This document shows, in pieces, positions 1 through 49,637 of a stretch of 49,637 nt of DNA. Source of the stretch: Actinomycetes bacterium. Lineage in GTDB: Bacteria; Actinomycetota; Acidimicrobiia; Spongiisociales; SHLN01. Where the stretch lies: NCBI GenBank assembly GCA_024638625.1, contig JAHEJY010000004.1, forward strand, positions 1 to 49,637, in the 5' to 3' direction. The first letter of the stretch is position 1; each line of letters starts with the position of its first letter. The notes under the pieces were generated by a model that saw only the letters and a list, made by a program, of their open reading frames with translations, ran no database searches and had not been told where the DNA came from. The position numbers and the translations under genes were made by a program.

Positions 1-682
1 GGCCGTGATAGGCCGTGGGTTGGGTGGCACCGCCGGCTTCGAGCCCTGCTTTGAGTTCTTGCCACACTCCGACGTTGTTCAGCTCGTCACTCGGACCGCC
101 GGAGATCGAGTAGTAGTCGCCGCCGAAGACCCACATCCCAATCGCGGGATGGCTTGCGTAGCGGCTGGCCAAGAACGATCCGTAGCTACGAGCGTTTGAG
201 GTCGTCAGGGGGGCGTTCCCGCCGTTGTGATAGGCACCGGAGTTCCCCACGTACTTCTGCGCCCAACCGACGACCATGCCCACATCGAGATTGTGGTTGG
301 CGGCGGCGGTGAGAATGTGGTCGATGTGGTCGAAGTAGGAGCTATTCGGGCTGCCGAAGCTCGCCATCTTTTGACCGTGTTGATTCGGCTCATCCAGAAG
401 CTGGCCTGAGATGGGAGCAACCGATATCCAGACACCGGTGAACCCCGCATTCGACAGGTGCTGCATATAGGCGTCGAGCTCGCTGTCGATGGAACGAACC
501 GGCAATTCCCACGCCGTGTCGTACACGTCGAAATGGTTCGAAGCGCGAGCGGTTGGAGTCGGGACCAACAGCGCTACGGCTACAACAGCGATTCCCAGGC
601 AGGCGAAGGCACCCGCCGTCCAGCGATGTGTGGCCCACCCTGGCAGGGCGGCTATGGCGGCCGTCAGCGAACGGCGCTTCAT
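1..682 (-). CDS. Secreted DUF4038/apiosidase-like (GH140-related) glycoside hydrolase domain protein; runs off the left end of the window
   Basis: Manually translated frame missing from the ORF track: MKRRSLTAAIAAL...AVVAVALLVPTPTARA (signal peptide-like), then VYDTAWEL, GFTGVWI, YFDHIDHI, MWVFGGD, typical of DUF4038 proteins. AAGGGGA RBS upstream. Confidence 0.65.
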   Translation of the reverse strand, partial: MKRRSLTAAIAALPGWATHRWTAGAFACLGIAVVAVALLVPTPTARASNHFDVYDTAWELPVRSIDSELDAYMQHLSNAGFTGVWISVAPISGQLLDEPNQHGQKMASFGSPNSSYFDHIDHILTAAANHNLDVGMVVGWAQKYVGNSGAYHNGGNAPLTTSNARSYGSFLASRYASHPAIGMWVFGGDYYSISGGPSDELNNVGVWQELKAGLEAGGATQPTAYHG

Positions 683-690
683 GAAGTTCC

Positions 691-907
691 CCTTTACCTG
701 ACCAGCCTTTTACCTGACCAGCCTTTTACCTGACCAGCGCTCTACCTAACCAGCCCTTACCGGAACAATCCTTTCAAACCAGCCTTGTCAAACCAGCCTT
801 GTCAAACCAGTCTTGTCAAACCAGTCCTGTCAAACCAGTCCTGTCAAACCAGTCCTGTCAAACCAGTCCTGTCAAACCAGTCCTGTCAAACCAGTCCTGT
901 CAAACCG
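691..907. repeat. Composite tandem repeat: ~4-5 x 16-bp TACCTGACCAGCCTTT, then 10 x 14-bp TCAAACCAG(T/C)C(C/T)TG
   Basis: 16-bp period at 695, 711, 727, 743; 14-bp period at 774, 788 ... 900; no spacers. Confidence 0.95.
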
Positions 908-1084
908 GCAGGTTCGACCCGTCGAATGTCTCCCCGAGATACCGCATACGTCCGGATCAGCACCGGTGCTGACAACGATCATTGTATTGCCGGCTGGAAC
1001 TCAATCTGATGGGTCGCAAGGCCTTTACGAGAAGCTACTCGAGCTCATTCCCGCAACATCGGCAACATCTTCAAATGGAGAACC

Positions 1085-1855
1085 TCAGGTTCCGGTGAAT
1101 CTGGGGGATCGCTTTTCTACGAAGGCTGCGACCCCTTCTTTCATATCCGACGAACCAAAGCAGGCAATCTGGGCCGCACCTTCGGCCTCGTGGGCTTGGG
1201 CCAGTGTCCGATCGAACGACGCGTTCATATTGGCTTTGACCGAGGCCAGACCGAGCGGGGCGTTGTCCGCAATGACCTCCGCCAGTGCCTGCGCCCGGGC
1301 CGGCAGGTCTTCGGCGATCTCGAGCAGCAAGCCGATCCGCAACGCTTCATCCGCGTCTACGACCCGACCCGTCATCGACAACTCCTTGGCGCGCTGGAGC
1401 CCGACATGACGCGGCAGATAGAAAGACCCCCCAAAATCGACCGTGAGGCCTCGCCTGACAAAGATTTCGGTGAACCTTGCTTCAGGCGATCCGATAACCA
1501 GGTCACAACCCAACGCCATGTTCATGCCGGCCCCCGCCGCCACGCCGTTGACGGCAGCAATCGTAGGCTTGGTGAGATCGTGCAGGGCCTGGGCCGCCCG
1601 ACCGACGGTTCGCATCGTGTCGCGCCCCCCTCCTGCAACCAGGTGGCTGATATCGGTGGGGGTCAGATCGGCACCAGCACAGAATCCCTTTCCCGCGCCG
1701 GTGAGAACGAGCACTCGCTGGTCTGACTCCTCGAATGCCTCCATGGCGGCGCGAAAGTGGTCCCAACCGTGAGGAGGTATGGCATTGAGTCGATCGGGTC
1801 GGTTGAGGGTGATCCACCGAACCATCCCTCTGTCCTCGGTGAGAAGTTCTTCCAT
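1085..1855 (-). CDS. Enoyl-CoA hydratase/isomerase family protein
   Basis: ITLNRPDRLNA, FCAGADL and KPTIAAVNGVAAGAG crotonase motifs; start taken at MEELL. Confidence 0.92.
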   Translation of the reverse strand: MEELLTEDRGMVRWITLNRPDRLNAIPPHGWDHFRAAMEAFEESDQRVLVLTGAGKGFCAGADLTPTDISHLVAGGGRDTMRTVGRAAQALHDLTKPTIAAVNGVAAGAGMNMALGCDLVIGSPEARFTEIFVRRGLTVDFGGSFYLPRHVGLQRAKELSMTGRVVDADEALRIGLLLEIAEDLPARAQALAEVIADNAPLGLASVKANMNASFDRTLAQAHEAEGAAQIACFGSSDMKEGVAAFVEKRSPRFTGT

Positions 1856-1977
1856 GGGTGATTCGTCGTTGTTCAACATCGTCCGAGGCTACCAAGTGGA
1901 ATCATCTTGCCCCGCAATCGCCTTGCGACGGCGTCCAATCGAACGAAGAGTCACGAGGACCGCCTTAGCATCGCACG

Positions 1978-2088
1978 ATGGGATTCAATCCGTTCCGGCC
2001 GACCGAACGTAAGCCTGCTGACATAGCCCTCGTGATCGTCGCGCTGGGAGTCACGCTTGCGGTGGTGATATGGGCGCTGATGGCATAG
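1978..2088 (+). CDS. Small single-TM membrane protein (36 aa, MGFNPFRPTERKPADIALVIVALGVTLAVVIWALMA)
   Basis: Below the ORF-track cutoff; one clean hydrophobic helix; TAGCAT -10 hexamer 6 nt before the ATG (leaderless-type start). Confidence 0.6.
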   Translation: MGFNPFRPTERKPADIALVIVALGVTLAVVIWALMA

Positions 2089-2279
2089 CCGCCGGTTCAA
2101 GTGTGTTCGCGATCCAGCCCTACCAGGCCACCAAGCGCTATACCTGCCCCTGGTGCTCTGGACCCATCGAGGCAGGTATCGGCCATCTGGTGGTGGTGCC
2201 TCCCGGGCGCCCGGAAGAACGACGACACTGGCACAAGGGGTGTTGGCACAAGAGCCGGCAAGGGACGATTGCGGGGTAG
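2070..2279 (+). CDS. Small Cys/His zinc-finger-like actinobacterial protein (Rv1322-like)
   Basis: YTCPWC...GHLVVVP...RRHWHKGCW pattern, typical of this conserved actinobacterial family; start uncertain. Confidence 0.65.
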   Translation: MGADGIAAGSSVFAIQPYQATKRYTCPWCSGPIEAGIGHLVVVPPGRPEERRHWHKGCWHKSRQGTIAG

Positions 2280-2292
2280 AGCCAATATCTGG

Positions 2293-3225
2293 CTAGACGA
2301 ATGGTAAAACATCGGTCGCGAGCAGCTCTATCGAATCCACGTCGTCCAATGCGTTCTGCTGGAGCATGAATCGGCTGGCACCGGCCTCGACCAGCTTCGA
2401 GATCTGATCCACGATCTCGGCTCCAGACCCGACGAGAAAACCCTCCTGCTTCCATCCTTGCGGATCGGGAGGCAGGCTCGGAAAGGTCACTCGATGCGCG
2501 TCAATATGAGCTTGCACGGCGCTATCAGACGATCCAATCGCGAACGGAATCATCATCGATCTTGCAATCTCGCCTGGATCACGACCGATGGAGCGGCAGG
2601 CTGCATCCAGGTCGGCTGATTTGTCGATGAACACGTCAATCGGAGCGTACGAGCAGTTCCACTCAGTTGCATGACGGGCCACCACGCCGAGAGTTCGTTC
2701 GCCCTTGCCTCCCATGATCAGCGTCTGGTGACGCGGCGTGGGTTGGCTCTCCGCATCCACCAGCGGATAGTAGGGGCTGCTGCGGCTGGTCTTCTCACCG
2801 CTCCAGAGAGCCCGGACGACCGCTGCCCCTTCGTCGAGGCGATCGACCCGCTCGGCGAAGCGCGGGTACCTGATACCGAACATCTCGTGCTCGCCGGCAT
2901 GCCAGCCCGCTCCCAGACCCAGGTCGAGCCGACCCTGGGACAGCTGATCCAGCGACGCTGCCATCTTCGCAACCATCACCGGATGACGAAATGTGATCGA
3001 ACATACGAGCGGTCCAAAGCGGATGCGACCGGTACGCTCAGCCAGGGCCGTCAGCGAAGGCCACAACGCCAACGATTCCCGGCCACTGATGCCCGTCAAA
3101 GCCGTGAGATGGTCGGAGCGGAAGAGTCCGCCAAAGCCCAGGGTCTCGACGGTGTCGGCTATCCGGAACCAGCGGTCCCAGGTCAGATCCTCCTGACCTT
3201 CGACCATGAGACAGATGTCAGCCAT
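2293..3225 (-). CDS. LLM-class, probably F420-dependent, oxidoreductase
   Basis: LFRSDH, RHPVMVAKMAASLDQLSQGRLDLGLGAGW luciferase-like motifs. Confidence 0.9.
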   Translation of the reverse strand: MADICLMVEGQEDLTWDRWFRIADTVETLGFGGLFRSDHLTALTGISGRESLALWPSLTALAERTGRIRFGPLVCSITFRHPVMVAKMAASLDQLSQGRLDLGLGAGWHAGEHEMFGIRYPRFAERVDRLDEGAAVVRALWSGEKTSRSSPYYPLVDAESQPTPRHQTLIMGGKGERTLGVVARHATEWNCSYAPIDVFIDKSADLDAACRSIGRDPGEIARSMMIPFAIGSSDSAVQAHIDAHRVTFPSLPPDPQGWKQEGFLVGSGAEIVDQISKLVEAGASRFMLQQNALDDVDSIELLATDVLPFV

Positions 3226-3256
3226 GACGAGACCCTACCGGCGCGCTGAGCGCCGA

Positions 3257-3592
3257 TCACGTGACGCGAGGGATCCAGTGAATCTCGACTCCTTCGGGCG
3301 TGACTCTGACACCACACAGGTCGACGCGAGCCACGGGAGGTTTGAGCTTGCTCGCCGCCCGTTTGACCTTTTCGGCTTTGTGGTCGTCAAAGGCCTCAAT
3401 GGGTTCAGCCATGATGCGGGTTTTGACCTCGACTACCGTGCACGATCGATCAGGCCATTTCACGATCAGGTCGAGCTCATCCCGGCCAACTCGACGGTTG
3501 CGATCGACGAGCGTAGCGCCGCGCCTCACGAGGAATGCCAACGCCTGGGCCTCGCCGAAGCGGGCGAGCTGTCTGCGGTCGGCGGCGATCAC
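3257..3592 (-). CDS. yraN: YraN family (UPF0102) endonuclease-like protein
   Basis: GEAQALAFL, LVDRN, ELDLI, VEVKTR; follows DUF2469 as usual. Confidence 0.8.
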   Translation of the reverse strand: MIAADRRQLARFGEAQALAFLVRRGATLVDRNRRVGRDELDLIVKWPDRSCTVVEVKTRIMAEPIEAFDDHKAEKVKRAASKLKPPVARVDLCGVRVTPEGVEIHWIPRVT

Positions 3593-3895
3593 TTAGAGAG
3601 GCGTGCCCGGCTCCAACTCCTCGATGTTGACGTCGCGGAAACTCAGCACTCGTACGTTCTGTAGAAAGCGCGCGGGCCGGTACATGTCCCACACCCAGGC
3701 GTCCTCCAATTCGAGCTCAAAATAGGTCGCTCCGTCCGATGATCTGGTGTTCAGATCTACCTTGTTCGCGAGGTAGAACCGCCGTTCGGTTTCTACGACA
3801 TACCGGAACATCGGGAGCACATCGCGGTACTCCTTATAGATTTGCAGCTCGACCTGGCTTTCATACCGTTCCAGGTCTTCCTCGTTCATGCTCAT
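3593..3895 (-). CDS. DUF2469 family protein
   Basis: EDLERYE...LYKEYRDV-like segment, YVVETERRFYLAN, DAWVWDMYRPARF. Confidence 0.9.
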   Translation of the reverse strand: MSMNEEDLERYESQVELQIYKEYRDVLPMFRYVVETERRFYLANKVDLNTRSSDGATYFELELEDAWVWDMYRPARFLQNVRVLSFRDVNIEELEPGTPL

Positions 3896-3972
3896 CGAAA
3901 GTGGTCGCCCGTCAGTCCGTTGGATTAGCTCCAAATAGTTTGGCAGGTATTTGCCCCGTGTCCAGAGATCTC

Positions 3973-4788
3973 TTAGAGGCCCGACCATCGGCTGAGTGGC
4001 CACATCCGGACAAAGGCCCGCCCGATGATGTCTTCTTCTGACACCGCTCCGATTCGGCGGCTGTCCGAACTGCGGGCCCGGTTGTCACCCATGAGAAAGT
4101 ACGAACCGTCCTCGACCATGACGGGACCGAAGTTCGCCATACGCGATTCCGGTCCGAGGTAGGGCTCGTCGAGCGGCTGGCTGTCGACGTAGAGCTGATT
4201 GTCGATGATCTCGATTGTTTCGCCCGGGAGACCGATCACCCGCTTTATCACGACAGAATCCGGACTCGACAGGCCAACCGATTCAGCCACCAGCCTCACG
4301 AAGGCGTCGAGAATCGGTTCGCCACCATCGTCAGTGGACGTGTCGAACACGACGATCTGAGATCGTTCGATGTCGCCGAAGACATATGAGAGTTTGTTGA
4401 CGGCGACACGATCATTGATTTCGAGCGTATTCCGCATGGACTCGCTGGGAATGAAATAGCTCTGGAACAGAAAAGTCTTCACGATGATCGCGACGAGCAG
4501 AGCGACGAGCAGGAGAATCGGTAGCTCCTGCCACAACGGCAGTCGCTTCTTCTCTTCGGAGCGATCTTCCTTCTCGGGTTCTGCGAACGGTTCGTCATCA
4601 CCAGGCGGACGTGGATCGAAATCGAACTTCTCCGGTGGTGGTTCGAGCCGATACCGAACCAGGTCGGAAGCGACTTCCGCCGGCACCTCGGGTACACCGA
4701 TATGCCCGTTCGAAAGGGCTTCCGAAGGTTTCGGCAAAGAGGTGGCCGATGGATCAGATCGGGCGGGAGGTTCGGACAAGGACGACAT
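3973..4788 (-). CDS. lepB: Signal peptidase I
   Basis: TM helix, IPSESM (catalytic Ser), IKRVIGLPG (Lys), GDNR..S.DSR; Pro-rich N-terminal extension, start uncertain. Confidence 0.93.
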   Translation of the reverse strand: MSSLSEPPARSDPSATSLPKPSEALSNGHIGVPEVPAEVASDLVRYRLEPPPEKFDFDPRPPGDDEPFAEPEKEDRSEEKKRLPLWQELPILLLVALLVAIIVKTFLFQSYFIPSESMRNTLEINDRVAVNKLSYVFGDIERSQIVVFDTSTDDGGEPILDAFVRLVAESVGLSSPDSVVIKRVIGLPGETIEIIDNQLYVDSQPLDEPYLGPESRMANFGPVMVEDGSYFLMGDNRARSSDSRRIGAVSEEDIIGRAFVRMWPLSRWSGL

Positions 4789-4845
4789 GAGGGCCAAGCC
4801 TATCGGAATGCTCGACGAAGGTACGGCTACCAACGGCAGGTCTGG

Positions 4846-5187
4846 TCAGCGTTTTTCTTTGATACGCGTTGCCTTGCCGACCCGGTCACGAAGGTAGTAC
4901 AGCTTTGCTCTCCGTACGGCCCCGCGACGAACAACCTCAATGCTGGAAATGATCGGGGCATGGAGTGGGAAGATTCGTTCGACCCCCACGCCGAACGCGA
5001 CTTTCCGGACCGTGATCGTCTCGCGGAGGCCACCCCCGTCGCGAGCAATGACAACCCCCTCGAAAGCCTGGACGCGTTCCCGGCCCGCCTCGACCACGCG
5101 CACGTTGACCCGCACGGTATCGCCGGGGTTGATGTCGGGCAGATCGTCGCGGAGAAACCGCGATTCAACGTTGTCGAGTTTGTTCAT
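4846..5187 (-). CDS. rplS: 50S ribosomal protein L19
   Basis: GDTVRV...[11 protein letters not shown]...GVGVERIFP...[10 protein letters not shown]. Confidence 0.98.
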
Positions 5188-5277
5188 CGGACTGCCTCAG
5201 GACGGTGAGCGGCTGAAGCATACCCTGGAATTCGACGCCTGGCGAGCACGATCGATCCATTTCCTATGGGAGGTGTT

Positions 5278-5970
5278 TTATGTTCCCGAGTCGTCGACCC
5301 GGCGGTCTTGCTGCCACAGATCCGGACGGCGCACCCTGGTCCGCTCGTCCCTCTGGGTTGCTCGCCACGCCTCAACTGCGCCATGATCACCAGACAACAG
5401 CACCTCCGGAACACTCCAGTCGAGATACCTGGCGGGCCGGGTGTAGTGCGGCTCCTCGAGTAGTCCGTTCGAGAAAGATTCATGTACCGGTGATTCCGGG
5501 TTACCCACGGCTCCCGGAATCAGCCGCCCGACGCCCTCGAGAATCGCCAGAGCGCCAACCTCACCACCCATCACGACAAAATCACCCAGAGATACCTCTT
5601 CGTCTACCAGATGTTCGGCGACGCGTTGGTCGACACCCTCGTAGCGGCCGCAAACCAGGGTGATCGATGCTTTGGCCGACCATGACTGGAGGTGTGACTG
5701 GGTCAACCGTTCTCCGGCCGGTGCCAGCAGGATCTTATGGGAATCGGGCAGGACCGACAGGGCCTCGGCGATGGGTCCGACCATCATGACCATCCCCGCT
5801 CCTCCGCCGAATGGAGCGTCGTCGACCTGGCGGTGCTTTCCCACTCCATAGTGGCGAAGATCGATGAGATTGACCTCGATCGTGGCTTCGGTGATTGCTT
5901 TGGCCATGAGACTTGTGCGCAGCGGAGAGGTGAAAAACTCGGGAAAGAGGGTGATGATGTTGAACTGCAC
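5278..5970 (-). CDS. trmD: tRNA (guanine37-N1)-methyltransferase
   Basis: GTG start VQFNIITLFPE; VDDAPFGGGAGMVM, CGRYEGVD, SLGDFV. Confidence 0.96.
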   Translation of the reverse strand: MQFNIITLFPEFFTSPLRTSLMAKAITEATIEVNLIDLRHYGVGKHRQVDDAPFGGGAGMVMMVGPIAEALSVLPDSHKILLAPAGERLTQSHLQSWSAKASITLVCGRYEGVDQRVAEHLVDEEVSLGDFVVMGGEVGALAILEGVGRLIPGAVGNPESPVHESFSNGLLEEPHYTRPARYLDWSVPEVLLSGDHGAVEAWRATQRDERTRVRRPDLWQQDRRVDDSGT

Positions 5971-6018
5971 AGTCCCAGGGTATATTGGCCGGGAAGGCGC
6001 TGGAGCGAGGGAGAGAGA

Positions 6019-6717
6019 GTGGGGACCGACAGCCATAGGCGGCGGACGTCCACCGCGAGCGGTGACGTCGACCCGGGGGCGTCGACGGAACAGCCCAGCC
6101 CGATCCGACAGGCGTTGCGTGCTGCCCGCCGTGGACGGCACGTAAATCCGACGAACCAGGACCCACTCCAACCGGAATCTCCCGCAGATACGCCCAACTT
6201 TGCGCAGGAGTCCGAAGAGCTGAGGGAACCGCGCCGCGATGATGTGTTCGGGCGGCCCGATGATCCAGCTTCCTATGAACCAACCATCGACGAACCGCGG
6301 GTAGACGGATTTGAATTGACGATTGAGGACTTTGGCACTGCCTGGTCTACCACGGTGCAGGGTTGGGTGGTCGATGAGCGAGGCCATACCGTGTGGCGAC
6401 CCATCGTTACGACAACCGGTGACGTTCCGAATTGGGTGGTGGACACCACACTTGGTGTGGTCACCGGTGAGGCTGCACTCGATCTCGATGTCGGGTCAAT
6501 CCGGGAACTCCTGGTCGAGCGGGGCGGACGGAGAACCGTTGAACAACGCGTGCACCGCGATCGGGTTGCCGCCCACCAAGCGATGGTCGAGGCGGCGGTG
6601 GCCCGTGGCGCCCATGCTGTCGTCGGTGTCAGCGTGGGTTACACACCCCTCGGAGAGGTCGTATTGGTGACCGCGACCGGCACAGCTGTCACACTTCGTG
6701 CCCCGGAATACGGTTGA
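6019..6717 (+). CDS. YbjQ (UPF0145)/heavy-metal-binding domain protein with acidic N-terminal extension
   Basis: C-terminal IVTTT...LGVVTGE...GAHAVVGV...ATGTAV YbjQ signature; GTG start after a purine-rich tract is tentative. Confidence 0.7.
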   Translation: MGTDSHRRRTSTASGDVDPGASTEQPSPIRQALRAARRGRHVNPTNQDPLQPESPADTPNFAQESEELREPRRDDVFGRPDDPASYEPTIDEPRVDGFELTIEDFGTAWSTTVQGWVVDERGHTVWRPIVTTTGDVPNWVVDTTLGVVTGEAALDLDVGSIRELLVERGGRRTVEQRVHRDRVAAHQAMVEAAVARGAHAVVGVSVGYTPLGEVVLVTATGTAVTLRAPEYG

Positions 6718-6857
6718 ATCCGACCAAGAGTTTGAGTTGACACTCAAGATTGTTCGCAAGATAGCTAGCGACGCGTTAACGTAGTCGCCGCGATCAGGCC
6801 ACATTCTTGCTGGCCCTTCGACAACGTCCTCCAGGAGTGCTCAACGCACGAAAGGGA

Positions 6858-7463
6858 ATGATGCCGCGTATTCGTGCAGAGAATCTCAGCGCCCACAAGG
6901 TGCTCAATAGATCAGCCATCTTGCAGGCTGCTGAGAAGATGTTTTCAACCGAAGGTTTTCTGGCGTCGAACCTGACGGACATCGCAGACGTTGCAGGCGT
7001 TGGCCGCTCCACCATATACGAGTACTTTCCATCAAAAGATGACCTGCTGCTGGCTGTCGCCGAGAGTCGCCTCCTGCCCTTGATGAGCGCCGTCGAAGAG
7101 AGCGTGGTTTCTGCGAGCCCGATCGACGATGTCTGCAAGCTGAGTCACCTGACGATCGATTTCATGTCGGCCAACCTCGAGCTCACGCGGGTAGTCACCT
7201 GGGAAAGCAGATATCTCTCCAAGGAGTACCAGGAGCGCCTCTGGCGAACCGTCGCTCCGCTCTCGGGCAAGTTCCGAAAGCTCATCGAAGCAGGTTTGCC
7301 ATCCGAGAACGCCGAGGTCCTGGCCAAAGTCGTCTTGTTCACGTTGCGGGACGCAGGTGACATTCTGCTGCATGCAGAAGAAGACGGTTTGAAGTTCGAA
7401 GCCGTCAAAAGCACTTCGCTTGGCTTCATCAGGCGTGGATTGGGACTACCACCACTCCGCTGA
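6858..7463 (+). CDS. TetR/AcrR family transcriptional regulator
   Basis: ILQAAEKMF...DIADVAGVGRSTIYEYFPSKDDLL helix-turn-helix. Confidence 0.92.
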   Translation: MMPRIRAENLSAHKVLNRSAILQAAEKMFSTEGFLASNLTDIADVAGVGRSTIYEYFPSKDDLLLAVAESRLLPLMSAVEESVVSASPIDDVCKLSHLTIDFMSANLELTRVVTWESRYLSKEYQERLWRTVAPLSGKFRKLIEAGLPSENAEVLAKVVLFTLRDAGDILLHAEEDGLKFEAVKSTSLGFIRRGLGLPPLR

Positions 7464-7492
7464 GCCAGGCGAACGCGCCTGCCGACCGGCCG

Positions 7493-9358
7493 CTACGTGA
7501 TGTCGTGCGTTGTCACGCCCAGGGGATGGTAGAGCGTGTTGCGGAGCACAGGTTCCCGGCCTGCGCCGGCTATCGCACGCGACAGCTCCACAGCCGTCAT
7601 CTCTTCACCATGACTGGCACCGGCCGCTCGTGAGATGTTTTCGTTCATCAACGTTCCACCGAGGTCGTTGCACCCGGCCGCCAACAATCGCTGGGCACCC
7701 CTGACACCGAGCTTCACCCACGAAGCCTGAATATTGTCGATCAAGCCATCGAACGCGATCCGGGCCACGGCGTGTACAAGAACGACTTCGTCCCAGGTGG
7801 GACCCATTCGAGATCTCCCGCGCAAGAAAATCGGAGCACCCATGTGTACGAATGGCAAAGGCACCATTTCCGTGAAGCCACCCGTTCTGGCTTGGATGGT
7901 TCGAATCACCTGGAAATGATTTGCCCAATTCCTGGGGCGATCCATGTGACCGAACATGATGGTCGACGTCGCCCGAATCCCCAACCGGTGGGCCGTTTCC
8001 ATGACGAAGGACCACTGGGAAGTACGGATCTTGTCCGGACACAGTGTCCTTCGAACATCATCATCGAGGATCTCGGCCGCAGTCCCGGGGAGCGTGCCGA
8101 GACCGGCATCCTTGAGACGGGCGAGAAACGGCTCGACGCCGATCCCTAGCGTCTCGGCACCCTGCCAGACCTCCAGGGGCGTGAAACCGTGGATGTGCAT
8201 GCCCGGGATCCGCGCTTTGATCCTCTTGACGACGTCGAGATAGAACTCACCTGTGAAACCGGGATGAATCCCACCCTGCAGCGTCACCTCGGTGGCTCCC
8301 TTGTCCCAGGCCTCCTGGCTCCGATCGACAATTTCCTCGATATCGAGAAGGTAGGGATCACCCCGGAGATTGAGGGACCTGGGGCCCTTGGAGAAAGCAC
8401 AGAAACCACACTTGAAATAGCACTGGTTCGTGTAATTGATATTCCGGTTGACGACGTAGCTGACCTTGTCCCCGTTTCGAACCTGACGAAGTTGATCTGC
8501 CACGTAGGCAGTGGCATCGACATCGTTTCCTCGCGCGCCCAGCAAACGTGTCATCTCCTCAACCGACGGACGGTGCCCATCCAATGAACGTTCGAGGATC
8601 ATCCGGATGTCGGGCGAGGCACCCGATAGTGCGTCCGGTGCAGCTCCCGTGACCCAGCGCTCATCCGACCATTCCAGGGAAATCCGATGCTCAGGTACCG
8701 CCGGTGCCTCCGCTTTGCCGGGTGCCCAGTCGTATCTCGGTCTTGCGGCTCCGGACGCGTCGGTGAGGTGGAGTTGAACCGCAGCCGCTTCGGGGCTGAG
8801 TTGCGAAATGAGCTCGTCGTAGGTGACACCGAGAGGGAAAGCTGTGCGTTCGACCAGCCGACCGTCGAGAGCAGTCCGCAGGGCTCCGATACGCTCGGTG
8901 TCCCAATCTCGCAGCAACAGGTCAGCAGCCCCGGCTGCAACCGCTTCGACCGCTTCATCCACATCGTTCGCATACACCGAGACCCTGGCGGGAATCCCCG
9001 GCATCGAACAGAGAGCCGAAGCGGCCGGGACGCTCGAGCGACCGGTCCTCAAGAAACAAGCCTGGCTCCGTGCGAGCGCATCGAGTACGGCCTCAACCGC
9101 ATCGTCGTCGTGCACAATCGTGATCCGCCATCCCGCAACGCCTGACTCTGCAAGGGCGAGTGCGGCCCCCGGATCCACAACGTATCCCGGGGCCGGATCA
9201 CTCGAGTCGGAGACGACGGCCAGGATTCCTCCCGCCAGCGCCTGAGACACATGCTCGGCACCGGGAAGTTCGACGACAGTGGTCCCCTCTCGTCTGCGGG
9301 TTGCGGCTCCGAGATCGCTGATTCGATCGGCCGGGCGGATGCGAAGAAACGTGATCAT
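7493..9358 (-). CDS. cofH: FO synthase subunit CofH (radical SAM) with ~240-aa N-terminal extension
   Basis: NRNINYTNQCYFKCGFCAFS, LPGTAAEILDD, NIQASWVKLG, NDLGGTLMNENI. Confidence 0.92.
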   Translation of the reverse strand: MITFLRIRPADRISDLGAATRRREGTTVVELPGAEHVSQALAGGILAVVSDSSDPAPGYVVDPGAALALAESGVAGWRITIVHDDDAVEAVLDALARSQACFLRTGRSSVPAASALCSMPGIPARVSVYANDVDEAVEAVAAGAADLLLRDWDTERIGALRTALDGRLVERTAFPLGVTYDELISQLSPEAAAVQLHLTDASGAARPRYDWAPGKAEAPAVPEHRISLEWSDERWVTGAAPDALSGASPDIRMILERSLDGHRPSVEEMTRLLGARGNDVDATAYVADQLRQVRNGDKVSYVVNRNINYTNQCYFKCGFCAFSKGPRSLNLRGDPYLLDIEEIVDRSQEAWDKGATEVTLQGGIHPGFTGEFYLDVVKRIKARIPGMHIHGFTPLEVWQGAETLGIGVEPFLARLKDAGLGTLPGTAAEILDDDVRRTLCPDKIRTSQWSFVMETAHRLGIRATSTIMFGHMDRPRNWANHFQVIRTIQARTGGFTEMVPLPFVHMGAPIFLRGRSRMGPTWDEVVLVHAVARIAFDGLIDNIQASWVKLGVRGAQRLLAAGCNDLGGTLMNENISRAAGASHGEEMTAVELSRAIAGAGREPVLRNTLYHPLGVTTHDIT

Positions 9359-10479
9359 GCTGCTATCGAGATGACAGCGTAGCCTCTGTCGTCAGAACCC
9401 CGCCGCGCCCGCTCGAGCATCGCCGGAGCGAGCCATTCGGGGGTGAGGAATTCGGGATAGGTCGGCAATCTGGCGACCAGCTCGAACCCGGAAGCTTCTG
9501 TCCTGTCACGAAGCTGATCGAGATGTGGCCACGGTTGCTCGGGGTTGACCCAATCGATCGTGATGGGCGACACCCCACCCCAGTCGTTGATTCCGGCATC
9601 GAGGAGGAGCTCGTAGCGTTCGGACAAGTTGGGTGGCACTTGCAAGTTGACGTCAGGTCCCAAAATCCAACGAGCCACAGCCACCACCCGCCGGAAATAG
9701 TCAGGCGTCGGCTCGGCTTCGCCCCGCATGCGGGTGTCGGCCTTGGCCCGGAAATTCTGAACGATCACCTCCTGAATGTGGCCCGTCTGAAGATCGCTGA
9801 GAGCAAACAAGCTGTCAACAAGCTCTTCGGTGGTCTCACCGATACCGACGAGGACACCCGTTGTGAACGGAACGTTCTGGCGACCCGCCGCCTTGATGGT
9901 CTCCACCCGGGCTCGTGGATCCTTGTCAGGACAATTGTGATGAGGCATTCCGGGCTCCATGAGACGCGGCGAGATGTTCTCGAGCATCATCCCTGCCGAG
10001 ATGTTGGAGGGACGCAGAGTGCGTAGCGCCTCGTCACTCATCAAACCGGGATTGGCGTGGGGAAACAGCGAAGTCTCCGAAACGATGAGTTCAGACATCT
10101 TCTGCACATACTCGATGGTGGTACCGCAGCCCTGTCGTTCGAGGAATTGGGCAGCCTGCGGCCATCGATCCTCCGGCCGGTCGCCCAGCGTTAGGAGCGC
10201 TTCGGTGCAACCGAAGCGCTCCCCGGCCTTCGCTATGGCCAGCACGTCTTCGGGCTCGAGATACTCACCTCCGGCTCCTGGTGGTTTGGCGAAAGTGCAA
10301 TAGGAGCACGTGTCCATGCAAAGCGTGGTCAACGGTATGAACACCTTGCGTGAGTATGTGATGGTCCGACCGGTTCCCTCATTCCGCAAGCGCCGGGCCT
10401 CCGCGAACAATCGGGTCGGATCCAGTTGGCCCTTCGCCAACGCCACAGCCTTGTCTCGCTCGGCGGTGCCGAGATTCAT
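9355..10479 (-). CDS. cofG: FO synthase subunit CofG (radical SAM)
   Basis: TYSRKVFIPLTTLCMDTCSYCTF, GINDWGGVSP, DWVNPEQPWP. Confidence 0.95.
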   Translation of the reverse strand: MNLGTAERDKAVALAKGQLDPTRLFAEARRLRNEGTGRTITYSRKVFIPLTTLCMDTCSYCTFAKPPGAGGEYLEPEDVLAIAKAGERFGCTEALLTLGDRPEDRWPQAAQFLERQGCGTTIEYVQKMSELIVSETSLFPHANPGLMSDEALRTLRPSNISAGMMLENISPRLMEPGMPHHNCPDKDPRARVETIKAAGRQNVPFTTGVLVGIGETTEELVDSLFALSDLQTGHIQEVIVQNFRAKADTRMRGEAEPTPDYFRRVVAVARWILGPDVNLQVPPNLSERYELLLDAGINDWGGVSPITIDWVNPEQPWPHLDQLRDRTEASGFELVARLPTYPEFLTPEWLAPAMLERARRGSDDRGYAVISIAA

Positions 10480-10597
10480 ATGAAGGGGTCTGTCATGAGG
10501 TCAGCCACTGTAACCCGACGACCAATCAACGGGTAGCGCTAGATTGCGTCACCGGGACCGCGCCCTCCACCCGCCACGCATTCCCAAGGAGCCAAAT

Positions 10598-11377
10598 ATG
10601 AAGATCGCCGCCCATCTACACCCGCAACACGCAACGTACGACGATATCCGAAAAGCGGTCCTCCGGGCAGAAGACATGGGAGTGGACGTCGTCTACAACT
10701 GGGATCATTTTTATCCGTTGTATGGCGACGCTTCCGGGAAGCATTTCGAGGCCTGGACCATGCTCGCCTCGTGGGCCGAAATCACGGACCGCGTCCAGAT
10801 CGGATGCCTCGTGACTTGCAACTCGTATCGAAACCCGAATCTGCTTGCCGACATGGCTCGCACGGTCGATCACATCGCAGGCGGCAGGTTGATCTTCGGC
10901 ATCGGATCCGGCTGGTTCGAAAAGGACTACGACGAATATGGATACGAATTTGGCACCGCCGGCCGGCGGCTCGACTATCTCGCCGAGTCTCTCCCCATCA
11001 TCCGTTCCCGGTTCGATGAACTGAATCCCCCTCCCATTGGGCCGATGCCGATCCTGATTGGCGGAGGCGGTGAGCGCAAGACGCTCCGCTACACGGCCCA
11101 GCATGCCGACATCTGGCATTTCTGGTGGAATCAGCGAGATCCATCCACGTACCTGCACAAGGATTCTGTACTGAAGCAATGGTGCGAGAAGGAGGGCCGC
11201 GACTCCAGCGAAATCGTGCGTTCGGTCGGTGTCGATCGCGACAAGGACCCGATGACGCAGGAACTTCTCGATGCCCTTCTCGAAGCCGGGGTCGGCGAAG
11301 TAACCCTGGGCTTCAACGGCCCCGATTACGATCTATCGCCGATCAAGAGCTGGATCGACTGGCGGGATTCGCTCTAG
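10598..11377 (+). CDS. LLM-class F420-dependent oxidoreductase
   Basis: NWDHFYPL, LVTCNSYRNPNLLADMARTVDH, GIGSGWFEKDY; AAGGAG RBS. Confidence 0.92.
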   Translation: MKIAAHLHPQHATYDDIRKAVLRAEDMGVDVVYNWDHFYPLYGDASGKHFEAWTMLASWAEITDRVQIGCLVTCNSYRNPNLLADMARTVDHIAGGRLIFGIGSGWFEKDYDEYGYEFGTAGRRLDYLAESLPIIRSRFDELNPPPIGPMPILIGGGGERKTLRYTAQHADIWHFWWNQRDPSTYLHKDSVLKQWCEKEGRDSSEIVRSVGVDRDKDPMTQELLDALLEAGVGEVTLGFNGPDYDLSPIKSWIDWRDSL

Positions 11378-11384
11378 CGGATTG

Positions 11385-11876
11385 CTACAAGCCCTCCGGC
11401 GGATCGACCACGACGAGCCCGTGTTCCAGGTCGACCTCGGGTACCAGTTCCGCGACAAACGGGATTTCGATGAGGCGAGAGTCCGACTCGATCACCAATC
11501 GGGCCTGGGCGGGGCCAACGGCTACCTCCTTCACCATCCCGAGCGAGGCGCCGCCTACGGTCATCGCCCGGAGTCCGATGAGGTCTTCGAGCCAGTACTC
11601 AGACTCGTCGAGTTCGGGGGGAGAGTCCGTCCAGGCCTCCAGGTTTCGAAAGGTTTCTGCAACCTCGCGCCGGTTGATCCCCTCGAGCGTCAGGAGCAGT
11701 TGATCCTGGTGATCTCGAACCGAGGCGATCGTATATGGCAGTTCCCCGGACCCCTCAACGCGCAGCAACGTGCCGGGCACGAACCAACCCGCATCCACGA
11801 GCGGGAAGAACTTGATTTCTCCGGCAAGGCCGTGTGCCTTGCCGAAGGAGCCAACTCTGCGATTCGCCGGTTCCAT
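11385..11876 (-). CDS. rimM: Ribosome maturation factor RimM
   Basis: GKAHGLAGE, EYWLEDLIGL, IPFVAELVPEVD; operon position. Confidence 0.92.
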   Translation of the reverse strand: MEPANRRVGSFGKAHGLAGEIKFFPLVDAGWFVPGTLLRVEGSGELPYTIASVRDHQDQLLLTLEGINRREVAETFRNLEAWTDSPPELDESEYWLEDLIGLRAMTVGGASLGMVKEVAVGPAQARLVIESDSRLIEIPFVAELVPEVDLEHGLVVVDPPEGL

Positions 11877-11913
11877 CTAGCCGGTCACTTTCCATGCCCG
11901 CCCTTGAGATGTC

Positions 11914-12162
11914 CTAGTCGAGAAACTCGACGTTGGCCCGGAGCCCCTCTTCGTCTCCAGCAGCCTGAGCGAGGGTTCTGATCGCGCGGGCCACCCGTCC
12001 TCTGCGCCCGATGACCCGGCCCATGTCGGTCTTTGCGGTCTTGACCTCGGCAACAACCTCGTCCGGACCGTCTTCCATCAAGTCGACCTCGACGTCTTCG
12101 GGATGCTCGACGATCTCGGTAACGATGAACCGGACGACCTTCTCGACAATTTCACCAGCCAT
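11914..12162 (-). CDS. khpA: KH-domain RNA-binding protein (KhpA/YlqC)
   Basis: DMGRVIGRRGRVARAIR; lies between rpsP and rimM. Confidence 0.92.
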   Translation of the reverse strand: MAGEIVEKVVRFIVTEIVEHPEDVEVDLMEDGPDEVVAEVKTAKTDMGRVIGRRGRVARAIRTLAQAAGDEEGLRANVEFLD

Positions 12163-12740
12163 CAGGCCTCCTCGGTTGTAGCGGTTTCATCGGACGCCTC
12201 CCCGGCAACCGGTTCCTGGTCGGGCTCAGCAGCCACAGGCTCAGCAGCCACAGGCTCTCCAGCCATGGGCTCTCCAGCCACAGGCTCTTGCGTCCCGGGT
12301 TGTTCCGGTGCGGGTTCTGTTGCCGCGGATTCTTCGGGCGCAGATTCTTGGGGCGCAGATTCTTCGGGTGCGGGCGTCTCGGCCACCGGCTCTTCCGCGA
12401 CGGGTTCTGGCTCTGGAGCCGTCCCGGAGGGCCGACCTTTGGATTCGGGCGGGCTCGCATCGACAACGTGAATATCGCCCCTTGCCATCGCGAATCGGGT
12501 CCAGGCGCCGGATATTTCGAGCAGTTTTCGCACCGCTGCGGTTGGTTGGGCGCCTACGCCCAGCCAATAGTTGGCCCGGTCGTTGTCAATCTCGACGACG
12601 GAGGGCTCGTGATGCGGGTCGTAACGACCGATCAGCTCGATGAATCGCCCGTCCCGGGGTGAACGCGAGTCGGCGGCAACCACGCGGTAGGTCGGATGCT
12701 TCTTTTTGCCCATCCGCATGAGCCGGAGCTTTACAGCCAT
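12162..12740 (-). CDS. rpsP: 30S ribosomal protein S16 with acidic repetitive C-terminal tail
   Basis: [31 protein letters not shown]...GAQPT. Confidence 0.97.
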
Positions 12741-12883
12741 GTCGTTGCTTCTTTCAAGTCACTTCTTTCAAGTCGTGGTGGGTATCAGTTTGATTCGGCA
12801 GTGATTCTTCAGTGCCCTCTGTTCTTGATGCGGGTTGGTGGCGAAGATGGTGAGCCTCGACGTTGAGGGCCTTGATATGGAGT

Positions 12884-14305
12884 CTATTTCTTCTTCTTCT
12901 TTTTACCTTTGACGCGGTTTTGTCCTCGTACCGGTCCAGTCTGGACCGGACGTTGTTTCGTCGCAACTCCACCACCGAAGGCGCCTGGATTCTGTAGGGC
13001 CTCCAGTGAGGGCATCGCTCCGCCTGACATCACGGCAGACATCATCTGTTTCGCCTGCCCGAATTGCTTCAACAGGGCAGTGACGGCTTGCGTCGTCGAT
13101 CCCGAGCCCCTGGCAATACGCTGTTTCCGGCTTTTGTCAATCAGGTTGGGATTACTTCTCTCGGCTGCGGTCATGGATCGAATGATCGCTTCCACCCGGC
13201 TGAGATCGGCCTCGTCAACGTCAGCACCCGCCAGCGCCGCCGAAGCGCCGGGAATCATACCTAGCAACTGCTTCAGCGGCCCCATTTTTCTCAGCTTGCT
13301 CATCTGGTCGAGGAAGTCGTCGAGGTCAAATTCGTTCCTCGCCATCTTTTCGGCTGTTCGTTCGGCTTCTTCCTCGTCGAAAGCGGTCTCGGCCTTTTCG
13401 ATGAGCGTGAGAACGTCGCCCATGCCGAGAATGCGCGAGGCCATACGCTCGGGGTGGAATACCTCGAATTGGTCGAGTCCCTCCCCGACGCCTGCGAACT
13501 TGATCGGACACCCGGTGACCTCACGTACCGATATCGCAGCACCGCCACGTGCGTCACCATCGAGCTTGGACATCACGATCCCGGTGACGCGGATCCTGTC
13601 GAGGAACCCCTGTGCCACGTCAACGGCAACCTGGCCGGTCATTGCGTCGACAACCAGCAACGTCTCATCCGGTTGGGCGACCTTGGAAACATCGGCCAAC
13701 TCGTCCATGAGCTCTTTGTCGATCTGGAGCCGGCCCGCAGTGTCGATGATGACGACGTCGTTGCCCATGCGATCGGCTTCTTTGAGCGCTGCCTTCACCA
13801 ACCGGGCCGGCTTGGATTTCTGCTCGGAGTAGACCGGCACCCCTACCCGCTCGCCGAGAACGATGAGCTGCTCGATGGCGGCGGGTCGCTGGAGATCCGC
13901 CGCAACGAGGATCGGACGCTTTCCGGCATCTTTGAGTTGCTTGGCGAGCTTGCCTGCTGACGTGGTCTTACCGGAGCCCTGCAAGCCGACCATGGAGATG
14001 ATGAGCGGCGGCTTCGTCGGCTTTGCCAGCTCGGCTGTGTCGGAACCGAGGGTCTGGATCAGTTCTTCATTCACCACTTTGATGATCTGTTGACCCGGCG
14101 TCAGGCTTTGCTGCACCTCAGAACCGAGCGCCCTCTCTCGCACCCGCCGTAAGAGATTGCCGGCTACGCCGACATTGACGTCGGCTTCGAGCAGCGCCAT
14201 ACGCACGTCGCGCAAGACCTCATCGAGGTCCTGTTCACGAATCTTGCCTTTGCCGCTGATTTGGCGAAAGACGTCGGAAAAACGATTGGTCAGGTTGTCG
14301 AACAT
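12884..14305 (-). CDS. ffh: Signal recognition particle protein
   Basis: MFDNL start, GLQGSGKTT, DTAGR, SKLDGDARGG, M-domain. Confidence 0.98.
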   Translation of the reverse strand: MFDNLTNRFSDVFRQISGKGKIREQDLDEVLRDVRMALLEADVNVGVAGNLLRRVRERALGSEVQQSLTPGQQIIKVVNEELIQTLGSDTAELAKPTKPPLIISMVGLQGSGKTTSAGKLAKQLKDAGKRPILVAADLQRPAAIEQLIVLGERVGVPVYSEQKSKPARLVKAALKEADRMGNDVVIIDTAGRLQIDKELMDELADVSKVAQPDETLLVVDAMTGQVAVDVAQGFLDRIRVTGIVMSKLDGDARGGAAISVREVTGCPIKFAGVGEGLDQFEVFHPERMASRILGMGDVLTLIEKAETAFDEEEAERTAEKMARNEFDLDDFLDQMSKLRKMGPLKQLLGMIPGASAALAGADVDEADLSRVEAIIRSMTAAERSNPNLIDKSRKQRIARGSGSTTQAVTALLKQFGQAKQMMSAVMSGGAMPSLEALQNPGAFGGGVATKQRPVQTGPVRGQNRVKGKKKKKK

Positions 14306-14412
14306 CGAAGGAGCAAGTGTAGAAGGTCGAGCGGTTCGCCGGTGGGCCTCCACGATAGGAACCGGCGGAGACGTTGGCGGCCGGTGTAGGTGAGCATTGG
14401 TAAGGTGCGGCT

Positions 14413-15030
14413 ATGAACGTGACTGCCCTCGACCACCCTCTGGCTGCGCACTACCTCACCGTCCTGCGCGACGCATCCACCCCGCCGGCCATGTTTCGCG
14501 AAGCGGCTGTTTCACTCGGGGGTTTGCTCGCCGTGGAAGCCACGAGCGGACTGCAGGTTTCCCAGATCGAGGTCACGACGCCGTTGAAATCGACTGTCGG
14601 CCACTCTATGTCGTCGAACGTTGTCGTTGTCCCGGTCCTCAGGGCAGGCCTCGGTTTGCTCCAACCTCTGCTCGATCTTCTGCCGGCATCGGCGGTCGGG
14701 TTCGTCGGCGTTGCCCGGAATCACGAATCCGCTCTTCCCGAGCAGTATTACGTCAACCTCCCTCACCCTGTCGAAACTGCAATTGTCCTCGAACCGATGC
14801 TCGCAACGGGCGGCTCGCTTGCGTGGGCGGTCGACGCCGTCAAGCAGGCCGGAGCCAACCAGATCATCTGTATCTCGGTTGTAGCAGCGCCCGAAGGCAT
14901 CGCGCACATGAAGGAACGACATCCCGACGTCCGGATCGTCACGGCAGCCTTGGACGAAGGGCTCAACGACTCCTTTTACATCGTTCCGGGTCTCGGTGAC
15001 ATGGGCGATCGGTTGTTCGGGACGATGTAG
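14413..15030 (+). CDS. upp: Uracil phosphoribosyltransferase
   Basis: VPVLRAGLG, PMLATGGS, YIVPGLGDMGDRLFGT. Confidence 0.96.
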   Translation: MNVTALDHPLAAHYLTVLRDASTPPAMFREAAVSLGGLLAVEATSGLQVSQIEVTTPLKSTVGHSMSSNVVVVPVLRAGLGLLQPLLDLLPASAVGFVGVARNHESALPEQYYVNLPHPVETAIVLEPMLATGGSLAWAVDAVKQAGANQIICISVVAAPEGIAHMKERHPDVRIVTAALDEGLNDSFYIVPGLGDMGDRLFGTM

Positions 15031-15033
15031 CCG

Positions 15034-16344
15034 ATGCGAGCTGTCGACATCATCGTCAAAAAACGTGACAAGCAGGAACTCACCCGGGAGGAGATCGACT
15101 ACCTGATCTCAGCGTTCACAGCCGATCGCGTTCCCGACTACCAAATGGCTGCCTGGGCGATGGCCGTTTTGCTCAATGGGATGACCGATCGCGAAACGAC
15201 CGATTTGACGATGGCAATGGCGGAATCAGGCGATCTTCTCGATCTGTCGAGTGTCGTCCCCGCCAGCGTTGACAAACACTCGTCAGGAGGCGTCGGAGAC
15301 AAGACCACCCTGGTAGTCGAGCCGATTGTCTCGGCGTCCGGCCTTCCGGTTGCAAAAATGTCCGGTCGGGGGCTCGGCCATAGCGGCGGGACCCTCGACA
15401 AGCTCGAATCGATTCCAGGACTCAGGACCAACCTCACCGAAGCCGAGTTCATCGCGCAGCTGAGGGAACACGGAATTGCTCTCATCAGCCAGACGGCAGA
15501 TATGGCGCCCGCCGACGGAAAGCTCTACGCCCTGCGGGACGTGACAGGCACGGTGCCGGCCATTCCCCTCATTGCCTCCTCCATCATGAGCAAGAAGATC
15601 GCGGCCGGCGCCCCGGCGGTAGTGCTCGATGTCAAGGTCGGGTTGGGGGCTTTCACACAGGATCTCGAGAGCGGGCGCCACCTGGCCCGACTGATGGTGG
15701 CGATCGCCAAGCTCAGTGGGCGCAAAGCGACTGCCCTCCTCTCCGATATGAACCAGCCTCTCGGACGCGCCGTCGGCAATGCCATCGAGGTAAAGGAGGC
15801 GATTGCGACCCTGCACGGCAGCGGCCCGGCAGATTTTCGGGAACATTGCCTGACTGTGGCGGCACATATGTTGTTGCTCGGGAGTATGGTCGCCACGGTG
15901 GACGAGGGACTCGAGTTGGCTGCCAGATCGCTCGATGACGGACGTGCATGGGAGCGCTTCCGGGTGTTGGTCTCGGCCCAGGGTGGTGACGTTTCGTCGG
16001 TCGACGACCCCGCAGGGTTACCTGTGGCCGCTCATATCGAACCGGTGGCGGCTCCCCGTTCCGGCTTCCTGAGCCAAATCCACGCGCGACGAGTCGGCGA
16101 AGCCGTGGTGAGGCTCGGCGGCGGCAGGGAGACCAAGGGCCAACAGATCGATCATGCCGTCGGAGTCGAGATCCTCAGATTGGTTGGAGACGAAGTATCG
16201 GAAAACGAACCTCTGTTTGTCGTTCATGCGGCCACCAGAGGTGAACTGGAGCGAGCGAAGCGCGATTTGCTCGCGGCCCACCGCTGGTCTGATGAACCGG
16301 TCGCTCCGCTTCCCCTCTTCTATGACACGATTCATTCGGAATGA
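15034..16344 (+). CDS. pdp: Pyrimidine-nucleoside/thymidine phosphorylase
   Basis: DKHSSGGVGDK, KMSGRGLGHSGGTLDKLE, YALRDVT, SIMSKK. Confidence 0.95.
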   Translation: MRAVDIIVKKRDKQELTREEIDYLISAFTADRVPDYQMAAWAMAVLLNGMTDRETTDLTMAMAESGDLLDLSSVVPASVDKHSSGGVGDKTTLVVEPIVSASGLPVAKMSGRGLGHSGGTLDKLESIPGLRTNLTEAEFIAQLREHGIALISQTADMAPADGKLYALRDVTGTVPAIPLIASSIMSKKIAAGAPAVVLDVKVGLGAFTQDLESGRHLARLMVAIAKLSGRKATALLSDMNQPLGRAVGNAIEVKEAIATLHGSGPADFREHCLTVAAHMLLLGSMVATVDEGLELAARSLDDGRAWERFRVLVSAQGGDVSSVDDPAGLPVAAHIEPVAAPRSGFLSQIHARRVGEAVVRLGGGRETKGQQIDHAVGVEILRLVGDEVSENEPLFVVHAATRGELERAKRDLLAAHRWSDEPVAPLPLFYDTIHSE

Positions 16345-17165
16345 ATTACGAAGACCTGATGGTCGCAGCTCGGGTGATCTCAAACTCAACCCGACGCACG
16401 CACACCGTAGCCATGGTTCTCGGCTCAGGGCTCGGTGGGTACGGAGCGGATGATTCCAGCGCGATCGCGATCCCGTATGTCGACATTCCAGGGTTTCCCG
16501 TCCCGAAGGTCGAAGGCCATCGTGGAACGCTCTATTCCGTACTTCCGGATGGATCACAAAACGGCATACTCGTCTTCTCCGGAAGAGCCCACGCTTACGA
16601 AGGCCTCGCTCTCGACGAGGTGGTCTTTGGGGTCCGCGTTGCGATCATGTCGGGATGCAGGACAATTGTGCTCACGAACGCCGCCGGGGGCGTAAGCGGT
16701 CATCTGGAGCCGGGGGATCTCGTTCTGATAACCGATCATCTGAATCTATCTGGTTTGAATCCTCTCATCGGTGAGAACGACAATCGGCTCGGACCACGGT
16801 TCCCGGACATGACGGATGTCTACGATCCGGCTCTCCGCGACGTTGCCCAGGAAGCTGCTGCCACCGCCGACGTCGCCCTCAAATCCGGTGTGTATGCATG
16901 GTTCAGCGGTCCATCGTATGAGACTCCCGCAGAAATCGAAATGGCGCGCAGACTGGGCGCCGACCTGGTGGGGATGTCGACCGTCCCCGAAGCGATAGCC
17001 GCGCGCCATATGGGAGCGAGAGTCCTCGGCATCTCGTTGGTCACGAACAAGGCGGCGGGCATGTCGGGCAAGCCGCTATCGCATGACGAAGTCACCTCGG
17101 CCGCCGATTTGGCACGGCGCGATCTCACCCTGATCATCGACCGGCTACGTGACCGACTGGTTTGA
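16341..17165 (+). CDS. punA: Purine-nucleoside phosphorylase
   Basis: LGSGLG, GRAHAYEG, TNAAGG, GPSYETPAE, VGMSTVPE. Confidence 0.95.
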   Translation: MNYEDLMVAARVISNSTRRTHTVAMVLGSGLGGYGADDSSAIAIPYVDIPGFPVPKVEGHRGTLYSVLPDGSQNGILVFSGRAHAYEGLALDEVVFGVRVAIMSGCRTIVLTNAAGGVSGHLEPGDLVLITDHLNLSGLNPLIGENDNRLGPRFPDMTDVYDPALRDVAQEAAATADVALKSGVYAWFSGPSYETPAEIEMARRLGADLVGMSTVPEAIAARHMGARVLGISLVTNKAAGMSGKPLSHDEVTSAADLARRDLTLIIDRLRDRLV

Positions 17166-17238
17166 CGCAGATCGACACAGAGACGGATAACATCACCCGA
17201 CCATTGAGGCGCCATCCGTACCGACCCCCTGGAGCACT

Positions 17239-18000
17239 ATGAACATCGTCGTCTGTGTAAAGCAGATTCCCGACCCGGCCAACCCCTACTCGCTGGACCC
17301 TGAAACCCACTACCTGAATCGACCGCACGAGCAGGTGCTCGACGATACGGATCGGTACGGAGTCGAGGTCGGACTGCAGTTGGCTGCCGTGGACGAGGGC
17401 ACGGTCACACTCGTGTCCATGGGGCCTGCCGGAAACATGCAAGGCGTACGACAGGCCCTGGCCATGGGAGCGGACAAGGCGATCCATATAGATGACGCCG
17501 GACTCAAGGGCTCGGGTGCTCTCACGACCGCCAGGATTCTGGCAGCTGCGATCCAGCAGACCGGATTCGATCTCGTCGTGGCCGGTACCGAGTCGACGGA
17601 TGGCTACACCGGAGTCGTTCCGCAGCAGCTCGCAGAACTCCTCGGGGTGCCCGCACTCACCTTCGCGAAAAAGGTCGACGTGGACGGTTCAACCATCACC
17701 ATCAACCAACAGACCGCCACGGGCTATAACGTGGTCACCAGCGAGCTGCCCGCTGTCGTCTCTGTCACAGCTGGAGTCGTTGAACCCCGATATCCGACGT
17801 TCAAGGGCATCATGGCCGCGAAATCGAAGCCGGTCGAAACGTATTCGGCGTCAGATCTCGGTATCACCGATACAAGCTCAGGGCAATCAACCGTTTCGGT
17901 GACCGATGCAACGGAACGTGAAGCTGGTGAAAAGATCGAAGACGATGGCGAAGGGCATCTGCGCATCGTCGAGAAACTCCAAGAATTGAAGGTCGTCTAA
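17239..18000 (+). CDS. etfB: Electron transfer flavoprotein beta subunit
   Basis: MNIVVCVKQIPD, ALAMGADKA, EPRYP. Confidence 0.95.
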   Translation: MNIVVCVKQIPDPANPYSLDPETHYLNRPHEQVLDDTDRYGVEVGLQLAAVDEGTVTLVSMGPAGNMQGVRQALAMGADKAIHIDDAGLKGSGALTTARILAAAIQQTGFDLVVAGTESTDGYTGVVPQQLAELLGVPALTFAKKVDVDGSTITINQQTATGYNVVTSELPAVVSVTAGVVEPRYPTFKGIMAAKSKPVETYSASDLGITDTSSGQSTVSVTDATEREAGEKIEDDGEGHLRIVEKLQELKVV

Positions 18001-18941
18001 TGGTCTGGGTCTTCGCACAAGCAGCAAACGGGGCGGTCGAACCAGTAGCGCTGGAACTCCTCACCAAGGCCAGGACGCTCGGTTCGGTTACAGCATTGTT
18101 GTTGGGGGAATCCACCAATGACGTCCTGGCCGAGCTCGGGGACTACGGCGCGTCACATGTGATTCACCTCACGGGCGCCGGAGATGCACTTCCTGCCGCC
18201 GCAAGCGCCGCCGCCATTGCGGGCCTTGCCGAGGAACAGAAGCCGGCACTCATTCTGTTCGGCTCCACCTACACCGGCCGCGATGTCGCGGGGCGTCTCA
18301 GCGTTCGCCTGGATCGCCCGATACTTGCCAACGCCGTCGACGTCGCCCTCGAAGATGGCTCGGCGCTCGTGACAAACGAGATATTTGGTGGCACCAAGAT
18401 CATCAAAACTGCCATCACGTCTCCGAGCCCCTCCCTGGTTGTTGCGCGACCAAAGGCCTTCACCGCCGAACCAGCGGGCGGGGGCACCCCGGACGTCACC
18501 GAGTCTGCGCTACCCGATGTCGGACATGCCGGCTCGGCGATCATTACCGAACGTCATGCGGAGACGGCCTCAGGTCCCAAACTGGAAGAAGCCGAAATCG
18601 TGGTATCTGGAGGTCGGGGACTTGGTTCGGCCGAAAACTACGGGCTCGTCGAGTCTCTGGCGGCCAAGCTGAGAGCCGCCACCGGCGCAACCCGCGCCAT
18701 CGTCGACGCCGGGTGGGTGCCATACGCAAAGCAGGTCGGACAGACCGGTAAGACGGTCAAGCCCAAGATCTACATTGCCTGTGGTATCAGCGGCGCAATG
18801 CAGCACCTGGTGGGCATGAAGGACTCGGACACGATCATCGCCATCAACAAGGACCCTGAGGCGCCCATCTTCGATGTGGCGGACCTGGGAATCGTCGGTG
18901 ACGTCCACAGTGTGATACCGAAGTTGATCGAGGCCCTCTAG
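18000..18941 (+). CDS. etfA: Electron transfer flavoprotein alpha subunit
   Basis: [40 protein letters not shown]. Confidence 0.96.
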
Positions 18942-18973
18942 CACCGTTCAGCCAGCCGGAAGTCGGACCGTGA

Positions 18974-19246
18974 CTAAGCGGCCCTCGGCAGGTCTGCGGG
19001 TTCTTCGGGCGTTGATATCAGTAAGCGGGGACCTTCAAAGCCCACCTCGGCTTCGGTGACGTCGGGCAGAATGCCGACGGTCATGAAGACTCCCCCGGCA
19101 AGCGCCAACGCTCCTAGCCAAAGAATGCGATCGCCGGTCGCAAAGGCGGCCGCCCCTACTGCGTACGAAGCTATCAACAGCACCCACGCGATCCTCACCA
19201 TGCGCACTCGATGTCTGGCTCGTTCCGTCCACAGTTCAATATCCAT
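18974..19246 (-). CDS. Small hypothetical two-TM membrane protein
   Basis: 90-aa ORF with two hydrophobic helices; consensus sigma28-type promoter directly upstream. Confidence 0.6.
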   Translation of the reverse strand: MDIELWTERARHRVRMVRIAWVLLIASYAVGAAAFATGDRILWLGALALAGGVFMTVGILPDVTEAEVGFEGPRLLISTPEEPADLPRAA

Positions 19247-19254
19247 GTGACTAG

Positions 19255-19282
19255 TTATCGGCAGCGAGGTGTTATGGCTTTA
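19255..19282 (-). promoter_or_regulatory. Sigma28 (FliA/WhiG)-type promoter TAAA-N16-GCCGATAA
   Basis: Minus strand cTAAAgccataacacctcgctGCCGATAAc; the -10 ends 8 nt before the ATG at 19246. Confidence 0.65.
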
Positions 19283-19357
19283 GGTAGCGTTCGCTCGAAC
19301 GCCGGCGCCGGGTAGGAACAGGCGTCGACTCCCGAGTGGACGACATGAGGAGGCAAC

Positions 19358-19807
19358 ATGGAAAATACGCTAAAACTCATTCACGTACTCGCCGCCATTG
19401 CGTGGTTCGGTGCCGGGACCGTGAGGGCTGTTCTTTTTGCGCGAGCTCGCGGCTCGGGTGATCGTCTGCGGCTGATCACCTTCTTGGAAGAGAACGAGTT
19501 TCTCGGCCGGGTGTATTACAACATCACAGGCATCATCACGCTTGTCGCCGGGGTATGGCTGGTTCTCATTTCGAACTGGGAGTTCTCGCAGTTGTGGATA
19601 TCCATCGGCTTCATCGGTGTCATTGTTGGCATCGTGTGGGGAGTCGTCTTTTATCCGAGGTTCCAGCGCGAGGCTCTTGCCGGACTGGCTGACGGCGAGG
19701 TATCGGACGTACGCGAGCCGCTGACTCGCTTCGCGCTCTACGCGAATGTCGAACTCCTGATCCTTGTGATCGTCGTGTGGGCGATGGTCTTCAAACCCGG
19801 CGCATAG
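19358..19807 (+). CDS. DUF2269-like membrane protein
   Basis: LKLIHVLAAIAWFG...four TM helices...WAMVFKP C-terminus; GAGGAGG RBS. Confidence 0.8.
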   Translation: MENTLKLIHVLAAIAWFGAGTVRAVLFARARGSGDRLRLITFLEENEFLGRVYYNITGIITLVAGVWLVLISNWEFSQLWISIGFIGVIVGIVWGVVFYPRFQREALAGLADGEVSDVREPLTRFALYANVELLILVIVVWAMVFKPGA

Positions 19808-19810
19808 AGC

Positions 19811-20251
19811 GTGCGGGCCCGTGACCTCGGAGTGCGAACCGGCGATCGAGTGTGCTTGATCAATCCTCCGGTCTCGTTCGCCGAGAACCTCGGACCCTTT
19901 CCCGATGGAGCCGAGCTGGTCCGGCCCGATGCAGGCGAATTCGAAATCGCCGTGTGCTTCGTAAAAACACTCGATCTCATGGCCGAGCGATTCGAATCGA
20001 TGCGGGTACGGGTTGCGCCTCGCGGGTCGATATGGCTCGGCTGGCCCCTGAGCGCGGCGGAGACCGATATCACCTTCAACAAGGTTCAGGCCATAGGGTT
20101 GACTGCCGGCATGGTCGACAACAAGGCCACACGCCTTGACCCCGCCTGGAATGGCTTACGCTTCGTGGTCCGGCCGCAGAACCGGCCGACCTGGCCGAAC
20201 CGCGCCGTTGTCTACTCCCAGTACTCGAACGATCGCGGAAGCAGGTCCTGA
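19811..20251 (+). CDS. DUF3052-like protein
   Basis: IWLGWP...GLTAGMVDNK...WNGLRFV. Confidence 0.7.
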   Translation: MRARDLGVRTGDRVCLINPPVSFAENLGPFPDGAELVRPDAGEFEIAVCFVKTLDLMAERFESMRVRVAPRGSIWLGWPLSAAETDITFNKVQAIGLTAGMVDNKATRLDPAWNGLRFVVRPQNRPTWPNRAVVYSQYSNDRGSRS

Positions 20252-20610
20252 AGGGTCACGATCTCCGGTCCGCCCGGCGACTCGAGGACAATCCATTCGA
20301 CCCCGAACTCGGCCATACGCTGACGACACTGGCCACAGGGGACGACCCCCTGGACATCAAGACTGATGACAGCCATGGTCGAGATTCGGCGCGCGCCACT
20401 CGAAATGGCGGCACCGGTGGCGCTCGCCTCGGCACAGAGCGCGGACGGATGTGCGGCGTTTTCTACATTGGCCCCTTCGAATCGGTCCCCGCTGTCTGTG
20501 ACGGCTACCGCACCAACCCGGAAATTCGAATACGGAGCGTAGGCACGGCCTGCAACCACCCGGGCCTGCTCCAACAACCCTGTTGCTTCTTCGATCGATG
20601 GAGCGTCCAC
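20212..20610 (-). CDS. cdd: Cytidine deaminase
   Basis: AYAPYSNFRVGA, GANVENA, CAE, PCGQCRQ. Confidence 0.95.
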   Translation of the reverse strand: MDAPSIEEATGLLEQARVVAGRAYAPYSNFRVGAVAVTDSGDRFEGANVENAAHPSALCAEASATGAAISSGARRISTMAVISLDVQGVVPCGQCRQRMAEFGVEWIVLESPGGPEIVTLQDLLPRSFEYWE

Positions 20611-20618
20611 AACCTGTC

Positions 20619-21623
20619 CTAGTCGAGCAGTGCGTCTACGAAAGCGGCGGGCTCGAACGGAACGAGATCATCCATTGATTCGCCGACACCGATGAATCGG
20701 ACCGGGACGCCCGTTTCGTGTTCTATCGCGGCGACAACCCCGCCTTTGGCTGTCCCGTCCATCTTGGTGAGAATGATGCCATTCACCGGCGCCACACCCA
20801 CGAAGGCTTCGGCCTGGACAATGCCATTCTGGCCGGTCGTCGCATCGACCACCAGCATGACGTTGTCGATCTCGCCCGCCTCGCGCTCGAGCACCCGAAC
20901 GACTTTGGCGAGTTGTTCCATCAGGTTCTTGTTGTTGTGCAGCCTTCCGGCAGTATCGACGATTACGACATCGGCATCAGTGGCTCGCGCCCGTTCGATA
21001 GCCCGGTAGGCAACAGAAGCCGGATCGGCGCCGGTCTCCGCATCCACAAATTCAACGCCCAAACGATCGGCCCACATTCTGAGTTGATCTATCGCGCCGG
21101 CACGAAACGTGTCGGCGGCTCCAAGCACGACGCGCTTTTCCTCGTGCTGGAGACGCCGGGCAAGCTTGGCGATCGAAGTGGTCTTGCCGGTGCCATTGAC
21201 TCCGACCACGAGGATCACCGATGGGCGGGTGGTCATGTGAAACGAGCGATCCGGTCCGGTTAAACCTGCCACCATTTCATCACGGAGCGAGGTACGAGCT
21301 GCCTGCCCATCGACCGGCTTGGAAGCCTTCACCTGATCGACGATCCTCGCCGACGTGACCGGACCGATATCTGCCGCAATGAGCGTCTCTTCGAGCTGGT
21401 CCCAAAAGGCATCGTTGAGTGGTCCACCGAACAAGCCGCTCAACCTGCCCGAGAGGGCGTTCCGCGTCTTGGCGAGACGCGAGCTGAGAGAAACGGCAGG
21501 GGCCGGGCGGTCGACGACGAGAGAAGTTTCCTCGCGACCGGGTCTCCGGATAAAAAAGACTCCGACAACAATCAGGAGCAGCACCGATGCCACCACGACG
21601 CCAAGTATTTCGCCGGTATTCAC
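20619..21623 (-). CDS. ftsY: SRP receptor FtsY with N-terminal TM anchor
   Basis: GVNGTGKTT, ADTFRA, DTAGRL, TKMDGTAKGG. Confidence 0.97.
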   Translation of the reverse strand: MNTGEILGVVVASVLLLIVVGVFFIRRPGREETSLVVDRPAPAVSLSSRLAKTRNALSGRLSGLFGGPLNDAFWDQLEETLIAADIGPVTSARIVDQVKASKPVDGQAARTSLRDEMVAGLTGPDRSFHMTTRPSVILVVGVNGTGKTTSIAKLARRLQHEEKRVVLGAADTFRAGAIDQLRMWADRLGVEFVDAETGADPASVAYRAIERARATDADVVIVDTAGRLHNNKNLMEQLAKVVRVLEREAGEIDNVMLVVDATTGQNGIVQAEAFVGVAPVNGIILTKMDGTAKGGVVAAIEHETGVPVRFIGVGESMDDLVPFEPAAFVDALLD

Positions 21624-24600
21624 GGACTGGAAGGTAGCACGCCTCGGCCGGCTTCGATCCGCGGAGCAAGATCGGCCGGTGTGATGTCGCGAAGTCGTTT
21701 GGCAATGACTTTCGATGAACCACCCGGTTCCATCGTCACTCCGTACAAGATGTCTGCTGCTTCCATCGTCTGCTGTTGGTGGGTGATGATCAGCACCTGG
21801 CTCGACACCCGCAGCGCGTCGACCAGACGCAAGAATCTACGCAGGTTGGCGTCGTCCAGTGCCGCCTCTACCTCATCTAGCACATAAAACGGGCTCGGCC
21901 TCGCTCTGAATACCGCGAACAAGAACGCAATCGCCGCCATCGTTCTTTCACCGCCCGACAGCAGGCTCAAGCGCCTCAACCTTTTCCCGGCCGGCTGGGC
22001 ATCGATCACGACGCCGGTTTCGAGCAGATTCTCCGGATCCTCTAGCCGCAGCCGTCCCCGACCTCCGGGAAAGAGGAGCTCGAAGTTCTCTTCGTAATAC
22101 CGGGCGATGTCGTCGAATGCTTCATGGAACAGCTTCGCCATGGTGTCGTCCAATGCCCCGATCACTTTCCGTAACTCGGCGGCACTCGACTCCAGATCGG
22201 CGAGCTGGTCGGCCTGGAACAACGAACGCTCCTCGAGGGCGGCGAATTCTTCCGCCGCGAGCGGATTGACGGGACCGATGCGCCGTAGTTCGGCTTCCTT
22301 CTGATCGAGCTCAGCCTGCCAATCGTGTGAGGCCGGATCGACAATGTTCTCCGGAAGCTCGGGTTGCGGCGCAGCAAGGGCCTCCTCTTCCGATGCGTCA
22401 ACGTCTCGTCGCAGGCCTTCGGCGACGGCGTCATCCCGAACACGCAAACCCTCGGCTTCAACCGCCAGCGCACCATCCTTTTCTTTGGCCTGAGCAGTGT
22501 CTCGCTCCAACTCGGCTTTTCTCTGACGGGCGCGTTCCAGCTGGAGACCGGCATCGCCCGCAACCTCACGGTTCGCTCGCTGGCGCCCGCGAAGCTCTTC
22601 GAGGTGAGAACCGATAATTCCGATGGCTTCGCGGGCGACATGTTCGATGGCAACCAGGCGCTCCGGCTCCGAGCTCGTGATATCGATCATCGAGATTCTG
22701 TCGATTTCCGTCACTACTTCCCGCGAGCGCGTAGCCAGCATCCGGTGTCGTTCCTCGAGGGAAGCGAGGTTGGCACCAGCGGCCTGACGGGCGACCCGCG
22801 CATCATCTCGCCGGGCTGCGACAGCTTTGCGTCGTTCAGTCAGCGCTTCCCAGATCGCCTGGCGCTCTGCTTCTTCACCTTCGAGCGCCTGCAACCTCGA
22901 ACGTAGATCCTCCAGCCTCGAATGACGATGCACCGAGGCTTCCGAAAGCAGGCCAAGCCGCGCATTGATGCGGTGACGTTCGGCCTCGCCGGACTCCACT
23001 GCTCTCAGGGCTCGCTCGCGAACCATGCCAAGTTCTGTGCGCTGATGCTCGATGCGATGTAATTCGTCGAGGGCTGCGCTCTCGTCTTGTCGAGCAATCT
23101 CAAGCGCTTGCCGGTCGACATGCAATCGGGACGTCGCCTCCTTCACTCCGTCGAGGGCGGCCTGCTTCTCCCGGGTGGCCTGTTCGAGAGATAGAGACCC
23201 GACGGTGGCATCTGCACCGAACCGTACGCCGGCCGGGCTGATCACATCGCCGTTCCTGGTGACAATTCGCAACAGGGGGTGGCGGCGGGCCACGTCGAAT
23301 GCGACGTCCCAGTCGTCGGCGAGAGCGATGTCTCCGATGACGGCTTCCAGCAGAGATCCGGGGAGAGCATCATGGTTCGACAGCGCGTCTGAGAGCAGGT
23401 CGATCAGGCGGGGCAATCCCGCATCGGCCGACTCGGTGATCGGGATTTCGCCGGCCGGCGTCAGAATCGACAGGCCCCTCAATGCTTCGACGCCAAAAGA
23501 TGCCGCCAGCTTCCCGATCCGCTCGCGGGAATCGACGGCGACACCGTCCACCCACCAGCCAAGAGCGGCGTTCACGGCGGTTTTCAGATCAGCGGGAACC
23601 TCCAGCATGGCGATGATGCTCCCGAGTACCCCTTCGGTTGCCTCGATCGCTTCCCTCGTAGCGGGATCGATCCCGCTGGCTGCGCTCACGACATCGATCC
23701 TGGCGGTCGCCGTCGCCGAAGCCAATTGCAGGTCCTGAATGTCCTGCTCCGTGGCTTGTAGGTTCGACTCCGCTTGCCGGACCCGGGAACAGATCTCTGA
23801 CAGGGTCACAGACAACTCGACGGAAGCCTTTTCGGCGATCCGCAATTCCTCGGAAGCGCTCTCCGTCGAAGTGCCGTTGCTCTGCATCCGAGCCTCGACA
23901 TCGAGCAGTCGTTGCCGGGTTGTCTCGGTTTCTGCGGTATCACGTTGGTCGGCTGCTTCGAGCGCGGCCAGGTCACCTCTCAGGTTGGCTATGACACCCT
24001 CCGCCGGCATCATCTCCTGTTCGGCGAGGGATCGCTCTTCCTCTTCGAGGGCCCTCAGGGCGATCTCCGTACGGTCGACCTCGGCAATTGCCTGATCACG
24101 CTCATCAGAAATCAGATCGAGCTCGCTTTGCAGCCGCTGTTGCTCCTCGCTGAGATCCTTCAGCCGATCGTCGCGTTGTTCAAAACCAGCGAACAGCGAT
24201 CGCGACCGTTCGCCGGCGACCGAGGCAATCCGGTCGAGTCGCTCTCTTGTCGTCTCCAGGCGAGCCGCCGAAGCGGTATCCCGCTGTAGCGCACGAGAAA
24301 CGTCGCCGGTCTCGGCCGCAAGCGTCGCTATCACCGTTTCGAGATCGGCCAATTCCGCTGCGTTTTCCGCCAGCGTGTCGGCGAAACCACTTCGCAAAGC
24401 TGACACTTCGGAGGCCCGTTCCCGTAGGGAAGCCAGTGAACGGCCCCCGACAAACAGTCGTAGCGCCCGAATGCGCGCCCGCAGTTCGACGTATGTTTCG
24501 GCTGCCTTTGCTTGCCTTGCCAAAGGGCGCATCTGGCGTTGCAGCTCGCGTTGTATGTCCTGCAATCGAGCGAGATCGACCGCGGTTCGCTCGAGCCTTC

Positions 24601-25135
24601 TCTCAGCCCGCTGTCGGCGTGTCCGATGTTTTAGGACACCGGCTGCTTCCTCAATCACTGCTCGATGCTGTTCAGGCGATGCGCTCAATATCTCTGTGAC
24701 CTGACCCTGGTTCACGATGATGTGTTGATTGCGACCAACATTTCCGTCCGACAGCAGTTCCTGGATGTCGAGCAGTCGACACGCCGCCCCGTTGATCTCG
24801 TAGTCCGACGTACCGTCTCGCAACAGCCGTCGAGTGATCGTGACTTCGGACAGGTCGAGCGGAAGCCGGCCATCAGAGTTGTCGAACGTGACTGAGACCT
24901 CCGCCCGATTCTGGGCCGGCCGGTTGGCCGTTCCGGAAAAGATGACGTCCTCCATCTTGGTGGTGCGAAGTTGTTTGGTCGCCTGGGTGCCCATGACCCA
25001 GGCGAGTGCGTCGACCGTGTTCGATTTCCCGGATCCGTTCGGTCCGACGATCACCGTGACCCCCGGCTCGATCTCGAGCCGGGTTCGGTCCGCGAACGAT
25101 TTGAAACCGAGCAGTTTCATGGATTTGAGATACAT
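21620..25135 (-). CDS. smc: Chromosome segregation protein SMC
   Basis: GPNGSGKSN Walker A, coiled coils and hinge, LSGGE, LDEVEAALD. Confidence 0.97.
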   Translation of the reverse strand: MYLKSMKLLGFKSFADRTRLEIEPGVTVIVGPNGSGKSNTVDALAWVMGTQATKQLRTTKMEDVIFSGTANRPAQNRAEVSVTFDNSDGRLPLDLSEVTITRRLLRDGTSDYEINGAACRLLDIQELLSDGNVGRNQHIIVNQGQVTEILSASPEQHRAVIEEAAGVLKHRTRRQRAERRLERTAVDLARLQDIQRELQRQMRPLARQAKAAETYVELRARIRALRLFVGGRSLASLRERASEVSALRSGFADTLAENAAELADLETVIATLAAETGDVSRALQRDTASAARLETTRERLDRIASVAGERSRSLFAGFEQRDDRLKDLSEEQQRLQSELDLISDERDQAIAEVDRTEIALRALEEEERSLAEQEMMPAEGVIANLRGDLAALEAADQRDTAETETTRQRLLDVEARMQSNGTSTESASEELRIAEKASVELSVTLSEICSRVRQAESNLQATEQDIQDLQLASATATARIDVVSAASGIDPATREAIEATEGVLGSIIAMLEVPADLKTAVNAALGWWVDGVAVDSRERIGKLAASFGVEALRGLSILTPAGEIPITESADAGLPRLIDLLSDALSNHDALPGSLLEAVIGDIALADDWDVAFDVARRHPLLRIVTRNGDVISPAGVRFGADATVGSLSLEQATREKQAALDGVKEATSRLHVDRQALEIARQDESAALDELHRIEHQRTELGMVRERALRAVESGEAERHRINARLGLLSEASVHRHSRLEDLRSRLQALEGEEAERQAIWEALTERRKAVAARRDDARVARQAAGANLASLEERHRMLATRSREVVTEIDRISMIDITSSEPERLVAIEHVAREAIGIIGSHLEELRGRQRANREVAGDAGLQLERARQRKAELERDTAQAKEKDGALAVEAEGLRVRDDAVAEGLRRDVDASEEEALAAPQPELPENIVDPASHDWQAELDQKEAELRRIGPVNPLAAEEFAALEERSLFQADQLADLESSAAELRKVIGALDDTMAKLFHEAFDDIARYYEENFELLFPGGRGRLRLEDPENLLETGVVIDAQPAGKRLRRLSLLSGGERTMAAIAFLFAVFRARPSPFYVLDEVEAALDDANLRRFLRLVDALRVSSQVLIITHQQQTMEAADILYGVTMEPGGSSKVIAKRLRDITPADLAPRIEAGRGVLPSSP

Positions 25136-25374
25136 GGTCAGCTATGCGATCTCGTGGGTGTCACTGGCTGGGCCTCTTCCCTCTTCATATTGGCCGGTCA
25201 TCATGGTCGACGACCGAGCGTAGACATTCCTGTCTTGGTTGTACTGCGTGGGTCGTCATCTACCGTTCCGGTTGACGTCTGTCTGATCCTCTGGCATTAC
25301 GGGTTTCGGCCGCGGTCGGATAACTCTATTGGGACGGAATTGCATGCATGTAATTTAGCCGGGCAGACCCGCCG

Positions 25375-25662
25375 TCAGCGGCGAATCTCAAACCCGCTGA
25401 ATCCTGGGCGAGGCGGCGCCTCCCGGATCGAAATGCCAGTGACCTCCGCCGCCGATGGTCCGAGGTCGAGCCACGACAGGTACACGTCGAGATTGGCCGA
25501 CGTTCCCTGTGCAAACACCTCGACACGGCCGTCAAAGAGATTCCGAACCCATCCTGCCAGTCCGAGATCACGGGCCCGATCGGCTGCTGTGTATCGAAAT
25601 CCCACCCCTTGCACGCGACCACTCACGAACACCCGCACGGCCCTGGTGTCCTCGCCGTTCAT
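25375..25662 (-). CDS. acyP: Acylphosphatase
   Basis: VSGRVQGVGFR, GWVRN. Confidence 0.93.
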   Translation of the reverse strand: MNGEDTRAVRVFVSGRVQGVGFRYTAADRARDLGLAGWVRNLFDGRVEVFAQGTSANLDVYLSWLDLGPSAAEVTGISIREAPPRPGFSGFEIRR

Positions 25663-26504
25663 CGTGGTCGAAACGGTGGTTGGCACGTTCGACAGAAGAA
25701 GTGGCTCCGTTGGCCTAGCACCATCCGCTCGATCGGCGTTCCACACGATCGACAGGGGAGCCCGCTCCGTCCATATACGCGCAGCCTCTGGAGATACTCC
25801 CCGGCACGCCCATCGGGCAACAAATACGCCAGATCATCGAGGCTCGTGCCGCCAGCCCGAAGCCCGGCTTTCAGGACGGGTCCAATCGCGGCTCGCACCC
25901 GGCGTACCTCTTCTCCGTTCAACGAGCCGCCGGGCCGCGACCCATGAACCCTTGCGCGAAACAAGACCTCATCGGCATAGATGTTTCCGAGGCCGGCGAT
26001 GATCCGCTGGTCGAGTAAGAGAGACTTGATGGGAGCGGTCCTCTCGCGTAGTGCTGTACGGAACGCACTCGTGCGAGGCAGAGCGTTCAACGCATCGGGT
26101 CCCAGACGGGCAACAGAATGAACCGCCAGCTCCTCGGGCGTCACGGCTACGGCGAAGCCAAAGGTCCTCGGGTCGACCAACCTCAGTTCGATCTCATCAT
26201 CAAATCCAATCACCACATTGCTGTGCGGAGCACATTCCTCACCCGGAAGGGCGAGCTGGAGGCGCCCGGACATGCCGAGGTGCATGACCAGGGTCATATC
26301 CGCATCGAACCTGAGCAGGAGGTATTTGCCCTTGCGGTCGACAGCCATGAGTTTTCGCCCAAGGAGACGACTCGTGAAGTCCACCGGTATTGCCTGATGG
26401 CGAATCATCCTGGCCCGACCTACCGCAACACCTGTCACCGACCTGCCGACAAGCGGTTCCTCGAGATACCGCCGGCTGGACTCGACTTCAGGAAGCTCAG
26501 GCAC
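25659..26504 (-). CDS. mutM: Formamidopyrimidine-DNA glycosylase
   Basis: GTG start (M)PELPEVE, HLGMSG, GLGNIYADE, C-terminal zinc finger. Confidence 0.96.
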   Translation of the reverse strand: MPELPEVESSRRYLEEPLVGRSVTGVAVGRARMIRHQAIPVDFTSRLLGRKLMAVDRKGKYLLLRFDADMTLVMHLGMSGRLQLALPGEECAPHSNVVIGFDDEIELRLVDPRTFGFAVAVTPEELAVHSVARLGPDALNALPRTSAFRTALRERTAPIKSLLLDQRIIAGLGNIYADEVLFRARVHGSRPGGSLNGEEVRRVRAAIGPVLKAGLRAGGTSLDDLAYLLPDGRAGEYLQRLRVYGRSGLPCRSCGTPIERMVLGQRSHFFCRTCQPPFRPR

Positions 26505-27189
26505 CTGGCGTCCCATTCTCGAACTCAGCGAGGGCACGTCTTGCGGCCACCTGTTCGGCAGCCTTTTTCGAAGTTCCCTCGCCTCCGGACACCCGGTCTT
26601 CTGCCACGAACAGCTGCACACGGTAGCGGCGTTCGTGATCGGGCCCACTGGCACTCGATTCGTATCGAGGCCTGACTCCGCGCTGGGCCAACAGCTCCTG
26701 CAGGCGGGTCTTGTAGTCTTCTCGCCCCGGATCCGTTGCCTGCTCGTCCACCAGGTCGCCGAAAAGAGAAAGCACGACGCGGGCAGCCTCTTCATATGAG
26801 CTGTCGAGAAAGACGGCGCCGATCACCGCCTCGAGGCTGTCTGAGAGAATCGAAGGTTTGCGTCGTCCCCCACTCGTGTCCTCGCCCTTGCCGATTCGCA
26901 GATACTCGCCGAGATGCACCCGGTTCGCCACTCGAGCAAGGCTCTGCTCGTTGACGACCGCAGCTCGAACTTTTGCCAGCATCCCCTCCGCCAACTCTGG
27001 ATACTCCGCATAGAGCTTGGTCGTTATCGCCATGCCGAGGACGGCATCTCCCAGAAACTCGAGCCGCTCATTGTCATCCTCACCTTCGGTCTCCGCGGCA
27101 TAGGACGAATGGGTCAGAGCGAGTTCGAGGAGCTCCCGATTGGTAAACCGGTATCCGAGCTCGCCACCGAGTTCGTCAGGAGGCAACAC
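26497..27189 (-). CDS. rnc: Ribonuclease III
   Basis: ALTHSS, NERLEFLGDAVL, dsRBD (DYKTRLQE...SKKAAEQ). Confidence 0.97.
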   Translation of the reverse strand: MLPPDELGGELGYRFTNRELLELALTHSSYAAETEGEDDNERLEFLGDAVLGMAITTKLYAEYPELAEGMLAKVRAAVVNEQSLARVANRVHLGEYLRIGKGEDTSGGRRKPSILSDSLEAVIGAVFLDSSYEEAARVVLSLFGDLVDEQATDPGREDYKTRLQELLAQRGVRPRYESSASGPDHERRYRVQLFVAEDRVSGGEGTSKKAAEQVAARRALAEFENGTPGA

Positions 27190-28156
27190 TTGCCCGAATG
27201 CTGTCCACCAGTCCGAGGCCAGCGACTTCGTACGTCATCTTCAGAGCGGAGGCTATTGCCTCGGCGTTTGCGGTACCGTGCGCGATGGTGACCACACCGT
27301 CGACGCCCAGCAGCGAGGCTCCGCCGTACCGATCAGGATTCATGCGGTTGCGGACAGCAACCAGCGGCGGGATGACGTGCTGGGCGAGTTCGGGATGATC
27401 CGAAAGCGTATCGCTGAGACCCAGCCGAACCAGATCGACCAGGCGTTCGGCCGTTGCCTCCGACGACTTCAAAACCGCGTTGCCCGTGAATCCGTCGGTA
27501 ACGATGACGTCCGCCGTTCCCATCAGAAGATCACGGCCCTCCACATTTCCGACGAAATTGAGCTTCGATTCTTTGAGCAGTGCAAAGGCCGCCTTGTCGA
27601 CTGCTCGCCCTTTGCCTTCTTCGGATCCGTTGTTGAGCAGGCCAACCGTTGGGACATTGATGTTCAGCCTGGCTCCCGCCAGAGCCGCTCCCATAGCCGC
27701 AAACTGGAAAAGGTGTTCGGGCTTGCACTCCGGGTTGGCCCCTGCGTCGAGTAACACTCCCCCGCGAGCGGTTGTCGGAATGATGGCGGCGATGGCCGGC
27801 CGTAGAACGCCCTCACTACGGCCCAACTCGAGAACCGCAGCGGTGAGTGATGCCCCGGTCGAGCCGGCTGAGACGAGACCCTGGGCTTTGCCTTCTGCAA
27901 CGAGCCGGGTGGCTACGACGATCGACGCGTTTCGCTTCTCACGGACAGCCCGCCCCGGGTTCTCGGCCATGGTGATCACGTCAGATGCATGAACGATCTC
28001 AGCAGAACAACCGTGTTCTTGGGCTAGAGGCTCGAGAATACTCGAGTCGCCGACCAGGATGACGTCGACCCCTGCTTGGCCCGCGGCCGCCGCTCCTGCA
28101 ACCAGCACTCCGGGTTCATGGTCGCTGCCCATGGCATCGAGCGCGACGCGAGTCAT
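27176..28156 (-). CDS. plsX: Phosphate acyltransferase PlsX
   Basis: ALDAMGSD, VSAGSTGA, LDAGAN, GNVEG, DGFTGN. Confidence 0.95.
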   Translation of the reverse strand: MTRVALDAMGSDHEPGVLVAGAAAAGQAGVDVILVGDSSILEPLAQEHGCSAEIVHASDVITMAENPGRAVREKRNASIVVATRLVAEGKAQGLVSAGSTGASLTAAVLELGRSEGVLRPAIAAIIPTTARGGVLLDAGANPECKPEHLFQFAAMGAALAGARLNINVPTVGLLNNGSEEGKGRAVDKAAFALLKESKLNFVGNVEGRDLLMGTADVIVTDGFTGNAVLKSSEATAERLVDLVRLGLSDTLSDHPELAQHVIPPLVAVRNRMNPDRYGGASLLGVDGVVTIAHGTANAEAIASALKMTYEVAGLGLVDSIRASVAS

Positions 28157-28339
28157 CTAGGCGGAAGCAGTCTCGCCGACCGTACGTCCCCGATACTGCC
28201 CACAGTTCTTGCAGGCACGATGAGGCAGAACGTGTTCGCCGCAGTTCGAGCATTCGCTGATCGTCGGGGCTGCAACCCTCCAGGCAGCTTTTCTCTGCCG
28301 ACTTCGCGATCGTGACATCTTTTTCTTGGGTACGGCCAT
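28157..28339 (-). CDS. rpmF: 50S ribosomal protein L32
   Basis: [12 protein letters not shown]...CSNCG...PHRACKNCG. Confidence 0.97.
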
Positions 28340-28488
28340 GATTTCTTCCGTCTACTCGTGTGTGGTGCTAACTACTCGAAGCCAGCAATTCTTGCTGGCA
28401 AGCGATCCTTGCTGGTGGTTCGTGCCGATGTTGTGCTCGCTCCGGTCGGTATACGGGCGGAAACGGTTATCGGTTCGCAGGTATCCAC

Positions 28489-28977
28489 TCATTCGAACAG
28501 ATCTTTTAGCCCTGCAAACGGTGACGATAGTTCGGATTCCTCGCAGTCGCACCTTCCATTGTTCAAATCGGTGCCACAGGTGCCACACAAACCCCGGCAA
28601 TCGGGATCGTGGACAACGTTCACGGGAACGGCCGCGAGTACCTCATCTCGCAACGCCGGCTCGAGGTCGATCGTTGTCCCCTGAATGGGGAACGTATCCG
28701 GAACCGGGTCAACGGCAAACACCTGGGTGAATGAGGGTTCAACCTCTGCCACCCACGGGGCCAGGCAACGGCTACACGTCAAGGCAATCGGGGCGGCAAC
28801 AGAACCGGTTGCTACGACGCCTGAAGGCGTGCTTTCGAGCGTCAGGTTCGCCCTGATTGGACCATCAACCGCAGCCATGTCCCGCCTGGCCTCGAGCACA
28901 CCGGTGACGGTCGCATCTCTGCGTGACCCCGGGTGAGTGAGAAGATCCCCAACCTCAACGTGAAACGCGGACGACAT
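28489..28977 (-). CDS. yceD: YceD/DUF177 family protein
   Basis: CSRCL and CRGLCGTCG motifs; upstream of rpmF. Confidence 0.9.
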   Translation of the reverse strand: MSSAFHVEVGDLLTHPGSRRDATVTGVLEARRDMAAVDGPIRANLTLESTPSGVVATGSVAAPIALTCSRCLAPWVAEVEPSFTQVFAVDPVPDTFPIQGTTIDLEPALRDEVLAAVPVNVVHDPDCRGLCGTCGTDLNNGRCDCEESELSSPFAGLKDLFE

Positions 28978-28986
28978 GAGAGGTTC

Positions 28987-29628
28987 CTAGTAGGGAACGT
29001 CCGGTGATGCCTGGCGAGGCTCCAACAGCTCCTGGCGACGATACCGGACTTCGGTCAACAGTCGGGTCAGCAGTTCGTCCAGATCCTCGAGCGACACACC
29101 AACAGCGTCCTCGGCATCGAGCCTGATCTGAGATGACTGTTGCTCGGCGTTCCGCACCAGGATGTTGGCCTCTTCGACCGCCTCGGCCATGATCTGGGTT
29201 TCTGAGACGAGCTCGGCGCCTTTTGCTTTCGCTCGAGCGATGATCTCTCTCGCTTGTTCGTTCGCTTGAGCAACGAATGCCTCGCGTTCCCGGACCATGT
29301 GCCGGGCCTGTCTCAGCTCCTCGGGTAGAGCGTCCCGCAGCAGGTGGAGGTTCTGGGCGAAGGCCGCGCGATCGATGACAGCTTTCGAAGCCGACAACGC
29401 AGCCGACTTCGCCTGCTCGACGGTCAAGATCAAGTCCTCGAGCAAGGTCTGAAGATCACCCACGGTAGCGCGGGCCATCGGCACTCCGTCGAGACCGGTC
29501 CCCGGGTCGGAGTCGAAGAGGTCGTCTCCTCCTGTTGGGTCTCCTCCTGTTGGGTCGATCATGTTGGGATCTCCCATAATCGCATTTCTCGCATTCGGGT
29601 TTCGGATTCTCGGATCTGCAAGCTCCAT
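28987..29628 (-). CDS. Coiled-coil DivIVA-like protein (SepIVA/Rv2927c-like)
   Basis: LPEELRQA...EQAREII coiled coil; conserved position between coaD and yceD; start uncertain. Confidence 0.7.
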   Translation of the reverse strand: MELADPRIRNPNARNAIMGDPNMIDPTGGDPTGGDDLFDSDPGTGLDGVPMARATVGDLQTLLEDLILTVEQAKSAALSASKAVIDRAAFAQNLHLLRDALPEELRQARHMVREREAFVAQANEQAREIIARAKAKGAELVSETQIMAEAVEEANILVRNAEQQSSQIRLDAEDAVGVSLEDLDELLTRLLTEVRYRRQELLEPRQASPDVPY

Positions 29629-29716
29629 CGGTCGTTTCTCGATGACCGGCTCACGAGTGTATGCCGCTCGTCACTCCCCGCATGTCCTAAGCCCACCTCG
29701 ATCCACAGGCGTCCTC

Positions 29717-30205
29717 TCAAGACTCGTGCTCCTGCGGGTGTCTTGAAAGCAGAGCCCTTTCTACCACCGGGGGAACCAGACCTTGCAGTTTTCCGCCAAA
29801 CTTCGCCACCTCTTTCACCAACGATGATGATAGATAGGCGTGTGTTGCGCTGGTCGGGACGAACATCGTTTCGACTCCCTTGAGGTGCCGATTCATCTGC
29901 GCCATCTGCAATTCGTATTCGAAATCGCTGACCACACGCAGGCCTTTGAGAATCACAGAAGGCGCCCGGGCAGCTGCGAACTCGGCCATGAGTCCCTCAA
30001 ACGCCTCGACCTCCACATTGTCCAGCTGCGCTGCTATCTCGCGCAACATGGCGATGCGCTCGTCAACAGAGAACATGGGCGTCTTCGACGGATTCAGGAG
30101 TACTGCAACCACGACATCCTGAAATGCCGTGCTGGCGCGTTGGATGACGTCGACGTGACCAAGCGTCGGGGGGTCGAAACTGCCGGGTACAACGGCGGTG
30201 GTCAT
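29717..30205 (-). CDS. coaD: Phosphopantetheine adenylyltransferase
   Basis: PGSFDPPTLGH, KGLR..SDFEYE, SSSLVKEVA. Confidence 0.97.
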   Translation of the reverse strand: MTTAVVPGSFDPPTLGHVDVIQRASTAFQDVVVAVLLNPSKTPMFSVDERIAMLREIAAQLDNVEVEAFEGLMAEFAAARAPSVILKGLRVVSDFEYELQMAQMNRHLKGVETMFVPTSATHAYLSSSLVKEVAKFGGKLQGLVPPVVERALLSRHPQEHES

Positions 30206-30747
30206 GGGTTTCCTCGCTTCCGTAGGCGGACGATCTGGCTATCTCCGTAGGTTCGGTCATCTTCAACTACGAGACCCCCAACCGCTCCAGCGAGCCCTTC
30301 GCCCTTCCGCCGATGGACGACCACGGTGGCGCCGTCAGCCAGATAGGGATCCAGATGCTCGAGCGTTTCGTGGACTGACGCTAGCGAAAGGCGGTACGGT
30401 GGGTCAACGAACACGAGATCGTGGACGCCGGAGACCCGTGCCAGAGCTGCGGGAAGTGTTCCGCGGATGACCACTGCAGCAAAACCACATATGGCCAGGT
30501 TTTGCTGGATCACTTTTACCGCTTCACGGTTCTCCTCAACCATCGTTGCCGCCGCAGCGCCGCGGCTCAAGGCCTCGATTGAGAGGCTGCCGCTGCCTGC
30601 GTAGAGGTCAAGCACCCGTGCGCCCGGCAGCCGGGGAGCAATCGAAGAGAAGACGCCCTCCTTCGCCTTTCCCGTAAATGGCCTCGTGGTCGCAGCGGGA
30701 GGCGCTTTGAGCTTTCGTCCGCCCGCAGTCCCTGCGATAACCCTCAC
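30202..30747 (-). CDS. rsmD: 16S rRNA m2G966 methyltransferase
   Basis: GTG start VRVIAG, LDLYAGSG, EALSRGA, DPPY. Confidence 0.94.
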   Translation of the reverse strand: MRVIAGTAGGRKLKAPPAATTRPFTGKAKEGVFSSIAPRLPGARVLDLYAGSGSLSIEALSRGAAAATMVEENREAVKVIQQNLAICGFAAVVIRGTLPAALARVSGVHDLVFVDPPYRLSLASVHETLEHLDPYLADGATVVVHRRKGEGLAGAVGGLVVEDDRTYGDSQIVRLRKRGNP

Positions 30748-30757
30748 GACGCGCCGG

Positions 30758-32980
30758 TCATGAGTGGAGCAGAAACTCGCCCGAGTCTCCCAACACCACC
30801 CGCAGGTCCTCTCGCAACTCTTGGTGATGAGCGAGGTCCGGATCGATCTCGACCAGCGCGAACGCTTCCTGTCGAGCCGCGGCGAGAATGTCGTGATCGT
30901 CGAGGATGTTTGCCAGCTTGAGGTCGGGCACGCCCGACTGACGCTCTCCGAGGACGGTACCTTGCTTCCGAATCCGCAGATCGGCCTCGGCCAAAACAAA
31001 CCCATCGGTGCTGGATGCATACACCTCCAGCCTCGCCTTGCCGTCGGGGTTGGCCACAACACCCTTGTCGGTGAGCTTCCACGGAGCGTCCGAAATCGCA
31101 ATGCAGCGCCCTGGCCATTCACCCCGGCCCACCCGTCCACGTAGCTGGTGGAGTTGACTCAGACCAAACCTTTGAGCATCTTCGATGACCATGAGCGTCG
31201 CATTCGGAATATCAATGCCCACCTCAATTACGGTCGTGGCAACCAGCACGTCGATTTCGCCTGCCCGCATTCGCTCCATCACCCGTTCCTTTTCGACAGA
31301 TGGCAGTTGGCCGTGCAAGAGGCCTACTTCGAGGCCGGCGAAGATACGGGAGAGCCGGGCGTGCTCGGCCACAGCCGACGCCGCTTCCACGGTTTCGCTG
31401 TCGTCGACCAGAGGACAAACCACGAACGCCTGCCGGCCCGCAGCCACCTCCTCTTCAACGGCAGCCCAGGCCACATTCTCGTCTGCCAGCGGAAGCACCG
31501 AGGTCTCGACCGGAGATCGGCCCGGTGGCATCTCGTCGAGTTCGGTCACATCGAGATCGCCATATGCGGTCATGGCAAGAGTTCGAGGAATCGGAGTTGC
31601 CGTCATGATGAGGAGATCCGGGTCGGTGTCCTCACCCTTTTCGCGGAGCTGGACACGCTGGTGGACTCCGAAGCGGTGCTGCTCATCGATGACTGCCATG
31701 GCGAGGCTGCTGAAATGCACGCCTTGCTGGATCAGAGCGTGAGTTCCGACAACGATATCGAGGCGTCCACCGGCGATATCAGAAAGCACGGACTCACGAT
31801 CAGCGGTGCTGCCGGTAAGGAGACCCATCCGGACCCCGACTTCGTCACAGAGCGGTTTCATCCCGAGGTAATGCTGCTCGGCAAGGACTTCGGTGGGAGC
31901 CATCACCGCGCCCTGGAATCCGCTTTGAACGGCAGTGAGCAACGCCGCCAGAGCTACAACCGTTTTACCCGAGCCCACCTCGCCCTGGAGGAGCCGATGC
32001 ATGGGGTGAGAGCTTGCCATGTCGGCCTGAATCTCGGATATGGCGTTTTCCTGAGCTCCCGTGAGCTGATAGGGCAAACTCTCGAGAAATGCCTGAACGA
32101 GGCCGGCTGTGACGTCGTGTTGTACACCCTGGGAGCGGGCCAGCTGCTGGTGTTTCCGAATCGCCAGCGCGAGTTCCAATCGGTAGAGCTCATCAAAGGC
32201 CAACCTCCGTCGCGCCGGGCCCTCGTCAATCTTCTCCTCTGGAAAATGGATATCGGCAAACGCCTGATCCCTCGAGATGAGATCGAGGGCCTCGAGGATC
32301 CGTTCCGGGACCGGATCCGCTATCGGCCGTGATCGCTGGAGCGCGTTGTGTATCGCTCTTCGAAGCATTGCCTGACCGACCTTGTTGACAGTCGCGTAGA
32401 CCGGCACTACCCGACCCGTGACCAGAGCTTCGGTCGAACCTGACAGCACATCGACTGCCTTGGGTTTCATCTGAAGACGCCCCCGAACCCGATCGACGAC
32501 ACCAGAAATCGCTACTTCTGTCCCCTCTGGCAGCTGGCGGGCGAGCCAGGGCTGATTGAAGAATGTGACGATGAGAGGCGAGTTCCCATCGGTGAGGGTC
32601 ACCTCGATGATGGTCAGTTTGGCCCTGGGTCGCCTGGTTGAGACGCGGGTGACGGTACCGATCGCGGTGACCTCTTCACCCAGCGGTATCTCGGAAAACG
32701 GAGGCTTGAGCGTTCGATCGATGGTTCTCCGGGGGAAATGAAACAAGAGATCCATCACCGAGACGATGCCGCCCTTTTTGAGCATCCCCCCGTATTTGCC
32801 CCCGAGCCCTTTGACGCGCTCAACCGGGATTCTCGAGAGGTAGGCCAGGGTTCGACCACGCTCCGCCGGTCCTTCGCTCGTACCGGACTCAACGGATGAT
32901 GCCGCCAGGACTTGCGCGTCCGGCATGACCTGCCCATTTTGGGAGCCAGAACTCTTGGCTGAAGAGGATTCCTTCGTCAT
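30758..32980 (-). CDS. recG: ATP-dependent DNA helicase RecG
   Basis: RLLQGEVGSGKT, IDEQHRFG, TATPIPRTL, QLRGRVGRG; start uncertain. Confidence 0.97.
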   Translation of the reverse strand: MTKESSSAKSSGSQNGQVMPDAQVLAASSVESGTSEGPAERGRTLAYLSRIPVERVKGLGGKYGGMLKKGGIVSVMDLLFHFPRRTIDRTLKPPFSEIPLGEEVTAIGTVTRVSTRRPRAKLTIIEVTLTDGNSPLIVTFFNQPWLARQLPEGTEVAISGVVDRVRGRLQMKPKAVDVLSGSTEALVTGRVVPVYATVNKVGQAMLRRAIHNALQRSRPIADPVPERILEALDLISRDQAFADIHFPEEKIDEGPARRRLAFDELYRLELALAIRKHQQLARSQGVQHDVTAGLVQAFLESLPYQLTGAQENAISEIQADMASSHPMHRLLQGEVGSGKTVVALAALLTAVQSGFQGAVMAPTEVLAEQHYLGMKPLCDEVGVRMGLLTGSTADRESVLSDIAGGRLDIVVGTHALIQQGVHFSSLAMAVIDEQHRFGVHQRVQLREKGEDTDPDLLIMTATPIPRTLAMTAYGDLDVTELDEMPPGRSPVETSVLPLADENVAWAAVEEEVAAGRQAFVVCPLVDDSETVEAASAVAEHARLSRIFAGLEVGLLHGQLPSVEKERVMERMRAGEIDVLVATTVIEVGIDIPNATLMVIEDAQRFGLSQLHQLRGRVGRGEWPGRCIAISDAPWKLTDKGVVANPDGKARLEVYASSTDGFVLAEADLRIRKQGTVLGERQSGVPDLKLANILDDHDILAAARQEAFALVEIDPDLAHHQELREDLRVVLGDSGEFLLHS

Positions 32981-33088
32981 CGATCGCGTAGCGTAACGGT
33001 TGTCACCTACCCAACGGCCTCCCATCGCCTAGCCTGTGCTATGGTTTCGGCCGCCCGCCATCCACCCGTTCATCGATAAGAGGTTCTC

Positions 33089-33295
33089 ATGTCCCACCGT
33101 TGCGAAATCTGCGACAAAGGTCCGCGCTACGGCAAAAAGGTCAGCTTTTCCCATAAGCGCTCAAACCGGCGGTGGCTGCCCAACATCCAACGGGTTCGGA
33201 TCAAAGACGGCACCAATTCCCGCAAGGCCCGCGTCTGCACGTCGTGCATCAAAGCAGGCAAGATCGAGAAGGTCGGGAACCCTTCGGGTTCCTAA
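33089..33295 (+). CDS. rpmB: 50S ribosomal protein L28
   Basis: CEICDK...SHKRSNRRWLPNIQ...VCTSCIK; last six codons and stop lie in a repeat. Confidence 0.96.
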   Translation: MSHRCEICDKGPRYGKKVSFSHKRSNRRWLPNIQRVRIKDGTNSRKARVCTSCIKAGKIEKVGNPSGS

Positions 33296-33575
33296 GGAGT
33301 TTGCGGGAACCCTTCGGATTCGGGAACCCTTCGGGTTCCTTGGAGTTTGCGGGAACCCTTCGGGTTCCTAAGGAGTTTGCTCCGCAAACTCCACTTGACG
33401 CAAAGGGGCTAGAACACCCTGCGGATGCCATTCAGAAAACTCGGTAGAAAACTGGATCCTTCATTCACGCAAAGGGGCTTGAACACTCTGCGCATGCCAT
33501 CAGAAAAAGCAGATACCATTCAGAAAACTGGGCCCCACATTCACGCAAAGGGGCTAGAACACCCTGCGGATGCCA
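33274..33575 (+). repeat. Cluster of a palindromic REP/MITE-like element: 4 x CGGGAACCCTTCGG, one full 81-bp element (33350-33430), 3 x 33-bp tail
   Basis: CGGGAACCCTTCGG at 33274, 33304, 33321, 33350; ACGCAAAGGGGCT(A/T)GAACAC(C/T)CTGCG(G/C)ATGCCA at 33398, 33467, 33543. Confidence 0.9.
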
Positions 33576-33610
33576 CCCGATCAATACTGCGATGCCAGGA
33601 AGCGATACTG

Positions 33611-33847
33611 CTAAATGGTCACCTTTGGGCAGGCCACGGCGCGGCTGATGCCCTCTACCGCCGTGACGTTGGTACCGACGAGTACGCCCATCTCGTCGAT
33701 CGACTGCGTTTCTGCTTCCGCGATCACATCGTACGAGCCCGAGACCCCGGTCACGCGAACAATGCCGGGGAGCGAAGTCAATCGAGCCACGACCTCAGCC
33801 GTTCGGCCTGGTTCGGTTTGTATGAGCACAAAAGACTCAACAGCCAC
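33611..33847 (-). CDS. Lrp/AsnC ligand-binding domain protein
   Basis: FVLIQTEPG...VSGSYDVIA; standard neighbour of ddl in actinobacteria. Confidence 0.88.
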   Translation of the reverse strand: MAVESFVLIQTEPGRTAEVVARLTSLPGIVRVTGVSGSYDVIAEAETQSIDEMGVLVGTNVTAVEGISRAVACPKVTI

Positions 33848-34059
33848 TAGTAACCGTCTGATCCGAAGCGAAGGCGCGAGGCATAATCACGGCCGTCTTC
33901 TGCCGCGATATCGAATACAACTCGCTGTCCCTGCCGGAGCATGCGAAACAGGCTCCCGTCCAGAGAGCCGGGACGAAGATATACCGCCTCGAGATTGTCC
34001 TCGCGGATGATGATGCCCGCCCCGGTTTTGGGATCGTAGACCTTCACAACGCCTTGCAT
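33847..34059 (-). CDS. Cold-shock domain protein
   Basis: MQGVVKVYD...GAGII...LRQGQRVVF; TATACT 8 nt before the ATG. Confidence 0.8.
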   Translation of the reverse strand: MQGVVKVYDPKTGAGIIIREDNLEAVYLRPGSLDGSLFRMLRQGQRVVFDIAAEDGRDYASRLRFGSDGY

Positions 34060-34106
34060 GGCGCCCGAGTATAGGGACGGTGCACTCCGCCATCTGTGAG
34101 CTCGCG

Positions 34107-35138
34107 CTATCCGAGAGCAGCCTTGACGAGCCCATCGATGAGGTCCGGGTATTTGACTCCCGACGCCTCCCACAGCAGGGGAAACATGCTCCGCTTCGTC
34201 ATGCCCGGCATGGTGTTGACCTCATTGAGCAAGAATCCTCGACCCGCTTCTTCGTAGAAGAAGTCGACCCTGGCCAGGCCGCTCAATTCGAGAGCCTGAA
34301 ACGCCCGACCTGCCAGAGTTTGCGCAGCAGCCATTTCGGACGTCGACAACGGGGCGGGCACATGCAATACGGTTCCCTCGTCATGGTATTTCGAGGCATA
34401 GTCGTACCAACTGCCGGTCGGCGGGACGATTTCACCCGGCACACTCATCCTCGGACCATCGAGAACCGCGACCTCTATCTCGCGGCCGACAATGCCCTCT
34501 TCCACGATCGCCTTCGAGCCGTGTTCGAACGCGAGAGTGAGTGCCGGTTTGACGCCGTCGGGTTCCACGACCTTGGAAATCCCGACCGAAGACCCGAGAG
34601 ACGCAGGCTTCACGAACATCGGAAGGCCCAGCTCCTTCTGGAGGAGGCTCAAGACGTCACCTGGCGCCTCATTCCACTCGGAGGCTCGTACGACAACGCT
34701 TCTGGACACCGGCAGTCCGGCGTCTATGAACACCCTCCTGGCCATGTCCTTGTCCATCCCCACTGCCGACCCCAGAACTCCGGCCCCGACGTAGGGGAGA
34801 CCGGATACCTCGAAGAGCCCCTGGACTGTGCCGTCTTCGCCGAAAGGTCCATGGAGCACGGGGAACACGGCATCTACCTCAATTGTCGAACCCGATTCAG
34901 ACAGCAACCGGCCGCCCGGGGTGAGCATATGGACGGTCTCCCCCACCGCTTCGAGCCGGTCCCGCTCGCCTGCAGGCTGACCAGAATCAGCCAGATGCCA
35001 GTCGCCCACCCGGTCGATCCCCACCGCTATCACCCGGTGGTGATGGGCCTCGAGCGCGGTGACCACTGACGCCGCTGACACACAAGAAACCTCATGTTCA
35101 GCAGATATTCCACCGAAAAGAACTAGGACAGAAGCCAC
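34107..35138 (-). CDS. ddl: D-alanine--D-alanine ligase
   Basis: GGISAEHEVS, LHGPFGEDG, GSSVG, NEVNTMPG. Confidence 0.97.
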   Translation of the reverse strand: MASVLVLFGGISAEHEVSCVSAASVVTALEAHHHRVIAVGIDRVGDWHLADSGQPAGERDRLEAVGETVHMLTPGGRLLSESGSTIEVDAVFPVLHGPFGEDGTVQGLFEVSGLPYVGAGVLGSAVGMDKDMARRVFIDAGLPVSRSVVVRASEWNEAPGDVLSLLQKELGLPMFVKPASLGSSVGISKVVEPDGVKPALTLAFEHGSKAIVEEGIVGREIEVAVLDGPRMSVPGEIVPPTGSWYDYASKYHDEGTVLHVPAPLSTSEMAAAQTLAGRAFQALELSGLARVDFFYEEAGRGFLLNEVNTMPGMTKRSMFPLLWEASGVKYPDLIDGLVKAALG

Positions 35139-35170
35139 GAGGAGACATTACTCGCGCAGCGAGCCACGTC

Positions 35171-37702
35171 ATGGGTGACGACCTTTACCAGGAACTAAGC
35201 AGCATGCGTCCCGAGCAGAAGCCTCGCAAACGCAAGAATCGCCGCGCCCAGGACGTCGATCCGGGCGCGGAGTCGAAACCACCAGCGGGCAGTGTCGAGC
35301 GACGTTCCCGGCGTCTCACGCTCGCCAGTGATACCGGGGATTATTTGCCGTCACGAAGAGCCAACGGTTCGGACACGCAACACCCCGGCCAGCCGGAAAC
35401 AGTCAACCAGGCAACACCAATGTCAAACCTTTCCCTGGGCTCCAAGGGGATCGTGCCAACCACCCGTAACTCGGGCCGTGACGAGGGCGCACCGGCAACA
35501 CTCAACCGCCCATCCACGAAACAACAGGTTGCTCACCAGCTTCCCGGCAACGTTGGTCAGGCTCCCCGGCTCGAAGCAACCCTGACCAACCTTGCACGAA
35601 CGGAGATTCCCAAGGTGAATTTCACGTTCACGAATCTCGATGAGGAATTCCCTCGCACTGACCAAGCCGACGAGGCAGGCTCCGTGAAGAAAATGAGCCG
35701 CAAGGACAAACGCGAGCTCAAACACCAGGAAAAGAGGGATCGCCAAGAAGAAAAGGACGAAGCCAAAGAGGCCAAACGTCGTGCCAAAGAACAGGCGAAA
35801 ACCGACCGCAAGAACGAGAGGAGGTCGCGTCGCGGCCAGCTCCCCATCGACCACACCGATGCCTCGCCGCTCACGCCCAAAGAACTCAAACGCCGACAGA
35901 AGGAACGGAAGCGTCAGCTCGATCAGCATCAAGTAGTAGCAGCGGGAAAAGTGCGGGCGATCAGGATCGGAATAATCCTCTGGTGGTTGGGACTGGCCGG
36001 AGCTGTCTACTACGGGTTTGTCACCTCCCGTATTGAAGACGCCACGTTCTCGATTCCCCTCCTCGCGGGCGGCGTCATGGCAGCGATTCAGAGCGTTCTG
36101 CCCTGGAAACGCCTTTCAGGGCGCCCCATCGGCCAGATTGCGAATCTCCTCGGCATCCTCGGAGGACTGGGCGTCATCACGACCCTGGCTGGTCACGTCG
36201 AATCAACAGTGATCGTCTTCAGCTTGTATGTCGTATTCCTGGCCTACGGCTCAGTGCTCTTGCCGCTCTGGGGCTATGGCGTGTCCGCCCTGGGAGCCGT
36301 TGGGGTGTATGGAGCAATCACCTGGATCGCAAACCCGACGGTGGGCGCCGACACGATCCTTCCCGTGGCATCGTTGGCTGTTGTCTCGATGGCGATCGCT
36401 CTCACAAATATGGAACTCCTTCGCTATGCGCGCGAGGCAGCGAGACGGTTGGTTCGACTCGAAATCCAACAGGATGGCCTGCAGGATCGACAGAAAGACC
36501 TGGAGGCCCTCTACGAAGTCTCCAGGACGATCGGCGCCGGTGAAGCCATCGAGAAGGTCATCCCGGAACTCATCGAGCGCACTGCCGGATACGTACATGC
36601 CAAAGTGGGGGTAATGCTGCTGTACCGGCCCGTGGAGGACATTCTCGACGCTCTCTCGCCGATATGGGCAGCCGGACAACCCCTCGAAGCCGACGGCTAT
36701 AACCTCCCGCTGTCCTCGAAATCGGGTGCGGTTTGGGCCTTCCGCAACGGGCAGCCGATCGCTATCAACGAGATTCCGGACGGAGTAACCGATCCCCTCA
36801 TACGGGACCTCGGGGTCGAACGGGTGGCTGCGGTACCTCTCCAGATCGAGAATCGTACGATTGGCGTGATGATGGTTGCCGACAAACCCACCGATTTCGA
36901 CGAGGCCGATCTGAAGACTCTGGAGCTGCTGGCCGCACCGGCCGCTCTCGTTCTGCAGAGTGTCGTCCGTCTGGAGGCGTCACAGGAAACCGGCCGCAAG
37001 ATGTCGGAGCTCGCCCAGATGAAGTCTGACTTCGTGTCGGTCGTGAGCCATGAGCTCCGTACCCCTCTCACCTCGGTGATTGGTGCCTTGTCGACGATGT
37101 CTCGACCCGAGCTCGCTCCCAGCAACCCGACTGCGGCCAGCCTCCTCGAGTCCGCCAGGAGCCAGGCTCAACGGCTGAAAGTCTTGATCGAGGACCTTCT
37201 CACGGTGTCAAAGATCGACAACCAGGCACTTCCGCAGCGCTCCGAGCTCGTAGAGGTGCAGTCGTTCCTGAGCGAGATGATCACAACAGGCGACAACTGG
37301 GATGCGGTTACCGTCGACGCCTCGGAGGCACTTGCACCGATACACATCGATCGGGACCACTTGCGGCGCATCATCACGAACCTGGTTGACAACGCTCGCA
37401 AGTACGCCGCGAACTCGACGATCGAGATAGTCGCCATGGAAGCGTCCGGCCGGGTCCGGATCTCGGTCATCGATCACGGCCCCGGAGTTCCTTTCCAGTT
37501 CCGGGAGACGATTTTCGAACGTTTCACCCAGGTGGAGGCGCCCGGAACACGTGGCACCGGCGGTACCGGTCTCGGTTTGAGCATTGTGAGAGAACTAGCG
37601 GAATCCATGAACGGCAAGGCGTGGTACGAGCCGACCGTGGGAGGTGGAGCCACGTTCATCGTGGAGTTTCCCGCCGTCGACGCCGCACTCGAGGTTGCCT
37701 AG
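35171..37702 (+). CDS. Membrane sensor histidine kinase (charged disordered N-terminus, ~6 TM, GAF, HisKA, HATPase)
   Basis: SHELRTPL H-box, NLVDNARKY, DHGPG, GTGLGL. Confidence 0.92.
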   Translation: MGDDLYQELSSMRPEQKPRKRKNRRAQDVDPGAESKPPAGSVERRSRRLTLASDTGDYLPSRRANGSDTQHPGQPETVNQATPMSNLSLGSKGIVPTTRNSGRDEGAPATLNRPSTKQQVAHQLPGNVGQAPRLEATLTNLARTEIPKVNFTFTNLDEEFPRTDQADEAGSVKKMSRKDKRELKHQEKRDRQEEKDEAKEAKRRAKEQAKTDRKNERRSRRGQLPIDHTDASPLTPKELKRRQKERKRQLDQHQVVAAGKVRAIRIGIILWWLGLAGAVYYGFVTSRIEDATFSIPLLAGGVMAAIQSVLPWKRLSGRPIGQIANLLGILGGLGVITTLAGHVESTVIVFSLYVVFLAYGSVLLPLWGYGVSALGAVGVYGAITWIANPTVGADTILPVASLAVVSMAIALTNMELLRYAREAARRLVRLEIQQDGLQDRQKDLEALYEVSRTIGAGEAIEKVIPELIERTAGYVHAKVGVMLLYRPVEDILDALSPIWAAGQPLEADGYNLPLSSKSGAVWAFRNGQPIAINEIPDGVTDPLIRDLGVERVAAVPLQIENRTIGVMMVADKPTDFDEADLKTLELLAAPAALVLQSVVRLEASQETGRKMSELAQMKSDFVSVVSHELRTPLTSVIGALSTMSRPELAPSNPTAASLLESARSQAQRLKVLIEDLLTVSKIDNQALPQRSELVEVQSFLSEMITTGDNWDAVTVDASEALAPIHIDRDHLRRIITNLVDNARKYAANSTIEIVAMEASGRVRISVIDHGPGVPFQFRETIFERFTQVEAPGTRGTGGTGLGLSIVRELAESMNGKAWYEPTVGGGATFIVEFPAVDAALEVA

Positions 37703-37741
37703 GCGATTTCAGACGCTGTCGCAACTCCTAACGTTTCGCAT

Positions 37742-38908
37742 GTGTCGGAACGCCGTGAATTTCCAGCCAGCCTGGGGGCCAGCCTCTTGCTGCTTACCGG
37801 CGCGAGACTCACTGTCAACTCCGCCATCAGGTTCGTGTATCCCTTCCTCGGAGTCATATCGCGGGGACTCGGCATCCCCATCGAGCAGGCCGGGCTCCTC
37901 GTGTCTGCCCGCTGGGCTGCGGGCCTGGCTACCCCTGCGGTCACAGCAACGGTCGGACGCCAGAACGGCCACCGGCGCCAGATCGTGATCGGGCTGGCTC
38001 TGTTTGGAGTCGGAGCGGCCGCCGCAGCCTCATTCGGAACACTCACAGGCGCCATGGTCGGTTTCGCCGCGATGGGCCTCGCCAAACCGAGTTTTGACGT
38101 TGCGGCCCAGGCCTACCTTGCTGATCGAGTTCCGTACGAACAACGGGCCCGTTCGCTCGGAATCTTTGAGATGACATGGGCGGGTAGTTTTCTCGTCGGC
38201 GCGCCTGCAGCTGGTTGGCTCATTGCAAGGGGCGGATGGACCGCCCCGTTCTGGGTTTTTGCGGCGATCTTGATCGTGGCGGTCGTGCCCACGGCACGCA
38301 CCCTCGACAGCAACCCTGCCAAGCGCGAAAAGCAAAAGAAGCTCGACTGGGACAGGTCCGCGATCGCTCTGTTGTTGGTCATGAGCCTTTTCGCCGGAGG
38401 CGCCGAAGTCCTGTTTGTCATCTTCGGTGTCTGGCTCGAGGGTTCCTTCGGCTTGGCCATCGTCGCCCTCGGAGCAACCTCAATATTCGTCGGTCTTGCC
38501 GAGTTGGCCGGCGAGGGTGCGACGGTGGCCGTTACCGATCGACTGGGAAAACGGCGTGCGCTCGTACTCGGTTTGGCCGTCTCGGCCATGGGATACGCGC
38601 TTCTCATCCCGGGCGAAGACAGCTTCGTAATGGGACTCGGAGCACTGGGTCTGGGGCTGGCAGGATTCGAGTTCGCCATCCTGTCGTCGGTCCCGCTCCA
38701 AACCGAGTTGAAACCGGGAGCTCGAGCGCAGTTGCTCTCCTGGGCCGTGGTTTCCATGGGGATCGCAAGGGCGATCGGGGCTGGAATCGGGCCGATGCTA
38801 TATAGCGCGTTCGGCCTCTCCGGAAACGCGATCCTGGCGGCCACGCTCAACGCTGCCGCAATCGCAGTCTTGATCCGGTGGGTGCCCGAGCCCACCGCCA
38901 GCGATTGA
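37742..38908 (+). CDS. MFS transporter
   Basis: About 12 TM helices; TDRLGKRR motif A. Confidence 0.9.
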   Translation: MSERREFPASLGASLLLLTGARLTVNSAIRFVYPFLGVISRGLGIPIEQAGLLVSARWAAGLATPAVTATVGRQNGHRRQIVIGLALFGVGAAAAASFGTLTGAMVGFAAMGLAKPSFDVAAQAYLADRVPYEQRARSLGIFEMTWAGSFLVGAPAAGWLIARGGWTAPFWVFAAILIVAVVPTARTLDSNPAKREKQKKLDWDRSAIALLLVMSLFAGGAEVLFVIFGVWLEGSFGLAIVALGATSIFVGLAELAGEGATVAVTDRLGKRRALVLGLAVSAMGYALLIPGEDSFVMGLGALGLGLAGFEFAILSSVPLQTELKPGARAQLLSWAVVSMGIARAIGAGIGPMLYSAFGLSGNAILAATLNAAAIAVLIRWVPEPTASD

Positions 38909-38909
38909 G

Positions 38910-39695
38910 CTACTCGTCGACGCCGGCCGCTATCGCGTGGAACCCTCCGTCGACATGGATGACTTCTCCGGTTGTGGCCTGCGCCCAGTCTGAAAGCAAC
39001 ACACACACCATGCGGGCCACCGGCTCGGGATCGGACACGTCCCAGAACAGCGGTGATCGCTGGCTCCAAACCCGGGAAAACTGGTCAAAGCCCGGAATGG
39101 ACTTGGCAGCCACCGTACCGAGCGGGCCGGCTGACACGGCGTTCACCCTGATAGCTTCTCGACCGAGATCCCTGGCAAGATAACGAACGACCGAGACGAG
39201 CGCGGCTTTCGCCACGCCCATCCAGTCATAGGCCGGCCAGGCCTGACGGTTGTCGAAATCGAGCGTTACCAGGGAACCGCCGCCTCCAGCTTTCAGAAGT
39301 GGGAGCAGGCCGACTGCCAGCGTCTTCAGAGAGTACGCGGAGGTCATGAACGCGGTCTGGGCGCTTTCCGGGGGCGTGGCGAGAAAATTGCCTCCCAGCG
39401 CATCCTCAGGGGCGTACGCGATGGCGTGAAGTGCTCCGTCAACGGCTCCCCACCGGGTCGTGAGGTTGTCGGCAAGCGCGGAAACATGATCAGGATCATT
39501 GATATCCAGCTCGAGCACATCCGGTGGCACCGGCAAGCGATTGGCTACGCGCTCGGTGAGTTTCATGCCTCGACCGAAGCTCGTCAAAACGATCTCGGCG
39601 CCCTCCTCCTGGGCGATGCGAGCTACATGAAAAGCGATTGAACCGTCGGTGAGAACGCCAGTGATGACGAGGCGTTTTTCGTCAAGTAGTCCCAT
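38910..39695 (-). CDS. fabI: Enoyl-ACP reductase FabI (InhA-type)
   Basis: GVLTDGSIAF, YDWMGVAK, VSAGPL, IHVDGG. Confidence 0.95.
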   Translation of the reverse strand: MGLLDEKRLVITGVLTDGSIAFHVARIAQEEGAEIVLTSFGRGMKLTERVANRLPVPPDVLELDINDPDHVSALADNLTTRWGAVDGALHAIAYAPEDALGGNFLATPPESAQTAFMTSAYSLKTLAVGLLPLLKAGGGGSLVTLDFDNRQAWPAYDWMGVAKAALVSVVRYLARDLGREAIRVNAVSAGPLGTVAAKSIPGFDQFSRVWSQRSPLFWDVSDPEPVARMVCVLLSDWAQATTGEVIHVDGGFHAIAAGVDE

Positions 39696-39720
39696 AGGGC
39701 AACTCTAAACCGGGCGACGA

Positions 39721-40077
39721 TCAGAAACTGCGACCGAAGGTCATGATGCCGCGGATTCCCAAACCCATCGTGAAGAGGAGCAACAAGCCCCAGCGCAAAC
39801 CGGGCCGTTTGTCGAGCTGGTCGCGATACACGTACGCGAACGTCAGTGTGAAGAGAATGATGAAACCGTAGAACATGTGCTGGGAACCAGGACGCTGACC
39901 AGTGTTATAGAGGTAAACACCCGCAAGGACCTGGACAACCAGTGCACCCAGGGTTGTCATCATCGCCGGTTTGAAGGCTCTGGGCATCGGCCGATTCCTC
40001 AGCCCGAGCGCCCAGAGTCCTGTGAGGCCCACCGCCGCCGTCACCACATACCCAAAACCGGTGTGAAACGCTCCCAT
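39721..40077 (-). CDS. Hypothetical four-TM membrane protein
   Basis: Hydrophobic 118-aa ORF with HMFYG motif; TAACCT 6 nt before the ATG. Confidence 0.75.
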   Translation of the reverse strand: MGAFHTGFGYVVTAAVGLTGLWALGLRNRPMPRAFKPAMMTTLGALVVQVLAGVYLYNTGQRPGSQHMFYGFIILFTLTFAYVYRDQLDKRPGLRWGLLLLFTMGLGIRGIMTFGRSF

Positions 40078-40120
40078 GCGATCAGGTTACGGCCCGGATC
40101 GCGGGTAACGTGAACCGGTC

Positions 40121-40402
40121 ATGGGCCGAACTGAACGAATCATCGGCGACATCGAACGCAAGTTGCTCGACCTCGCGGACGAACGATCGCTCTTGCTCGA
40201 AGAGCTATCTGATCATCGCGATCTAGCCGACGATGCCGCCCGTGATGCCGCAGTCTTCGACAGTCCCATCGATCGGGAAGCCGCCACGATGACTTCCGGC
40301 GACGTCTCGAGGATCGAGCGTCTCCTGTCGAAGAATGAGAAGGTCCGCATGAAACTGCTCAATCGTCTCGAACGGCTCGAACGTCTCGACGGTCTCGATT
40401 GA
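40121..40402 (+). CDS. Hypothetical coiled-coil protein
   Basis: Charged helical 93-aa ORF; TAACGT upstream. Confidence 0.7.
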   Translation: MGRTERIIGDIERKLLDLADERSLLLEELSDHRDLADDAARDAAVFDSPIDREAATMTSGDVSRIERLLSKNEKVRMKLLNRLERLERLDGLD

Positions 40403-40482
40403 TCGACCACCGGGGATGTCATCGCCCGGGCCATTCCGAGGCTCCGTATTCAATCGCCCCCGCGGATCAATCGCCGCCGAAT

Positions 40483-41097
40483 TCAATCGATCGTGTCGAG
40501 GATCCGGGCCTTTTGCTGTTTGAATTCTTCGTCGGTCAGGGCTCCTTGCCGATGGAGCTCGGCAAGTTGCGCCAGGCTCGCCACATCTTTGTCGATCCGG
40601 CTTGAAACACCTGACAGGACTTTGGTTCTGTCCTCGCGCACGCGGTATAACTCACTATGGAACTTCTGGGGGTGCGGGATGTTCGACAGCCTGCTTTGAC
40701 CAAGCTCTCCGGCGGACTCGATGACGACATCGCCGAAGCCCATCAGCCTTTCGAACAAGGACTGAGAGAACCCGACATCGTTCACGACCTCGAGAGGTAT
40801 CTCCATGCCCGTACGCGCCAGGATCCCCTTCCGAACTATGAGCCGCTCGCTCGTAAGAACGTACAGCGTGTAGTACCAGCGTGTCACCGGCAAAGCGGCG
40901 AGACCAATCCAGCCTGCGACCAACGCCACGAGCGAAGCCCACCTCGGCCACCCATCAGGTAGCAAGTTCCATACGAGAACCGAAGCAACGATTACGAGGA
41001 TCGTCCAGATAATGGGAATGATGAGAGTCTTCCAGTGAGGCCGGAATGCTCGCTGGATGGTTTCGTCTTCGGTGAGAAAATCGGATGGATACGGCAT
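40483..41097 (-). CDS. Bacterial PH-domain membrane protein with C-terminal SHOCT domain
   Basis: RPHW, two TMs, YVLTSERL..RKG, LAELHRQGALTDEEFKQQKARIL. Confidence 0.9.
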   Translation of the reverse strand: MPYPSDFLTEDETIQRAFRPHWKTLIIPIIWTILVIVASVLVWNLLPDGWPRWASLVALVAGWIGLAALPVTRWYYTLYVLTSERLIVRKGILARTGMEIPLEVVNDVGFSQSLFERLMGFGDVVIESAGELGQSRLSNIPHPQKFHSELYRVREDRTKVLSGVSSRIDKDVASLAQLAELHRQGALTDEEFKQQKARILDTID

Positions 41098-41119
41098 GAC
41101 AAAAGGCTAGCGCCCACGG

Positions 41120-42016
41120 TCAATCGGCGGCCGCAGAATTGCGGGACACCACCTGCGAGGTGGGATCCGCCGGAGTTGTCCCGGTATCGTCGGCAAAGGC
41201 GGGACAAATGTCCTGGAACGAGCACCAGTCGCACAAACGGCCCGGTCTCGGGCGGAAGTCGTCGCTCCGCAGCGCCTTGGCGATCGCATCCCAGAGCGCT
41301 CGCACCTGCTTGTCCATCGCATCGAGCTGTTTGTCGTGGATATTGAGTCGATACATCGTCGGGCCGTTGAGATATAACAAACGGACTTCCTTGGGTGTAC
41401 GCCCAAGGCGTTTTCGGATCAGCAGCGCATAGATCTTGAGCGCAAAGAAGGCCGGGAGTGCATACCGCTCCGGCGGAGCCTTGCCAGTCTTGTAGTCCGT
41501 GATGATCAGATCCCCATTCGCATCTTCGTCGATGCGATCCAGAATTCCGCGCACCGCTACTCCCTCGAGTTCCTCGAGCATGTCGTACTCACAGAACATG
41601 GGGTCGATCGATCGTGGATCTTCAAGCGAGAAATAGTTCGCGAGTAGCTCCATACTCTCCAATCCCCACGCTCGCTCATCGTCGAGCGATGCGAACAGGT
41701 CGGGATACTCCTCCATACGAAGCTCTGACCAGGCCTGCCGGAACAGTTCATACAACTGCTCCGGAGATCGATCCGGCGACGGTAGCTGGAAAAGGTTCTC
41801 CAGCGCCAGGTGGGCGGCAGTGCCGCGGGCCTGATACACGGTCGAGGGCTCCGGCAGACGCTCGATGAAGCGGTATTTGAAGAGCTGGGGACATTGCTTG
41901 TAGTCACTCAAGCGGCTGGGAGACACCCGTGGCTCGATGGGCGGCCCACCGGGCGAACCAGAGGGGGTCGGATGAGCGGTGACCGAAGAGGGGGATGGAG
42001 TGGTGAGGGCTGTCAT
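41120..42016 (-). CDS. Stand-alone RecB-family PD-(D/E)XK nuclease with four Cys (probable Fe-S)
   Basis: SPSRL..YKQCP, RGTAAH, GILDRID, ITDYKTGK, LCDWCSFQDICP. Confidence 0.92.
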   Translation of the reverse strand: MTALTTPSPSSVTAHPTPSGSPGGPPIEPRVSPSRLSDYKQCPQLFKYRFIERLPEPSTVYQARGTAAHLALENLFQLPSPDRSPEQLYELFRQAWSELRMEEYPDLFASLDDERAWGLESMELLANYFSLEDPRSIDPMFCEYDMLEELEGVAVRGILDRIDEDANGDLIITDYKTGKAPPERYALPAFFALKIYALLIRKRLGRTPKEVRLLYLNGPTMYRLNIHDKQLDAMDKQVRALWDAIAKALRSDDFRPRPGRLCDWCSFQDICPAFADDTGTTPADPTSQVVSRNSAAAD

Positions 42017-42054
42017 CGGATGCGCCCAAACAGCACGACAGGCTCCTGCCCTTG

Positions 42055-42199
42055 CTTACGTTTCATGGTTCTTACGTTTCATGTTGTTTCTCGGCTGGTT
42101 CGTTCACGACTGGTTCGTTCACGACTGGTTCGTTCACGACTGGTTCGTTCACGACTGGTTCGTTCATGACTGGTTCGTTCATGACTGGTTCGTTCACGG
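42055..42199. repeat. Tandem repeats: 2 x 16-bp-period CTTACGTTTCATG, then 7 x 15-bp CTGGTTCGTTCA(C/T)GA
   Basis: 15-bp units at 42095, 42110 ... 42185; no spacers. Confidence 0.95.
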
Positions 42200-42440
42200 C
42201 TGTTGCCTAGGTTCATCTATACGCACTTTACGCCATCAGAGTGACACGTTTGTAATTCTCCCGCAAGAGGCCGTCGGCGCACGCCCGGTACGCTGCCAAA
42301 ACCACCCGTCGTCTCGTTCCCATCTGGTGGGAACATGATGGAAGCGATATGACGCCACATGTGCGAAAAGTGGCTCTAGATTGCCGAAAATCAGACCCGC
42401 GGGCGTGAGAAATGGGATCAAGAACTCGAAACCAGATGAG

Positions 42441-42516
42441 GCGCGAAAACTATGTCTTGTTCGCGAAATCTGTCGAGCGATCTAGCTTGACTCCCCTGGG
42501 CCGACCCTCGTATGTT
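42441..42516 (+). promoter_or_regulatory. Sigma70-type promoter TTGACT-N18-TATGTT with upstream CGCGAAA direct repeats
   Basis: -35 at 42487-42492, -10 at 42511-42516; gCGCGAAA at 42441 and tCGCGAAA at 42461. Confidence 0.7.
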
Positions 42517-42522
42517 CGCAAA

Positions 42523-42832
42523 GCACTCGCATGTGGACCCCACATCGAGTGCCCCGTCGGAGGTGATGGGGCACCGACCCTGGTCGGTCCGCCAATGCCG
42601 CAGACGGAGTGGGCTTCGAACCGGAGGAATCCGGATGAACCTCCCGCCAAGGTTCATGAGAAGCCGGGCGGCGTCGCCATAGCGGCCGGGCAGGTCTCAG
42701 GACCCCGGGCTGATCTGACGACAAGCGCCAACATGAGCGCCGCAAGGCGCCGGCCCGGATGCATCCTCCGAGGGGGTGTCCGGGGGCAAAACCCCGAGAG
42801 GGCGTTCTTCGGAGCGGTCACTCGGGGTTTTT
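42523..42832 (+). ncRNA. Candidate ~310-nt structured non-coding RNA (RNA-S), family unknown
   Basis: Own promoter, continuous hairpins (42523-42552, 42549-42574, 42635-42657, GCAA-capped 42737-42750, 42754-42784) and a U-tailed terminal hairpin; no convincing ORF. Confidence 0.65.
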
Positions 42833-42834
42833 GC
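42786..42834 (+). terminator. Intrinsic terminator-like hairpin with cUUCGg loop
   Basis: AAAACCCCGAG..GTTC-TTCG-GAGC..CTCGGGGTTTTT. Confidence 0.75.
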
Positions 42835-42928
42835 ATGTCTGGACACATGTGCATGCAAGAAAAAGGGGGTTTGGCGGATTTCACGAGAAACGAAGAACGT
42901 GGCAGCATGGTGTCCATGGATTCACGAC

Positions 42929-44737
42929 ATGACATCTGAGACCGAATGCCAGATCGCCATCATCGGTGCCAACCGCGCCGGGATCGGTGTGGCCACCGAC
43001 GCCTACGAGGCCGGTATCGACAAAATCGCCATCTTCAGCAAGGATCCCCTCGAATTTCGACTTCCGAACGCGCCGCAGGGGGACACCACACTGATGGGAA
43101 CGCCCGACGAGTACATCGGGTCGCCCGTTACACGCCTGGTTCAGCACGACGACCACGTTGAGGTTCACACCGATGATCTGGTGGTAAAAGCCCAGGTTGC
43201 CGTCGTCGCCGCCAGGGCCGGACTGGAATCGGCCCCGCCCCCCTACGAGATCCCGGCGGCCGTTGCTGCCCGGGTACATATGTCCATGCCGGACGATATC
43301 GACATGGATGCCGACATACTCATCATCGGAGTCGGCGAGACGGCAGCTGAATACTGTGAAGATCTCGTCGACTCCGGATACACGTCCGTGGTCCTCAGCC
43401 TGCCGTCAACAGCGTTCGATCGCCTGGCTCCGGCAACACGCGATCGGCTGAGAGAGGTCGAGTCCCGCCTTCAGGCAACCGTGCTCTGGCACGCACATCC
43501 AACCGGGGTCATCGACGCCGGCGGCGTTCCGATGGTCACCTTTGACGACCGCCGAACGCCTGACCTGGTGTTCGACCACGTCATCTACTCGCTGGGTCCG
43601 GGCCAGAAGGCGGGCAGGCTGGAGCGACTGGGAATTGACCTGCAAAGCGATGCAGTCGAGAACCCGTCACTGGTCGTGTTGAGCCAGCTCGATGATGATG
43701 ACACCCCGCATGCCGAGCCGGTCATTTACGTCTCGCCCGGTCACGCCTGGAGGCTCATACACGACACGCATTTTCCCGAGCTGGCGCCTGCACACGATCT
43801 CGAGGCGCGACCTCCTCTCCTCCGATATCAGCTCGCCGAACACCTCCGCCGGGACGCTTACAACGCCACCATCACCTCGTTCGACCGCCGGCATGGGGAT
43901 CTCTGGGTTATCCGAGTCAAGCCCGACACCGGTGGGGTAGAGCATTTTCCCGGCCAGTACACGACTCTTGCCCTCGGATATTGGGAACCACGAATCGACG
44001 GCCTGGATGAACACCTCGAAGAGGCCAAGTTCGAGAAACTCGTGCGCCGTTCGTATTCGATCTCGTATCCGATCCTCGAGGATGATCGATTGGTTCGACC
44101 CGAGGAGATCGATGGTCTGGAGTTCTACATCGTTCTCGTCCGGGCCGAAGGAATGGATCATCTGCCGGAACTGACCCCTCGCCTCGCGCTCAAGCGAGAA
44201 GGCGACCGGATTTTCATGGGTACCAAGGTCACCGGGCGCTACACACTCAAACCGGTCACGGATCCCGAGATGGACGTCATCTTGCTGTCGACAGGAACCG
44301 GCGAGGCGCCGCATAACAACATGATCGCCCAGCTCCTCCGTGATGGGCACACCGGCAAGATCATTTCTGCCTGCACGGTTCGCTACAACGAGGACCTCGC
44401 CTATCTCCATACCCACCGTCGCCTGGAAGAGCTGTATTCCAACTACACGTATCTGCCACTTACCACTCGCGAGCCCGAAACCATCAACAACAAGGTCTAC
44501 ATCCAGGACCTGATCACGAAAGGGCTGCTGTCCGAAGCACTCGGCCACGAACCGACTCCCGAACGTTCACAGTTCTTCCTATGCGGCAACCCGCTGATGA
44601 TCGGGCTCCCCGCTGTCGACGGCGACACCGTAGCCTTCCCCGAATCGATTGGCGTGTGTCAGATTCTGGTCGAGCGGGGCTTCACAATCGCTCACCGCGG
44701 CATCGATGGAAACGTTCACTACGAGGAGTACTGGTAA
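42929..44737 (+). CDS. Ferredoxin--NADP+ reductase fused to an N-terminal degenerate pyridine-nucleotide-disulfide oxidoreductase-like domain
   Basis: C-half has PGQY, VRRSYSI, STGTGEAP, LCGNPLMI, HYEEYW; N-half has IAIIGANRAGI and ILIIGVGETAAE Rossmann-like motifs. Confidence 0.85.
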   Translation: MTSETECQIAIIGANRAGIGVATDAYEAGIDKIAIFSKDPLEFRLPNAPQGDTTLMGTPDEYIGSPVTRLVQHDDHVEVHTDDLVVKAQVAVVAARAGLESAPPPYEIPAAVAARVHMSMPDDIDMDADILIIGVGETAAEYCEDLVDSGYTSVVLSLPSTAFDRLAPATRDRLREVESRLQATVLWHAHPTGVIDAGGVPMVTFDDRRTPDLVFDHVIYSLGPGQKAGRLERLGIDLQSDAVENPSLVVLSQLDDDDTPHAEPVIYVSPGHAWRLIHDTHFPELAPAHDLEARPPLLRYQLAEHLRRDAYNATITSFDRRHGDLWVIRVKPDTGGVEHFPGQYTTLALGYWEPRIDGLDEHLEEAKFEKLVRRSYSISYPILEDDRLVRPEEIDGLEFYIVLVRAEGMDHLPELTPRLALKREGDRIFMGTKVTGRYTLKPVTDPEMDVILLSTGTGEAPHNNMIAQLLRDGHTGKIISACTVRYNEDLAYLHTHRRLEELYSNYTYLPLTTREPETINNKVYIQDLITKGLLSEALGHEPTPERSQFFLCGNPLMIGLPAVDGDTVAFPESIGVCQILVERGFTIAHRGIDGNVHYEEYW

Positions 44738-44739
44738 CC

Positions 44740-45102
44740 ATGGATATTCGTCTAAGCCTGGTCGCGCTCGACTGTCCCGATCCTCTGGCACTCGCCGGGT
44801 TCTATCGCGATCTGACCGGCTGGCCCGTCGGTCATGTGAGCGACGACTGGGTCGAACTGGATGCAGGCGACGGCGTGACCATCGCATGCCAAAAAGTAGA
44901 GGACTTCTCACCGCCGGTGTGGCCCGGGTCCCAGCACCCCCAACAGCTCCACCTGGATTTCGATGTTGACGACCTGGATGAGGGCGAAGCCCATGTACTC
45001 AAAGTTGGGGCCATCAAGACTGATGAACAACCCAAGCCTCAATCCTGGCGTGTGTTTTTGGATCCCGCCGGCCACCCCTTCTGTCTCGTCCTAGCCGATT
45101 AG
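44740..45102 (+). CDS. VOC/glyoxalase family protein
   Basis: LDCPDPLALAGFY, QLHLDF, DPAGHPFCL. Confidence 0.92.
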   Translation: MDIRLSLVALDCPDPLALAGFYRDLTGWPVGHVSDDWVELDAGDGVTIACQKVEDFSPPVWPGSQHPQQLHLDFDVDDLDEGEAHVLKVGAIKTDEQPKPQSWRVFLDPAGHPFCLVLAD

Positions 45103-45128
45103 ACGTGTTATTCAAGGCATGTTATTCA

Positions 45129-45207
45129 TGGCATGCGCAGAGTCTTAGAGCCCCTTTGCGTCAAGTGGAGTTGCGCAGCAACTCCCAAGGAACCCGCAGG
45201 GTTCCCG
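45129..45207 (-). repeat. Second, inverted copy of the ~80-bp double-hairpin element at 33350-33430
   Basis: Minus strand CGGGAACCCTGCGGGTTCCTTGGGAGTTGCTGCGCAACTCCACTTGACGCAAAGGGGCTCTAAGACTCTGCGCATGCCA. Confidence 0.9.
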
Positions 45208-45228
45208 CCGCCGACAACCAACACGCGC

Positions 45229-45283
45229 AAAAACCCCGGGCTGACAGTCATCTCCGAAGAGATGTCCGCCCTCTCGGGGTTCT
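45229..45283 (-). terminator. Intrinsic terminator-like hairpin with cUUCGg loop, homologous to 42786-42834
   Basis: Minus strand AACCCCGAGAGGGCGGACATCTC-TTCG-GAGATGACTGTCAGCCCGGGGTTTTT. Confidence 0.75.
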
Positions 45284-45960
45284 TGCCGGCCCTGCCCACT
45301 CCGGTCCCAACGCTTCGCAGTGGTCCGGTCGTTCACCCGAAGGTGAGCGTCCGGTACTCCGAAGAGCCGGCTCCGCAGCTTTCTGCAGCGCCCTGGCTCC
45401 GTCACCGTTCCTGACTCAACAGGCACCGATTGCTGCCGGTCTCTCGACCAGCCACTCCCGGTTCGGCTCGAGTGCCAAACCCAAAGTCACGTATTCTCGT
45501 CGGTCCTTCCCCGAAGGGTCGGGCCGTCTCGAAGTTTGCAACTCCGGTACCGAAGCAACGTCCGTCCACTGCATCCTGGCTGCGTCGTGCAACGTTTCCG
45601 TCGCTACGCGGCCCTTCAACAACAGCCTTCTGAGGCTCCGGTTGCCTGGAATGGTCCCAAGTCTTGCGACCCGCTTCCATGCCGGGCCGGGAACTTCCTC
45701 GGCTATTCCCGCACCTCCCGATTTTTCCCCTTGCGGTTCAAATTCGTTCGGTAAAAGAGGCCCTGGAAGTGCCCTCGCCTTCCAAAGTCCTGCAGATCCC
45801 TCCGAGTCACCCGTTAAGACAAGCTCTTTGGTCCCTGCCTGACCGGTCATCCGTTGTCGCCTTCCGTTTTACCGGCGTGACACGTCACCGAAGTGGCATG
45901 TCACAAAAGCGACGGGACGACCAAAGGTCGGCCGCTGTCCGGGATCACTCCCGATCAGCG
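45229..45960 (-). ncRNA. Candidate ~730-nt large structured non-coding RNA (RNA-L), family unknown
   Basis: Own promoter and terminator; six CTTCGG and several GNRA-capped stems on the minus strand; nested long-range pairings. Confidence 0.75.
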
Positions 45961-45965
45961 TCAGA

Positions 45966-46040
45966 ACAATACGCCGACCTAACCCCCCGGTCAAACGTCA
46001 CGGCTGTTTAGTTTTCGCGCTCTACAACCTTGTTTCGCGA
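45966..46040 (-). promoter_or_regulatory. Sigma70-type promoter TTGACC-N17-TATTGT with upstream CGCGAAA direct repeats
   Basis: -35 at 45994-45989, -10 at 45971-45966; tCGCGAAA starting 46040 and gCGCGAAA starting 46020. Confidence 0.72.
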
Positions 46041-46096
46041 CCGCCCGGAGTGCCTTTTTATCACTCTTTTCGAATGATAGGTCGGCTCGGAAATCC

Positions 46097-46118
46097 TGTC
46101 ATATCGCACGGCTAGCTT
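46097..46118 (+). promoter_or_regulatory. Possible PafBC/RecA-NDp-like promoter (TGTCAT-N10-TAGCTT) of leaderless adnAB
   Basis: Resembles mycobacterial TGTCGG-N10-TA-N3-T; the -10 ends 7 nt before the ATG at 46126. Confidence 0.4.
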
Positions 46119-46125
46119 CACAACC

Positions 46126-49050
46126 ATGGCGACCATAGAAGTGCATCCCGGGCGCTGGGATGATGCGATTGCCGATACCGACGGACCGCAGATCGTTGTA
46201 GGAGGGCCTGGAACGGGCAAGACCGAATTCCTCGTGAGGCGCGCCTCCTACCTGATCGAGCGTGGCACGGATCCATCGGCAATCGCAATACTCGGCTTCT
46301 CGCGGCGAGGGGCGGCTGGAATTCGTGATCGAATCGAGGCAAGGCTCGATGAGACCACCGCAGGCATTTCAGCATCTACGTATCACTCGCTGGCGATGAG
46401 GATCCTCGAATCGCATGGCAACTCGGCAGGCGAACCACCGGCGTTGCTCACTGCGCCTGAGCAAGTTGCGTTCGTCGCTGATCTTCTAGCCGCAGAAGAT
46501 CCTGCGAACTGGCCTGCCGCCTATCGGCCGATTCTGCAATCGTCGAGATTCGCCCAGGAGGTCACCGACTTCTTGCTGCGCTGCGCCGAGCAGAGAATCG
46601 GGCCAACCGAAGTCGCGGCATTCGAACGCGATGACTGGAAAGGGCTTCCCGGCTTCTTCGAGAACTATCTCACAAGCTTGGAAGAGGCCGGACGCCTTGA
46701 CTACGGATCGCTCATCGTCCAGGCGGTTGACCTTCTCGACGATCCGATCGTGGCGGAGGCGCTGTCGGAGCAGTTTCAATACGTGCTGGCGGACGAATAC
46801 CAGGACACATCCCATGTTCAGGCTCGCTTCCTCCAGGCACTGGCACGGCATCACCGGAATCTCACCGCAGCTGCCGACCCCTATCAATCCGTCTACAGCT
46901 TTCGGGGAACGGATCTCGCGAACGTTGCCCGGTTTCCCGAGGAGTTCAGAGACGCCGACGGTCGGCCGGCGCGGCGGATCGTGTTGCCGACCTCATTCCG
47001 CGTGCCGGGCGAAATCCTGCGTGCTGCCGAATCGTTGACGACGAACCTGAACCTGCCGGGGGCAGCAGGTCCCGTCGAAGGGGTCGCGAGCGCGGGCCGC
47101 GTCGACGCCCACCGGTTCGACCAGGCGACCGAGGAAGCCGAGTGGATAGCTCGAGAAATCGAGCGAACCCACGTCGTTGATGGCACCGCGTATCAGGACA
47201 TCGCCGTGTTTGTGAGAACAAAGAAGCGTTTCATGTCCGAGTTGTCCCGAGCGCTCGAGCGCCGGGGCATCCCACACAATCGGCCGGATTCCCGCCTCGT
47301 CGACCATCCCGCCGTCCGGATATTGTTCGATCTCGTCACGGCCGCAACCGCCACGGGTGCGGATCAGGATCGGGCCCTTCGCCGGCTCGCACTGGGACCA
47401 CTTCTCGGACTTCCGCCAGGCGAGTTTTACCGGATTTCCCACGAGCAAGGCACCCGCGGTTGGATCAACGTGCTCGGTGAGCACAGCCCTGGCGGAGCGG
47501 CCATCGCAGGATTGATCTCGAACCCGGCGTGGGCGACGACCATGTCGGCAGCAGAAGGTCTCTGGCACATGTGGGAATCCCTACCCCAGGTCGTTGACGT
47601 CGCCAACGATCCGCAGAGACAGAACGAGCGTTTGGGTTGGTCCTCCATCAGCCAGGTACTGGGTCGCCAGTTCGAACGTGACGAAACCGTGACGCTGCAG
47701 CAATACCTCGGCTGGACAGAGAAAGACGATTTCGAGGCCGACCCTTTGCTTCGTCATCAATCGAGTCGCGTTCCAGAGGTGACCCTGACCTCCCTTCATC
47801 AAGCCAAGGGTCTCGAATTCGATACCGTCTTCATTGCAGATGCCGTCGAGGGAGTGTTCCCCGATTTGAGAGCGCGAGAATCGCTTCTGGGCTCGCGACA
47901 TCTGTCCTCATCGCTGCCTGCCGATGTTGTCCAATACCGCCGGTTCCGACTTCAGGAAGAAGCCCGGCTGGCATACACAGCCATGACCCGCGCTTCCCGG
48001 CGTGTGATCTGGACAGCGACCTCCGCAGGTGACGACTTCCGGCCCGGGGGCCCCAGCCGGTTTCTCGATCGGCTCGGCATCCCGGTTGATCGTCCGCCAG
48101 ACAGGATGCTGCCGGTTTCGGTGCTCGAAGGAGAGGCCTGGTTGCGGAGAATCGCAGCCGACCCCGGGGCGGGGATTGCTGCGAGATCGGCGGCCATCGA
48201 ACATTTGGCCAGTGGCCAGGCATGGGGCGGTCGGGATCCCCTTCGCATTGCCGGAGTTCTGCGTCGTGGCTCGAATAGGGGGATCACTACCCCAGGCAAG
48301 CTTCGCCTCTCTCCCAGCCAGGCCGACAGCTATGCCCGCTGCCCCCGTCAGTACGCCCTGGAAAGGCGTCTGCGATTCTCGGATGGTCCGACGGTACACC
48401 TCGCCTTGGGAAACGTCGTGCATCAGGTGATTCATCAGACCGATGTACATCACCCTGATCCCGTCGTCGAAGATGCGCTGACAACCCTGGATGATCGTTG
48501 GGACCCGGCCGACTTTGGCGGACCGCCCTGGGCTGACGCCTGGTATCTGCGCGCCCGTCATATGCTCGAAAACCTCTACAAACATCGCAACCGGAATCAT
48601 GAGGTGGTTGAGTCCGAGTACGACGTCACGCTGGATGCCGGTGGAGTGCAGTGGAGTGGTTCAGTCGATCGTATCGAACGTCGCGGTTCGCAACTCTGGA
48701 TCGTCGATTTCAAGACGTCGAAAACGCCCGCCCGGGCAGACGAAGCCGCCCGATCGATCCAGCTTGGCTTCTACGTTCTGGCCACGCAACAAGACCCGGG
48801 TTTGTCGGCGTTGGGAGAAATCACGGGAGCCGAGCTCTGGTATCCAGCCGTCCCGCAGAAGAAGCAACCCTTTGCGACCCGCCCGTTCAACATGTCGTTT
48901 CTTCCCCAGGTTCGCCAGACGATGTCTGAGCTTGCAGCCGATGTCGAGGCGGAGCGCTGGGATCCGGTGCCGGGAGAGGCCTGTCGCCACTGCACCGTGC
49001 GATCGTCGTGCCCCGCGGTTCCGGAAGGCCAGGAGGCCTATGCCGGATGA
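46126..49050 (+). CDS. adnA: AdnA-like UvrD-type helicase plus RecB-type nuclease
   Basis: GGPGTGKT, ADEYQD, DPYQSVYSFRG, HQAKGLEF, YTAMTRA; C-terminal VDRI...VDFKT and CRHC...CP. Confidence 0.88.
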   Translation: MATIEVHPGRWDDAIADTDGPQIVVGGPGTGKTEFLVRRASYLIERGTDPSAIAILGFSRRGAAGIRDRIEARLDETTAGISASTYHSLAMRILESHGNSAGEPPALLTAPEQVAFVADLLAAEDPANWPAAYRPILQSSRFAQEVTDFLLRCAEQRIGPTEVAAFERDDWKGLPGFFENYLTSLEEAGRLDYGSLIVQAVDLLDDPIVAEALSEQFQYVLADEYQDTSHVQARFLQALARHHRNLTAAADPYQSVYSFRGTDLANVARFPEEFRDADGRPARRIVLPTSFRVPGEILRAAESLTTNLNLPGAAGPVEGVASAGRVDAHRFDQATEEAEWIAREIERTHVVDGTAYQDIAVFVRTKKRFMSELSRALERRGIPHNRPDSRLVDHPAVRILFDLVTAATATGADQDRALRRLALGPLLGLPPGEFYRISHEQGTRGWINVLGEHSPGGAAIAGLISNPAWATTMSAAEGLWHMWESLPQVVDVANDPQRQNERLGWSSISQVLGRQFERDETVTLQQYLGWTEKDDFEADPLLRHQSSRVPEVTLTSLHQAKGLEFDTVFIADAVEGVFPDLRARESLLGSRHLSSSLPADVVQYRRFRLQEEARLAYTAMTRASRRVIWTATSAGDDFRPGGPSRFLDRLGIPVDRPPDRMLPVSVLEGEAWLRRIAADPGAGIAARSAAIEHLASGQAWGGRDPLRIAGVLRRGSNRGITTPGKLRLSPSQADSYARCPRQYALERRLRFSDGPTVHLALGNVVHQVIHQTDVHHPDPVVEDALTTLDDRWDPADFGGPPWADAWYLRARHMLENLYKHRNRNHEVVESEYDVTLDAGGVQWSGSVDRIERRGSQLWIVDFKTSKTPARADEAARSIQLGFYVLATQQDPGLSALGEITGAELWYPAVPQKKQPFATRPFNMSFLPQVRQTMSELAADVEAERWDPVPGEACRHCTVRSSCPAVPEGQEAYAG

Positions 49051-49062
49051 ACGGATGAGAAG

Positions 49063-49637
49063 ATGAACATCGACCCAACGCCCGAACAACTCGCCATCAT
49101 GGAATACGACGCCGGAAAACCTCTTCGGGTAGCCGCGGGAGCCGGGACCGGCAAGACTTCGACGATCGCGTTGCGGCTCGAGACACTCATCTCGCAAGGC
49201 GCGGTAGATCCGGAGACCACACTCGGTATCACCTTCACGGTCAAGGCGGCCGAAGAACTCCAGCATCGTTTGATGACACAACTCCACGAGCTGGCCAAGG
49301 ATGGGCGCATGCCACTCGTGACCACCTACCACGGTTTCGCGTTCTCGATCGTCCAGGAGTTCGGCGGATATGTGGGACTCGAACAGCAAACCCGTGTGAT
49401 CACCCCGGGATTCGGCCGACAGCTCCTGCTCGAGACCTTGAGCGAGGGCCAGTACGAGCACCTCGACTTGACACATGTTCGGGGGCGGATTGAAGAGCTG
49501 GTCGGGCTGGGGTCCGAGCTCTCCAATCACCTCTATCGACCACAGGATCTGTTCGCGGAGGTCGATGCGAACGACGACATCGGAGCCCGGCGCCGCGAGC
49601 TGGCGGCAGTTCTGGCCCGGTACGATGAGAAGAAGCG
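49063..49637 (+). CDS. adnB: AdnB-like ATP-dependent helicase (partial; runs off the right end of the window)
   Basis: Manual translation MNIDPTPEQLAI...AGAGTGKTST...GITFTVKAAEEL...TTYHGF; tandem with adnA. Confidence 0.88.
   Translation, partial: MNIDPTPEQLAIMEYDAGKPLRVAAGAGTGKTSTIALRLETLISQGAVDPETTLGITFTVKAAEELQHRLMTQLHELAKDGRMPLVTTYHGFAFSIVQEFGGYVGLEQQTRVITPGFGRQLLLETLSEGQYEHLDLTHVRGRIEELVGLGSELSNHLYRPQDLFAEVDANDDIGARRRELAAVLARYDEKK

What the first reader, a model, noticed from the sequence alone, without database searches (positions are those of the whole stretch)
41120..49637. Candidate new system: two related, co-regulated large ncRNAs, each back-to-back with a RecB-type nuclease gene
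Seen, as a mirror layout: RecB-like nuclease (-) | promoter, RNA-S (+), fpr-fusion, VOC (+) >< repeat, RNA-L (-), promoter | adnA-adnB (+). The RNAs share promoter boxes, a 5' motif and the 3' hairpin. Both nuclease domains have the 1+3 Cys pattern known from AddB/Cas4-type Fe-S nucleases. Inference: a paralogous pair or two-part RNA complex under one regulator, possibly tied to DNA-end processing, stress or stationary phase. Any link to the nucleases rests on adjacency only, and adnAB is a core gene.
Basis: partly seen in the sequence, partly recalled or inferred. Interest (0 to 1): 0.85.

Follow-up and report, generated by a model that had tools for sequence, protein, structure and literature searches.

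The report
Order-wide paired structured RNAs beside nuclease
The two non-coding RNA genes in this window belong to an apparently undescribed RNA family that sits next to DNA-break-repair genes in nearly every sampled genome of one actinobacterial order, and its function is still unknown.

Summary
RNA-S (about 42523-42832, +, 310 nt) and RNA-L (about 45959-45229, -, 731 nt) are non-coding: neither shows codon periodicity and both carry frame-breaking indels. Both fold far better than shuffles and are conserved in all 3 other species of the genus. They share a fixed promoter module, two CGCGAAA boxes 20 nt apart and 19 nt upstream of a TTGAC -35. They also share a signature three-tier terminator hairpin that occurs nowhere else in this genome.

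These two modules define a much larger family. The terminator model hits 42 of 44 sampled genomes of the same order strongly, against only weak hits in 11 of 106 genomes of other orders. The promoter pattern is in 57 of 71 genomes, usually as two or more units in one locus. The RNA bodies between the modules run from 142 to 731 nt and are alike only within genera or families. No Rfam family matches.

The nuclease link is more than adjacency. In 79 of 93 loci with the module, the RNA lies divergent from an ortholog of the 298-aa Fe-S PD-(D/E)XK nuclease, which normally precedes adnAB. That nuclease and adnA carry a RecA-NDp/PafBC-like promoter.

Function is unproven. My best guess is a set of stable, co-regulated, protein-binding RNAs.

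The parts
40483..41097 (-). bPH_2 + SHOCT domain protein gene. In most relatives it lies downstream of the RNA unit(s) on the same strand.
   Evidence: Pfam PF03703 and PF09851. A homolog is present in 44 of 80 terminator-found loci, and in 43 of them it is downstream on the RNA strand.
41120..42016 (-). Stand-alone AdnA/AddB/Cas4-like PD-(D/E)XK nuclease ('nuc', 298 aa) with a 1+3 Cys pattern.
   Evidence: PF12705 E=1e-37. Cys 42, 262, 265, 271. Best PDB sequence matches are the AdnA nuclease domains 6ppu and 7sjr. Orthologs at 54-87% identity lie beside the RNA units.
42095..42202 (.). 15-nt tandem repeat x7.2 between the nuc promoter-like site and the nuc start. The repeat unit differs in each species of the genus.
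   Evidence: TRF; comparison with L107, L087 and L042.
42225..42246 (-). RecA-NDp/PafBC-like promoter word TGTCACTC-N8-TAAAGT upstream of nuc, inside a 37-nt block conserved in the 4 species.
   Evidence: Read. The same word type stands before nuc in 64 of 87 loci.
42442..42516 (+). RNA-S promoter module: box1 42442-42448, box2 42462-42468, -35 TTGACT 42487-42492, -10 TATGTT 42511-42516.
42523..42832 (+). RNA-S, predicted 310-nt structured ncRNA. The signature terminator hairpin is at 42788-42832.
   Evidence: The R1 model hit at 42786-42831 scores 49.3 bits.
42935..44737 (+). Pyr_redox / ferredoxin-NADP-reductase-like fusion gene. The listed ORF starts at 42776, and homologs align from about 42995. 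Found between the two RNAs in the four genomes of this genus.
44581..45102 (+). Glyoxalase_6 (VOC) gene, convergent with RNA-L.
45229..45959 (-). RNA-L, predicted 731-nt structured ncRNA. The signature terminator hairpin is at 45229-45281.
   Evidence: The R1 model hit at 45230-45285 scores 42.1 bits.
45966..46039 (-). RNA-L promoter module: box1 46039-46033, box2 46019-46013, -35 TTGACC 45994-45989, -10 TATTGT 45971-45966.
46097..46118 (+). RecA-NDp/PafBC-like promoter word TGTCATAT-N8-TAGCTT, 7 nt before the adnA ATG, which implies a leaderless mRNA.
   Evidence: Read. Recovered independently by the own-genome scan.
46126..49050 (+). adnA-like helicase-nuclease.
   Evidence: UvrD-helicase, UvrD_C and PDDEXK_1 domains; Cys 739, 953, 956, 962.
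49063..49635 (+). adnB-like helicase. Only the N-terminal part is present; the gene runs off the window.
   Evidence: UvrD-helicase domain.

Best explanation
RNA-S and RNA-L are two paralogous members of an order-wide, apparently undescribed family of independently transcribed, highly structured non-coding RNAs.

Each unit has five parts:
1. A dedicated promoter: two direct CGCGAAA(A) boxes 20-21 nt apart, centred near -78 and -58, followed by a near-consensus sigma-A-type -35 (TTGAC/TTGCA) and -10 (TAnnTT).
2. A two-tier hairpin with a GNRA-type loop right at the 5' end.
3. A body of 1 to more than 10 very stable hairpins, mostly with cUUCGg and cGNRAg loops. It evolves fast and changes length by gain and loss of hairpins.
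4. A sequence-conserved three-tier terminator: CCCCGAG / A bulge / GGGC / purine internal loop / short UUCG-capped stem.
5. A run of 3-6 U.

Shown:
- The modules exist with fixed geometry and are restricted to one order in the samples searched.
- The bodies are non-coding, under purifying selection, and fold far better than shuffles.
- The locus stays coupled to the Fe-S nuclease gene nuc and to adnAB. Those genes carry RecA-NDp/PafBC-type promoter words, leaderless for adnA and for nuc in most relatives.

Inferred:
- Both RNAs are switched on together by one factor that binds the boxes.
- They accumulate as long-lived RNAs, because both ends are protected.
- They act in trans by binding protein, as a sponge or scaffold, rather than by base-pairing.
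- Their retention beside the double-strand-break resection genes reflects a functional or regulatory tie to the DNA-damage response.
For: Window and genus:
- Both RNAs are conserved and syntenic in 3 of 3 other species of the genus.
- Nucleotide identity to the two closer species is 88/85% for S and 81/82% for L, against 75/74% for the adjacent coding gene.
- 41% of S columns and 38% of L columns vary, against 76% of third codon positions in the fpr-like gene.
- There is no codon periodicity.
- Fold z-scores are -5.3 and -8.8 for single sequences, and -4.7 and -11.9 for alignment folds.
- RNA-L has 21 pairs with two-sided changes, against a shuffle mean of 10.6 and maximum of 17.
- CTTCGG occurs 6 times in L against 0.42 expected. 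cGNRAg occurs 8 times against 1.8 expected.

Family:
- The terminator word plus U-tract finds 89 stretches in 185,579 species genomes. Of the 80 listed loci, nearly all are titled Acidimicrobiia or relatives.
- Of the 89 terminator hits, 59 have the full promoter module within 1300 nt upstream.
- Among 62 non-redundant units, the box1-box2 spacer is 14 nt in 54, the box2-to--35 spacer is 19 nt in 58, and the -35/-10 spacer is 17 or 18 nt in all 62.
- The promoter pattern is in 57 of 71 genomes of the order, with 2 control hits. In 33 genomes, two or more copies lie on one contig and strand.
- Terminator model R1 gives strong hits in 42 of 44 same-order genomes. In other orders, 11 of 106 have only weak hits of at most 34 bits.
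- All three P3 pairs of the terminator covary: 27 two-sided cells against 8.7 in shuffles, 0 of 500 shuffles as high.

Linkage:
- In 79 of 93 module-bearing loci, nuc is divergent from a module. The gap is 33-431 nt in 71 of them.
- Of 80 loci found by the terminator alone, 65 hold nuc, 41 hold adnA and 44 hold the bPH gene.

DNA-damage context:
- TGTC-N4-N7-9-TANNNT stands before nuc in 64 of 87 loci.
- The same word stands before nuc orthologs in three large genomes of another family.
- In this genome it precedes adnA, Lhr, UvrB, a RadA-like ATPase and RNase HII.
- Two WYL-domain ORFs are present.
- adnA and lhr are PafBC-dependent in mycobacteria (PMC8682763, passages).
Against: - There is no expression evidence. 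No RNA run holding the stretch was listed, so transcript ends, abundance and stability are predictions.
- No partner protein and no box-binding factor is identified.
- The boxes could be phased A-tract or UP-like elements rather than operator sites.
- For RNA-S, pairs with two-sided changes do not exceed shuffles: 10 against a mean of 7.3 and a maximum of 13. Only 4 related sequences exist per RNA.
- nuc orthologs are widespread in the phylum. Outside the order they lack any such RNA upstream, so the RNA is not an obligate partner of the nuclease family.
- Conserved gene order among kin is weaker evidence than the raw counts suggest.
- Bodies that differ this much between families fit poorly with one conserved, sequence-specific partner.
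Confidence: 0.6

Rival explanations
1. They are the order's functional analog of 6S or Ms1 RNA: abundant stationary-phase RNAs that bind RNA polymerase (holoenzyme or core) and store or sequester it.
For: - 6S (RF00013) was not found in this genome or in 0 of 31 sampled genomes of the order that are at least 97% complete.
- Like Ms1, the units combine weak sequence conservation with strong synteny, a consensus-like sigma-A promoter and, for RNA-S, a size near 300 nt (PMC4191392 and PMC9130861, passages).
- The main text of the Ms1 survey never mentions Acidimicrobiia, so the niche looks unfilled.
Against: - Predicted folds are chains of local hairpins or multi-branched domains. [quoted passage not shown]
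- Length ranges from 142 to 731 nt, with 1-7 copies per genome.
- The order-level synteny is nuc/adnAB/bPH, not the Ms1 neighbours oxidoreductase and HAD-IB hydrolase.
- The 6S search has limited sensitivity: it rings in only 5 of 14 control genomes.
Confidence: 0.15
2. The transcript is secondary. Strong divergent transcription, or a factor on the boxes, acts in cis on the neighbouring PafBC-type promoter of nuc (and of adnA in this genus), through supercoiling, promoter competition or a shared operator.
For: - The divergent arrangement holds in 79 of 93 loci.
- In 14 loci, box1 lies only 33-46 nt from the nuc start and so abuts the TGTC word.
- In the window's genus nuc and adnAB have been separated, and each has its own divergent RNA unit.
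Against: - The spacing between boxes and nuc varies from 33 to 431 nt, and is about 1.3 kb in 8 loci.
- The second and further tandem units face no repair promoter.
- The bodies are under purifying selection, and in RNA-L they keep pairing through two-sided changes.
- The sequence-conserved terminator and the 5' hairpin suggest the RNA product matters.
Confidence: 0.1
3. They are long cis-regulatory leaders (riboswitch or attenuator type) of the gene downstream on the same strand: the bPH gene in most genomes, the fpr-like gene after RNA-S here.
For: In 17 of 80 loci the bPH gene starts within 330 nt after the terminator on the same strand. The fpr-like gene starts roughly 100-160 nt after RNA-S.
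Against: - RNA-L has no downstream gene on its strand; it is convergent with the VOC gene.
- The downstream genes differ between genera.
- In 26 of the 43 loci where the bPH gene lies downstream on the same strand, it is more than 400 nt away.
- The terminator is invariant, very stable (-18 to -29 kcal/mol), and has no evident competing antiterminator.
- Tandem units each have their own promoter.
Confidence: 0.05
4. The regions are decayed or unrecognised protein-coding genes, or dispersed repeat or mobile elements, with no RNA function.
For: ORFs of up to 245 aa can be drawn across RNA-L, and one of 175 aa overlaps RNA-S.
Against: - These ORFs have no Pfam hit.
- There is no codon periodicity, and there are frame-breaking indels.
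- Each module occurs only at this one locus per genome, not dispersed.
- Promoter and terminator geometry is conserved order-wide.
Confidence: 0.02

Closest known systems
Ms1 RNA (mycobacteria, Streptomyces) and 6S RNA
   Same: - A stand-alone RNA gene with a strong sigma-A-type promoter.
- Poor sequence conservation but conserved genomic position.
- RNA-S is about 300 nt.
- The canonical 6S model is not detectable in the lineage.
   Different: - No central-bubble rod is predicted.
- Size is variable (142-731 nt) and copy number is variable.
- The neighbours differ: nuc/adnAB/bPH.
- The two-box upstream module and the signature terminator are unique to this family.
- There is no Rfam 6S match.
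CsrB/RsmY/RsmZ-type protein-sponge RNAs (recalled, not tested against a model)
   Same: - Families of paralogous RNAs built from a variable number of hairpins.
- Fast-evolving bodies.
- A conserved upstream activating sequence for one dedicated regulator.
- A rho-independent terminator.
- Several copies per genome.
   Different: - No repeated GGA-type single-stranded motif was seen. The loops are ultra-stable UUCG or GNRA tetraloops.
- No CsrA-type partner is known in this lineage.
- The resemblance is architectural only.
Large orphan bacterial ncRNAs in Rfam (OLE, ROOL, GOLLD, raiA, HEARO)
   Same: - Long: RNA-L is 731 nt.
- Highly structured and rich in GNRA tetraloops.
- Function unknown and lineage-restricted.
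   Different: - No covariance-model match was found in the window or in 20 related loci.
- Those classes have a conserved core fold. Here only the 5' hairpin design, the promoter and the terminator are conserved across families.
RecA-NDp / PafBC DNA-damage regulon of Actinobacteria
   Same: - The neighbouring genes nuc and adnA carry the TGTC-N12-TANNNT word. adnA, and nuc in most relatives, are leaderless; nuc in this window has a leader of about 200 nt.
- adnA is PafBC-dependent in mycobacteria.
   Different: - The RNA promoters themselves do not carry this word. They have a normal -35 and the CGCGAAA boxes instead.
- The RNAs are neighbours of the regulon, not shown members of it.

Membership tests
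Any Rfam 15 family | Covariance-model match at the gathering score | tested here: not met
   0 matches in the whole window. The only hit is an E=5.9 nhaA-II hit inside the fpr-like gene. 0 matches in 20 related loci, 118,830 nt.
6S RNA | RF00013 model match | tested here: not met
   No match in the own genome at E<=1, and none in 0 of 31 genomes of the order.
6S RNA / Ms1 | [quoted passage not shown] | tested here: not met
   The MFE and alignment folds of S and L, and of 13 other units, are chains of hairpins or branched domains. This is prediction only.
Ms1 | Conserved flanks: oxidoreductase plus HAD-IB hydrolase or 'inhibition of morphological differentiation' gene | tested here: not met
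   Order-wide flanks are nuc, adnAB and the bPH gene. An oxidoreductase follows RNA-S in the four genomes of the window's genus and was not seen beside the units elsewhere. The Ms1 flanks are taken from PMC9130861 passages.
6S RNA / Ms1 | Binds RNA polymerase; accumulates in stationary phase | not testable with these tools
   No RNA or protein data were available.
Rho-independent terminator | GC-rich hairpin followed by a U run | tested here: met
   Hairpins of -18 to -29 kcal/mol followed by 3-6 T in 62 of 62 units. 96.5% of cells are paired, and the P3 pairs covary.
AddB/AdnA/Cas4-type Fe-S PD-(D/E)XK nuclease (for nuc and the AdnA C-terminus) | PD-(D/E)XK domain plus one N-terminal Cys and a C-terminal CX2CX5C | tested here: met
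   PF12705 at E=1e-37 and 4e-38. The NCBIfam cas4 and addB models score below their cut-offs. Fe-S binding itself was not tested.
RecA-NDp / PafBC-type promoter (for nuc and adnA) | TGTC-containing word about 8 nt upstream of a TANNNT -10 (consensus recalled from Gamulin 2004, not seen in a call) | tested here: met
   Present in 64 of 87 nuc upstream regions. Found in this window before adnA and nuc, and before nuc orthologs in three genomes of another family. In the own genome the word gives 16 matches against 7 for the reversed control, and 5 of the 10 hits with an ORF are DNA-repair genes.
RecA-NDp / PafBC-type promoter (for the RNA genes themselves) | The same word at the RNA promoters | tested here: not met
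   The RNA promoters have TTGAC/TTGCA -35 boxes and CGCGAAA boxes instead.
CsrB/Rsm-type sponge RNA | Many repeats of one short single-stranded protein-binding motif in the loops | tested here: inconclusive
   Only UUCG and GNRA tetraloop words are enriched: units have a median of 21 per kb against about 3 per kb genome-wide. No formal motif search was run.

The most novel reading that the evidence does not exclude
The RNAs are dedicated nucleic-acid partners of the double-strand-break response. They would be stable, hairpin-rich decoys or scaffolds that bind the Fe-S nuclease nuc, AdnAB, or the nucleic-acid-sensing WYL domain of the PafBC-type activator. In that way they would set the threshold or the shut-off of DNA-end resection and of the RecA-independent damage regulon. 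A box-binding factor would couple their synthesis to growth state. This would be an RNA layer of bacterial DSB-repair control, and I know of no precedent for one.
Probability: 0.15. Interest if true: 0.9.

Novelty: categorically new. Interest (0 to 1): 0.72.

Why it matters
If the prediction holds, a whole actinobacterial order common in soils, sediments, sponges and waters carries an unrecognised class of ncRNA up to 730 nt long. The class has an unusual evolutionary signature: an invariant promoter and terminator around a rapidly remodelled hairpin body.

The units are locked to the AdnAB/nuclease double-strand-break locus. That makes two things directly testable:
- Which factor reads the CGCGAAA boxes.
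- Whether structured RNAs take part in, or report on, the RecA-independent (PafBC-type) DNA-damage response.

The case also shows that ncRNA families missed by sequence or covariance searches of the body can be found through their conserved transcription signals. The two modules give a simple way to annotate these genes in hundreds of metagenome-assembled genomes.

Tried and rejected
- Known RNA families. Rfam at gathering and at E<=10 gave nothing relevant.
- BLASTN of the bodies beyond the genus. The only hits were short ones in G005 and G007, which appear to lie inside what I read by eye as ribosomal-protein genes (not checked with a tool), and one in G037. I rejected them as chance.
- S against L. 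A pairwise alignment shows similarity only at the promoter boxes and the terminator. An all-against-all BLAST of 62 bodies puts S and L in separate 4-member clusters.
- Coding reading. Rejected by periodicity, indels and the lack of Pfam hits.
- Dispersed repeat or mobile element. Rejected, because the modules occur only at this locus.
- One further double CGCGAAA site lies on contig C154 beside DnaA-box-like words. I did not follow it up.
- Expression. No RNA holder was listed. Laying three metatranscriptome contig sets from the same study gave one 35-nt, under-90%-identity piece and nothing else. This says nothing either way.
- Strict promoter pattern outside the order. Hits there are single, lack the A-tract and occur at about the control rate, so I treated them as chance.
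- Ms1 synteny and the 6S model. Not met.
- Literature. Searches listed no paper describing such RNAs in Acidimicrobiia or Acidimicrobiales. These were listings only, except for the passages cited above. I did not ask for supplementary files. The species tables of the Ms1 survey (PMC9130861) could list Acidimicrobiia, and I did not see them.
I used a terminator model (R1) and patterns instead. R1 was built from sequences picked by the strict terminator word, so its hits on those same loci are circular. The new information is the hits on variants, for example in family f4, and the lack of strong hits outside the order.
- One search was wasted on a 40-residue fragment.
Full report
**1. What is in the window**

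ORF listing and Pfam scans give this order:
- a bPH_2/SHOCT gene, 40483-41097(-);
- a 298-aa PD-(D/E)XK nuclease ('nuc'), 41120-42016(-);
- about 760 nt without a credible gene;
- a Pyr_redox/NAD_binding fusion, ORF 42776-44737(+);
- a Glyoxalase_6 gene, 44581-45102(+);
- about 1,020 nt without a credible gene;
- an adnA-like gene, 46126-49050(+), with UvrD helicase and PDDEXK_1 domains;
- the start of an adnB-like gene, from 49063.

nuc and the AdnA C-terminus both have one N-terminal Cys plus CX2CX5C. The best PDB sequence matches of nuc are AdnA nuclease domains.

**2. The two RNAs**

A consensus scan finds TTGACT-18-TATGTT at 42487-42516(+) and TTGACC-17-TATTGT at 45994-45966(-). Each is followed, 310 or 731 nt later, by a long GC hairpin and a T run. 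The predicted transcripts are RNA-S at about 42523-42832 and RNA-L at about 45959-45229.

Both regions are present, in the same relative places, in all 3 other species of the genus. In the four-way alignments the promoter boxes and the terminator are invariant, while the bodies carry many indels that are not multiples of three.

| Measure | RNA-S | RNA-L | fpr-like gene |
|---|---|---|---|
| Variable columns by codon phase | 61/56/56 | 95/94/96 | 159/99/432 |
| p for phase bias | 0.84 | 0.98 | 3e-60 |
| Identity to the two closer species | 88% / 85% | 81% / 82% | 75% / 74% |

The RNA regions are therefore non-coding, and they are better conserved than the gene between them.

They also fold far better than shuffles:
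- Single-sequence z is -5.3 for S and -8.8 for L.
- Alignment-fold z against column shuffles is -4.7 (0 of 100 as low) and -11.9 (0 of 40).
- RNA-L has 21 pairs kept through changes on both sides, above every one of 40 shuffles (mean 10.6, maximum 17).
- RNA-S has 10 such pairs, within the shuffle range (mean 7.3, maximum 13).
- RNA-L holds 6 CTTCGG words where 0.42 are expected, and 8 cGNRAg words where 1.8 are expected.

**3. What the two RNAs share**

Apart from the ends, S and L show no detectable similarity. They share three things:
- Two CGCGAA(A) boxes with a 14-nt spacer, 19 nt upstream of the -35. In the whole assembly only these two loci have the boxes followed by a promoter.
- A two-tier hairpin at the very 5' end. 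This is a shared design, not a shared sequence.
- The terminator. The word AACCCCGAGAGGGCG occurs exactly twice in the genome, once in each RNA; 2-mismatch matches are at control level.

**4. The modules define a large family**

- A strict terminator pattern found four more genomes of the same order among 401 genomes of the class, with no control hits. Upstream of each hit lay the same two boxes, a promoter, and a hairpin-rich RNA with an unrelated sequence.
- Scanning one genome for each of 185,579 species with the terminator word gave 89 stretches, of which 80 were listed as loci. Nearly all are titled Acidimicrobiia, Acidimicrobiaceae, Spongiisociaceae or unclassified Actinomycetota MAGs. 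Four loci have none of the linked genes: three are titled Halomonas, Oscillospiraceae and 'delta proteobacterium' and look like chance, and the fourth (L035) is a short 1470-nt locus.
- Of the 89 terminator hits, 59 have the complete promoter module within 1300 nt upstream, 13 have a looser version and 17 have none; several of these sit at contig ends.
- Among 62 non-redundant units of 142-731 nt, the geometry is almost fixed. The box1-box2 spacer is 14 nt in 54 and 15 nt in 8. The box2-to--35 spacer is 19 nt in 58. The -35/-10 spacer is 17 nt in 38 and 18 nt in 24.
- The terminator is a three-tier hairpin: CCCCGAG/CUCGGGG, an A bulge, GGGC/GCU(C/U), a purine internal loop, and a 3-bp stem with a UUCG-type loop. 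All three apical pairs covary, with 27 two-sided cells against 8.7 in shuffles and 0 of 500 shuffles as high.
- The promoter pattern alone is present in 57 of 71 genomes of the order that are at least 95% complete, with 2 control hits. By family the tallies are f1 1/1, f2 13/13, f4 12/13, f6 2/2, f7 8/8, f10 12/13, f11 2/12 and f12 6/8. Family f11 uses a variant -35. In 33 genomes two or more copies lie on one contig and strand.
- A covariance model of the terminator (R1) gives strong hits, best E between 4e-9 and 3e-19, in 42 of 44 same-order genomes. In other orders of the class only 11 of 106 have hits, all weak at 34 bits or less.
- In a phylum-wide sample the promoter pattern outside the order occurs at about the control rate and lacks the A-tract.

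In the samples searched, the family is therefore order-wide and restricted to that order. No Rfam family matches in 20 such loci. The literature searches listed no description of it.

**5. Bodies**

The bodies cluster only at about genus-to-family level: clusters of 15, 15, 12, 4, 4, 4 and 3, plus singletons. The S and L bodies exist only in the four genomes of this genus.

The smallest units (142 nt) have four hairpins:
- the 5' hairpin, with an internal loop and a GNRA loop;
- a UUCG-capped hairpin;
- a hairpin with a conserved GGCCCGCUU loop;
- the terminator.

Larger units add more hairpins. Tetraloop words reach a median of 21 per kb in the units, against about 3 per kb in the genome.

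**6. The link to the nucleases**

I ran TBLASTN with the window's proteins against loci that had been chosen only by RNA signals.
- nuc is present in 65 of 80 terminator-found loci, adnA in 41 and the bPH gene in 44. In 43 loci the bPH gene is downstream on the RNA strand.
- Of 114 loci, 93 carry the strict promoter module. In 79 of those, nuc is divergent from a module, with a gap of 33-431 nt in 71. In 13 the nuc start is not inside the locus, and in 1 nuc is not divergent.
- The usual order is adnB<-adnA<-nuc<- | RNA unit(s)-> | bPH->.
- The window's genus shows a rearrangement in which nuc and adnAB have been separated. Each now faces its own RNA unit, with the fpr-like and VOC genes between them.

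These genomes are kin, so the counts overstate the number of independent events. Even so, the arrangement spans eight families.

**7. The neighbours look like DNA-damage genes**

- Before nuc, 64 of 87 distinct upstream regions carry TGTC-N4-N7-9-TANNNT. The typical form is GTGTCACnc-N8-TAtAGT, about 7 nt before the ATG, which implies a leaderless mRNA.
- The same word stands 7 nt before the adnA ATG in this window.
- It also stands before nuc here, about 200 nt upstream, with species-specific tandem repeats in between.
- In this genome the word plus an ORF also marks Lhr, UvrB, a RadA-like ATPase, RNase HII and a DUF222 protein. There are 10 hits in all, from 16 pattern matches against 7 for the reversed control.
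- Two WYL-domain ORFs are present.
- nuc orthologs occur in 33 of 61 sampled genomes of the phylum. Part of that tally rests on unpublished genomes; see Tried and rejected.
- In three 7.5-9.2-Mb genomes of another family, nuc is preceded by TGTC(G/A)GTGGCGGG(C/T)CGTA(T/A/G)GGT. That fits the RecA-NDp consensus as I recall it (Gamulin 2004; not seen in a call).
- Outside the order, no boxes and no divergent RNA were seen upstream of nuc in the six loci I read.
- In mycobacteria, adnA and lhr depend on the WYL-domain activator PafBC, which acts through RecA-NDp (passages of PMC8682763, PMC6789036 and PMC8223512).
- The RNA promoters themselves lack this word.

**8. Reading**

Shown:
- A real family of structured non-coding RNA genes, apparently undescribed, defined by dedicated transcription signals.
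- In this window it appears as two paralogs.
- It is stably coupled to the nuc-adnAB locus.

Inferred:
- The RNAs are co-regulated through the boxes.
- They have a long half-life, because both ends are protected.
- They act in trans by binding protein.

I hold the general reading at about 0.6. The specific readings are weaker:

| Reading | Estimate | Main point |
|---|---|---|
| 6S/Ms1-like RNA-polymerase binder | about 0.15 | 6S is not found in 0 of 31 genomes of the order, but the predicted folds lack the central-bubble rod |
| Partner or decoy of the DSB-resection or PafBC machinery | about 0.15 | the most novel reading the data allow |
| Cis coupling of divergent promoters | about 0.10 | disfavoured by variable spacing and by selection on the bodies |
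| Leader or attenuator | about 0.05 | RNA-L has no downstream gene on its strand |
| Coding, or a dispersed repeat or mobile element | about 0.02 | rejected by periodicity, indels and single-locus occurrence |

**9. Limits**

- There are no expression data.
- Only four sequences exist per body.
- Transcript ends are predicted, not measured.
- The R1 hits on loci chosen by the strict terminator word are circular.
- I did not consult supplementary files.

Noticed in passing
window 42017-42246, and the same place in L107, L087 and L042: In all four species of the genus, a tandem-repeat array lies between the PafBC-like nuc promoter word (42225-42246) and the nuc start. The unit and period differ in each species: 15 nt x7 here, about 20 nt x5 in L107, and other units in L087 and L042. 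This looks like a hypervariable minisatellite in a leader of about 200 nt. Read from the ATG at 42216, the window's array gives a 44-codon ORF (MNLGNS then RERTS/HERTS repeats), which is probably not a real gene.
   Followed up: partly
own genome contig C154, about 8945-8971 (-): This is the only other pair of CGCGAAA boxes with family-like spacing (15 nt) in the genome. It lies next to TTGTGCACA and TGTGGAAA words that look like DnaA boxes, so the region may be oriC. If so, whatever binds the boxes might also act at the origin.
   Followed up: no
own genome: C110:9625-13968, C198:42083-44083, C183:1650-3008, C228:12692-13405, C179:601-1878: A leaderless TGTC-N12-TANNNT promoter word marks Lhr, UvrB, a RadA-like ATPase, RNase HII and a DUF222 protein. 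This outlines a PafBC-type DNA-damage regulon in this organism.
   Followed up: partly
G422:C7:121707-128174, G426:C9:168878-170335, G018:C104:109440-110593: Some genomes of the order carry arrays of 3-6 near-identical RNA units in tandem, which points to recent local amplification of the unit.
   Followed up: no
L069, L071, L106, L173, L184, L186: The shortest units (142 nt in L069, L071 and L106) from different families share a hairpin loop, GG(G/A)GCCCGCUU. This is the only body element seen conserved beyond family level, and it is absent from the window's RNAs.
   Followed up: partly
window 45106-45205: Downstream of the RNA-L terminator and the VOC stop lie a 14-nt direct repeat (x2.1) and two further short GC hairpins. 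They may be the VOC terminator.
   Followed up: no

Follow-up and report, generated by a model that had tools for sequence, protein, structure and literature searches.

The DNA analysed here, hereafter referred to as the window, is a stretch of 49,637 nucleotides from an assembly (G000) that comprises 2,805,994 bases in 232 contigs, with 60.7% G+C and a completeness of 86.5%. Two predicted non-coding RNA genes, RNA-S and RNA-L, are found in the window, pointing towards each other between a stand-alone nuclease gene and a gene related to AdnA/AdnB. Each of the two is preceded by a promoter, and each promoter is preceded by two copies of the heptamer CGCGAAA, which we call boxes. The features are collected in Table 1.

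Table 1. Genes, predicted transcripts and promoter elements at the RNA-S and RNA-L loci, in window coordinates.
Feature	Position	Strand	Basis and remarks
Stand-alone PD-(D/E)XK nuclease gene	41120..42016	-	Pfam PF12705, 9.7e-38; divergent from RNA-S
RNA-S distal box CGCGAAA	42442..42448	+	roughly -81 to -75 relative to the predicted start
RNA-S proximal box CGCGAAA	42462..42468	+	about -61 to -55; 25 bp to the -35
RNA-S -35 hexamer TTGACT	42487..42492	+	direct reading and promoter scan
RNA-S -10 hexamer TATGTT	42511..42516	+	18-nt spacer; direct reading and promoter scan
RNA-S, predicted ncRNA of about 311 nt	42523..42833	+	5' end inferred from the -10, 3' end from the terminator
RNA-S family-type terminator, CCCCGAGAGGG...CTCGGGGTTT	42792..42830	+	A-run and T-run on its flanks
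RNA-L, predicted ncRNA of about 732 nt	45228..45959	-	predicted ends; bounded by promoter and terminator
RNA-L family-type terminator	45231..45279	-	second of the two genome matches to the terminator motif
RNA-L -10 hexamer TATTGT	45966..45971	-	17-nt spacer; direct reading and promoter scan
RNA-L -35 hexamer TTGACC	45989..45994	-	direct reading and promoter scan
RNA-L proximal box CGCGAAA	46013..46019	-	begins 25 bp ahead of the -35
RNA-L distal box CGCGAAA	46033..46039	-	direct reading
UvrD-helicase and PD-(D/E)XK nuclease gene (AdnA/AdnB-like)	46126..49050	+	Pfam, NCBIfam; divergent from RNA-L

Both targets of these promoters had been taken for non-coding RNAs in the earlier note on this DNA, and several observations bear this out. 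The open reading frames that overlap RNA-S or RNA-L had no Pfam match, and no Rfam match was obtained in the whole window at the gathering score, nor in positions 42000-46500 at E values up to 1. Moreover, the fold of RNA-S is more stable than those of shuffled controls, with an MFE z-score of -4.62. Orthologues of both RNAs are present in all three other genomes of the genus, with identities of 90, 85 and 71% for RNA-S and of 81, 81 and 69% for RNA-L, and the convergent order of the two genes is kept in G001 and G002, the genomes where one contig carries both. In the four-way alignments, compensatory changes were observed in 9 of the 102 predicted pairs of RNA-S, where indels also break the reading frame, and in 18 of the 217 predicted pairs of RNA-L, where entire hairpins have been gained or lost. 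As transcription of RNA-L converges on the end of a glyoxalase-family gene, RNA-L is not a leader. Three metatranscriptome contig sets, all from the same study, yielded a single 35-base piece, less than 90% alike and too little to use.

The two RNAs also end alike. The terminator motif, CCCCGAGAGGG...C(C/T)CGGGGTTT, has two matches in the genome, one at the end of RNA-S and one at the end of RNA-L. The bodies of the two RNAs do not match each other by BLAST; judged from the promoter layout and the terminator type that they have in common, RNA-S and RNA-L are probably paralogues.

We then focused our attention on the two promoters, which have an identical geometry: the boxes are 20 bp apart and the proximal heptamer begins 25 bp ahead of the -35 hexamer. 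The layout had been described earlier with boxes at 42441 and 42461 for RNA-S, at 46040 and 46020 for RNA-L, and with a distance of 26 bp; the layout itself holds, and the count needs correction, as it includes one base preceding each heptamer. A 12-mer, GCGCGAAAACTA, had likewise been reported as common to both promoters, and it was indeed located at 42441 (plus strand, distal box) and at 46020 (minus strand, proximal box). A third copy of it, on contig C211, is solitary, with neither a partner box nor a promoter. Both core promoters are of the sigma-A type and near consensus, and the promoter scan picks up both of them; core promoters of this quality may not need an activator. Further copies of CGAAA, noted earlier at 42364, 42385 and 42427, are present as described, and two of the three are kept in three of the four genomes of the genus, G001 being the exception. 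Their membership in the element did not survive, as they do not recur among 114 dereplicated sites from the matches listed (see below), in which CGAAA reaches five or more sites at none of the upstream positions between -200 and -6.

The heptamer alone is not enriched. The window contains 13 copies of CGCGAAA, compared to 12.57 +/- 3.70 in shuffled sequences, with 53 of 100 shuffles reaching 13, and the genome contains 465. A genome scan for the full pattern, CGCGAAA-N13-CGCGAAA-N18-TTGAC, as proposed in the earlier note, was carried out on both strands of the whole assembly and returned exactly two matches, both in the window, at the promoters of RNA-S and RNA-L. The number was still two when one substitution was permitted per element and the last gap could vary from 17 to 19, and simple arithmetic at 60% G+C gives a chance expectation of approximately 2e-5 per genome. 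The two-box arrangement is beyond chance. Weak matches elsewhere in the same genome, on contigs C211, C162, C154 and C190, were discarded, as they are lone boxes or have odd spacings, with no promoter.

Phylogenetic footprinting, which had also been proposed, gave a consistent picture. Both boxes at both promoters are invariant in all four genomes of the genus, including the most distant one, G001, which has approximately 70% identity over the RNAs. The flanks have diverged: the alignment varies upstream of the boxes, from the proximal box to the -35, and in the spacer between the -35 and the -10. The original claim had been made dependent on the conservation of the boxes in orthologous loci; the boxes are conserved there, and on this count the claim is not refuted.

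The spread of the arrangement was evaluated by searching the exact pattern, with its 19 specified bases, in 596 billion bases of species-representative genomes. At least 130 stretches were found, compared to approximately four expected by chance (arithmetic for 19 specified bases), and the matches listed comprise 133 distinct sites. Among the 80 titled loci in the matches listed, 58 titles contain 'Acidimicrobi' and 6 refer to Actinomycetota, Actinobacteria or actinobacterium; the remaining ones read 'bacterium' (8), Acidobacteriota (4) or other taxa (4). Five sites with non-actinobacterial titles (L067, L072, L085, L096 and L102) look like chance matches, and the matches listed come nearly all from metagenome-assembled genomes of Acidimicrobiia. 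The pattern also had one match in viral contigs, which lies in coding-looking DNA with neither a -10 nor a terminator and was taken as chance.

The sites found in this way have more in common than the bases by which they were sought. Among the matches listed, TAnnnT follows the -35 by 17-18 nt in 127 of the 133 sites, and 61 of the 74 sites with at least 1 kb downstream carry the family terminator when up to one mismatch per arm is allowed; two loci scored as misses, L031 and L035, visibly carry variant terminators. A weight matrix was built from 115 sites, obtained by dereplication at 80% identity from the 126 sites among the matches listed with enough flank, leaving out the five chance-like sites and the window's own two. 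Since the matrix sites were chosen by the pattern, the fixed positions are conserved by construction, a circularity that the terminator-anchored tests alone escape; at positions that were not fixed, the matrix has A at +27 in 92, C at +28 in 97 and A at +30 in 86 of the 115 sites. Extended by such positions, the proximal box reads CGCGAAAAC-A-A--A-C. The spacers between the fixed elements are at background, with approximately 0 bits (115 dereplicated sites among the matches listed).

An evenly drawn sample of 201 Acidimicrobiia genomes, 49 in the order of the window and 152 in other orders, served to locate the taxonomic boundary. The exact pattern is present in 23 of the 49 genomes of the order, all of them assemblies from uncultured organisms and of uneven completeness, and it is absent from the 152 outside the order, with no match for the reversed-pattern control. 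The terminator motif is present in 41 of the 49, as opposed to 1 of the 152, and its control was again 0. Five genomes of the order have neither exact motif, and three of these five have a box pair and a TTG at the right distance, which brings the genomes of the order that hold the module to roughly 47 of the 49. Across this one order of the Acidimicrobiia the cassette is confined to a few non-coding RNA genes, one to three per genome; as all instances come from related genomes and from one ancestral cassette, such counts are of non-independent events.

An anchor that does not depend on the boxes was provided by 42 terminators in 29 loci, with the locus of the window's own genome (L168) left out. 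The best upstream match to the 19 fixed positions had no mismatch in 15 cases, one in 6 and two in 6, that is, 27 of the 42 terminators, while the opposite-strand control gave a match with up to two mismatches for 1 of the 42, namely the promoter of a divergent RNA gene. When every spacing was allowed to vary, a full promoter was found for 30 of the 42 terminators. In these 30 terminator-anchored promoters the boxes are 20 bp apart in 25 cases and 21 bp in 5, the -35 and -10 are separated by 17 nt in 20 and by 18 nt in 10, and the distance from the proximal box to the -35 is 25 bp in every single one. The boxes are kept better than the -35 hexamer, as 29 of the 30 promoters have perfect boxes and 15 have TTGAC. 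Moreover, where RNA genes stand in tandem, each has its own box pair (L050, L065, L099, L101, L105 and L144), and G037 has two divergent RNA genes with four boxes between them on an exact 20-bp lattice.

In four near-complete genomes of the order, no box pair was found in the 800 nt upstream of the 16S rRNA. The boxes are not a general device of strong promoters: rRNA promoters are without them, and the genome has two such sites only. Overall, the data demonstrate the existence, the uniqueness, the conservation and the fixed geometry of the element, and its exclusive tie to the RNA family. The earlier suggestion that boxes and spacing are under selection agrees with the invariant boxes, with the spacers of approximately 0 bits and with the fixed distances in the terminator-anchored promoters. 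Judged by sequence comparison, the CGCGAAA pair is a real, selected cis-regulatory element.

The RNAs themselves were extracted as the sequence between cassette and terminator, which gave 105 distinct RNAs with lengths from 93 to 1345 nt and a median of 259 nt. Their bodies are conserved within subfamilies and different between them. When 60 heterogeneous RNAs were aligned together with MAFFT, the result had too many gaps to be of use, and alignments of subfamilies were used instead; the same-strand ORFs listed downstream of the sites told little, as this DNA is rich in G+C. A subfamily of approximately 147 nt, which occurs in many genera and has an invariant GGGGGCCCGCUUUCC segment, shows compensatory change in 19 of its 39 predicted pairs (24 aligned sequences); it is not present in the window genome. 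Hairpins with tetraloops occur at 42 per kb in the RNA bodies, compared to 23 per kb in flanking DNA, and the loops counted in 23.7 kb were UUCG (146), GCAA (79), GAAA (49) and GAGA (36). Two loop sequences, CTTCGG and CGCAAG, are enriched in the RNA bodies 9.9-fold and 13.3-fold, respectively.

None of these RNAs could be assigned to a catalogued family. Twenty related loci had no Rfam match at the gathering score, and six more had none at E values up to 1. No tRNA or tmRNA was detected by ARAGORN in 135 downstream stretches, and the possibility that the cassette marks promoters of tRNA, tmRNA or rRNA was rejected, as no known stable RNA was found downstream by ARAGORN and Rfam. The 6S model (RF00013) had no match in five genomes, namely the window genome and the four near-complete ones of the order; identity with 6S RNA was also rejected, on the lack of an Rfam 6S match in the window or in the 26 related loci. 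CsrA (PF02599) had no match in the window genome, which is 86.5% complete. The family thus consists, as far as sequence and predicted folding can tell, of previously uncatalogued structured RNAs with UUCG and GNRA tetraloop hairpins and with no Rfam match, and we found no description of the element or of the RNA family in the literature searched.

The genes around the RNA loci were also inspected. Recurring neighbours are AdnA/B-like helicase-nucleases, glutamate dehydrogenase, the stand-alone nuclease, a bPH_2-SHOCT protein, an AMP-binding enzyme and a FabI-like reductase, and a GAF histidine kinase lies near the RNA genes in the window and in three of eight long loci. In the 45 short and 8 long loci that were annotated, no gene for a helix-turn-helix regulator is a conserved neighbour of the RNA genes. 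A small ORF at 39721-40077, which is kept beside the locus, encodes a membrane protein and was hence discarded as a regulator.

We read the cassette in the order box, 13 nt, box, 18 nt, -35, 17-18 nt and -10, with the two boxes as its upstream half. An upstream site of this kind can also serve repression, looping or bending. In the mechanism that we propose, a dedicated sequence-specific DNA-binding protein would occupy both direct repeats; these are centred near -58 and -78, approximately two helical turns apart, and would present the protein on roughly the same face of the DNA. The bound protein would contact RNA polymerase carrying the primary sigma factor and either increase transcription or gate it, and the RNA genes would be co-regulated through the operator that they have in common. 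We give a probability of roughly 0.55 to this main reading, in which the boxes are the operator for a dedicated activator of the new family of tetraloop-hairpin RNAs, with both binding and activation being putative. The upstream position (about -55 to -81), the direct repeats and the fact that the boxes outlast the -35 are all compatible with an activator. Moreover, four features favour an activator over a repressor or a factor-independent element: a spacing to the -35 that is exact to the base, the location upstream, the weak -35 hexamers behind perfect boxes in many members and the box-free rRNA promoters.

The first alternative needs no dedicated factor: the two C-terminal domains of the RNA polymerase alpha subunits could bind the boxes as a displaced UP element, or phased A-tracts could bend the DNA. 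It would match the number of boxes to the two alpha subunits of the polymerase, it would make use of the AAA(A) found in each box and of the spacing of 20-21 bp, or about two turns, and it would go well with core promoters that are near consensus. However, the best-conserved part of the box is the G+C-rich CGCG, and the element ends at about -55 and does not abut the -35, from which it is separated by a stretch that is not A+T-rich. The function of an UP element reportedly declines when it is moved upstream, according to work on rrnB P1 of E. coli. In addition, a general contact with the polymerase should recur, yet there are two sites in the genome and four rRNA promoters free of boxes. We consider this explanation unlikely.

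Alternatively, a repressor or silencer may sit on the boxes and hold the RNA genes silent as long as a signal is lacking, possibly polymerising or looping over the 20-bp lattice. The core promoters look strong enough to need restraint, and the four boxes in G037 would suit cooperative binding. However, none of the boxes overlaps the -35, the -10 or the start; a distance to the -35 that is the same to the base in all 30 terminator-anchored promoters is typical of polymerase contact and not of a roadblock. Many weak -35 hexamers (TTGCGC, TTGCCC, TTGGCA) stand behind perfect boxes, as they do at activator-dependent promoters. We regard repression through the boxes as improbable.

The boxes could also serve the divergent DNA-repair genes, that is, the nuclease gene and the AdnA-like gene, for instance as a damage-response operator, in which case their position ahead of the RNA genes would be incidental. 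One pair lies close to a repair gene, with the start of the AdnA-like gene 87 bp beyond the distal box of RNA-L, and the other lies in the intergenic region that RNA-S and the nuclease gene have in common. Furthermore, the nuclease gene is the divergent neighbour of an RNA gene in 18 of 45 3-kb loci, in a count that omits the ORFs of L067, L085 and of the loci after L091, and it adjoins the RNA gene or genes in all eight 20-kb loci, for which orientation was not scored. However, it is the distance to the -35 of the RNA gene that is constant; that to the protein start is not, being 426 bp on one side and 87 bp on the other in the window itself, and the second and third RNA genes of tandem arrays own a pair with no divergent gene to serve. 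The nuclease gene is moreover found throughout the class (115 of 121 genomes), and 10 loci from other orders show the gene without boxes at its side; the terminator-like matches at those 10 loci are loose, with two mismatches per arm, and look like chance. A functional pairing of RNA and nuclease was rejected as specific, given that the nuclease is class-wide and lacks boxes in other orders. The nuclease gene is a syntenic landmark and not a partner, and an operator for the repair genes is very unlikely.

Finally, the notion that the two promoters are old duplicates that have not yet diverged, with boxes that have no present function, could draw on the common layout and terminator type of two probable paralogues, but it is hardly credible, as the RNA bodies no longer match by BLAST, the bases between the boxes differ and carry background information across the order, and all 14 bases of the boxes have persisted, together with the three distances, across families of the order, where neutral decay would have erased the heptamers and shifted the spacings first.

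The activator reading concerns a class that is abundant in soils, sediments and waters, and to our knowledge there is little experimental knowledge of transcription control in Acidimicrobiia. The cis-element is sharply defined: 14 of its bases are invariant, three of its distances are fixed, at least 125 instances of it occur in nature, and its taxonomic limit is clean. It could be used as bait for its putative regulator. Members of the RNA family can be found by promoter and terminator despite bodies that are too divergent for BLAST.

Among known systems, Ms1 is the nearest RNA analogue in actinobacteria, and Ms1 RNA is known to bind the core of RNA polymerase. PMC9130861 describes the Ms1 and 6S RNAs of actinobacteria as abundant, structured, a few hundred nucleotides long and poorly conserved, with canonical 6S being hard to find, and it names an oxidoreductase and an HAD-IB hydrolase in the flanks of Ms1. 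The oxidoreductase gene after RNA-S resembles the synteny given in these passages of PMC9130861. Among the loci annotated, the window and L063, the locus matching its genus relative, are the only two in which an oxidoreductase adjoins the RNA, and no HAD hydrolase was found in the window, the 45 short or the 8 long loci. Ms1 synteny, in the form in which these passages of PMC9130861 give it, was rejected, as there is no HAD hydrolase and the genes that usually flank the RNA are those for the nuclease, the bPH_2-SHOCT protein and the AMP-binding enzyme; the string 'Acidimicrobi' does not occur in the main text of that paper. Unlike the rod with a central bubble of 6S and Ms1, the fold predicted for the RNAs described here is a string of hairpins.

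The operator layout can be compared with that of other direct-repeat systems. The pho boxes of OmpR/PhoB-type regulators, the heptamers of SARP regulators and the a and b sites of GlnR are repeats with a period of 11 or 22 bp, which usually overlap or replace the -35. The boxes described here are likewise short direct repeats at a fixed distance from the promoter in a high-G+C bacterium, and the GAAAC of the GlnR b site resembles the 3' part of the CGCGAAA box. Here, however, the period is 20-21 bp, and the nearest repeat ends 18 bp ahead of a good -35. The matrix conserves neither a GTnAC motif like the GlnR a site 11 nt upstream nor a second half-site at +10/+11. In their -35 and -10 elements with spacers of 17-18 nt, within the 16-19 nt expected, and in upstream sites at a fixed and helically consistent distance, the promoters resemble activator-dependent primary-sigma promoters of the class I type.

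A second comparison is with rrnB P1 of E. coli, where Fis sites and an UP element, phased upstream of the promoter, raise the output of rRNA and tRNA promoters. The UP element is an A+T-rich block immediately upstream of the -35, at about -38 to -59. The promoters of RNA-S and RNA-L resemble this arrangement in being near-consensus promoters of presumed stable RNAs with helically phased upstream sites; they differ in the G+C-rich core of the boxes, in the gap to the -35 and in the four box-free rRNA promoters of the order. An UP element proper was rejected on the location of the boxes, their CGCG core and their absence from rRNA promoters.

The closest likeness, in our view, is to the Gac/Rsm systems of gamma-proteobacteria, in which GacA/UvrY acts through an upstream activating sequence, a palindrome ahead of the sRNA genes rsmX/Y/Z and csrB/C, and the Rsm/Csr RNAs expose GGA motifs for CsrA. 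As with the GacA/UvrY site, the boxes lie far upstream of the -35 and are confined to a few hairpin-rich, intrinsically terminated RNA genes and, as with the Rsm/Csr RNAs, copy number and RNA length vary among species. The differences are also clear: where GacA/UvrY has a single palindrome, the boxes are direct repeats 20-21 bp apart, and the bases preceding them complete no palindrome; where the Rsm/Csr RNAs have GGA loops, UUCG, GCAA, GAAA and GAGA loops dominate here, and the window genome has no CsrA match. Moreover, the two systems belong to different phyla and have no sequence relation. The RNAs combine a fixed promoter and terminator with subfamily-specific bodies. By analogy, an order-specific regulator may have these one to three tetraloop-hairpin RNA genes as its whole direct regulon, in a decoy circuit like Gac/Rsm but independently invented in Acidimicrobiia that would have neither CsrA nor a recognisable 6S RNA, with RNAs that would titrate an RNA-binding or RNA-polymerase-binding protein; we put this forward tentatively, as a possibility that is rather doubtful at present. 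If the regulon were these RNAs alone, it would be a second, independent case of a layout known mainly from Gac/Rsm-type systems, and a lineage lacking 6S and CsrA, in which a global RNA regulator is 'missing', would gain a candidate for that role. An upstream operator dedicated to sRNA genes is thus known in kind, while the motif, its geometry and the RNA family that it would control appear to be new.

In the related genome G037, two divergent RNA genes of the family share four CGCGAAA boxes at locus L191; these form an exact 20-bp lattice, two of them facing each direction. The rightward promoter of this locus has perfect boxes, and its -35 element is nearly absent.

Other genera carry a subfamily of the same RNA class, of approximately 147 nt (loci L039, L043, L054, L073 and L074, together with about 20 further loci), which is absent from the window's genome. 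Within this subfamily the segment GGGGGCCCGCUUUCC is absolutely invariant and is predicted to lie mostly in a hairpin loop; it could represent a seed or a protein-binding site. Four records titled Acidobacteriota (L039, L074, L077 and L107) contain the same cassette of boxes, -35 and -10, and their short RNA is nearly identical to RNAs of Acidimicrobiia-titled records; all four may be mistitled or wrongly binned. The Rfam 6S model gave zero matches in five whole genomes of the window's order (the window's own, G037, G027, G161 and G036), four of which are 94-99% complete.

Regarding the gene neighbourhood, the RNA genes are surrounded by a conserved housekeeping block comprising, in order, ddl, a GAF histidine kinase, MFS, a FabI-like reductase, a small membrane protein, bPH_2-SHOCT, a stand-alone PD-(D/E)XK nuclease and, finally, AdnA/AdnB-like genes. 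In the window's genus, the genes for the predicted non-coding transcripts RNA-S and RNA-L are separated by two inserted genes, which encode an oxidoreductase and a glyoxalase-family protein. The start listed for the oxidoreductase ORF overlaps the RNA-S terminator and is only tentative, since neither of the ATGs close by, at 42907 and 42916, is in frame.

Coordinates of the features described
Feature	Location	Strand	Remark
Four boxes between two divergent RNA genes	L191 (G037), 9851-9917		
Conserved housekeeping block around RNA genes	window, 34110-42016 and 46126-49635		
Oxidoreductase ORF as listed	window, 42776-44737	+	
Composite REP-like repeat, copy 1	window, 45121-45223	-	
Composite REP-like repeat, copy 2	window, 33349-33500	+	
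Three tandem 41-bp units	window's genome, contig C224, about 3400-3560	-	CGCGAAAACCCGCC inside each unit

Just past the end of the RNA-L terminator lies one copy of a composite REP-like repeat, in which small hairpins (GGGAACCC..GGGTTCC and GGAGTTGC..GCAACTCC) precede a conserved tail. This repeat is present in many copies in the window's genome and in genera g1 and g2 of the family, and was not found in g3, the third genus sampled. Lastly, the tandem units on C224 have neither the promoter nor the terminator that marks the RNA family; they probably represent a further repeat element.

What the first reader, a model, noticed from the sequence alone, without database searches (positions are those of the whole stretch)
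42523..42832. RNA-S: ~310-nt structured transcript with overlapping 5' hairpins
Seen: between promoter and U-tailed terminator the sequence is largely stems. The first three overlap (42523-42552, 42549-42574, 42573-42588) and so partly exclude each other, suggesting a switch or folding cascade; GCAA and UUCG tetraloops follow. It lacks recognisable tmRNA, RNase P or SRP signatures. Its size resembles actinobacterial Ms1 (RNA polymerase-binding), but I see no sequence or synteny match. It could instead be an attenuator leader for the fpr-fusion gene starting ~95 nt downstream.
Basis: partly seen in the sequence, partly recalled or inferred. Interest (0 to 1): 0.78.

Follow-up and report, generated by a model that had tools for sequence, protein, structure and literature searches.

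The report
New paired structured RNA gene family
The flagged stretch is a real, separately transcribed folded RNA gene of about 310 bases, one of two in this genome that belong to an undescribed RNA family shared by a whole order of Acidimicrobiia bacteria; its job is still unknown.

Summary
Window 42523-42832 (+) lies between a sigma-70-type promoter and a strong U-tailed hairpin. It folds far better than shuffles (z -5.5), is not coding and matches no Rfam family. It is conserved in 4 of 4 genomes of its genus, and the conserved block runs exactly from promoter to terminator.

The promoter has a rigid layout: CGCGAAA-N13-CGCGAAA-N18-TTGAC. The only other copy in this genome sits 3.2 kb away on the minus strand. 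It drives a second RNA of about 730 nt (RNA-L, ~45960-45229) with the same kind of 3' hairpin.

This promoter was found in 66 of 110 sampled genomes of the same order, and in 0 of 291 genomes of other Acidimicrobiia orders. Often there are two tandem RNA genes between a PD-(D/E)XK nuclease gene and a bacterial PH-domain gene.

The RNAs are 175-737 nt long, rich in UUCG and GNRA tetraloops, and covary strongly.

The attenuator and switch readings are not supported. Ms1 and 6S membership fails the tests I could run. The most likely role is a stable trans-acting, probably protein-binding, RNA under a dedicated transcription factor. That function is inferred, and no expression data exist.

The parts
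42442..42448 (+). Upstream box 1 (CGCGAAA) of the RNA-S promoter
   Evidence: Invariant in 4 of 4 genus genomes. Part of CGCGAAA-N13-CGCGAAA-N18-TTGAC, which occurs only twice in the own genome.
42462..42468 (+). Upstream box 2 (CGCGAAA), 20 bp after box 1 and 25 bp before the -35
   Evidence: Same spacing in sister genera and across the order.
42487..42516 (+). Core promoter TTGACT-18-TATGTT
   Evidence: Consensus scan. TTGAC and GTAnnTT are conserved in the genus and in sister genera.
42523..42832 (+). RNA-S, about 310 nt. The 5' end is inferred from the -10 (+/- 4 nt) and the 3' end from the T-tract.
   Evidence: Fold z -5.5. Conserved block bounded by promoter and T-tract. 10 of 105 pairs have compensatory changes against 3.6 +/- 1.4 in shuffles. 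No Rfam match.
42523..42552 (+). 5' hairpin (14-bp stem with one bulge, ACCC loop)
   Evidence: MFE and centroid; consensus helix 2.
42612..42665 (+). Three-way junction. One arm carries the invariant loop CUCCCGCCAAGG.
   Evidence: MFE. Loop and closing GAAGC are invariant in 4 of 4 genomes.
42788..42832 (+). Conserved 3' hairpin and terminator (AAAACCCCGAG-A-GGG...UUCG...CUC-A-CUCGGGGUUUUU)
   Evidence: 18 pairs, 17 of them never vary. The motif occurs only here and at RNA-L in the own genome. Related hairpins end the RNAs across the order.
45229..45960 (-). RNA-L, a second, larger RNA gene of the same family, about 730 nt (5' end inferred)
   Evidence: Fold z -7.2. No Rfam match. Conserved in 4 of 4 genus genomes. 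19 of 217 pairs are compensatory and the indels are not multiples of 3.
45966..46039 (-). RNA-L promoter: boxes at 46033-46039 and 46013-46019, TTGACC at 45989-45994, TATTGT at 45966-45971
   Evidence: Best hit in the own genome of a profile built from the sister-genus promoter plus RNA (E 2.7e-7).
41120..42016 (-). PD-(D/E)XK nuclease gene, divergent from RNA-S. It is the conserved neighbour of the RNA locus.
   Evidence: Pfam PF12705, E 9.7e-38. An orthologue lies divergent from the first RNA promoter in 19 of 39 loci examined.
40483..41097 (-). bPH_2 + SHOCT membrane protein gene. It is the second conserved neighbour of the RNA locus.
   Evidence: Pfam. An orthologue lies downstream of the RNA gene(s) in 15 of 39 loci.

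Best explanation
RNA-S is an independent gene for a stable, highly structured non-coding RNA of about 310 nt. Transcription starts from a sigma-70-type promoter that carries two direct CGCGAAA boxes 20 bp apart, centred near -60 and -80. I infer these are the site of a dedicated transcription factor. Transcription ends at a long, sequence-conserved hairpin with a U-tail.

RNA-S is one of two such genes in this genome. The other is RNA-L, about 730 nt, at ~45960-45229 (-). Both belong to an undescribed family found through one order of Acidimicrobiia. In that order the usual layout is two tandem RNA genes between a divergent PD-(D/E)XK nuclease gene and a bPH_2 gene.

The ends of these RNAs (promoter, 5' hairpin, 3' hairpin) are conserved. 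The body is a fast-evolving chain of very stable UUCG- and GNRA-capped hairpins, and the number of hairpins changes by module duplication.

The gene, its borders, its structure and its family are shown. The mechanism is inferred. I think it acts in trans as a long-lived protein-binding or protein-titrating RNA whose level is set by the box-binding factor. This is the logic of CsrB/CsrC, RsmY/Z, 6S or Ms1. I give about 0.35 to that mechanism and about 0.85 to 'independent structured ncRNA gene of a new family'. The confidence figure of 0.7 is for the statement as a whole, with the mechanism marked as tentative.
For: **RNA-S itself**
- Promoter and terminator are present, and the fold is strand-specific: z -5.5 on + against -2.6 on -.
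- There is no Rfam family at gathering score or at E<=10.
- It is conserved in 4 of 4 genus genomes, with conservation stopping at the T-tract. The indels are 8, 5, 4 and 1 nt long.
- Contigs from three other metagenome runs resemble the window only over 42435-42837.
- Covariation in RNA-S: 10 pairs have changes on both sides, against 3.6 +/- 1.4 in shuffles (0 of 500 reach it) and 1-2 when the partners are slid.

**The shared ends**
- The two-box promoter occurs only twice in the 2.8-Mb genome, both times in front of a structured RNA.
- The conserved 3' hairpin also occurs only at those two places.
- The RNA-S and RNA-L terminators match each other by BLAST (77%, E 8.6e-4).

**Sister genera**
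- They carry two RNAs with the same promoter spacing.
- The longer one has 47 of 159 pairs with compensatory change, against 19.1 +/- 2.9 in shuffles (maximum 26 of 300).

**Order-wide**
- The promoter pattern was found in 66 of 110 genomes of the order and 0 of 291 of other orders. The reversed control gave 0.
- Nuclease and PH-domain gene synteny is conserved.
- Of 64 distinct promoter instances, 52 RNA bodies could be delimited, at 175-327 nt (32) or 459-737 nt (20).
- 402 of 516 predicted hairpin loops are tetraloops: UUCG 119, GCAA 94, GAAA 50, GAGA 29.
Against: - There is no expression evidence at all. No RNA run was listed, so transcript ends and abundance are inferred from sequence.
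The own genome is 86.5% complete.
- RNA-S has only four sequences, three of them 90% or more alike, so its covariation rests mostly on one genome (G001).
- Homology of RNA-S to the sister-genus RNAs rests on promoter, terminator and position. The bodies do not align: BLAST found 0 of 4, and the covariance model gave one weak hit at E 1e-3.
- No partner protein is identified. CsrA was not found in the own genome, and no repeated single-stranded motif stood out beyond the tetraloops and purine-rich internal loops.
- The box-binding factor is hypothetical.
- Promoter detection used a rigid pattern. The 44 of 110 in-order genomes without a hit may hold diverged copies or none.
Confidence: 0.7

Rival explanations
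1. RNA-S (with RNA-L) is the Acidimicrobiia counterpart of Ms1 or 6S. On this reading it is an abundant RNA that binds RNA polymerase core or holoenzyme and tunes its availability.
For: - The length of about 310 nt is like that of Ms1 (passages of PMC9130861).
- No 6S (RF00013) was found in 0 of 41 genomes of the order, including the own genome. No 6C was found in the own genome.
- The best HAD-family gene of the own genome has no long intergenic region beside it, so no canonical Ms1 locus is seen.
- 'PH' is one of the flank phrases for Ms1 in Table 3 of PMC9130861, and a PH-domain gene flanks this RNA locus across the order.
- In actinomycetes Ms1 sits close to a second sRNA, 6C (passage of PMC6582537). 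Here too there are two RNAs side by side.
- CoRP shows that unrelated RNAP-binding RNAs exist in actinobacteria (passages of PMC11077062).
Against: - There is no Rfam hit at E<=10 for RNA-S or RNA-L.
- The predicted fold is a chain of hairpins and junctions, not a long rod with a central bubble.
- Length varies from 175 to 737 nt within the family, which fits poorly with a promoter-mimic of fixed geometry.
- The HAD-IB flank is absent.
- Of 29 fetched loci around bPH_2 orthologues scanned for boxes and the 3' motif, the 22 outside the order had no paired boxes. In the 14 whose upstream sequence I read I saw no long structured spacer.
- The three upstream neighbours I ran through Pfam were not HAD.
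Confidence: 0.15
2. RNA-S is a base-pairing regulatory sRNA. Its conserved C-rich, anti-Shine-Dalgarno-like loops (CUCCCGCC, AUCCUCC, ACCCC) would pair with G-rich ribosome-binding sites of target mRNAs, as 6C RNA does in actinomycetes (the 6C comparison is recalled knowledge).
For: - The loop CUCCCGCCAAGG and the segment CCUCCGAGGGGG are invariant in 4 of 4 genus genomes while neighbouring stems vary.
- The gene has its own promoter and terminator.
Against: - These loops are not kept outside the genus, although the RNA family is.
- At 310-730 nt with only about 30% unpaired bases, it is unlike typical seed-pairing sRNAs.
- A complement search of the own genome gave only many SD-like matches with no distinctive target.
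Confidence: 0.15
3. The RNAs are components or cofactors of a ribonucleoprotein formed with the neighbouring PD-(D/E)XK nuclease and/or the bPH_2 membrane protein. They could act as a guide, a scaffold or an inhibitor.
For: - A PD-(D/E)XK nuclease gene lies divergent from the first RNA promoter in 19 of 39 loci, and a bPH_2 gene lies downstream in 15 of 39. Both are present in 11 of 39, across five families.
- In this genus RNA-L is likewise divergent from a UvrD-helicase/PD-(D/E)XK gene.
- In G037, inverted TTTCGCG boxes face the other way. This suggests joint control of the divergent gene.
Against: - Adjacency in a vertically inherited core locus is weak evidence of a physical partnership.
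- In genus g2 other genes (DUF2332, an MscS-like gene) lie between the two RNAs.
- No test of binding was possible.
Confidence: 0.1
4. RNA-S is a cis-acting leader (riboswitch or attenuator) that controls the oxidoreductase gene starting at about 42929.
For: - It lies upstream of that gene on the same strand in 4 of 4 genus genomes.
- It ends in a terminator that could act as an expression platform.
Against: - More distant orthologues of the oxidoreductase (58-63% identity) follow what is, in the two ORFs checked by Pfam, a 5'-3' exonuclease gene, and no match to the RNA-S profile was found in those loci.
- The same RNA type precedes DUF2332, another RNA gene or bPH_2 elsewhere.
- Conservation stops at the T-tract, and the spacer to the gene is variable.
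- RNA-L has the same architecture and no gene downstream on its strand.
- The one candidate competing helix is not conserved.
Confidence: 0.03
5. It is not an RNA gene. It would instead be a small protein-coding region (ORF 42412-42939 or 42512-42682) or a DNA-level element.
For: ORFs of 175 and 56 aa overlap the region.
Against: - There is no Pfam match for the 175-aa ORF.
- Indels of 1, 4, 5 and 8 nt between species break any frame.
- The fold is strand-specific, and the compensatory changes include G-U pairs.
Confidence: 0.02

Closest known systems
Ms1 RNA (MTS2823 / scr3559) of Actinomycetes
   Same: - Actinomycetota.
- About 230-300 nt.
- An independent, highly structured sRNA gene in a conserved core locus.
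- A second sRNA gene nearby (6C).
- A 'PH' flank phrase is listed for some Ms1 loci (PMC9130861 sections 22-23 and passages; PMC6582537 passages).
   Different: - No sequence or structure match in Rfam.
- No HAD-IB hydrolase flank.
- Hairpin-chain rather than rod-and-bubble fold.
- Family lengths span 175-737 nt.
- Two-box promoter and conserved 3' hairpin. I saw neither mentioned for Ms1 in the sections and passages of the papers I read.
- RNAP binding is untested.
6S RNA (RF00013)
   Same: A stable structured RNA with its own gene. This order lacks a detectable 6S (0 of 41 genomes), so a functional stand-in is conceivable.
   Different: No match to RF00013. No central-bubble rod. Much more variable in length.
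CsrB/CsrC and RsmX/Y/Z decoy sRNAs (comparison from recalled knowledge, no call)
   Same: - Two paralogous sRNA genes per genome.
- They share a conserved upstream activator site and an intrinsic terminator.
- The body is poorly conserved and is built from a variable number of hairpin modules.
   Different: - Hairpin loops here are UUCG and GNRA, not GGA.
- CsrA (PF02599) was not found in the own genome.
- The RNAs are larger, up to 737 nt.
- The partner is unknown.
Large 'ornate' bacterial ncRNAs of unknown function (OLE, GOLLD, ROOL, raiA motif). Names are recalled; the abstract of PMC10861870 was seen in a search listing.
   Same: Several hundred nucleotides long. Dense in GNRA tetraloops and purine-rich internal loops. 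Strong covariation. No known function.
   Different: - No Rfam match to any of them.
- Internal sequence and length evolve fast, with module duplications.
- Defined by a promoter and terminator signature and by occurring in pairs.
CoRP RNA of Corynebacterium glutamicum (PMC11077062, passages only)
   Same: An actinobacterial lineage without 6S or Ms1 that has its own, unrelated abundant RNA.
   Different: CoRP was defined by RNAP co-immunoprecipitation. Nothing of that kind is available here, and I made no sequence comparison because no CoRP sequence is held.

Membership tests
Ms1 RNA | Match to the curated Ms1 covariance model. PMC9130861 states that Rfam provides Ms1 candidates. | tested here: not met
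   cmscan against all 4227 Rfam 15 families gave no relevant hit at E<=10 for 42200-43000 or 45100-46150. Caveat from the same paper: Rfam's model reaches only close relatives of mycobacteria.
Ms1 RNA | Synteny: the gene lies beside a HAD-IB hydrolase gene. The other flank is an oxidoreductase, PH or similar gene. | tested here: not met
   The flanks are a PD-(D/E)XK nuclease and, in this genus only, an oxidoreductase. The best PF12710 gene of the genome is on contig C215 with no long spacer. The order-wide PH-domain flank matches one phrase of Table 3 but not the HAD side.
Ms1 RNA | 6S-like fold: a long double-stranded rod with a central bubble, plus 5' and 3' hairpins | tested here: not met
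   The MFE, the centroid and the 4-genome consensus give seven separate hairpins or junctions and only a 2-bp end-to-end closure. This is a prediction only.
Ms1 RNA | [quoted passage not shown] | not testable with these tools
   No RNA run was listed for this sequence. No biochemical data.
6S RNA | Match to RF00013 | tested here: not met
   No match in the window, in the own genome, or in 41 of 41 relatives searched. The control rang in 5 of 14 named genomes.
CsrB/RsmZ-type CsrA sponges | Many GGA motifs in hairpin loops, and a CsrA/RsmA protein in the genome | tested here: not met
   Of 516 predicted loops, the top classes are UUCG, GCAA, GAAA and GAGA. PF02599 was not found in the own genome, which is 86.5% complete.
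Riboswitch / attenuator leader | Constant association with the regulated downstream gene, and a conserved terminator-versus-antiterminator alternative | tested here: not met
   Downstream genes differ between genera. The candidate competing helix is not conserved. No riboswitch family matched.
tmRNA, RNase P RNA, SRP RNA | Match to RF00023, RF00010 or RF00169 | tested here: not met
   All three are found elsewhere in the genome above their cut-offs: C94:9737-10091, C182:5733-6132 and C103:2502-2598. None lies in the window.
Proposed new family (two-box-promoter RNAs of this Acidimicrobiia order) | CGCGAAA-N13-CGCGAAA-N18-TTGAC promoter, then a hairpin-rich RNA that ends in a CCCCGAGAGGG...CUCGGGG-U hairpin | tested here: met
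   RNA-S and RNA-L both have all three features, and they are the only such sites in the own genome. A profile from sister genera finds both promoters (E 2.7e-7 and 0.018).

The most novel reading that the evidence does not exclude
RNA-S and RNA-L are the short and long members of a new class of large, tetraloop-rich 'ornate' RNAs that is specific to one order of Acidimicrobiia. They would be made under a dedicated box-binding factor and would fold, alone or together, into a defined higher-order RNA or RNP architecture. That architecture would carry out a housekeeping task that other actinobacteria delegate to Ms1/6C or 6S, for example control of RNA polymerase, or of the neighbouring DNA-repair nuclease/helicase genes.
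Probability: 0.25. Interest if true: 0.85.

Novelty: new variant of a known kind. Interest (0 to 1): 0.74.

Why it matters
Acidimicrobiia are abundant in marine, freshwater, soil and wastewater communities but are barely cultured. I found no paper on their non-coding RNAs in three literature searches.

This is a pair of RNA genes with a conserved genomic signature, found in 66 of 110 sampled genomes of one order. They reach about 740 nt, covary strongly, and lie outside every Rfam family. Structured RNAs that large and that well conserved, with no assigned function, are rare in bacteria.

The rigid promoter signature has two uses. It is a simple handle for finding the genes in any genome of the order. 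It also defines a DNA probe for fishing out the controlling factor.

Because the order shows no detectable 6S, and the own genome shows no canonical Ms1 locus, the RNAs are candidates for the missing global RNA regulator of this lineage. That can be tested with existing RIP-seq protocols.

Tried and rejected
**Searches that gave nothing useful**
- Metagenome scan with the invariant loop pattern: 119 or more stretches matched and 80 were fetched. None matched the RNA-S model (1 of 80 had a chance-level hit at E 0.9).
- Order scan with a promoter pattern whose -35 to -10 spacing I had miscounted. The own genome did not match, so its 2 of 201 hits mean nothing.
- Sequencing runs: no RNA holder was listed. 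This says nothing about expression.
- Read laying on 4 DNA runs: only near relatives of the G002/G003 type turned up, so there were no new covariation data. One run (X8) laid nothing.
- BLAST hits of RNA-S in G005, G007 and G037. They lie in what reads like ribosomal protein L24 and another coding region. This is my reading, with no family search, and I treated them as chance.
- Target search by loop complementarity: uninformative.

**The Ms1 link through the PH-domain flank**
- bPH_2 orthologues were found in 113 of 251 genomes of the phylum.
- Of 29 fetched loci scanned, the 22 outside the order had no paired boxes (single box or 3'-motif matches in 6 of them). I read the upstream sequence of 14 of them and saw no long structured spacer. 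Three upstream neighbours run through Pfam were Germane/Gmad2 (two) and APH. One more reads like gatC to me (no family search).

**The nrdJ link**
- Two-box sites with one mismatch lie upstream of class II ribonucleotide reductase in 2 genomes of family f2. The own genome has none there.

**CsrA-sponge idea**
- No CsrA was found, and the loops carry no GGA motif.

- Supplementary files of the Ms1 papers (species lists, flank histograms) were not available. They may bear on the 'PH' flank.

**Unpublished genomes**
- G195 is one of the 66 hits. Without it the count is 65 of 400.
- The tallies include G554, G510, G668, G710, G720, G526, G592, G621 and G645.
- L261 (G554) was one of the 29 loci scanned. 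No other claim rests on these genomes.
Full report
**1. The observation**

The sequence at 42480-42840 holds a promoter-like site, TTGACT-18-TATGTT, at 42487-42516. The scan that found it gave 2 sites in 1.2 kb against 0.1 expected. The region also holds a long hairpin followed by T5, ending at 42832.

The + strand of 42515-42835 folds at -170.1 kcal/mol. Shuffles give -142.3 +/- 5.0, so z is -5.5 and 0 of 100 shuffles are as good. The reverse strand reaches only z -2.6.

**2. What it is not**

- No Rfam 15 family reaches its gathering score anywhere in the window.
- Within 42200-43000 nothing relevant appears even at E<=10. There were two chance eukaryotic hits beside the element.
- RNase P RNA, tmRNA and SRP RNA are found on other contigs of the same genome.
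- 6S and 6C are not found. The genome is 86.5% complete.
- The overlapping 175-aa ORF has no Pfam domain.
- Between species the region differs by indels of 1, 4, 5 and 8 nt, so it is not coding.

**3. Conservation in the genus**

Contig titles of close relatives name the organism as an Acidimicrobiia bacterium.

- BLAST and a covariance model find the full element in 4 of 4 genomes of the genus: the window's own genome, two at 90% identity and one at 76%.
- They find it nowhere else among 41 relatives.
- In the alignment, conservation begins about 80 nt upstream of the predicted start and ends at the T-tract. The spacer to the downstream gene is not alignable.
- Contigs from three other metagenome runs resemble the window only over 42435-42837.
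- On the model-guided alignment, 94% of cells pair. Ten of 105 pairs change on both sides, against 3.6 +/- 1.4 in shuffles (0 of 500) and 1-2 when the partners are slid.
- With four sequences this is modest. It rests mainly on G001.

**4. The promoter and a second RNA gene**

The conserved upstream block is two direct CGCGAAA boxes: CGCGAAA-N13-CGCGAAA-N18-TTGAC, then 17-18 nt, then GTAnnnT.

In the 2.8-Mb genome this arrangement occurs exactly twice. The reversed control occurs 0 times.

The second site is at 46039-45990 on the minus strand of this same window. From it runs an ORF-poor stretch of about 730 nt that ends at 45229 in a hairpin with the same CCCCGAGAGGG...GGGGUUUUU design.

This 'RNA-L':
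- folds with z -7.2;
- has no Rfam match at E<=10;
- is kept in 4 of 4 genus genomes at 689-739 nt as extracted (these lengths include a few bases 5' of the inferred start), with indels that are not multiples of three and 19 of 217 pairs compensatory.

The 245-aa ORF on the opposite strand (45105-45842) has no Pfam domain and is probably spurious.

**5. Sister genera**

A weak model hit (E 1e-3) in genus g2 led to a structured element of 460-650 nt (z -7.1, no Rfam match).

- It is conserved in 8 of 8 g2 genomes and 2 of 2 g3 genomes.
- It has the same two boxes at the same spacing and a similar terminator, and it lies divergent from an orthologous PD-(D/E)XK nuclease gene.
- Eight sequences give 47 of 159 pairs with compensatory change, against 19.1 +/- 2.9 in shuffles (maximum 26 of 300) and 6-10 when slid.
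- Some species carry extra copies of a hairpin module.
- Each g2 and g3 genome has a second promoter of this kind that drives an RNA of about 300 nt.
- A profile of the g2/g3 element finds, in the own genome, only the RNA-L promoter (E 2.7e-7) and the RNA-S promoter (E 0.018).

**6. The order**

With one mismatch allowed, the two-box pattern was found in 66 of 401 sampled genomes of the class.

| Group | Genomes with the pattern |
|---|---|
| Window's own order, total | 66 of 110 |
| f1, including the own genome | 3 of 3 |
| f2 | 16 of 25 |
| f4 | 28 of 48 |
| f6 | 3 of 3 |
| f10 | 11 of 12 |
| f12 | 5 of 9 |
| f7 | 0 of 5 |
| f11 | 0 of 5 |
| Other orders of the class | 0 of 291 |
| Reversed-pattern control | 0 in all genomes |

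One hit, G195, is an unpublished genome.

- By my count of the table, 24 genomes have two or more sites. These are often 280-1600 nt apart on one strand.
- None of 20 such loci (60 kb) holds any Rfam family at gathering score.
- The commonest layout is: PD-(D/E)XK nuclease (divergent), RNA, RNA, bPH_2+SHOCT gene.
- In 39 loci of about 3 kb the nuclease is present in 19, the PH gene in 15, and both in 11.
- In the window's genus the locus is rearranged. The order is bPH_2 and the nuclease (both -), RNA-S (+), oxidoreductase and glyoxalase-like genes (+), RNA-L (-), then two UvrD-type helicase genes on the + strand; the complete one also carries a PD-(D/E)XK nuclease domain, and the second is cut by the window's end.

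**7. Anatomy of the family**

- Of 64 distinct promoter instances in the held loci, 52 have a recognisable terminator. Their lengths fall in two groups, 175-327 nt (32) and 459-737 nt (20).
- CUUCGG occurs 7.8 times per kb against 0.57 in the genome. GAGAGGG occurs 2.57 times per kb against 0.04.
- Of 516 predicted hairpin loops, 402 are tetraloops: UUCG 119, GCAA 94, GAAA 50, GAGA 29.
- Only about 30% of bases are unpaired. Linkers are 1-2 nt long, and internal loops are purine-rich (A, G, GA, AA, GGA).
- The 3' hairpin keeps its sequence, including an A-A mismatch between GAG/CUC and GGG, far beyond what termination needs.
- So the ends are constrained and the body is a plastic chain of very stable hairpins.

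**8.

*Leader or attenuator: not supported.*
- Distant orthologues of the oxidoreductase follow, in the two ORFs checked by Pfam, a 5'-3' exonuclease gene. No match to the RNA-S profile was found in those loci.
- The RNA type precedes unrelated genes or another RNA elsewhere.
- RNA-L has no gene downstream on its strand.

*Switch: not supported.*
- The competing helix 42549-42574 is absent from the MFE.
- By my reading, it is kept at 5 of 7 pairs in the two closest genomes and lost in G001.

*Ms1: fails the tests I could run.*
- There is no model match, no HAD-IB flank and no rod-and-bubble fold.
- Two points keep the functional analogy alive. The order has no detectable 6S (0 of 41). A PH-domain flank is listed for some Ms1 loci (Table 3 of PMC9130861).
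- Against that, in the 22 fetched loci outside the order, PH-gene orthologues have no paired boxes. In the 14 whose upstream sequence I read I saw no long structured spacer, and the three upstream neighbours run through Pfam were not HAD.

**9. Mechanism**

*Shown:*
- gene borders by conservation;
- structure by covariation;
- a promoter and terminator signature unique to two genes per genome;
- order-wide vertical conservation.

*Inferred:*
- The boxes bind a dedicated factor. They are direct repeats two helical turns apart, upstream of a near-consensus core promoter.
- The RNAs are long-lived, because both ends are closed by stable hairpins.
- They act in trans.

The combination of paired genes, a shared upstream site, a conserved terminator and a variable multi-hairpin body is the pattern of protein-titrating RNAs such as CsrB/CsrC or RsmY/Z (recalled knowledge). 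I therefore rank a protein-binding or titrating role first.

| Reading | Probability |
|---|---|
| Protein-binding or titrating RNA | ~0.35 |
| RNA polymerase binding | ~0.15 |
| Base-pairing sRNA | ~0.15 |
| RNP with the neighbouring nuclease or PH protein | ~0.1 |

The partner is unknown. CsrA was not found.

**10. Novelty and caveats**

- Three literature searches found no paper on non-coding RNAs of Acidimicrobiia or on this promoter motif.
- The papers on Ms1 that I read in part (PMC9130861 outline, sections 22-23 and passages; PMC6582537 and PMC11077062 passages) do not list Acidimicrobiia among the taxa they name. Their supplements were closed.
- There are no expression data.
- Detection beyond the family used a rigid pattern, so frequencies are lower bounds.
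- Calling RNA-S homologous to the RNAs of other genera rests on promoter, terminator and position, not on an alignable body.

Noticed in passing
window 45229-46039 (-): A second, larger structured RNA gene (RNA-L, about 730 nt) with the same two-box promoter and the same kind of 3' hairpin as RNA-S. It is convergent with the oxidoreductase/glyoxalase genes and divergent from a UvrD/PD-(D/E)XK helicase gene.
   Followed up: yes
window 45105-45842 (+) and 42412-42939 (+): ORFs of 245 and 175 aa with no Pfam domain. They lie antisense to RNA-L and over RNA-S respectively, and are probably not genes.
   Followed up: partly
window 42095-42202: A tandem repeat: 7.2 copies of a 15-mer (CTGGTTCGTTCACGA, 96% matches). 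It lies between the PD-(D/E)XK nuclease start and the RNA-S promoter. I did not check whether relatives have it.
   Followed up: no
window ~42895-42910: A short motif, ACGTGGCAGCAT(G/T)G, just upstream of the oxidoreductase start. It is shared by G000, G001 and G002 although the rest of the spacer is unalignable. It may be that gene's own control site.
   Followed up: no
L231 (G112) and L232 (G106), about 230-280 nt upstream of the ORF: A two-box site with a TTGCC -35 lies upstream of class II (B12-dependent) ribonucleotide reductase in two genomes of family f2. The own genome has no such site at its nrdJ. The box-binding factor may control more than the RNAs in some lineages.
   Followed up: partly
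G000:C154:8944-8971 (-) (L271 3445-3472): Two CGCGAAA boxes at spacing 14 instead of 13. They are followed by three DnaA-box-like repeats (TGTGGAAAC x2, TGTGGATAA), a promoter-like site, an untranslated stretch of about 300 nt, and then ORFs that read like a small HTH protein and ClpS (my reading), followed by a DUF2017 ORF found by Pfam.
   Followed up: partly
L160 (G012), L161 (G010): The long RNA of genus g2 carries one to three extra copies of a hairpin module of about 45 nt (GGAAGGGCGAAAGCCC...GGUGUAAAAGCC) compared with its relatives. This shows growth by internal duplication.
   Followed up: partly
L274 (G037:C1 ~21880-21940): Upstream of the two forward boxes lie two inverted boxes (TTTCGCG) 20 nt apart that face the divergent gene. 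This hints at bidirectional control.
   Followed up: no
window 46126-49050 (+) and 49063-49635 (+): Two consecutive UvrD-type helicase genes. The first also has a C-terminal PD-(D/E)XK nuclease domain; the second is cut by the window's end. 'AdnAB-like' is my label from memory.
   Followed up: no
window 35171-37702 (+): A GAF-HisKA-HATPase histidine kinase, 5 kb from the RNA locus. I looked for no response regulator beside it.
   Followed up: no

Follow-up and report, generated by a model that had tools for sequence, protein, structure and literature searches.

Two structured RNA loci with common promoter boxes and a common 3' module in an Acidimicrobiia genome

In several groups of bacteria, paralogous small RNA genes are joined into a regulon by a shared transcription factor box. 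Examples are the CiaR-dependent csRNAs of streptococci, the Qrr RNAs of vibrios and the RsmX/Y/Z RNAs of pseudomonads. The terminator hairpins of enterobacterial small RNAs are binding sites of Hfq or ProQ/FinO, and Ms1 RNA binds the RNA polymerase core. Marine sediments, sponges and the open ocean harbour abundant Acidimicrobiia, about whose RNA biology, to our knowledge, almost nothing is known. Literature searches on Acidimicrobiia RNAs and on CGCGAAA, judged from the listings of papers, returned nothing on the RNA family described here.

The two loci examined here, RNA-S and RNA-L, lie in a window of 49,637 nt, the whole stretch of DNA that was analysed. The window is contig C23 of an Acidimicrobiia genome (G000; 2,805,994 bases in 232 contigs, 86.5% complete). 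A first-pass annotation had noticed that the two RNAs share a 3' module and a 5' motif, and had attributed the likeness to common ancestry or a shared protein-binding handle. We think it probable that S and L are the small and large paralogues of a stand-alone structured non-coding RNA gene family that is characteristic of a single order-level clade within the Acidimicrobiia, is driven by a promoter box and carries a common 3' handle. The family is absent from Rfam 15 and is of a familiar general kind, that of box-controlled paralogous RNA genes. What sets it apart is that the ends are frozen while the size of the body between them varies nine-fold.

Structured non-coding loci and their neighbourhood

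RNA-S, the small family member, covers about 313 nt of the forward strand (42522..42834). RNA-L, the large one, covers about 735 nt of the reverse strand (45227..45962). The ends of both are predicted. Both are conserved in three other species of the genus, RNA-S at 71-90% identity and RNA-L at 69-82%, and both fold better than shuffled sequences (z -4.39 for RNA-S and -7.46 for RNA-L). Compensatory changes were detected by RNAalifold in 11/103 predicted pairs of RNA-S and 17/212 predicted pairs of RNA-L, in folds that rest on just four sequences each. A coding reading of the loci was rejected because no ORF position is kept in the four species and the indels are not multiples of three.

Known RNA families were searched for with Rfam 15. 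The whole window gave no match at gathering score, and at E<=10 the region 42200-46200 gave a single chance match, inside the reductase gene. Sixty related loci gave no relevant match, three tRNAs being the only ones returned. A tRNA/tmRNA search of the S and L regions was negative. RNase P RNA, tmRNA and SRP RNA were rejected as identities of S or L because all three are located elsewhere in the same genome.

RNA-S contains a C-rich hairpin loop with CCUCC (42638..42652, forward strand), which is invariant in the four species (columns C242-T254) and forms the loop CCCGCCA in the fold. One may speculate that this loop pairs with Shine-Dalgarno sequences. In the small RNAs of the order, a different C-rich loop is conserved.

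Contigs from two RNA libraries of two studies lie on 45363-45839, inside RNA-L (records 17 and 19-21). One is identical over 237 nt, and the rest derive from relatives and have high word depth. This material consists of contigs, in which DNA carry-over is possible and from which strand and ends are not readable. No such contig fell on RNA-S, and the genes between S and L received a single stretch of 34 nt, from a record that differs; this reflects cover and counts neither way. L-specific patterns had no match in two metagenome scans, so the covariation set for RNA-L was not enlarged.

The divergent neighbour of RNA-S is a PD-(D/E)XK nuclease gene (41120..42016, reverse strand; PDDEXK_1 9.7e-38), and the same neighbour stands beside RNA genes in G027, G161 and other loci. 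The divergent neighbour of RNA-L, identified by domain matches, encodes a UvrD-type helicase with a C-terminal PD-(D/E)XK nuclease (46126..49050, forward strand); in G037 and G161 a gene of this type is likewise found close to the RNA pair. Between S and L are a flavin reductase-like fusion gene and a glyoxalase-like gene (42929..45102, forward strand), which stand outside the RNA family. The fusion protein (42929-44737; 602 aa) resembles a pyridine nucleotide-disulphide oxidoreductase in its N-terminal half and a ferredoxin-NADP reductase in its C-terminal half. A 14-nt tandem direct repeat, D4 (45101-45128), directly follows the stop codon of the glyoxalase-like gene. Between that gene and the RNA-L terminator lies a dispersed REP-like repeat (45128-45210) composed of two short GC-rich hairpins and a third unit. 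It has dozens of copies on >20 contigs, including one at C23:33270-33500, and DNA runs pile up on it to 72-108x as against ~6x in the flanks.

Promoter boxes and spread of the family

A third shared element, beyond the 3' module and the 5' motif, was found by the repeat finder as the perfect repeat pair I7 upstream of both RNAs (42441-42452 and 46009-46020). Two CGCGAAA boxes, 20 nt from start to start, precede RNA-S at 42442..42468 on the forward strand, and these 27 nt are nearly invariant in the four species. Two CGCGAAA boxes, almost invariant in the four species, precede RNA-L at 46013..46039 on the reverse strand, 87 nt from the start of the divergent helicase gene. A consensus scan placed a core promoter, TTGACT-18-TATGTT, before RNA-S (42487..42516, forward strand; conserved, 9/12 matches) with a predicted start near 42522. 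The same scan placed TTGACC-17-TATTGT before RNA-L (45966..45994, reverse strand) with a predicted start near 45961. The promoters of the two RNAs are almost the same. At both loci the two CGCGAAA are 12-15 nt apart and lie ~18 nt upstream of the -35 hexamer.

The source genome has four double boxes compared with ~0.15 expected, the expectation being simple arithmetic from 465 single sites. The near-complete genomes G037 and G027 have two exact double boxes each, both at the two RNA promoters. In a ~1 Mb genome the sole exact double box is located ~170 nt upstream of dnaA (L129, G119:C1:69396-69422; Bac_DnaA 1.6e-45). The RNA genes of that genome have one good and one degenerate box, an RNA of ~85 nt and a reduced module at the end.

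The third double box of the source genome (G000:C154:8944-8971, reverse strand; L075) is followed by a DnaA-box-like repeat cluster and ~330 nt without an ORF. Genes for a 72-aa HTH_17 protein, ClpS and DUF2017 lie downstream, and the arrangement is conserved in the genus. This box was rejected as a dnaA promoter in the source genome, where dnaA is on C162. To name the 72-aa HTH_17 protein as a candidate box-binding factor is pure speculation. The fourth double box (G000:C190:15739-15764, reverse strand) stands ~45 nt before an ATG that has a Shine-Dalgarno-like GGAGG, in a geometry unlike that of the RNA promoters. Sister genera have a second conserved class of double box with conserved blocks downstream (L051, L054, L059, L078, L082, L085, L088, L092). 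Members of this class are without the -35 TTGAC and without an Rfam match, and 11 downstream ORFs are without a Pfam match; the class may be a further non-coding locus. In five sister-genus genomes (L053, L073, L084, L090, L091) a double box lies ~30 nt upstream of a small hydrophobic ORF (MLEAIVV...).

The exact module pattern, in which a 13-mer was demanded, was scanned over one genome per species and gave 30 matches in 29 loci. An upstream pair of CGCGAAA, 19-21 nt apart and followed by a -35-like TTGnc, accompanies 23/30 matches (22 loci, six of them from same-genus genomes). The titles of the 22 box-bearing loci read 'Acidimicrobiia bacterium' (14), Acidimicrobiaceae (1), Candidatus Spongiisocius (2) or were other or unspecific (5). 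The other 7/30 matches lack the CGCGAAA pair, come from unrelated taxa and look like chance hits. The family was also searched for from the promoter side by boxes alone, which is free of module bias. The double box occurred two to five times in 14/14 genomes of the family, and a reversed-pattern control gave 0. TTGAC was present at the expected distance in 27/52 box units. A module variant was found by pattern in 22/27 of these TTGAC units, and one of the five misses (L102) was later matched by R1, a covariance model of the module.

R1 matched 72/151 genomes of the class. Matches were obtained in 34/36 other genomes of the same order, in 31/35 genomes of the ~1 Mb-genome family and in 6/79 genomes of the remaining families; these related genomes are not independent samples. 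The ~1 Mb genomes have a reduced module and weaker scores (36-38 bits). In 29 fetched loci R1 identified 55 top-strand modules, and a double box (<=2 mismatches) lies no more than 1100 nt upstream of 49/55. Both the exact-pattern and the R1 sets lean towards the consensus. Boxes and module are used near-exclusively by the RNA family.

Copy number is typically two and sometimes three to six, and ~1 Mb genomes have one to five dispersed copies. A pair usually consists of a small RNA (~110-200 nt) and a large RNA (~350-530 nt), 0.3-1.5 kb apart, and in these other lineages the reductase and glyoxalase-like genes do not lie between them. Sister genera have a short RNA of 240-277 nt and a long RNA of 450-650 nt, and in six of their genomes both genes are on one contig and one strand, 1.2-4.7 kb apart. 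In two other species of the source genus (G001 and G002) a single contig carries S(+) and L(-), separated by 3.5-4.7 kb. L111 (G019:C69) and L123 (G018:C104) contain three tandem family genes, 280-590 nt apart, two of them near-identical, which suggests that the cassette was recently duplicated in tandem.

Conserved ends around divergent bodies

The 3' module of RNA-S (42782..42834, forward strand; R1 57.2 bits, E 3e-12) consists of an A-tract, a 7-bp stem, an A.A mismatch, GG/UC pairs, a UUCG-capped inner stem and U5. The module of RNA-L (45227..45289, reverse strand; R1 40.8 bits, E 1e-7) has the same outer stem and a longer inner stem, and ~58/60 of its nucleotides are invariant across the four species. 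The first-pass annotation had reported that the two 3' ends share stretches of 15/15 and 12/12 identical bases. These are borne out by the sequence and by the repeat finder, which returned them in the window as the inverted repeats I5 (15 nt, 100% complementary, 42790-42804 / 45267-45281) and I8 (12 nt, 100% complementary, 42823-42834 / 45227-45238). The cUUCGg cap and the GTCA described for RNA-S are present at 42807-42812 and 42817-42820. Both modules resemble intrinsic terminators in that GC-rich stems of -25 to -28 kcal/mol are directly followed by T5. A simple consensus terminator scan listed neither module, and many family members have only three U in the U-run.

Searching the genome with the 15-mer and a hairpin model, as the annotation had proposed, returned S and L alone in the source genome and more members in relatives. 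The 15-mer has two copies over both strands of G000, still two at <=1 mismatch and 11 at <=2 mismatches, and the 12-mer has exactly two over both strands. In 2.8 Mb the sites of the two are the 3' ends of RNA-S and RNA-L only. R1 scored S at 57 bits and L at 41 bits in a search of the whole genome, in which the remaining matches were one to the opposite strand of S and two with E values of 0.46-0.62. S and L are both in the R1 seed alignment and therefore match by construction; independent support comes from the relatives. A generic terminator of the organism was rejected, because the 15-mer, the 12-mer and R1 give only S and L in 2.8 Mb.

The motif said to be common to the two 5' ends forms a local hairpin in each RNA. 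In RNA-S (42574..42591, forward strand) this is CGAC/GUCG, with four pairs (74-85 to 77-82) held in 4/4 sequences. In RNA-L (45915..45931, reverse strand) it is CGACC/GGUCG, with five pairs (columns 32-36 with 40-44) held in three or four of four. The hairpins thus stand, but the sequence pattern is weak alone because its relaxed form, CCGACC-N1-3-TGGTCG, occurs nine times in G000, namely in S, in L and at seven other places.

The purine-rich internal loop that had been credited to the module as a conserved feature did not survive examination. The stretch is mostly helix, and the mismatch varies among the modules of relatives. The stem is CCCCGAG/CUCGGGG, followed by a single A opposite A/G in RNA-S and then by GGGC-type pairs; RNA-L has three non-standard pairs (A.C, A.G, G.A) at the mismatch site instead. 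Among the 51/55 modules caught by pattern, the base opposite the conserved A is C in 36, U in 11, A in three and G in one. Therefore the internal loop itself is not conserved. Neither the length nor the sequence of the inner hairpin is fixed.

Pairing in the module was examined in 36 distinct sequences. The helix is 91.4% paired, compared with 85.9 +/- 0.6% in shuffles and <=59% when the partners are slid. Three outer pairs of helix 1 show compensatory changes (CG/UA 29:7, AU/GC 27:6, CG/UA 26:3), and 4/14 helix-1 pairs, the central CCCG/CGGG, are invariant in all 36 sequences, as is GGG. The modules of sister genera change yet still pair (UCCCGAG/CUCGGGA and CCCCGG/CCGGGG). The exact 11-mer CCCCGAGAGGG is present in 42/55 R1 modules of the 29 loci. 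The stronger conservation of the purine strand is explicable because G pairs with both C and U, and the excess can arise neutrally.

The bodies were compared by BLAST with the short and long RNAs of sister genera, and only the module was matched. Orthology therefore rests on position and a weak hairpin. By their position beside the PD-(D/E)XK nuclease gene and a weak resemblance of a 3' GGAGU hairpin, S is the counterpart of the small class and L that of the large class. In the source genus both RNAs grew, L was inverted and two genes lie between S and L. Compensatory changes were observed in 12/33 pairs of the small class and 26/72 pairs of the large class. In 69 RNA bodies (20.7 kb) CTTCGG occurs 144 times compared with 14.8 expected, and CGCAAG 84 times compared with 7.7 expected; no repeated loop motif stands out besides these tetraloops. 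Together with the folding z-scores and the absence of a kept ORF, this excess speaks for selection at the level of the RNA and for strong constraint on its structure.

Promoter, 5' hairpin and 3' module are common to the family and are kept while the bodies diverge beyond recognition. Common ancestry of RNA-S and RNA-L, one of the two explanations first offered, is strongly supported, with the 3' module, the 5' hairpin and the box promoter as a clade-wide signature. S and L are identical at 15/15 positions because each has kept the consensus of the family; the match marks neither a recent copy nor a recombination site.

Proposed mechanism, rivals and known systems

Each member of the family has the form of a cassette. 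Two CGCGAAA boxes, 20-21 nt apart and with centres ~60 and ~80 nt ahead of the predicted start, precede sigma-A-like -35/-10 elements, the 5' hairpin, the body and the 3' stem-loop. The body is lineage-specific, ~85 to 735 nt long, fast-changing and full of UUCG- and GCAA-capped hairpins. The 3' stem-loop has the consensus RR-CCCCGAG-A-GGGY ... RCUC-N-CUCGGGG and ends in a U-run. A dedicated DNA-binding factor would read the boxes, and S and L would therefore be co-regulated. The module may act as an intrinsic terminator and be retained on the RNA as a ~20-bp 3' terminal helix, a length that would be reached by pairing of the A-tract with the U-run. This helix would stabilise the RNA and serve as a common recognition handle, and the RNAs would act in trans. 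That the module is a shared protein-binding handle, the other explanation first offered, is plausible as judged from sequence comparison. The module sequence is kept far beyond the RNA bodies, and the mismatch at the conserved A is not kept. A search of the source genome, which is 86.5% complete, detected no Hfq, ProQ or CsrA domain.

A serious rival, although we consider it unlikely, is that the module is just an efficient intrinsic terminator, inherited with gene duplication and kept for termination, so that it would have no partner and the identity of S and L would be a by-product. The GC-rich stem, U-run and upstream A-tract are like those of an ordinary terminator, the conserved A faces a changing base (C 36, U 11, A 3, G 1), the inner hairpin is free in length and sequence, and the strand asymmetry is explicable by G.U tolerance. 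Yet the module is not used by ordinary genes of the same genome. Terminator stems usually drift freely provided pairing holds; contrary to this, 4/14 helix-1 pairs are invariant in 36 sequences, and the 11-mer is exact in 42/55 modules across an order while the bodies are unalignable. Two further rivals concern the genes between S and L. RNA-S lies 95 nt upstream of the reductase gene on the same strand and has a terminator at its end, as would a cis-acting leader (riboswitch or attenuator) with the module as expression platform. Such a leader is highly improbable, because RNA-L shares the ends yet is convergent with those genes, the downstream genes elsewhere differ or face away (AMP-binding enzyme, bPH_2/SHOCT protein, M24 peptidase), and the copies of ~1 Mb genomes are dispersed. 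The first-pass annotation had suggested that the modules, as inverted repeats, might allow the fpr-VOC segment to invert. The repeats are inverted and about 2.4 kb apart, but we give inversion of the 2.5 kb reductase/glyoxalase-like segment almost no credence. The arms are just 15 + 12 identical bases, and no recombinase gene is among the neighbours. Both modules are spanned by DNA contigs in the reference orientation (42300-43799 and 45179-46200; records 1 and 8), and no strand-changing joint was found in four runs, examined as contigs in which rare inversions could be hidden. The S(+)/L(-) order recurs on single contigs of G001 and G002, the genes are on the same strand in a sister genus, and modules elsewhere are direct repeats in tandem genes.

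It is also conceivable, though very unlikely, that S, L or both take the place of 6S or Ms1 in this clade, as abundant RNA polymerase-binding RNAs with shared ends for expression and stability. The Rfam 6S model matched 0/151 genomes of the class, including the source genome, whereas RNase P RNA, tmRNA and SRP RNA can each be located in the latter, so no RNA is assigned to the 6S/Ms1 role. Each gene has a predicted promoter and terminator of its own, and RNA-library contigs lie on RNA-L, some of high word depth from relatives. Set against this, the predicted folds are separate hairpins in a string rather than a rod with a central bubble, and sizes of ~85 to 735 nt are unlike either RNA. In the part of the Ms1 study available to us, the conserved neighbourhood of Ms1 is a HAD-IB hydrolase / oxidoreductase (PMC9130861), from which the neighbourhood here differs, and 'Acidimicrobi' has 0 occurrences in its text. 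Membership of the 6S family itself was rejected, on the 0/151 Rfam result and the lack of a rod-like fold. A wider conjecture, which we regard as rather doubtful, is that this near-universal RNA pair of the clade, with a 3' helix bound by one protein and a CGCGAAA-box factor acting also at dnaA or DnaA-box clusters, would be growth- or replication-coupled and would fill the 6S/Ms1 niche.

Our preferred reading, a box-driven family of stand-alone structured RNA genes, concerns an RNA gene family that is near-universal in an order and missing from Rfam. By its simple, recognisable grammar of box promoter and 3' module, every member can be annotated. The family also suggests a putative transcription factor with few targets, among them these RNAs and, for certain lineages, the region of dnaA. 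Ends that stay frozen while the body ranges over ~85-735 nt are unusual and provide a natural experiment on the growth of structured RNAs.

Compared with known systems, RNA-L resembles the large ornate bacterial RNAs OLE, GOLLD, ROOL and raiA in being ~735 nt long, strongly structured (z -7.5) and rich in UUCG and GNRA loops. Unlike these, it has no Rfam similarity even at E 10 and belongs to a family with no large common core, because members range down to ~85 nt. Like 6S and Ms1, the RNAs are stand-alone and probably abundant, in a clade without detectable 6S; unlike them, they have no Rfam match, no rod-like fold and, as far as the available part of the Ms1 study goes, another gene neighbourhood. 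Enterobacterial small RNAs are similar in having a stem-loop and a U-tail at the 3' terminus, which here would also serve for recognition; unlike in their case, the Hfq, ProQ and CsrA domains were not detected in the 86.5%-complete source genome. From the csRNA, Qrr and RsmX/Y/Z regulons the family differs in its ornate RNAs of up to 735 nt, in a box made of two CGCGAAA 20-21 nt apart and in the sequence conservation of its terminator stem; apart from stable tetraloops, its bodies showed no recurring loop motif of the protein-binding kind. Like those regulons, it has several RNA genes per genome, often in tandem, each with its own promoter under the same upstream repeat and its own terminator, and its bodies diverge faster than its control elements.

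What the first reader, a model, noticed from the sequence alone, without database searches (positions are those of the whole stretch)
45229..45960. RNA-L: ~730-nt large, ornate non-coding RNA candidate
Seen on the minus strand: TTGACC-N17-TATTGT promoter and U-tailed terminator. Six CTTCGG (plus-strand CCGAAG at 45254, 45337, 45359, 45511, 45550, 45888) versus none on the other strand; about 0.25 expected from base composition, and most cap clear stems (e.g. GTGACATGCCAC-TTCG-GTGACGTGTCAC). GNRA-capped stems: CGGGA-GTGA-TCCCG, GTC-GCAA-GAC, GCGACG-GAAA-CGTTGC, CTGGTC-GAGA-GACCGG. Nested multibranch pairing: CTTTGGTC/GACCAAAG enclosing GTCGCTTT/GAAGGCGAC. Knowledge: this tetraloop density typifies stable structural RNAs, and RNAs of this size are rare (OLE, GOLLD, ROOL, MISL, introns). 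I find no group I/II intron, RNase P, tmRNA or rRNA signature. Inference: possibly a new class of large bacterial ncRNA.
Basis: partly seen in the sequence, partly recalled or inferred. Interest (0 to 1): 0.92.

Follow-up and report, generated by a model that had tools for sequence, protein, structure and literature searches.

The report
New large structured RNA gene
A stand-alone gene in marine-sediment Acidimicrobiia makes a roughly 730-nucleotide, intricately folded RNA that codes for no protein, matches no described RNA family and turns up in environmental RNA libraries, so it looks like a new class of large bacterial RNA whose function is still unknown.

Summary
Window ~45960-45229 (minus strand) is a discrete ~731-nt unit. 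It has a conserved TTGACC-N17-TATTGT promoter and a 60-nt hairpin plus U5 terminator, and it lies in a ~1-kb gap between plus-strand genes. Rfam 15 gives no match at gathering or at E<=10. It folds far better than shuffles: z -7.9, and -10.1 for the most distant homologue, against -1.4 for a coding control. Single-copy homologues (70-84% identity) occur in all 3 other species of the genus. None was found in 10 other family genomes or in samples of 151 order and 151 class genomes. Conservation starts at the promoter and stops after the terminator. Eighteen of 231 predicted pairs show compensatory double changes, against 7.7+-2.0 in shuffles and 3-5 with slid partners. All nine domains refold to the same topology in each species. 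It is not coding. Contigs from four metatranscriptome studies lie only inside it. Weak points: only four sequences (three lineages), no strand or end mapping, and function inferred only. Verdict: a real, undescribed large structured ncRNA, most likely a stable architectural RNA.

The parts
46004..46017 (-). A-rich block just upstream of the -35 box, conserved in all 4 species; possible UP element (inference)
   Evidence: Alignment A1, columns ~35-55; sequence
45989..45994 (-). -35 box TTGACC (TTGAC invariant in 4 species)
45966..45971 (-). -10 box TATTGT, invariant in 4 species; predicted start about 45961-45958
45229..45960 (-). Predicted RNA body, about 731 nt (homologues 729, 727 and 681 nt)
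   Evidence: Ends are predicted from promoter and terminator, not mapped
45934..45959 (-). D1: hairpin with GNRA loop (GUGA / GAGA / GAAA); G-C to A-U compensatory change
   Evidence: (helix 2)
45776..45933 (-). D2: multibranch domain. It has a variable-length arm (three-way junction with UUCG hairpin in 3 species, single hairpin in G001). It also holds the invariant 18-mer TTGTCTTAACGGGTGACT
45689..45774 (-). D3: long irregular hairpin capped by CC-GCAA-GG. With the 3' half of D2 it is the best conserved core (91% mean column identity)
   Evidence: The core 45686-45846 was used for model R1
45644..45687 (-). D4: GCAA-capped hairpin; 4 pairs with compensatory change
   Evidence: (helix 16)
45549..45642 (-). 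D5: long hairpin. Its apical stem covaries under a GNRA loop (GAAA / GCAA), with a 14-nt length difference between species
   Evidence: (helices 17-21)
45481..45547 (-). D6: UUCG-capped hairpin. The inner stem differs in sequence in G001 but keeps the same shape
   Evidence: (helices 22-23)
45394..45480 (-). D7: three-way junction with a GAGA-capped arm (extended by 26 nt and GCAA-capped in G001) and the invariant hairpin CCUG-UUNAGU-CAGG
   Evidence: (helices 24-26)
45288..45392 (-). D8: long UUCG-capped hairpin with the conserved internal loop CUGCAGAAAGC; 21 nt shorter in G001
   Evidence: (helices 27-29)
45227..45286 (-). D9: 60-nt UUCG-capped hairpin followed by U5 (45233-45229); intrinsic terminator; 95-98% identical in all species
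   Evidence: (helix 30: 24 pairs, 100% paired)

Best explanation
This is an independent gene for a ~730-nt non-coding RNA of an undescribed family.

Shown or directly read from sequence:
- It has its own sigma-70/sigmaA-type promoter (TTGACC-17-TATTGT, preceded by a conserved A-rich block).
- It ends at a conserved 60-nt hairpin followed by U5.
- No gene on the same strand lies between promoter and terminator.
- It is single-copy.
- It sits divergently next to a UvrD/PD-(D/E)XK helicase-nuclease gene in all four species that have it.

Predicted, and supported by comparison:
- The transcript folds into a chain of nine domains.
- Nine of twelve terminal loops are UUCG or GNRA tetraloops.
- Peripheral arms vary in length.
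- A nearly invariant core lies at 45686-45846.

Inferred:
- It acts in trans as a long-lived, abundant structural RNA.
- The GNRA loops and conserved internal loops would build a compact tertiary fold.
- That fold would serve as the scaffold of a ribonucleoprotein or of an RNA-only assembly, as in OLE, ROOL and GOLLD.

My odds:
- About 0.85 that it is a genuine structured ncRNA gene of a new family.
- Within that, about 0.45 scaffold or assembly, 0.15 ribozyme, 0.15 regulator or sponge, and the rest unknown.
For: 1. No known family. There were 0 matches to 4227 Rfam families at gathering over the whole window, and 0 at E<=10 over 44900-46300. The three homologous loci gave only 5 noise hits (16-24 bits against cut-offs of 39-80). 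The OLE and ROOL models scored 0 of 4 genomes.

2. Folding.
- The minimum free energy is -354 kcal/mol against -296.7+-7.2 for 20 shuffles, z -7.9.
- The 681-nt homologue in G001 gives z -10.1.
- The opposite strand gives -285 kcal/mol, z -4.7.
- A 737-nt coding control gives z -1.4.
- The RNA strand is G-rich: G 35.8%, C 25.8%.

3. Homologues. BLAST found it in 4 of 61 genomes including the window's own. That is 3 of 3 other species of the genus and 0 of 57 others. There is one copy per genome.

4. Boundaries. Conservation begins at the -35 box and ends at GGGGTTTTTGCGCG, and the flanks diverge.

5. Covariation on the 4-sequence alignment.
- 231 pairs, with 94.8% of 893 cells paired.
- 18 pairs carry a change on both sides, against 7.7+-2.0 in 500 shuffles (0 of 500 reach 18) and 3-5 when partners are slid by 1-3 columns.
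- The covariation score is 0.149, against 0.111+-0.006 in shuffles and 0.030-0.065 slid.

6. Independent refolding. Each of the nine domains, folded alone in each species, gives the same topology and usually the same loop type. Six of the nine (D2, D4-D8) are only 47-58% identical between G000 and G001.

7. Not coding.
- Substitutions by codon position are 25/21/27, 25/27/31 and 41/42/40 for the three comparisons.
- There are in-frame stops and indels of 1, 2, 4, 14, 17 and 26 nt.
- No small ORF is conserved in all four.
- Pfam finds no family for the 144-aa ORF.

8. RNA libraries.
- 6 of the 19 holder runs are on record as RNA.
- Contigs from four metatranscriptome runs of four studies lie only within 45363-45946.
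- None lies on the 529 bases below or the 540 bases above the RNA in the 1801-base stretch laid.
- One run has several diverged relatives at word depth 34-398 in a 120-million-letter library.

9. Not a diverged housekeeping RNA. RNase P (4 of 4), SRP RNA (4 of 4) and tmRNA (over cut-off in 3 of 4) lie elsewhere in these genomes.
Against: - Only four sequences exist, and G002 and G003 are 93% identical to each other. That leaves effectively three lineages.
- The shuffle control ignores relatedness. The slid control is favoured because the structure was derived from these same sequences (caveats stated).
- The best conserved core (91% identity) carries almost no covariation, so its structure is only predicted.
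- All RNA evidence is from assembled contigs. Contigs show neither strand, ends nor level, and DNA can be present in such libraries. No contig covered 45229-45362, so the 3' part is unseen.
- No homologue was found outside one genus. That is odd for so elaborate an RNA, and it leaves origin and generality open.
- The metagenome search relied on one exact 17-mer.
- No neighbouring gene, ligand motif or partner gives a functional clue. The scaffold mechanism rests on analogy alone.
Confidence: 0.85

Rival explanations
1. It is a protein-coding gene or the decayed remnant of one: the 144-aa minus-strand ORF at 45416..45850, or the 245-aa plus-strand ORF at 45105..45842. On this reading the apparent structure is incidental.
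For: Both ORFs exist. In G+C-rich DNA a gene caller could well call the 245-aa frame.
Against: - Substitutions are evenly spread over the three codon positions, within the 144-aa frame and over the whole RNA by position modulo 3.
- The orthologous frames lack the start codon, contain stops and are shifted by indels that are not multiples of three.
- ORFs on both strands differ in extent between species.
- Pfam finds nothing for the 144-aa ORF.
- A relic would not keep helices through compensatory change, and it would not appear alone in RNA libraries.
Confidence: 0.02
2. It is a cis-acting or antisense regulatory element of a neighbouring gene rather than a free-standing RNA. It could be a very long leader or riboswitch-like element, or a divergent transcript that controls the adjacent helicase-nuclease promoter.
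For: The helicase gene is the divergent neighbour in all four species, about 130 nt from the RNA's -35 box. In G001 a kup gene follows on the same strand about 250 nt after the terminator.
Against: - The downstream neighbour differs in each lineage: a glyoxalase-like gene on the other strand in G000, an alpha/beta hydrolase in G002, and kup in G001. So it leads into no conserved gene.
- A strong hairpin plus U5 terminator ends the conserved block.
- It does not overlap the helicase gene.
- Helicase orthologues in 10 other genomes of the family have no such RNA upstream.
- Synteny within one genus is expected by descent alone.
Confidence: 0.05
3. It is a highly diverged member of a known class that Rfam models cannot reach. 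Candidates are an ORF-less group II intron, a 6S/Ms1-like RNA polymerase-binding RNA, or a relative of the phage-borne GOLLD/ROOL RNAs.
For: - Its size is in the range of ORF-less group II introns and of GOLLD/ROOL (GOLLD size from passages of PMC12286853; the others recalled).
- RF00013 (6S) rings in 0 of 4 genomes of the genus, so a 6S-type function could be vacant.
- A distribution limited to one genus would suit a horizontally acquired element.
Against: - No match at E<=10 to any family.
- OLE and ROOL models score 0 of 4.
- It is a stand-alone transcription unit and does not lie inside a gene.
- The immediate neighbours are an oxidoreductase, a glyoxalase-like protein and a helicase-nuclease, with no reverse transcriptase or phage protein among them.
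- The window has no tRNA.
- There is no BLAST match in 50,697 phage or 72,556 plasmid records.
- It is single-copy.
- The predicted shape is a chain of branched domains, not the rod with a central bubble of 6S RNA.
- The 6S control also fails to ring in Corynebacterium, so the missing 6S says little.
Confidence: 0.05

Closest known systems
OLE RNA (Rfam RF01071; ~600 nt, Bacillota)
   Same: It is a large, stand-alone, highly structured bacterial ncRNA with many conserved stems and tetraloops and no known biochemical function. It is the nearest model for how this RNA may work, as a scaffold of a ribonucleoprotein particle (abstracts listed; passages of PMC12286853).
   Different: - No sequence or structure match.
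- A different phylum: Acidimicrobiia MAG titles against Bacillota.
- No oap-type partner genes were looked for or seen among the neighbours.
- About 120 nt longer.
ROOL (RF03087) and GOLLD RNAs
   Same: The size class is the same: the ROOL model has 574 positions, and many GOLLD members exceed 800 nt (passage of PMC12286853). They share an ornate multi-domain architecture and unknown function. They were shown by cryo-EM to form RNA-only homo-oligomers through kissing loops and A-minor contacts (passages of PMC12286853). A similar assembly is possible here but untested.
   Different: [quoted passage not shown]
- This RNA sits among chromosomal housekeeping-type genes.
- The window has no tRNA, and there is no phage or plasmid match.
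- No model match: ROOL; GOLLD only through the Rfam-wide scans.
RNase P RNA, tmRNA and SRP RNA (the widespread large or medium structured bacterial RNAs)
   Same: They are stable, abundant, tetraloop-rich structured RNAs with their own promoters. They are typically among the non-ribosomal RNAs seen in metatranscriptomes (recalled).
   Different: Canonical copies of all three are found elsewhere in these genomes. No model matches this locus.
raiA motif RNA (~200 nt; Bacillota and Actinomycetota)
   Same: It is a structured ncRNA of unknown function that also occurs in actinobacteria and is very abundant in cells (abstracts).
   Different: It is much smaller. No Rfam-wide match was seen here. 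I did not verify that a raiA model is in the Rfam copy used.

Membership tests
OLE RNA (RF01071) | Match to the family covariance model | tested here: not met
   0 of 4 genomes at E<=1. No hit in Rfam-wide scans. The control genomes contain no OLE either, so that search had no positive control.
OLE RNA (RF01071) | Occurrence in Bacillota with oapA/oapB/oapC partner genes | tested here: not met
   The host is an Acidimicrobiia MAG by the titles of the homologous records. The neighbours are a helicase-nuclease, a glyoxalase-like protein and an oxidoreductase. Oap genes were not searched genome-wide.
ROOL RNA (RF03087) | Match to the family covariance model | tested here: not met
   0 of 4 genomes at E<=1, with no positive control in that call. 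No hit in Rfam-wide scans.
ROOL / GOLLD RNAs | Location in prophage or phage DNA, often beside tRNA islands | tested here: not met
   No tRNA in the 49.6-kb window. No BLAST match in phage or plasmid records. Three conserved motifs scanned in viral contigs gave only seed-length chance hits.
GOLLD RNA | Match to the family covariance model | tested here: inconclusive
   Tested only through the Rfam-wide scans, which gave no hit. The accession I recalled was wrong: RF01685 is 6S-Flavo. So no dedicated search was made. PMC12286853 says a GOLLD profile is in Rfam.
RNase P RNA (RF00010), tmRNA (RF00023), SRP RNA (RF00169) | Being the genome's copy of that RNA | tested here: not met
   Canonical copies lie on other contigs. 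RNase P is in 4 of 4 genomes (277-296 bits), tmRNA is over cut-off in 3 of 4, and SRP RNA is in 4 of 4.
Group II intron | Domain V/VI and D1-D4 model matches; location inside a transcription unit; often an intron-encoded reverse transcriptase | tested here: not met
   No Rfam hit at E<=10. It has its own promoter and terminator between genes. There is no reverse-transcriptase domain in the immediate neighbours. The 5' GUGYG and 3' AY ends (recalled) are absent from the predicted ends.
6S RNA (RF00013) and 6S-like RNAs | Rod-like hairpin with a large central bubble that mimics an open promoter | tested here: not met
   The predicted architecture is nine successive, partly branched domains. RF00013 gives no hit anywhere in the 4 genomes. 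RNA polymerase binding is not testable here.

The most novel reading that the evidence does not exclude
This is the founding member of a new class of giant ornate bacterial RNAs, the first from Acidimicrobiia and from marine sediments. It would be chromosomal rather than phage-borne and expressed at high level in nature. Like OLE, ROOL and GOLLD, it would build a defined higher-order particle (RNA-only or with proteins) whose activity is not one of the known RNA functions. The nearly invariant 18-nt element around the self-complementary UUAA in D2 and the invariant 60-nt 3' hairpin would be the contact or active sites.
Probability: 0.3. Interest if true: 0.9.

Novelty: categorically new. Interest (0 to 1): 0.78.

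Why it matters
Bacterial non-coding RNAs above 500 nt with elaborate conserved structure are very few. The known ones either carry out core cellular chemistry (rRNA, RNase P, group II introns) or are unsolved puzzles (OLE, GOLLD, ROOL). The puzzles recently proved to form unprecedented RNA-only assemblies (PMC12286853).

A further class would widen the known range of large RNA architectures. This one comes from an uncultured actinobacterial lineage, sits on the chromosome rather than in a phage, and is visible in environmental RNA libraries. It has a clear promoter, a clear terminator and an easily transcribed 731-nt sequence, so it is a ready target for structure probing and cryo-EM.

As a family it has no detectable relative. 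As a phenomenon it stands beside OLE, GOLLD and ROOL. Its narrow known distribution (four species of one genus) limits its generality until wider searches are made.

Tried and rejected
Searches for homologues outside the genus, all negative:
- Core model R1: family 4 of 14 genomes (the genus only); order 5 of 151; class 1 of 151, the window's own genome only.
- The fifth order hit (G094, E 0.017) was rejected. It lies in coding-like DNA and nhmmer with the full alignment finds nothing there.
- An exact 18-mer in genome contigs gave 6 loci. Three are the Acidimicrobiia MAGs of the genus. Of the 3 chance loci, two scored nothing with R1 and one matched only 23 nt at the seed.
- An exact 17-mer in metagenome contigs gave 22 loci, and 0 of 22 pass R1 at E<=1.
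- Three motifs in viral contigs gave 3, 1 and 8 loci.
- nhmmer on 37 of these loci aligns at most 40 nt, at the seed itself.
- Phage and plasmid BLAST gave no match.

Synteny walk. Helicase orthologues (about 50% identity) were found in all 10 other family genomes. Their upstream regions hold other ORFs and no RNA homologue.

Other attempts:
- Structure-aware realignment with mafft-qinsi was not possible because MXSCARNA is not installed. G001 therefore stays poorly aligned in D2, D5, D7 and D8, and the covariation count is conservative there.
- A scan for extra long-range helices gave only weak leads. One is GGAGGG 45803-45798 with CUCUUU 45759-45754. Another is a 5-bp pairing that in G001 is all G-U. 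Neither is claimed.
- No contig was laid on 45229-45362 or on the flanks. That is a lack of cover, not evidence of absence.

Literature. Three searches found nothing on this RNA: Acidimicrobiia / noncoding RNA / structured RNA; GOLLD / ROOL / large noncoding RNA / metatranscriptom, from 2022; and MISL / OLE RNA / ncRNA. I saw only listings and abstract starts for these, plus passages of PMC12286853. Supplements were not opened.

Full report
THE LOCUS

The finding lies in a gap of about 1 kb between two plus-strand genes.
- One is a glyoxalase-like protein ending at 45102.
- The other is a 974-aa UvrD-type helicase with a C-terminal PD-(D/E)XK nuclease domain, starting at 46126.

On the minus strand the scan finds TTGACC-17-TATTGT at 45994..45966. 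The sequence ends with a long hairpin and U5 at 45233-45229.

The window-wide rate gives about 0.55 expected per strand, not 0.25. Six is still the largest cluster in the window on either strand.

IS IT A KNOWN RNA?

- Rfam 15 (4227 families) gives nothing at gathering thresholds in the whole window.
- It gives nothing at E<=10 in 44900-46300.
- The three homologous loci give five noise hits far below their cut-offs.
- Dedicated searches with the OLE and ROOL models are empty in all four genomes.
- My recalled accession for GOLLD was wrong, so GOLLD is covered only by the Rfam-wide scans.
- RNase P RNA, SRP RNA and tmRNA have ordinary copies elsewhere in these genomes. This is not a diverged form of any of them.
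- The window has no tRNA.
- The RNA has no match in phage or plasmid records.
- Three literature searches found no description of it.

RELATIVES

- BLAST over 61 genomes finds it in the window's own genome and in all three other species of the genus, once each. It finds it in none of the 57 others.
- Over the RNA, identity is 84%, 83% and 71% to G003, G002 and G001. G002 and G003 are 93% alike, so there are three effective lineages.
- The record titles call these genomes Acidimicrobiia MAGs.
- A covariance model of the best conserved core (45686-45846) finds the same four genomes and nothing credible in 14 family, 151 order and 151 class genomes.
- Exact-motif scans of the species-representative genomes, of JGI metagenome contigs and of viral contigs add only chance hits.
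- The helicase is the divergent neighbour in all four species, while the gene beyond the terminator differs.
- Helicase orthologues in the ten other family genomes have other ORFs upstream and no RNA.
- On present data, then, the RNA is confined to one genus.

CONSERVATION PATTERN

In the alignment, identity rises sharply at an A-rich block and the -35 box. It runs through the body and stops a few bases after the U-tract, and the flanks are unalignable. That is the footprint of a transcription unit, not of a protein gene or a repeat.

It is not coding:
- In the 144-aa frame, substitutions fall 25/21/27, 25/27/31 and 41/42/40 on codon positions 1/2/3.
- The other species lack the start codon, carry stops and are shifted by indels of 1, 2, 4, 14, 17 and 26 nt.
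- No short ORF is shared by all four.
- Pfam finds nothing for the 144-aa ORF.

STRUCTURE

Folding energies:
- The RNA strand folds to -354 kcal/mol, z -7.9 against shuffles.
- The G001 homologue reaches z -10.1.
- The opposite strand gives only -285 kcal/mol, z -4.7.
- A coding control gives z -1.4.

The consensus fold has nine domains, D1-D9 (coordinates). On it:
- 94.8% of cells are paired.
- 18 of 231 pairs show a change on both sides, against 7.7+-2.0 in shuffles (0 of 500 as high) and 3-5 with slid partners.

More telling with so few sequences is. Each domain, cut out and folded alone in each species, returns the same shape and usually the same loop type.
- This holds where G001 is only 47-58% identical, as in D2 and D4-D8.
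- Stems under GCAA, GAAA, GAGA and UUCG loops change sequence.
- Arms grow or shrink: 26 nt are added in D7, 21 nt are lost in D8, and a three-way junction in D2 is reduced to a hairpin.

Nine of twelve terminal loops are UUCG or GNRA. The 3' hairpin D9 is 95-98% identical, and an 18-nt element in D2 is invariant.

The outer CTTTGGTC/GACCAAAG is not.

EXPRESSION

- The index of public runs lists 19 holders from 10 studies, 6 of them RNA libraries.
- I laid four metatranscriptome runs from four studies on 44700-46500. Every contig lies inside 45363-45946 and none lies on either flanking gene.
- One run of 120 million letters holds several diverged relatives at word depths of 34-398, with loose ends where the variable arms lie.
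- This fits an abundant, stable RNA.
- The limits: these are contigs, so strand, ends and level are not shown, DNA carry-over cannot be excluded formally, and the 3' 130 nt had no cover.

WHAT IT MOST LIKELY DOES

The gene, its boundaries, its non-coding nature and its presence in RNA libraries are shown. The fold is predicted and supported by comparison. The function is inferred.

Several features point to a long-lived trans-acting structural RNA and away from a regulator that works by base-pairing or a leader:
- it is a stand-alone unit with a strong-looking promoter;
- it has a protective 3' hairpin;
- it is dense in stabilising tetraloops;
- it has an invariant core with variable periphery.

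The closest working models are OLE, which is the scaffold of a ribonucleoprotein particle, and ROOL and GOLLD, which form RNA-only cages through loop-loop and A-minor contacts (passages of PMC12286853). It belongs to none of these families.

I put 0.85 on 'genuine structured ncRNA gene of a new family'. Within that I put about 0.45 on a scaffold or assembly role, 0.15 on a ribozyme and 0.15 on a regulator or sponge.

RIVALS

- A coding gene or its relic (0.02) is contradicted.
- A cis element of a neighbour (0.05) is contradicted by the terminator and the changing downstream gene.
- An unrecognisable member of a known class (0.05) is contradicted by the empty model searches, the genomic context and the shape.

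NOVELTY AND SCORE

As a family it has no detectable relative in Rfam 15, in the collections searched or in the literature I could search. As a phenomenon it stands beside the few giant ornate bacterial RNAs.

A specialist would want to see it. The main reservations are the four-sequence basis and the one-genus distribution. Interest 0.78.

TOOLS THAT WERE UNAVAILABLE

Noticed in passing
window 33274-33435 and 33446-33580 (+); 45136-45208 (-): There is a dispersed short repeat: a hairpin GGGAACCC-TTCG-GGTTCC followed by a conserved block of about 45 nt that contains TTGACG. It stands in tandem copies after the gene ending near 33270. It has 26 BLAST matches in the window's own genome. One copy lies about 20 nt downstream of the large RNA's U-tract, outside the conserved RNA. 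It looks like a REP- or MITE-like intergenic element, or a reused terminator/promoter module.
   Followed up: partly
window 690-933; 42066-42217; 12223-12297: Tandem repeats with units of 14-16 nt (690-933, at least 10 copies) and of 15 nt (42066-42217, 7 copies; 12223-12297, 4 copies). Their coding status was not examined.
   Followed up: no
genomes G000-G003: The 6S RNA model RF00013 rings in none of the four genomes of the genus. The same search also fails in the Corynebacterium control, so this may be model blindness for actinobacteria.
   Followed up: no
window 46074-46102 (-): A second promoter-like site, ATGACA-17-TATCAT (10 of 12), lies on the minus strand about 110 nt upstream of the RNA's promoter, inside the helicase-RNA intergenic region.
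   Followed up: no
window 45798-45803 with 45754-45759 (-): GGAGGG in the 3' part of D2 can pair with CUCUUU in D3 in all four species, with one G-U to U-G swap in G001. This may be an alternative or tertiary helix. It is a weak lead only.
   Followed up: partly
window 46126-49050 (+): The divergent neighbour is a 974-aa UvrD-helicase plus PD-(D/E)XK nuclease protein (AddB/AdnA-like by domain content). It is conserved at about 50% identity across the family. A second UvrD-like ORF starts at 49063.
   Followed up: partly
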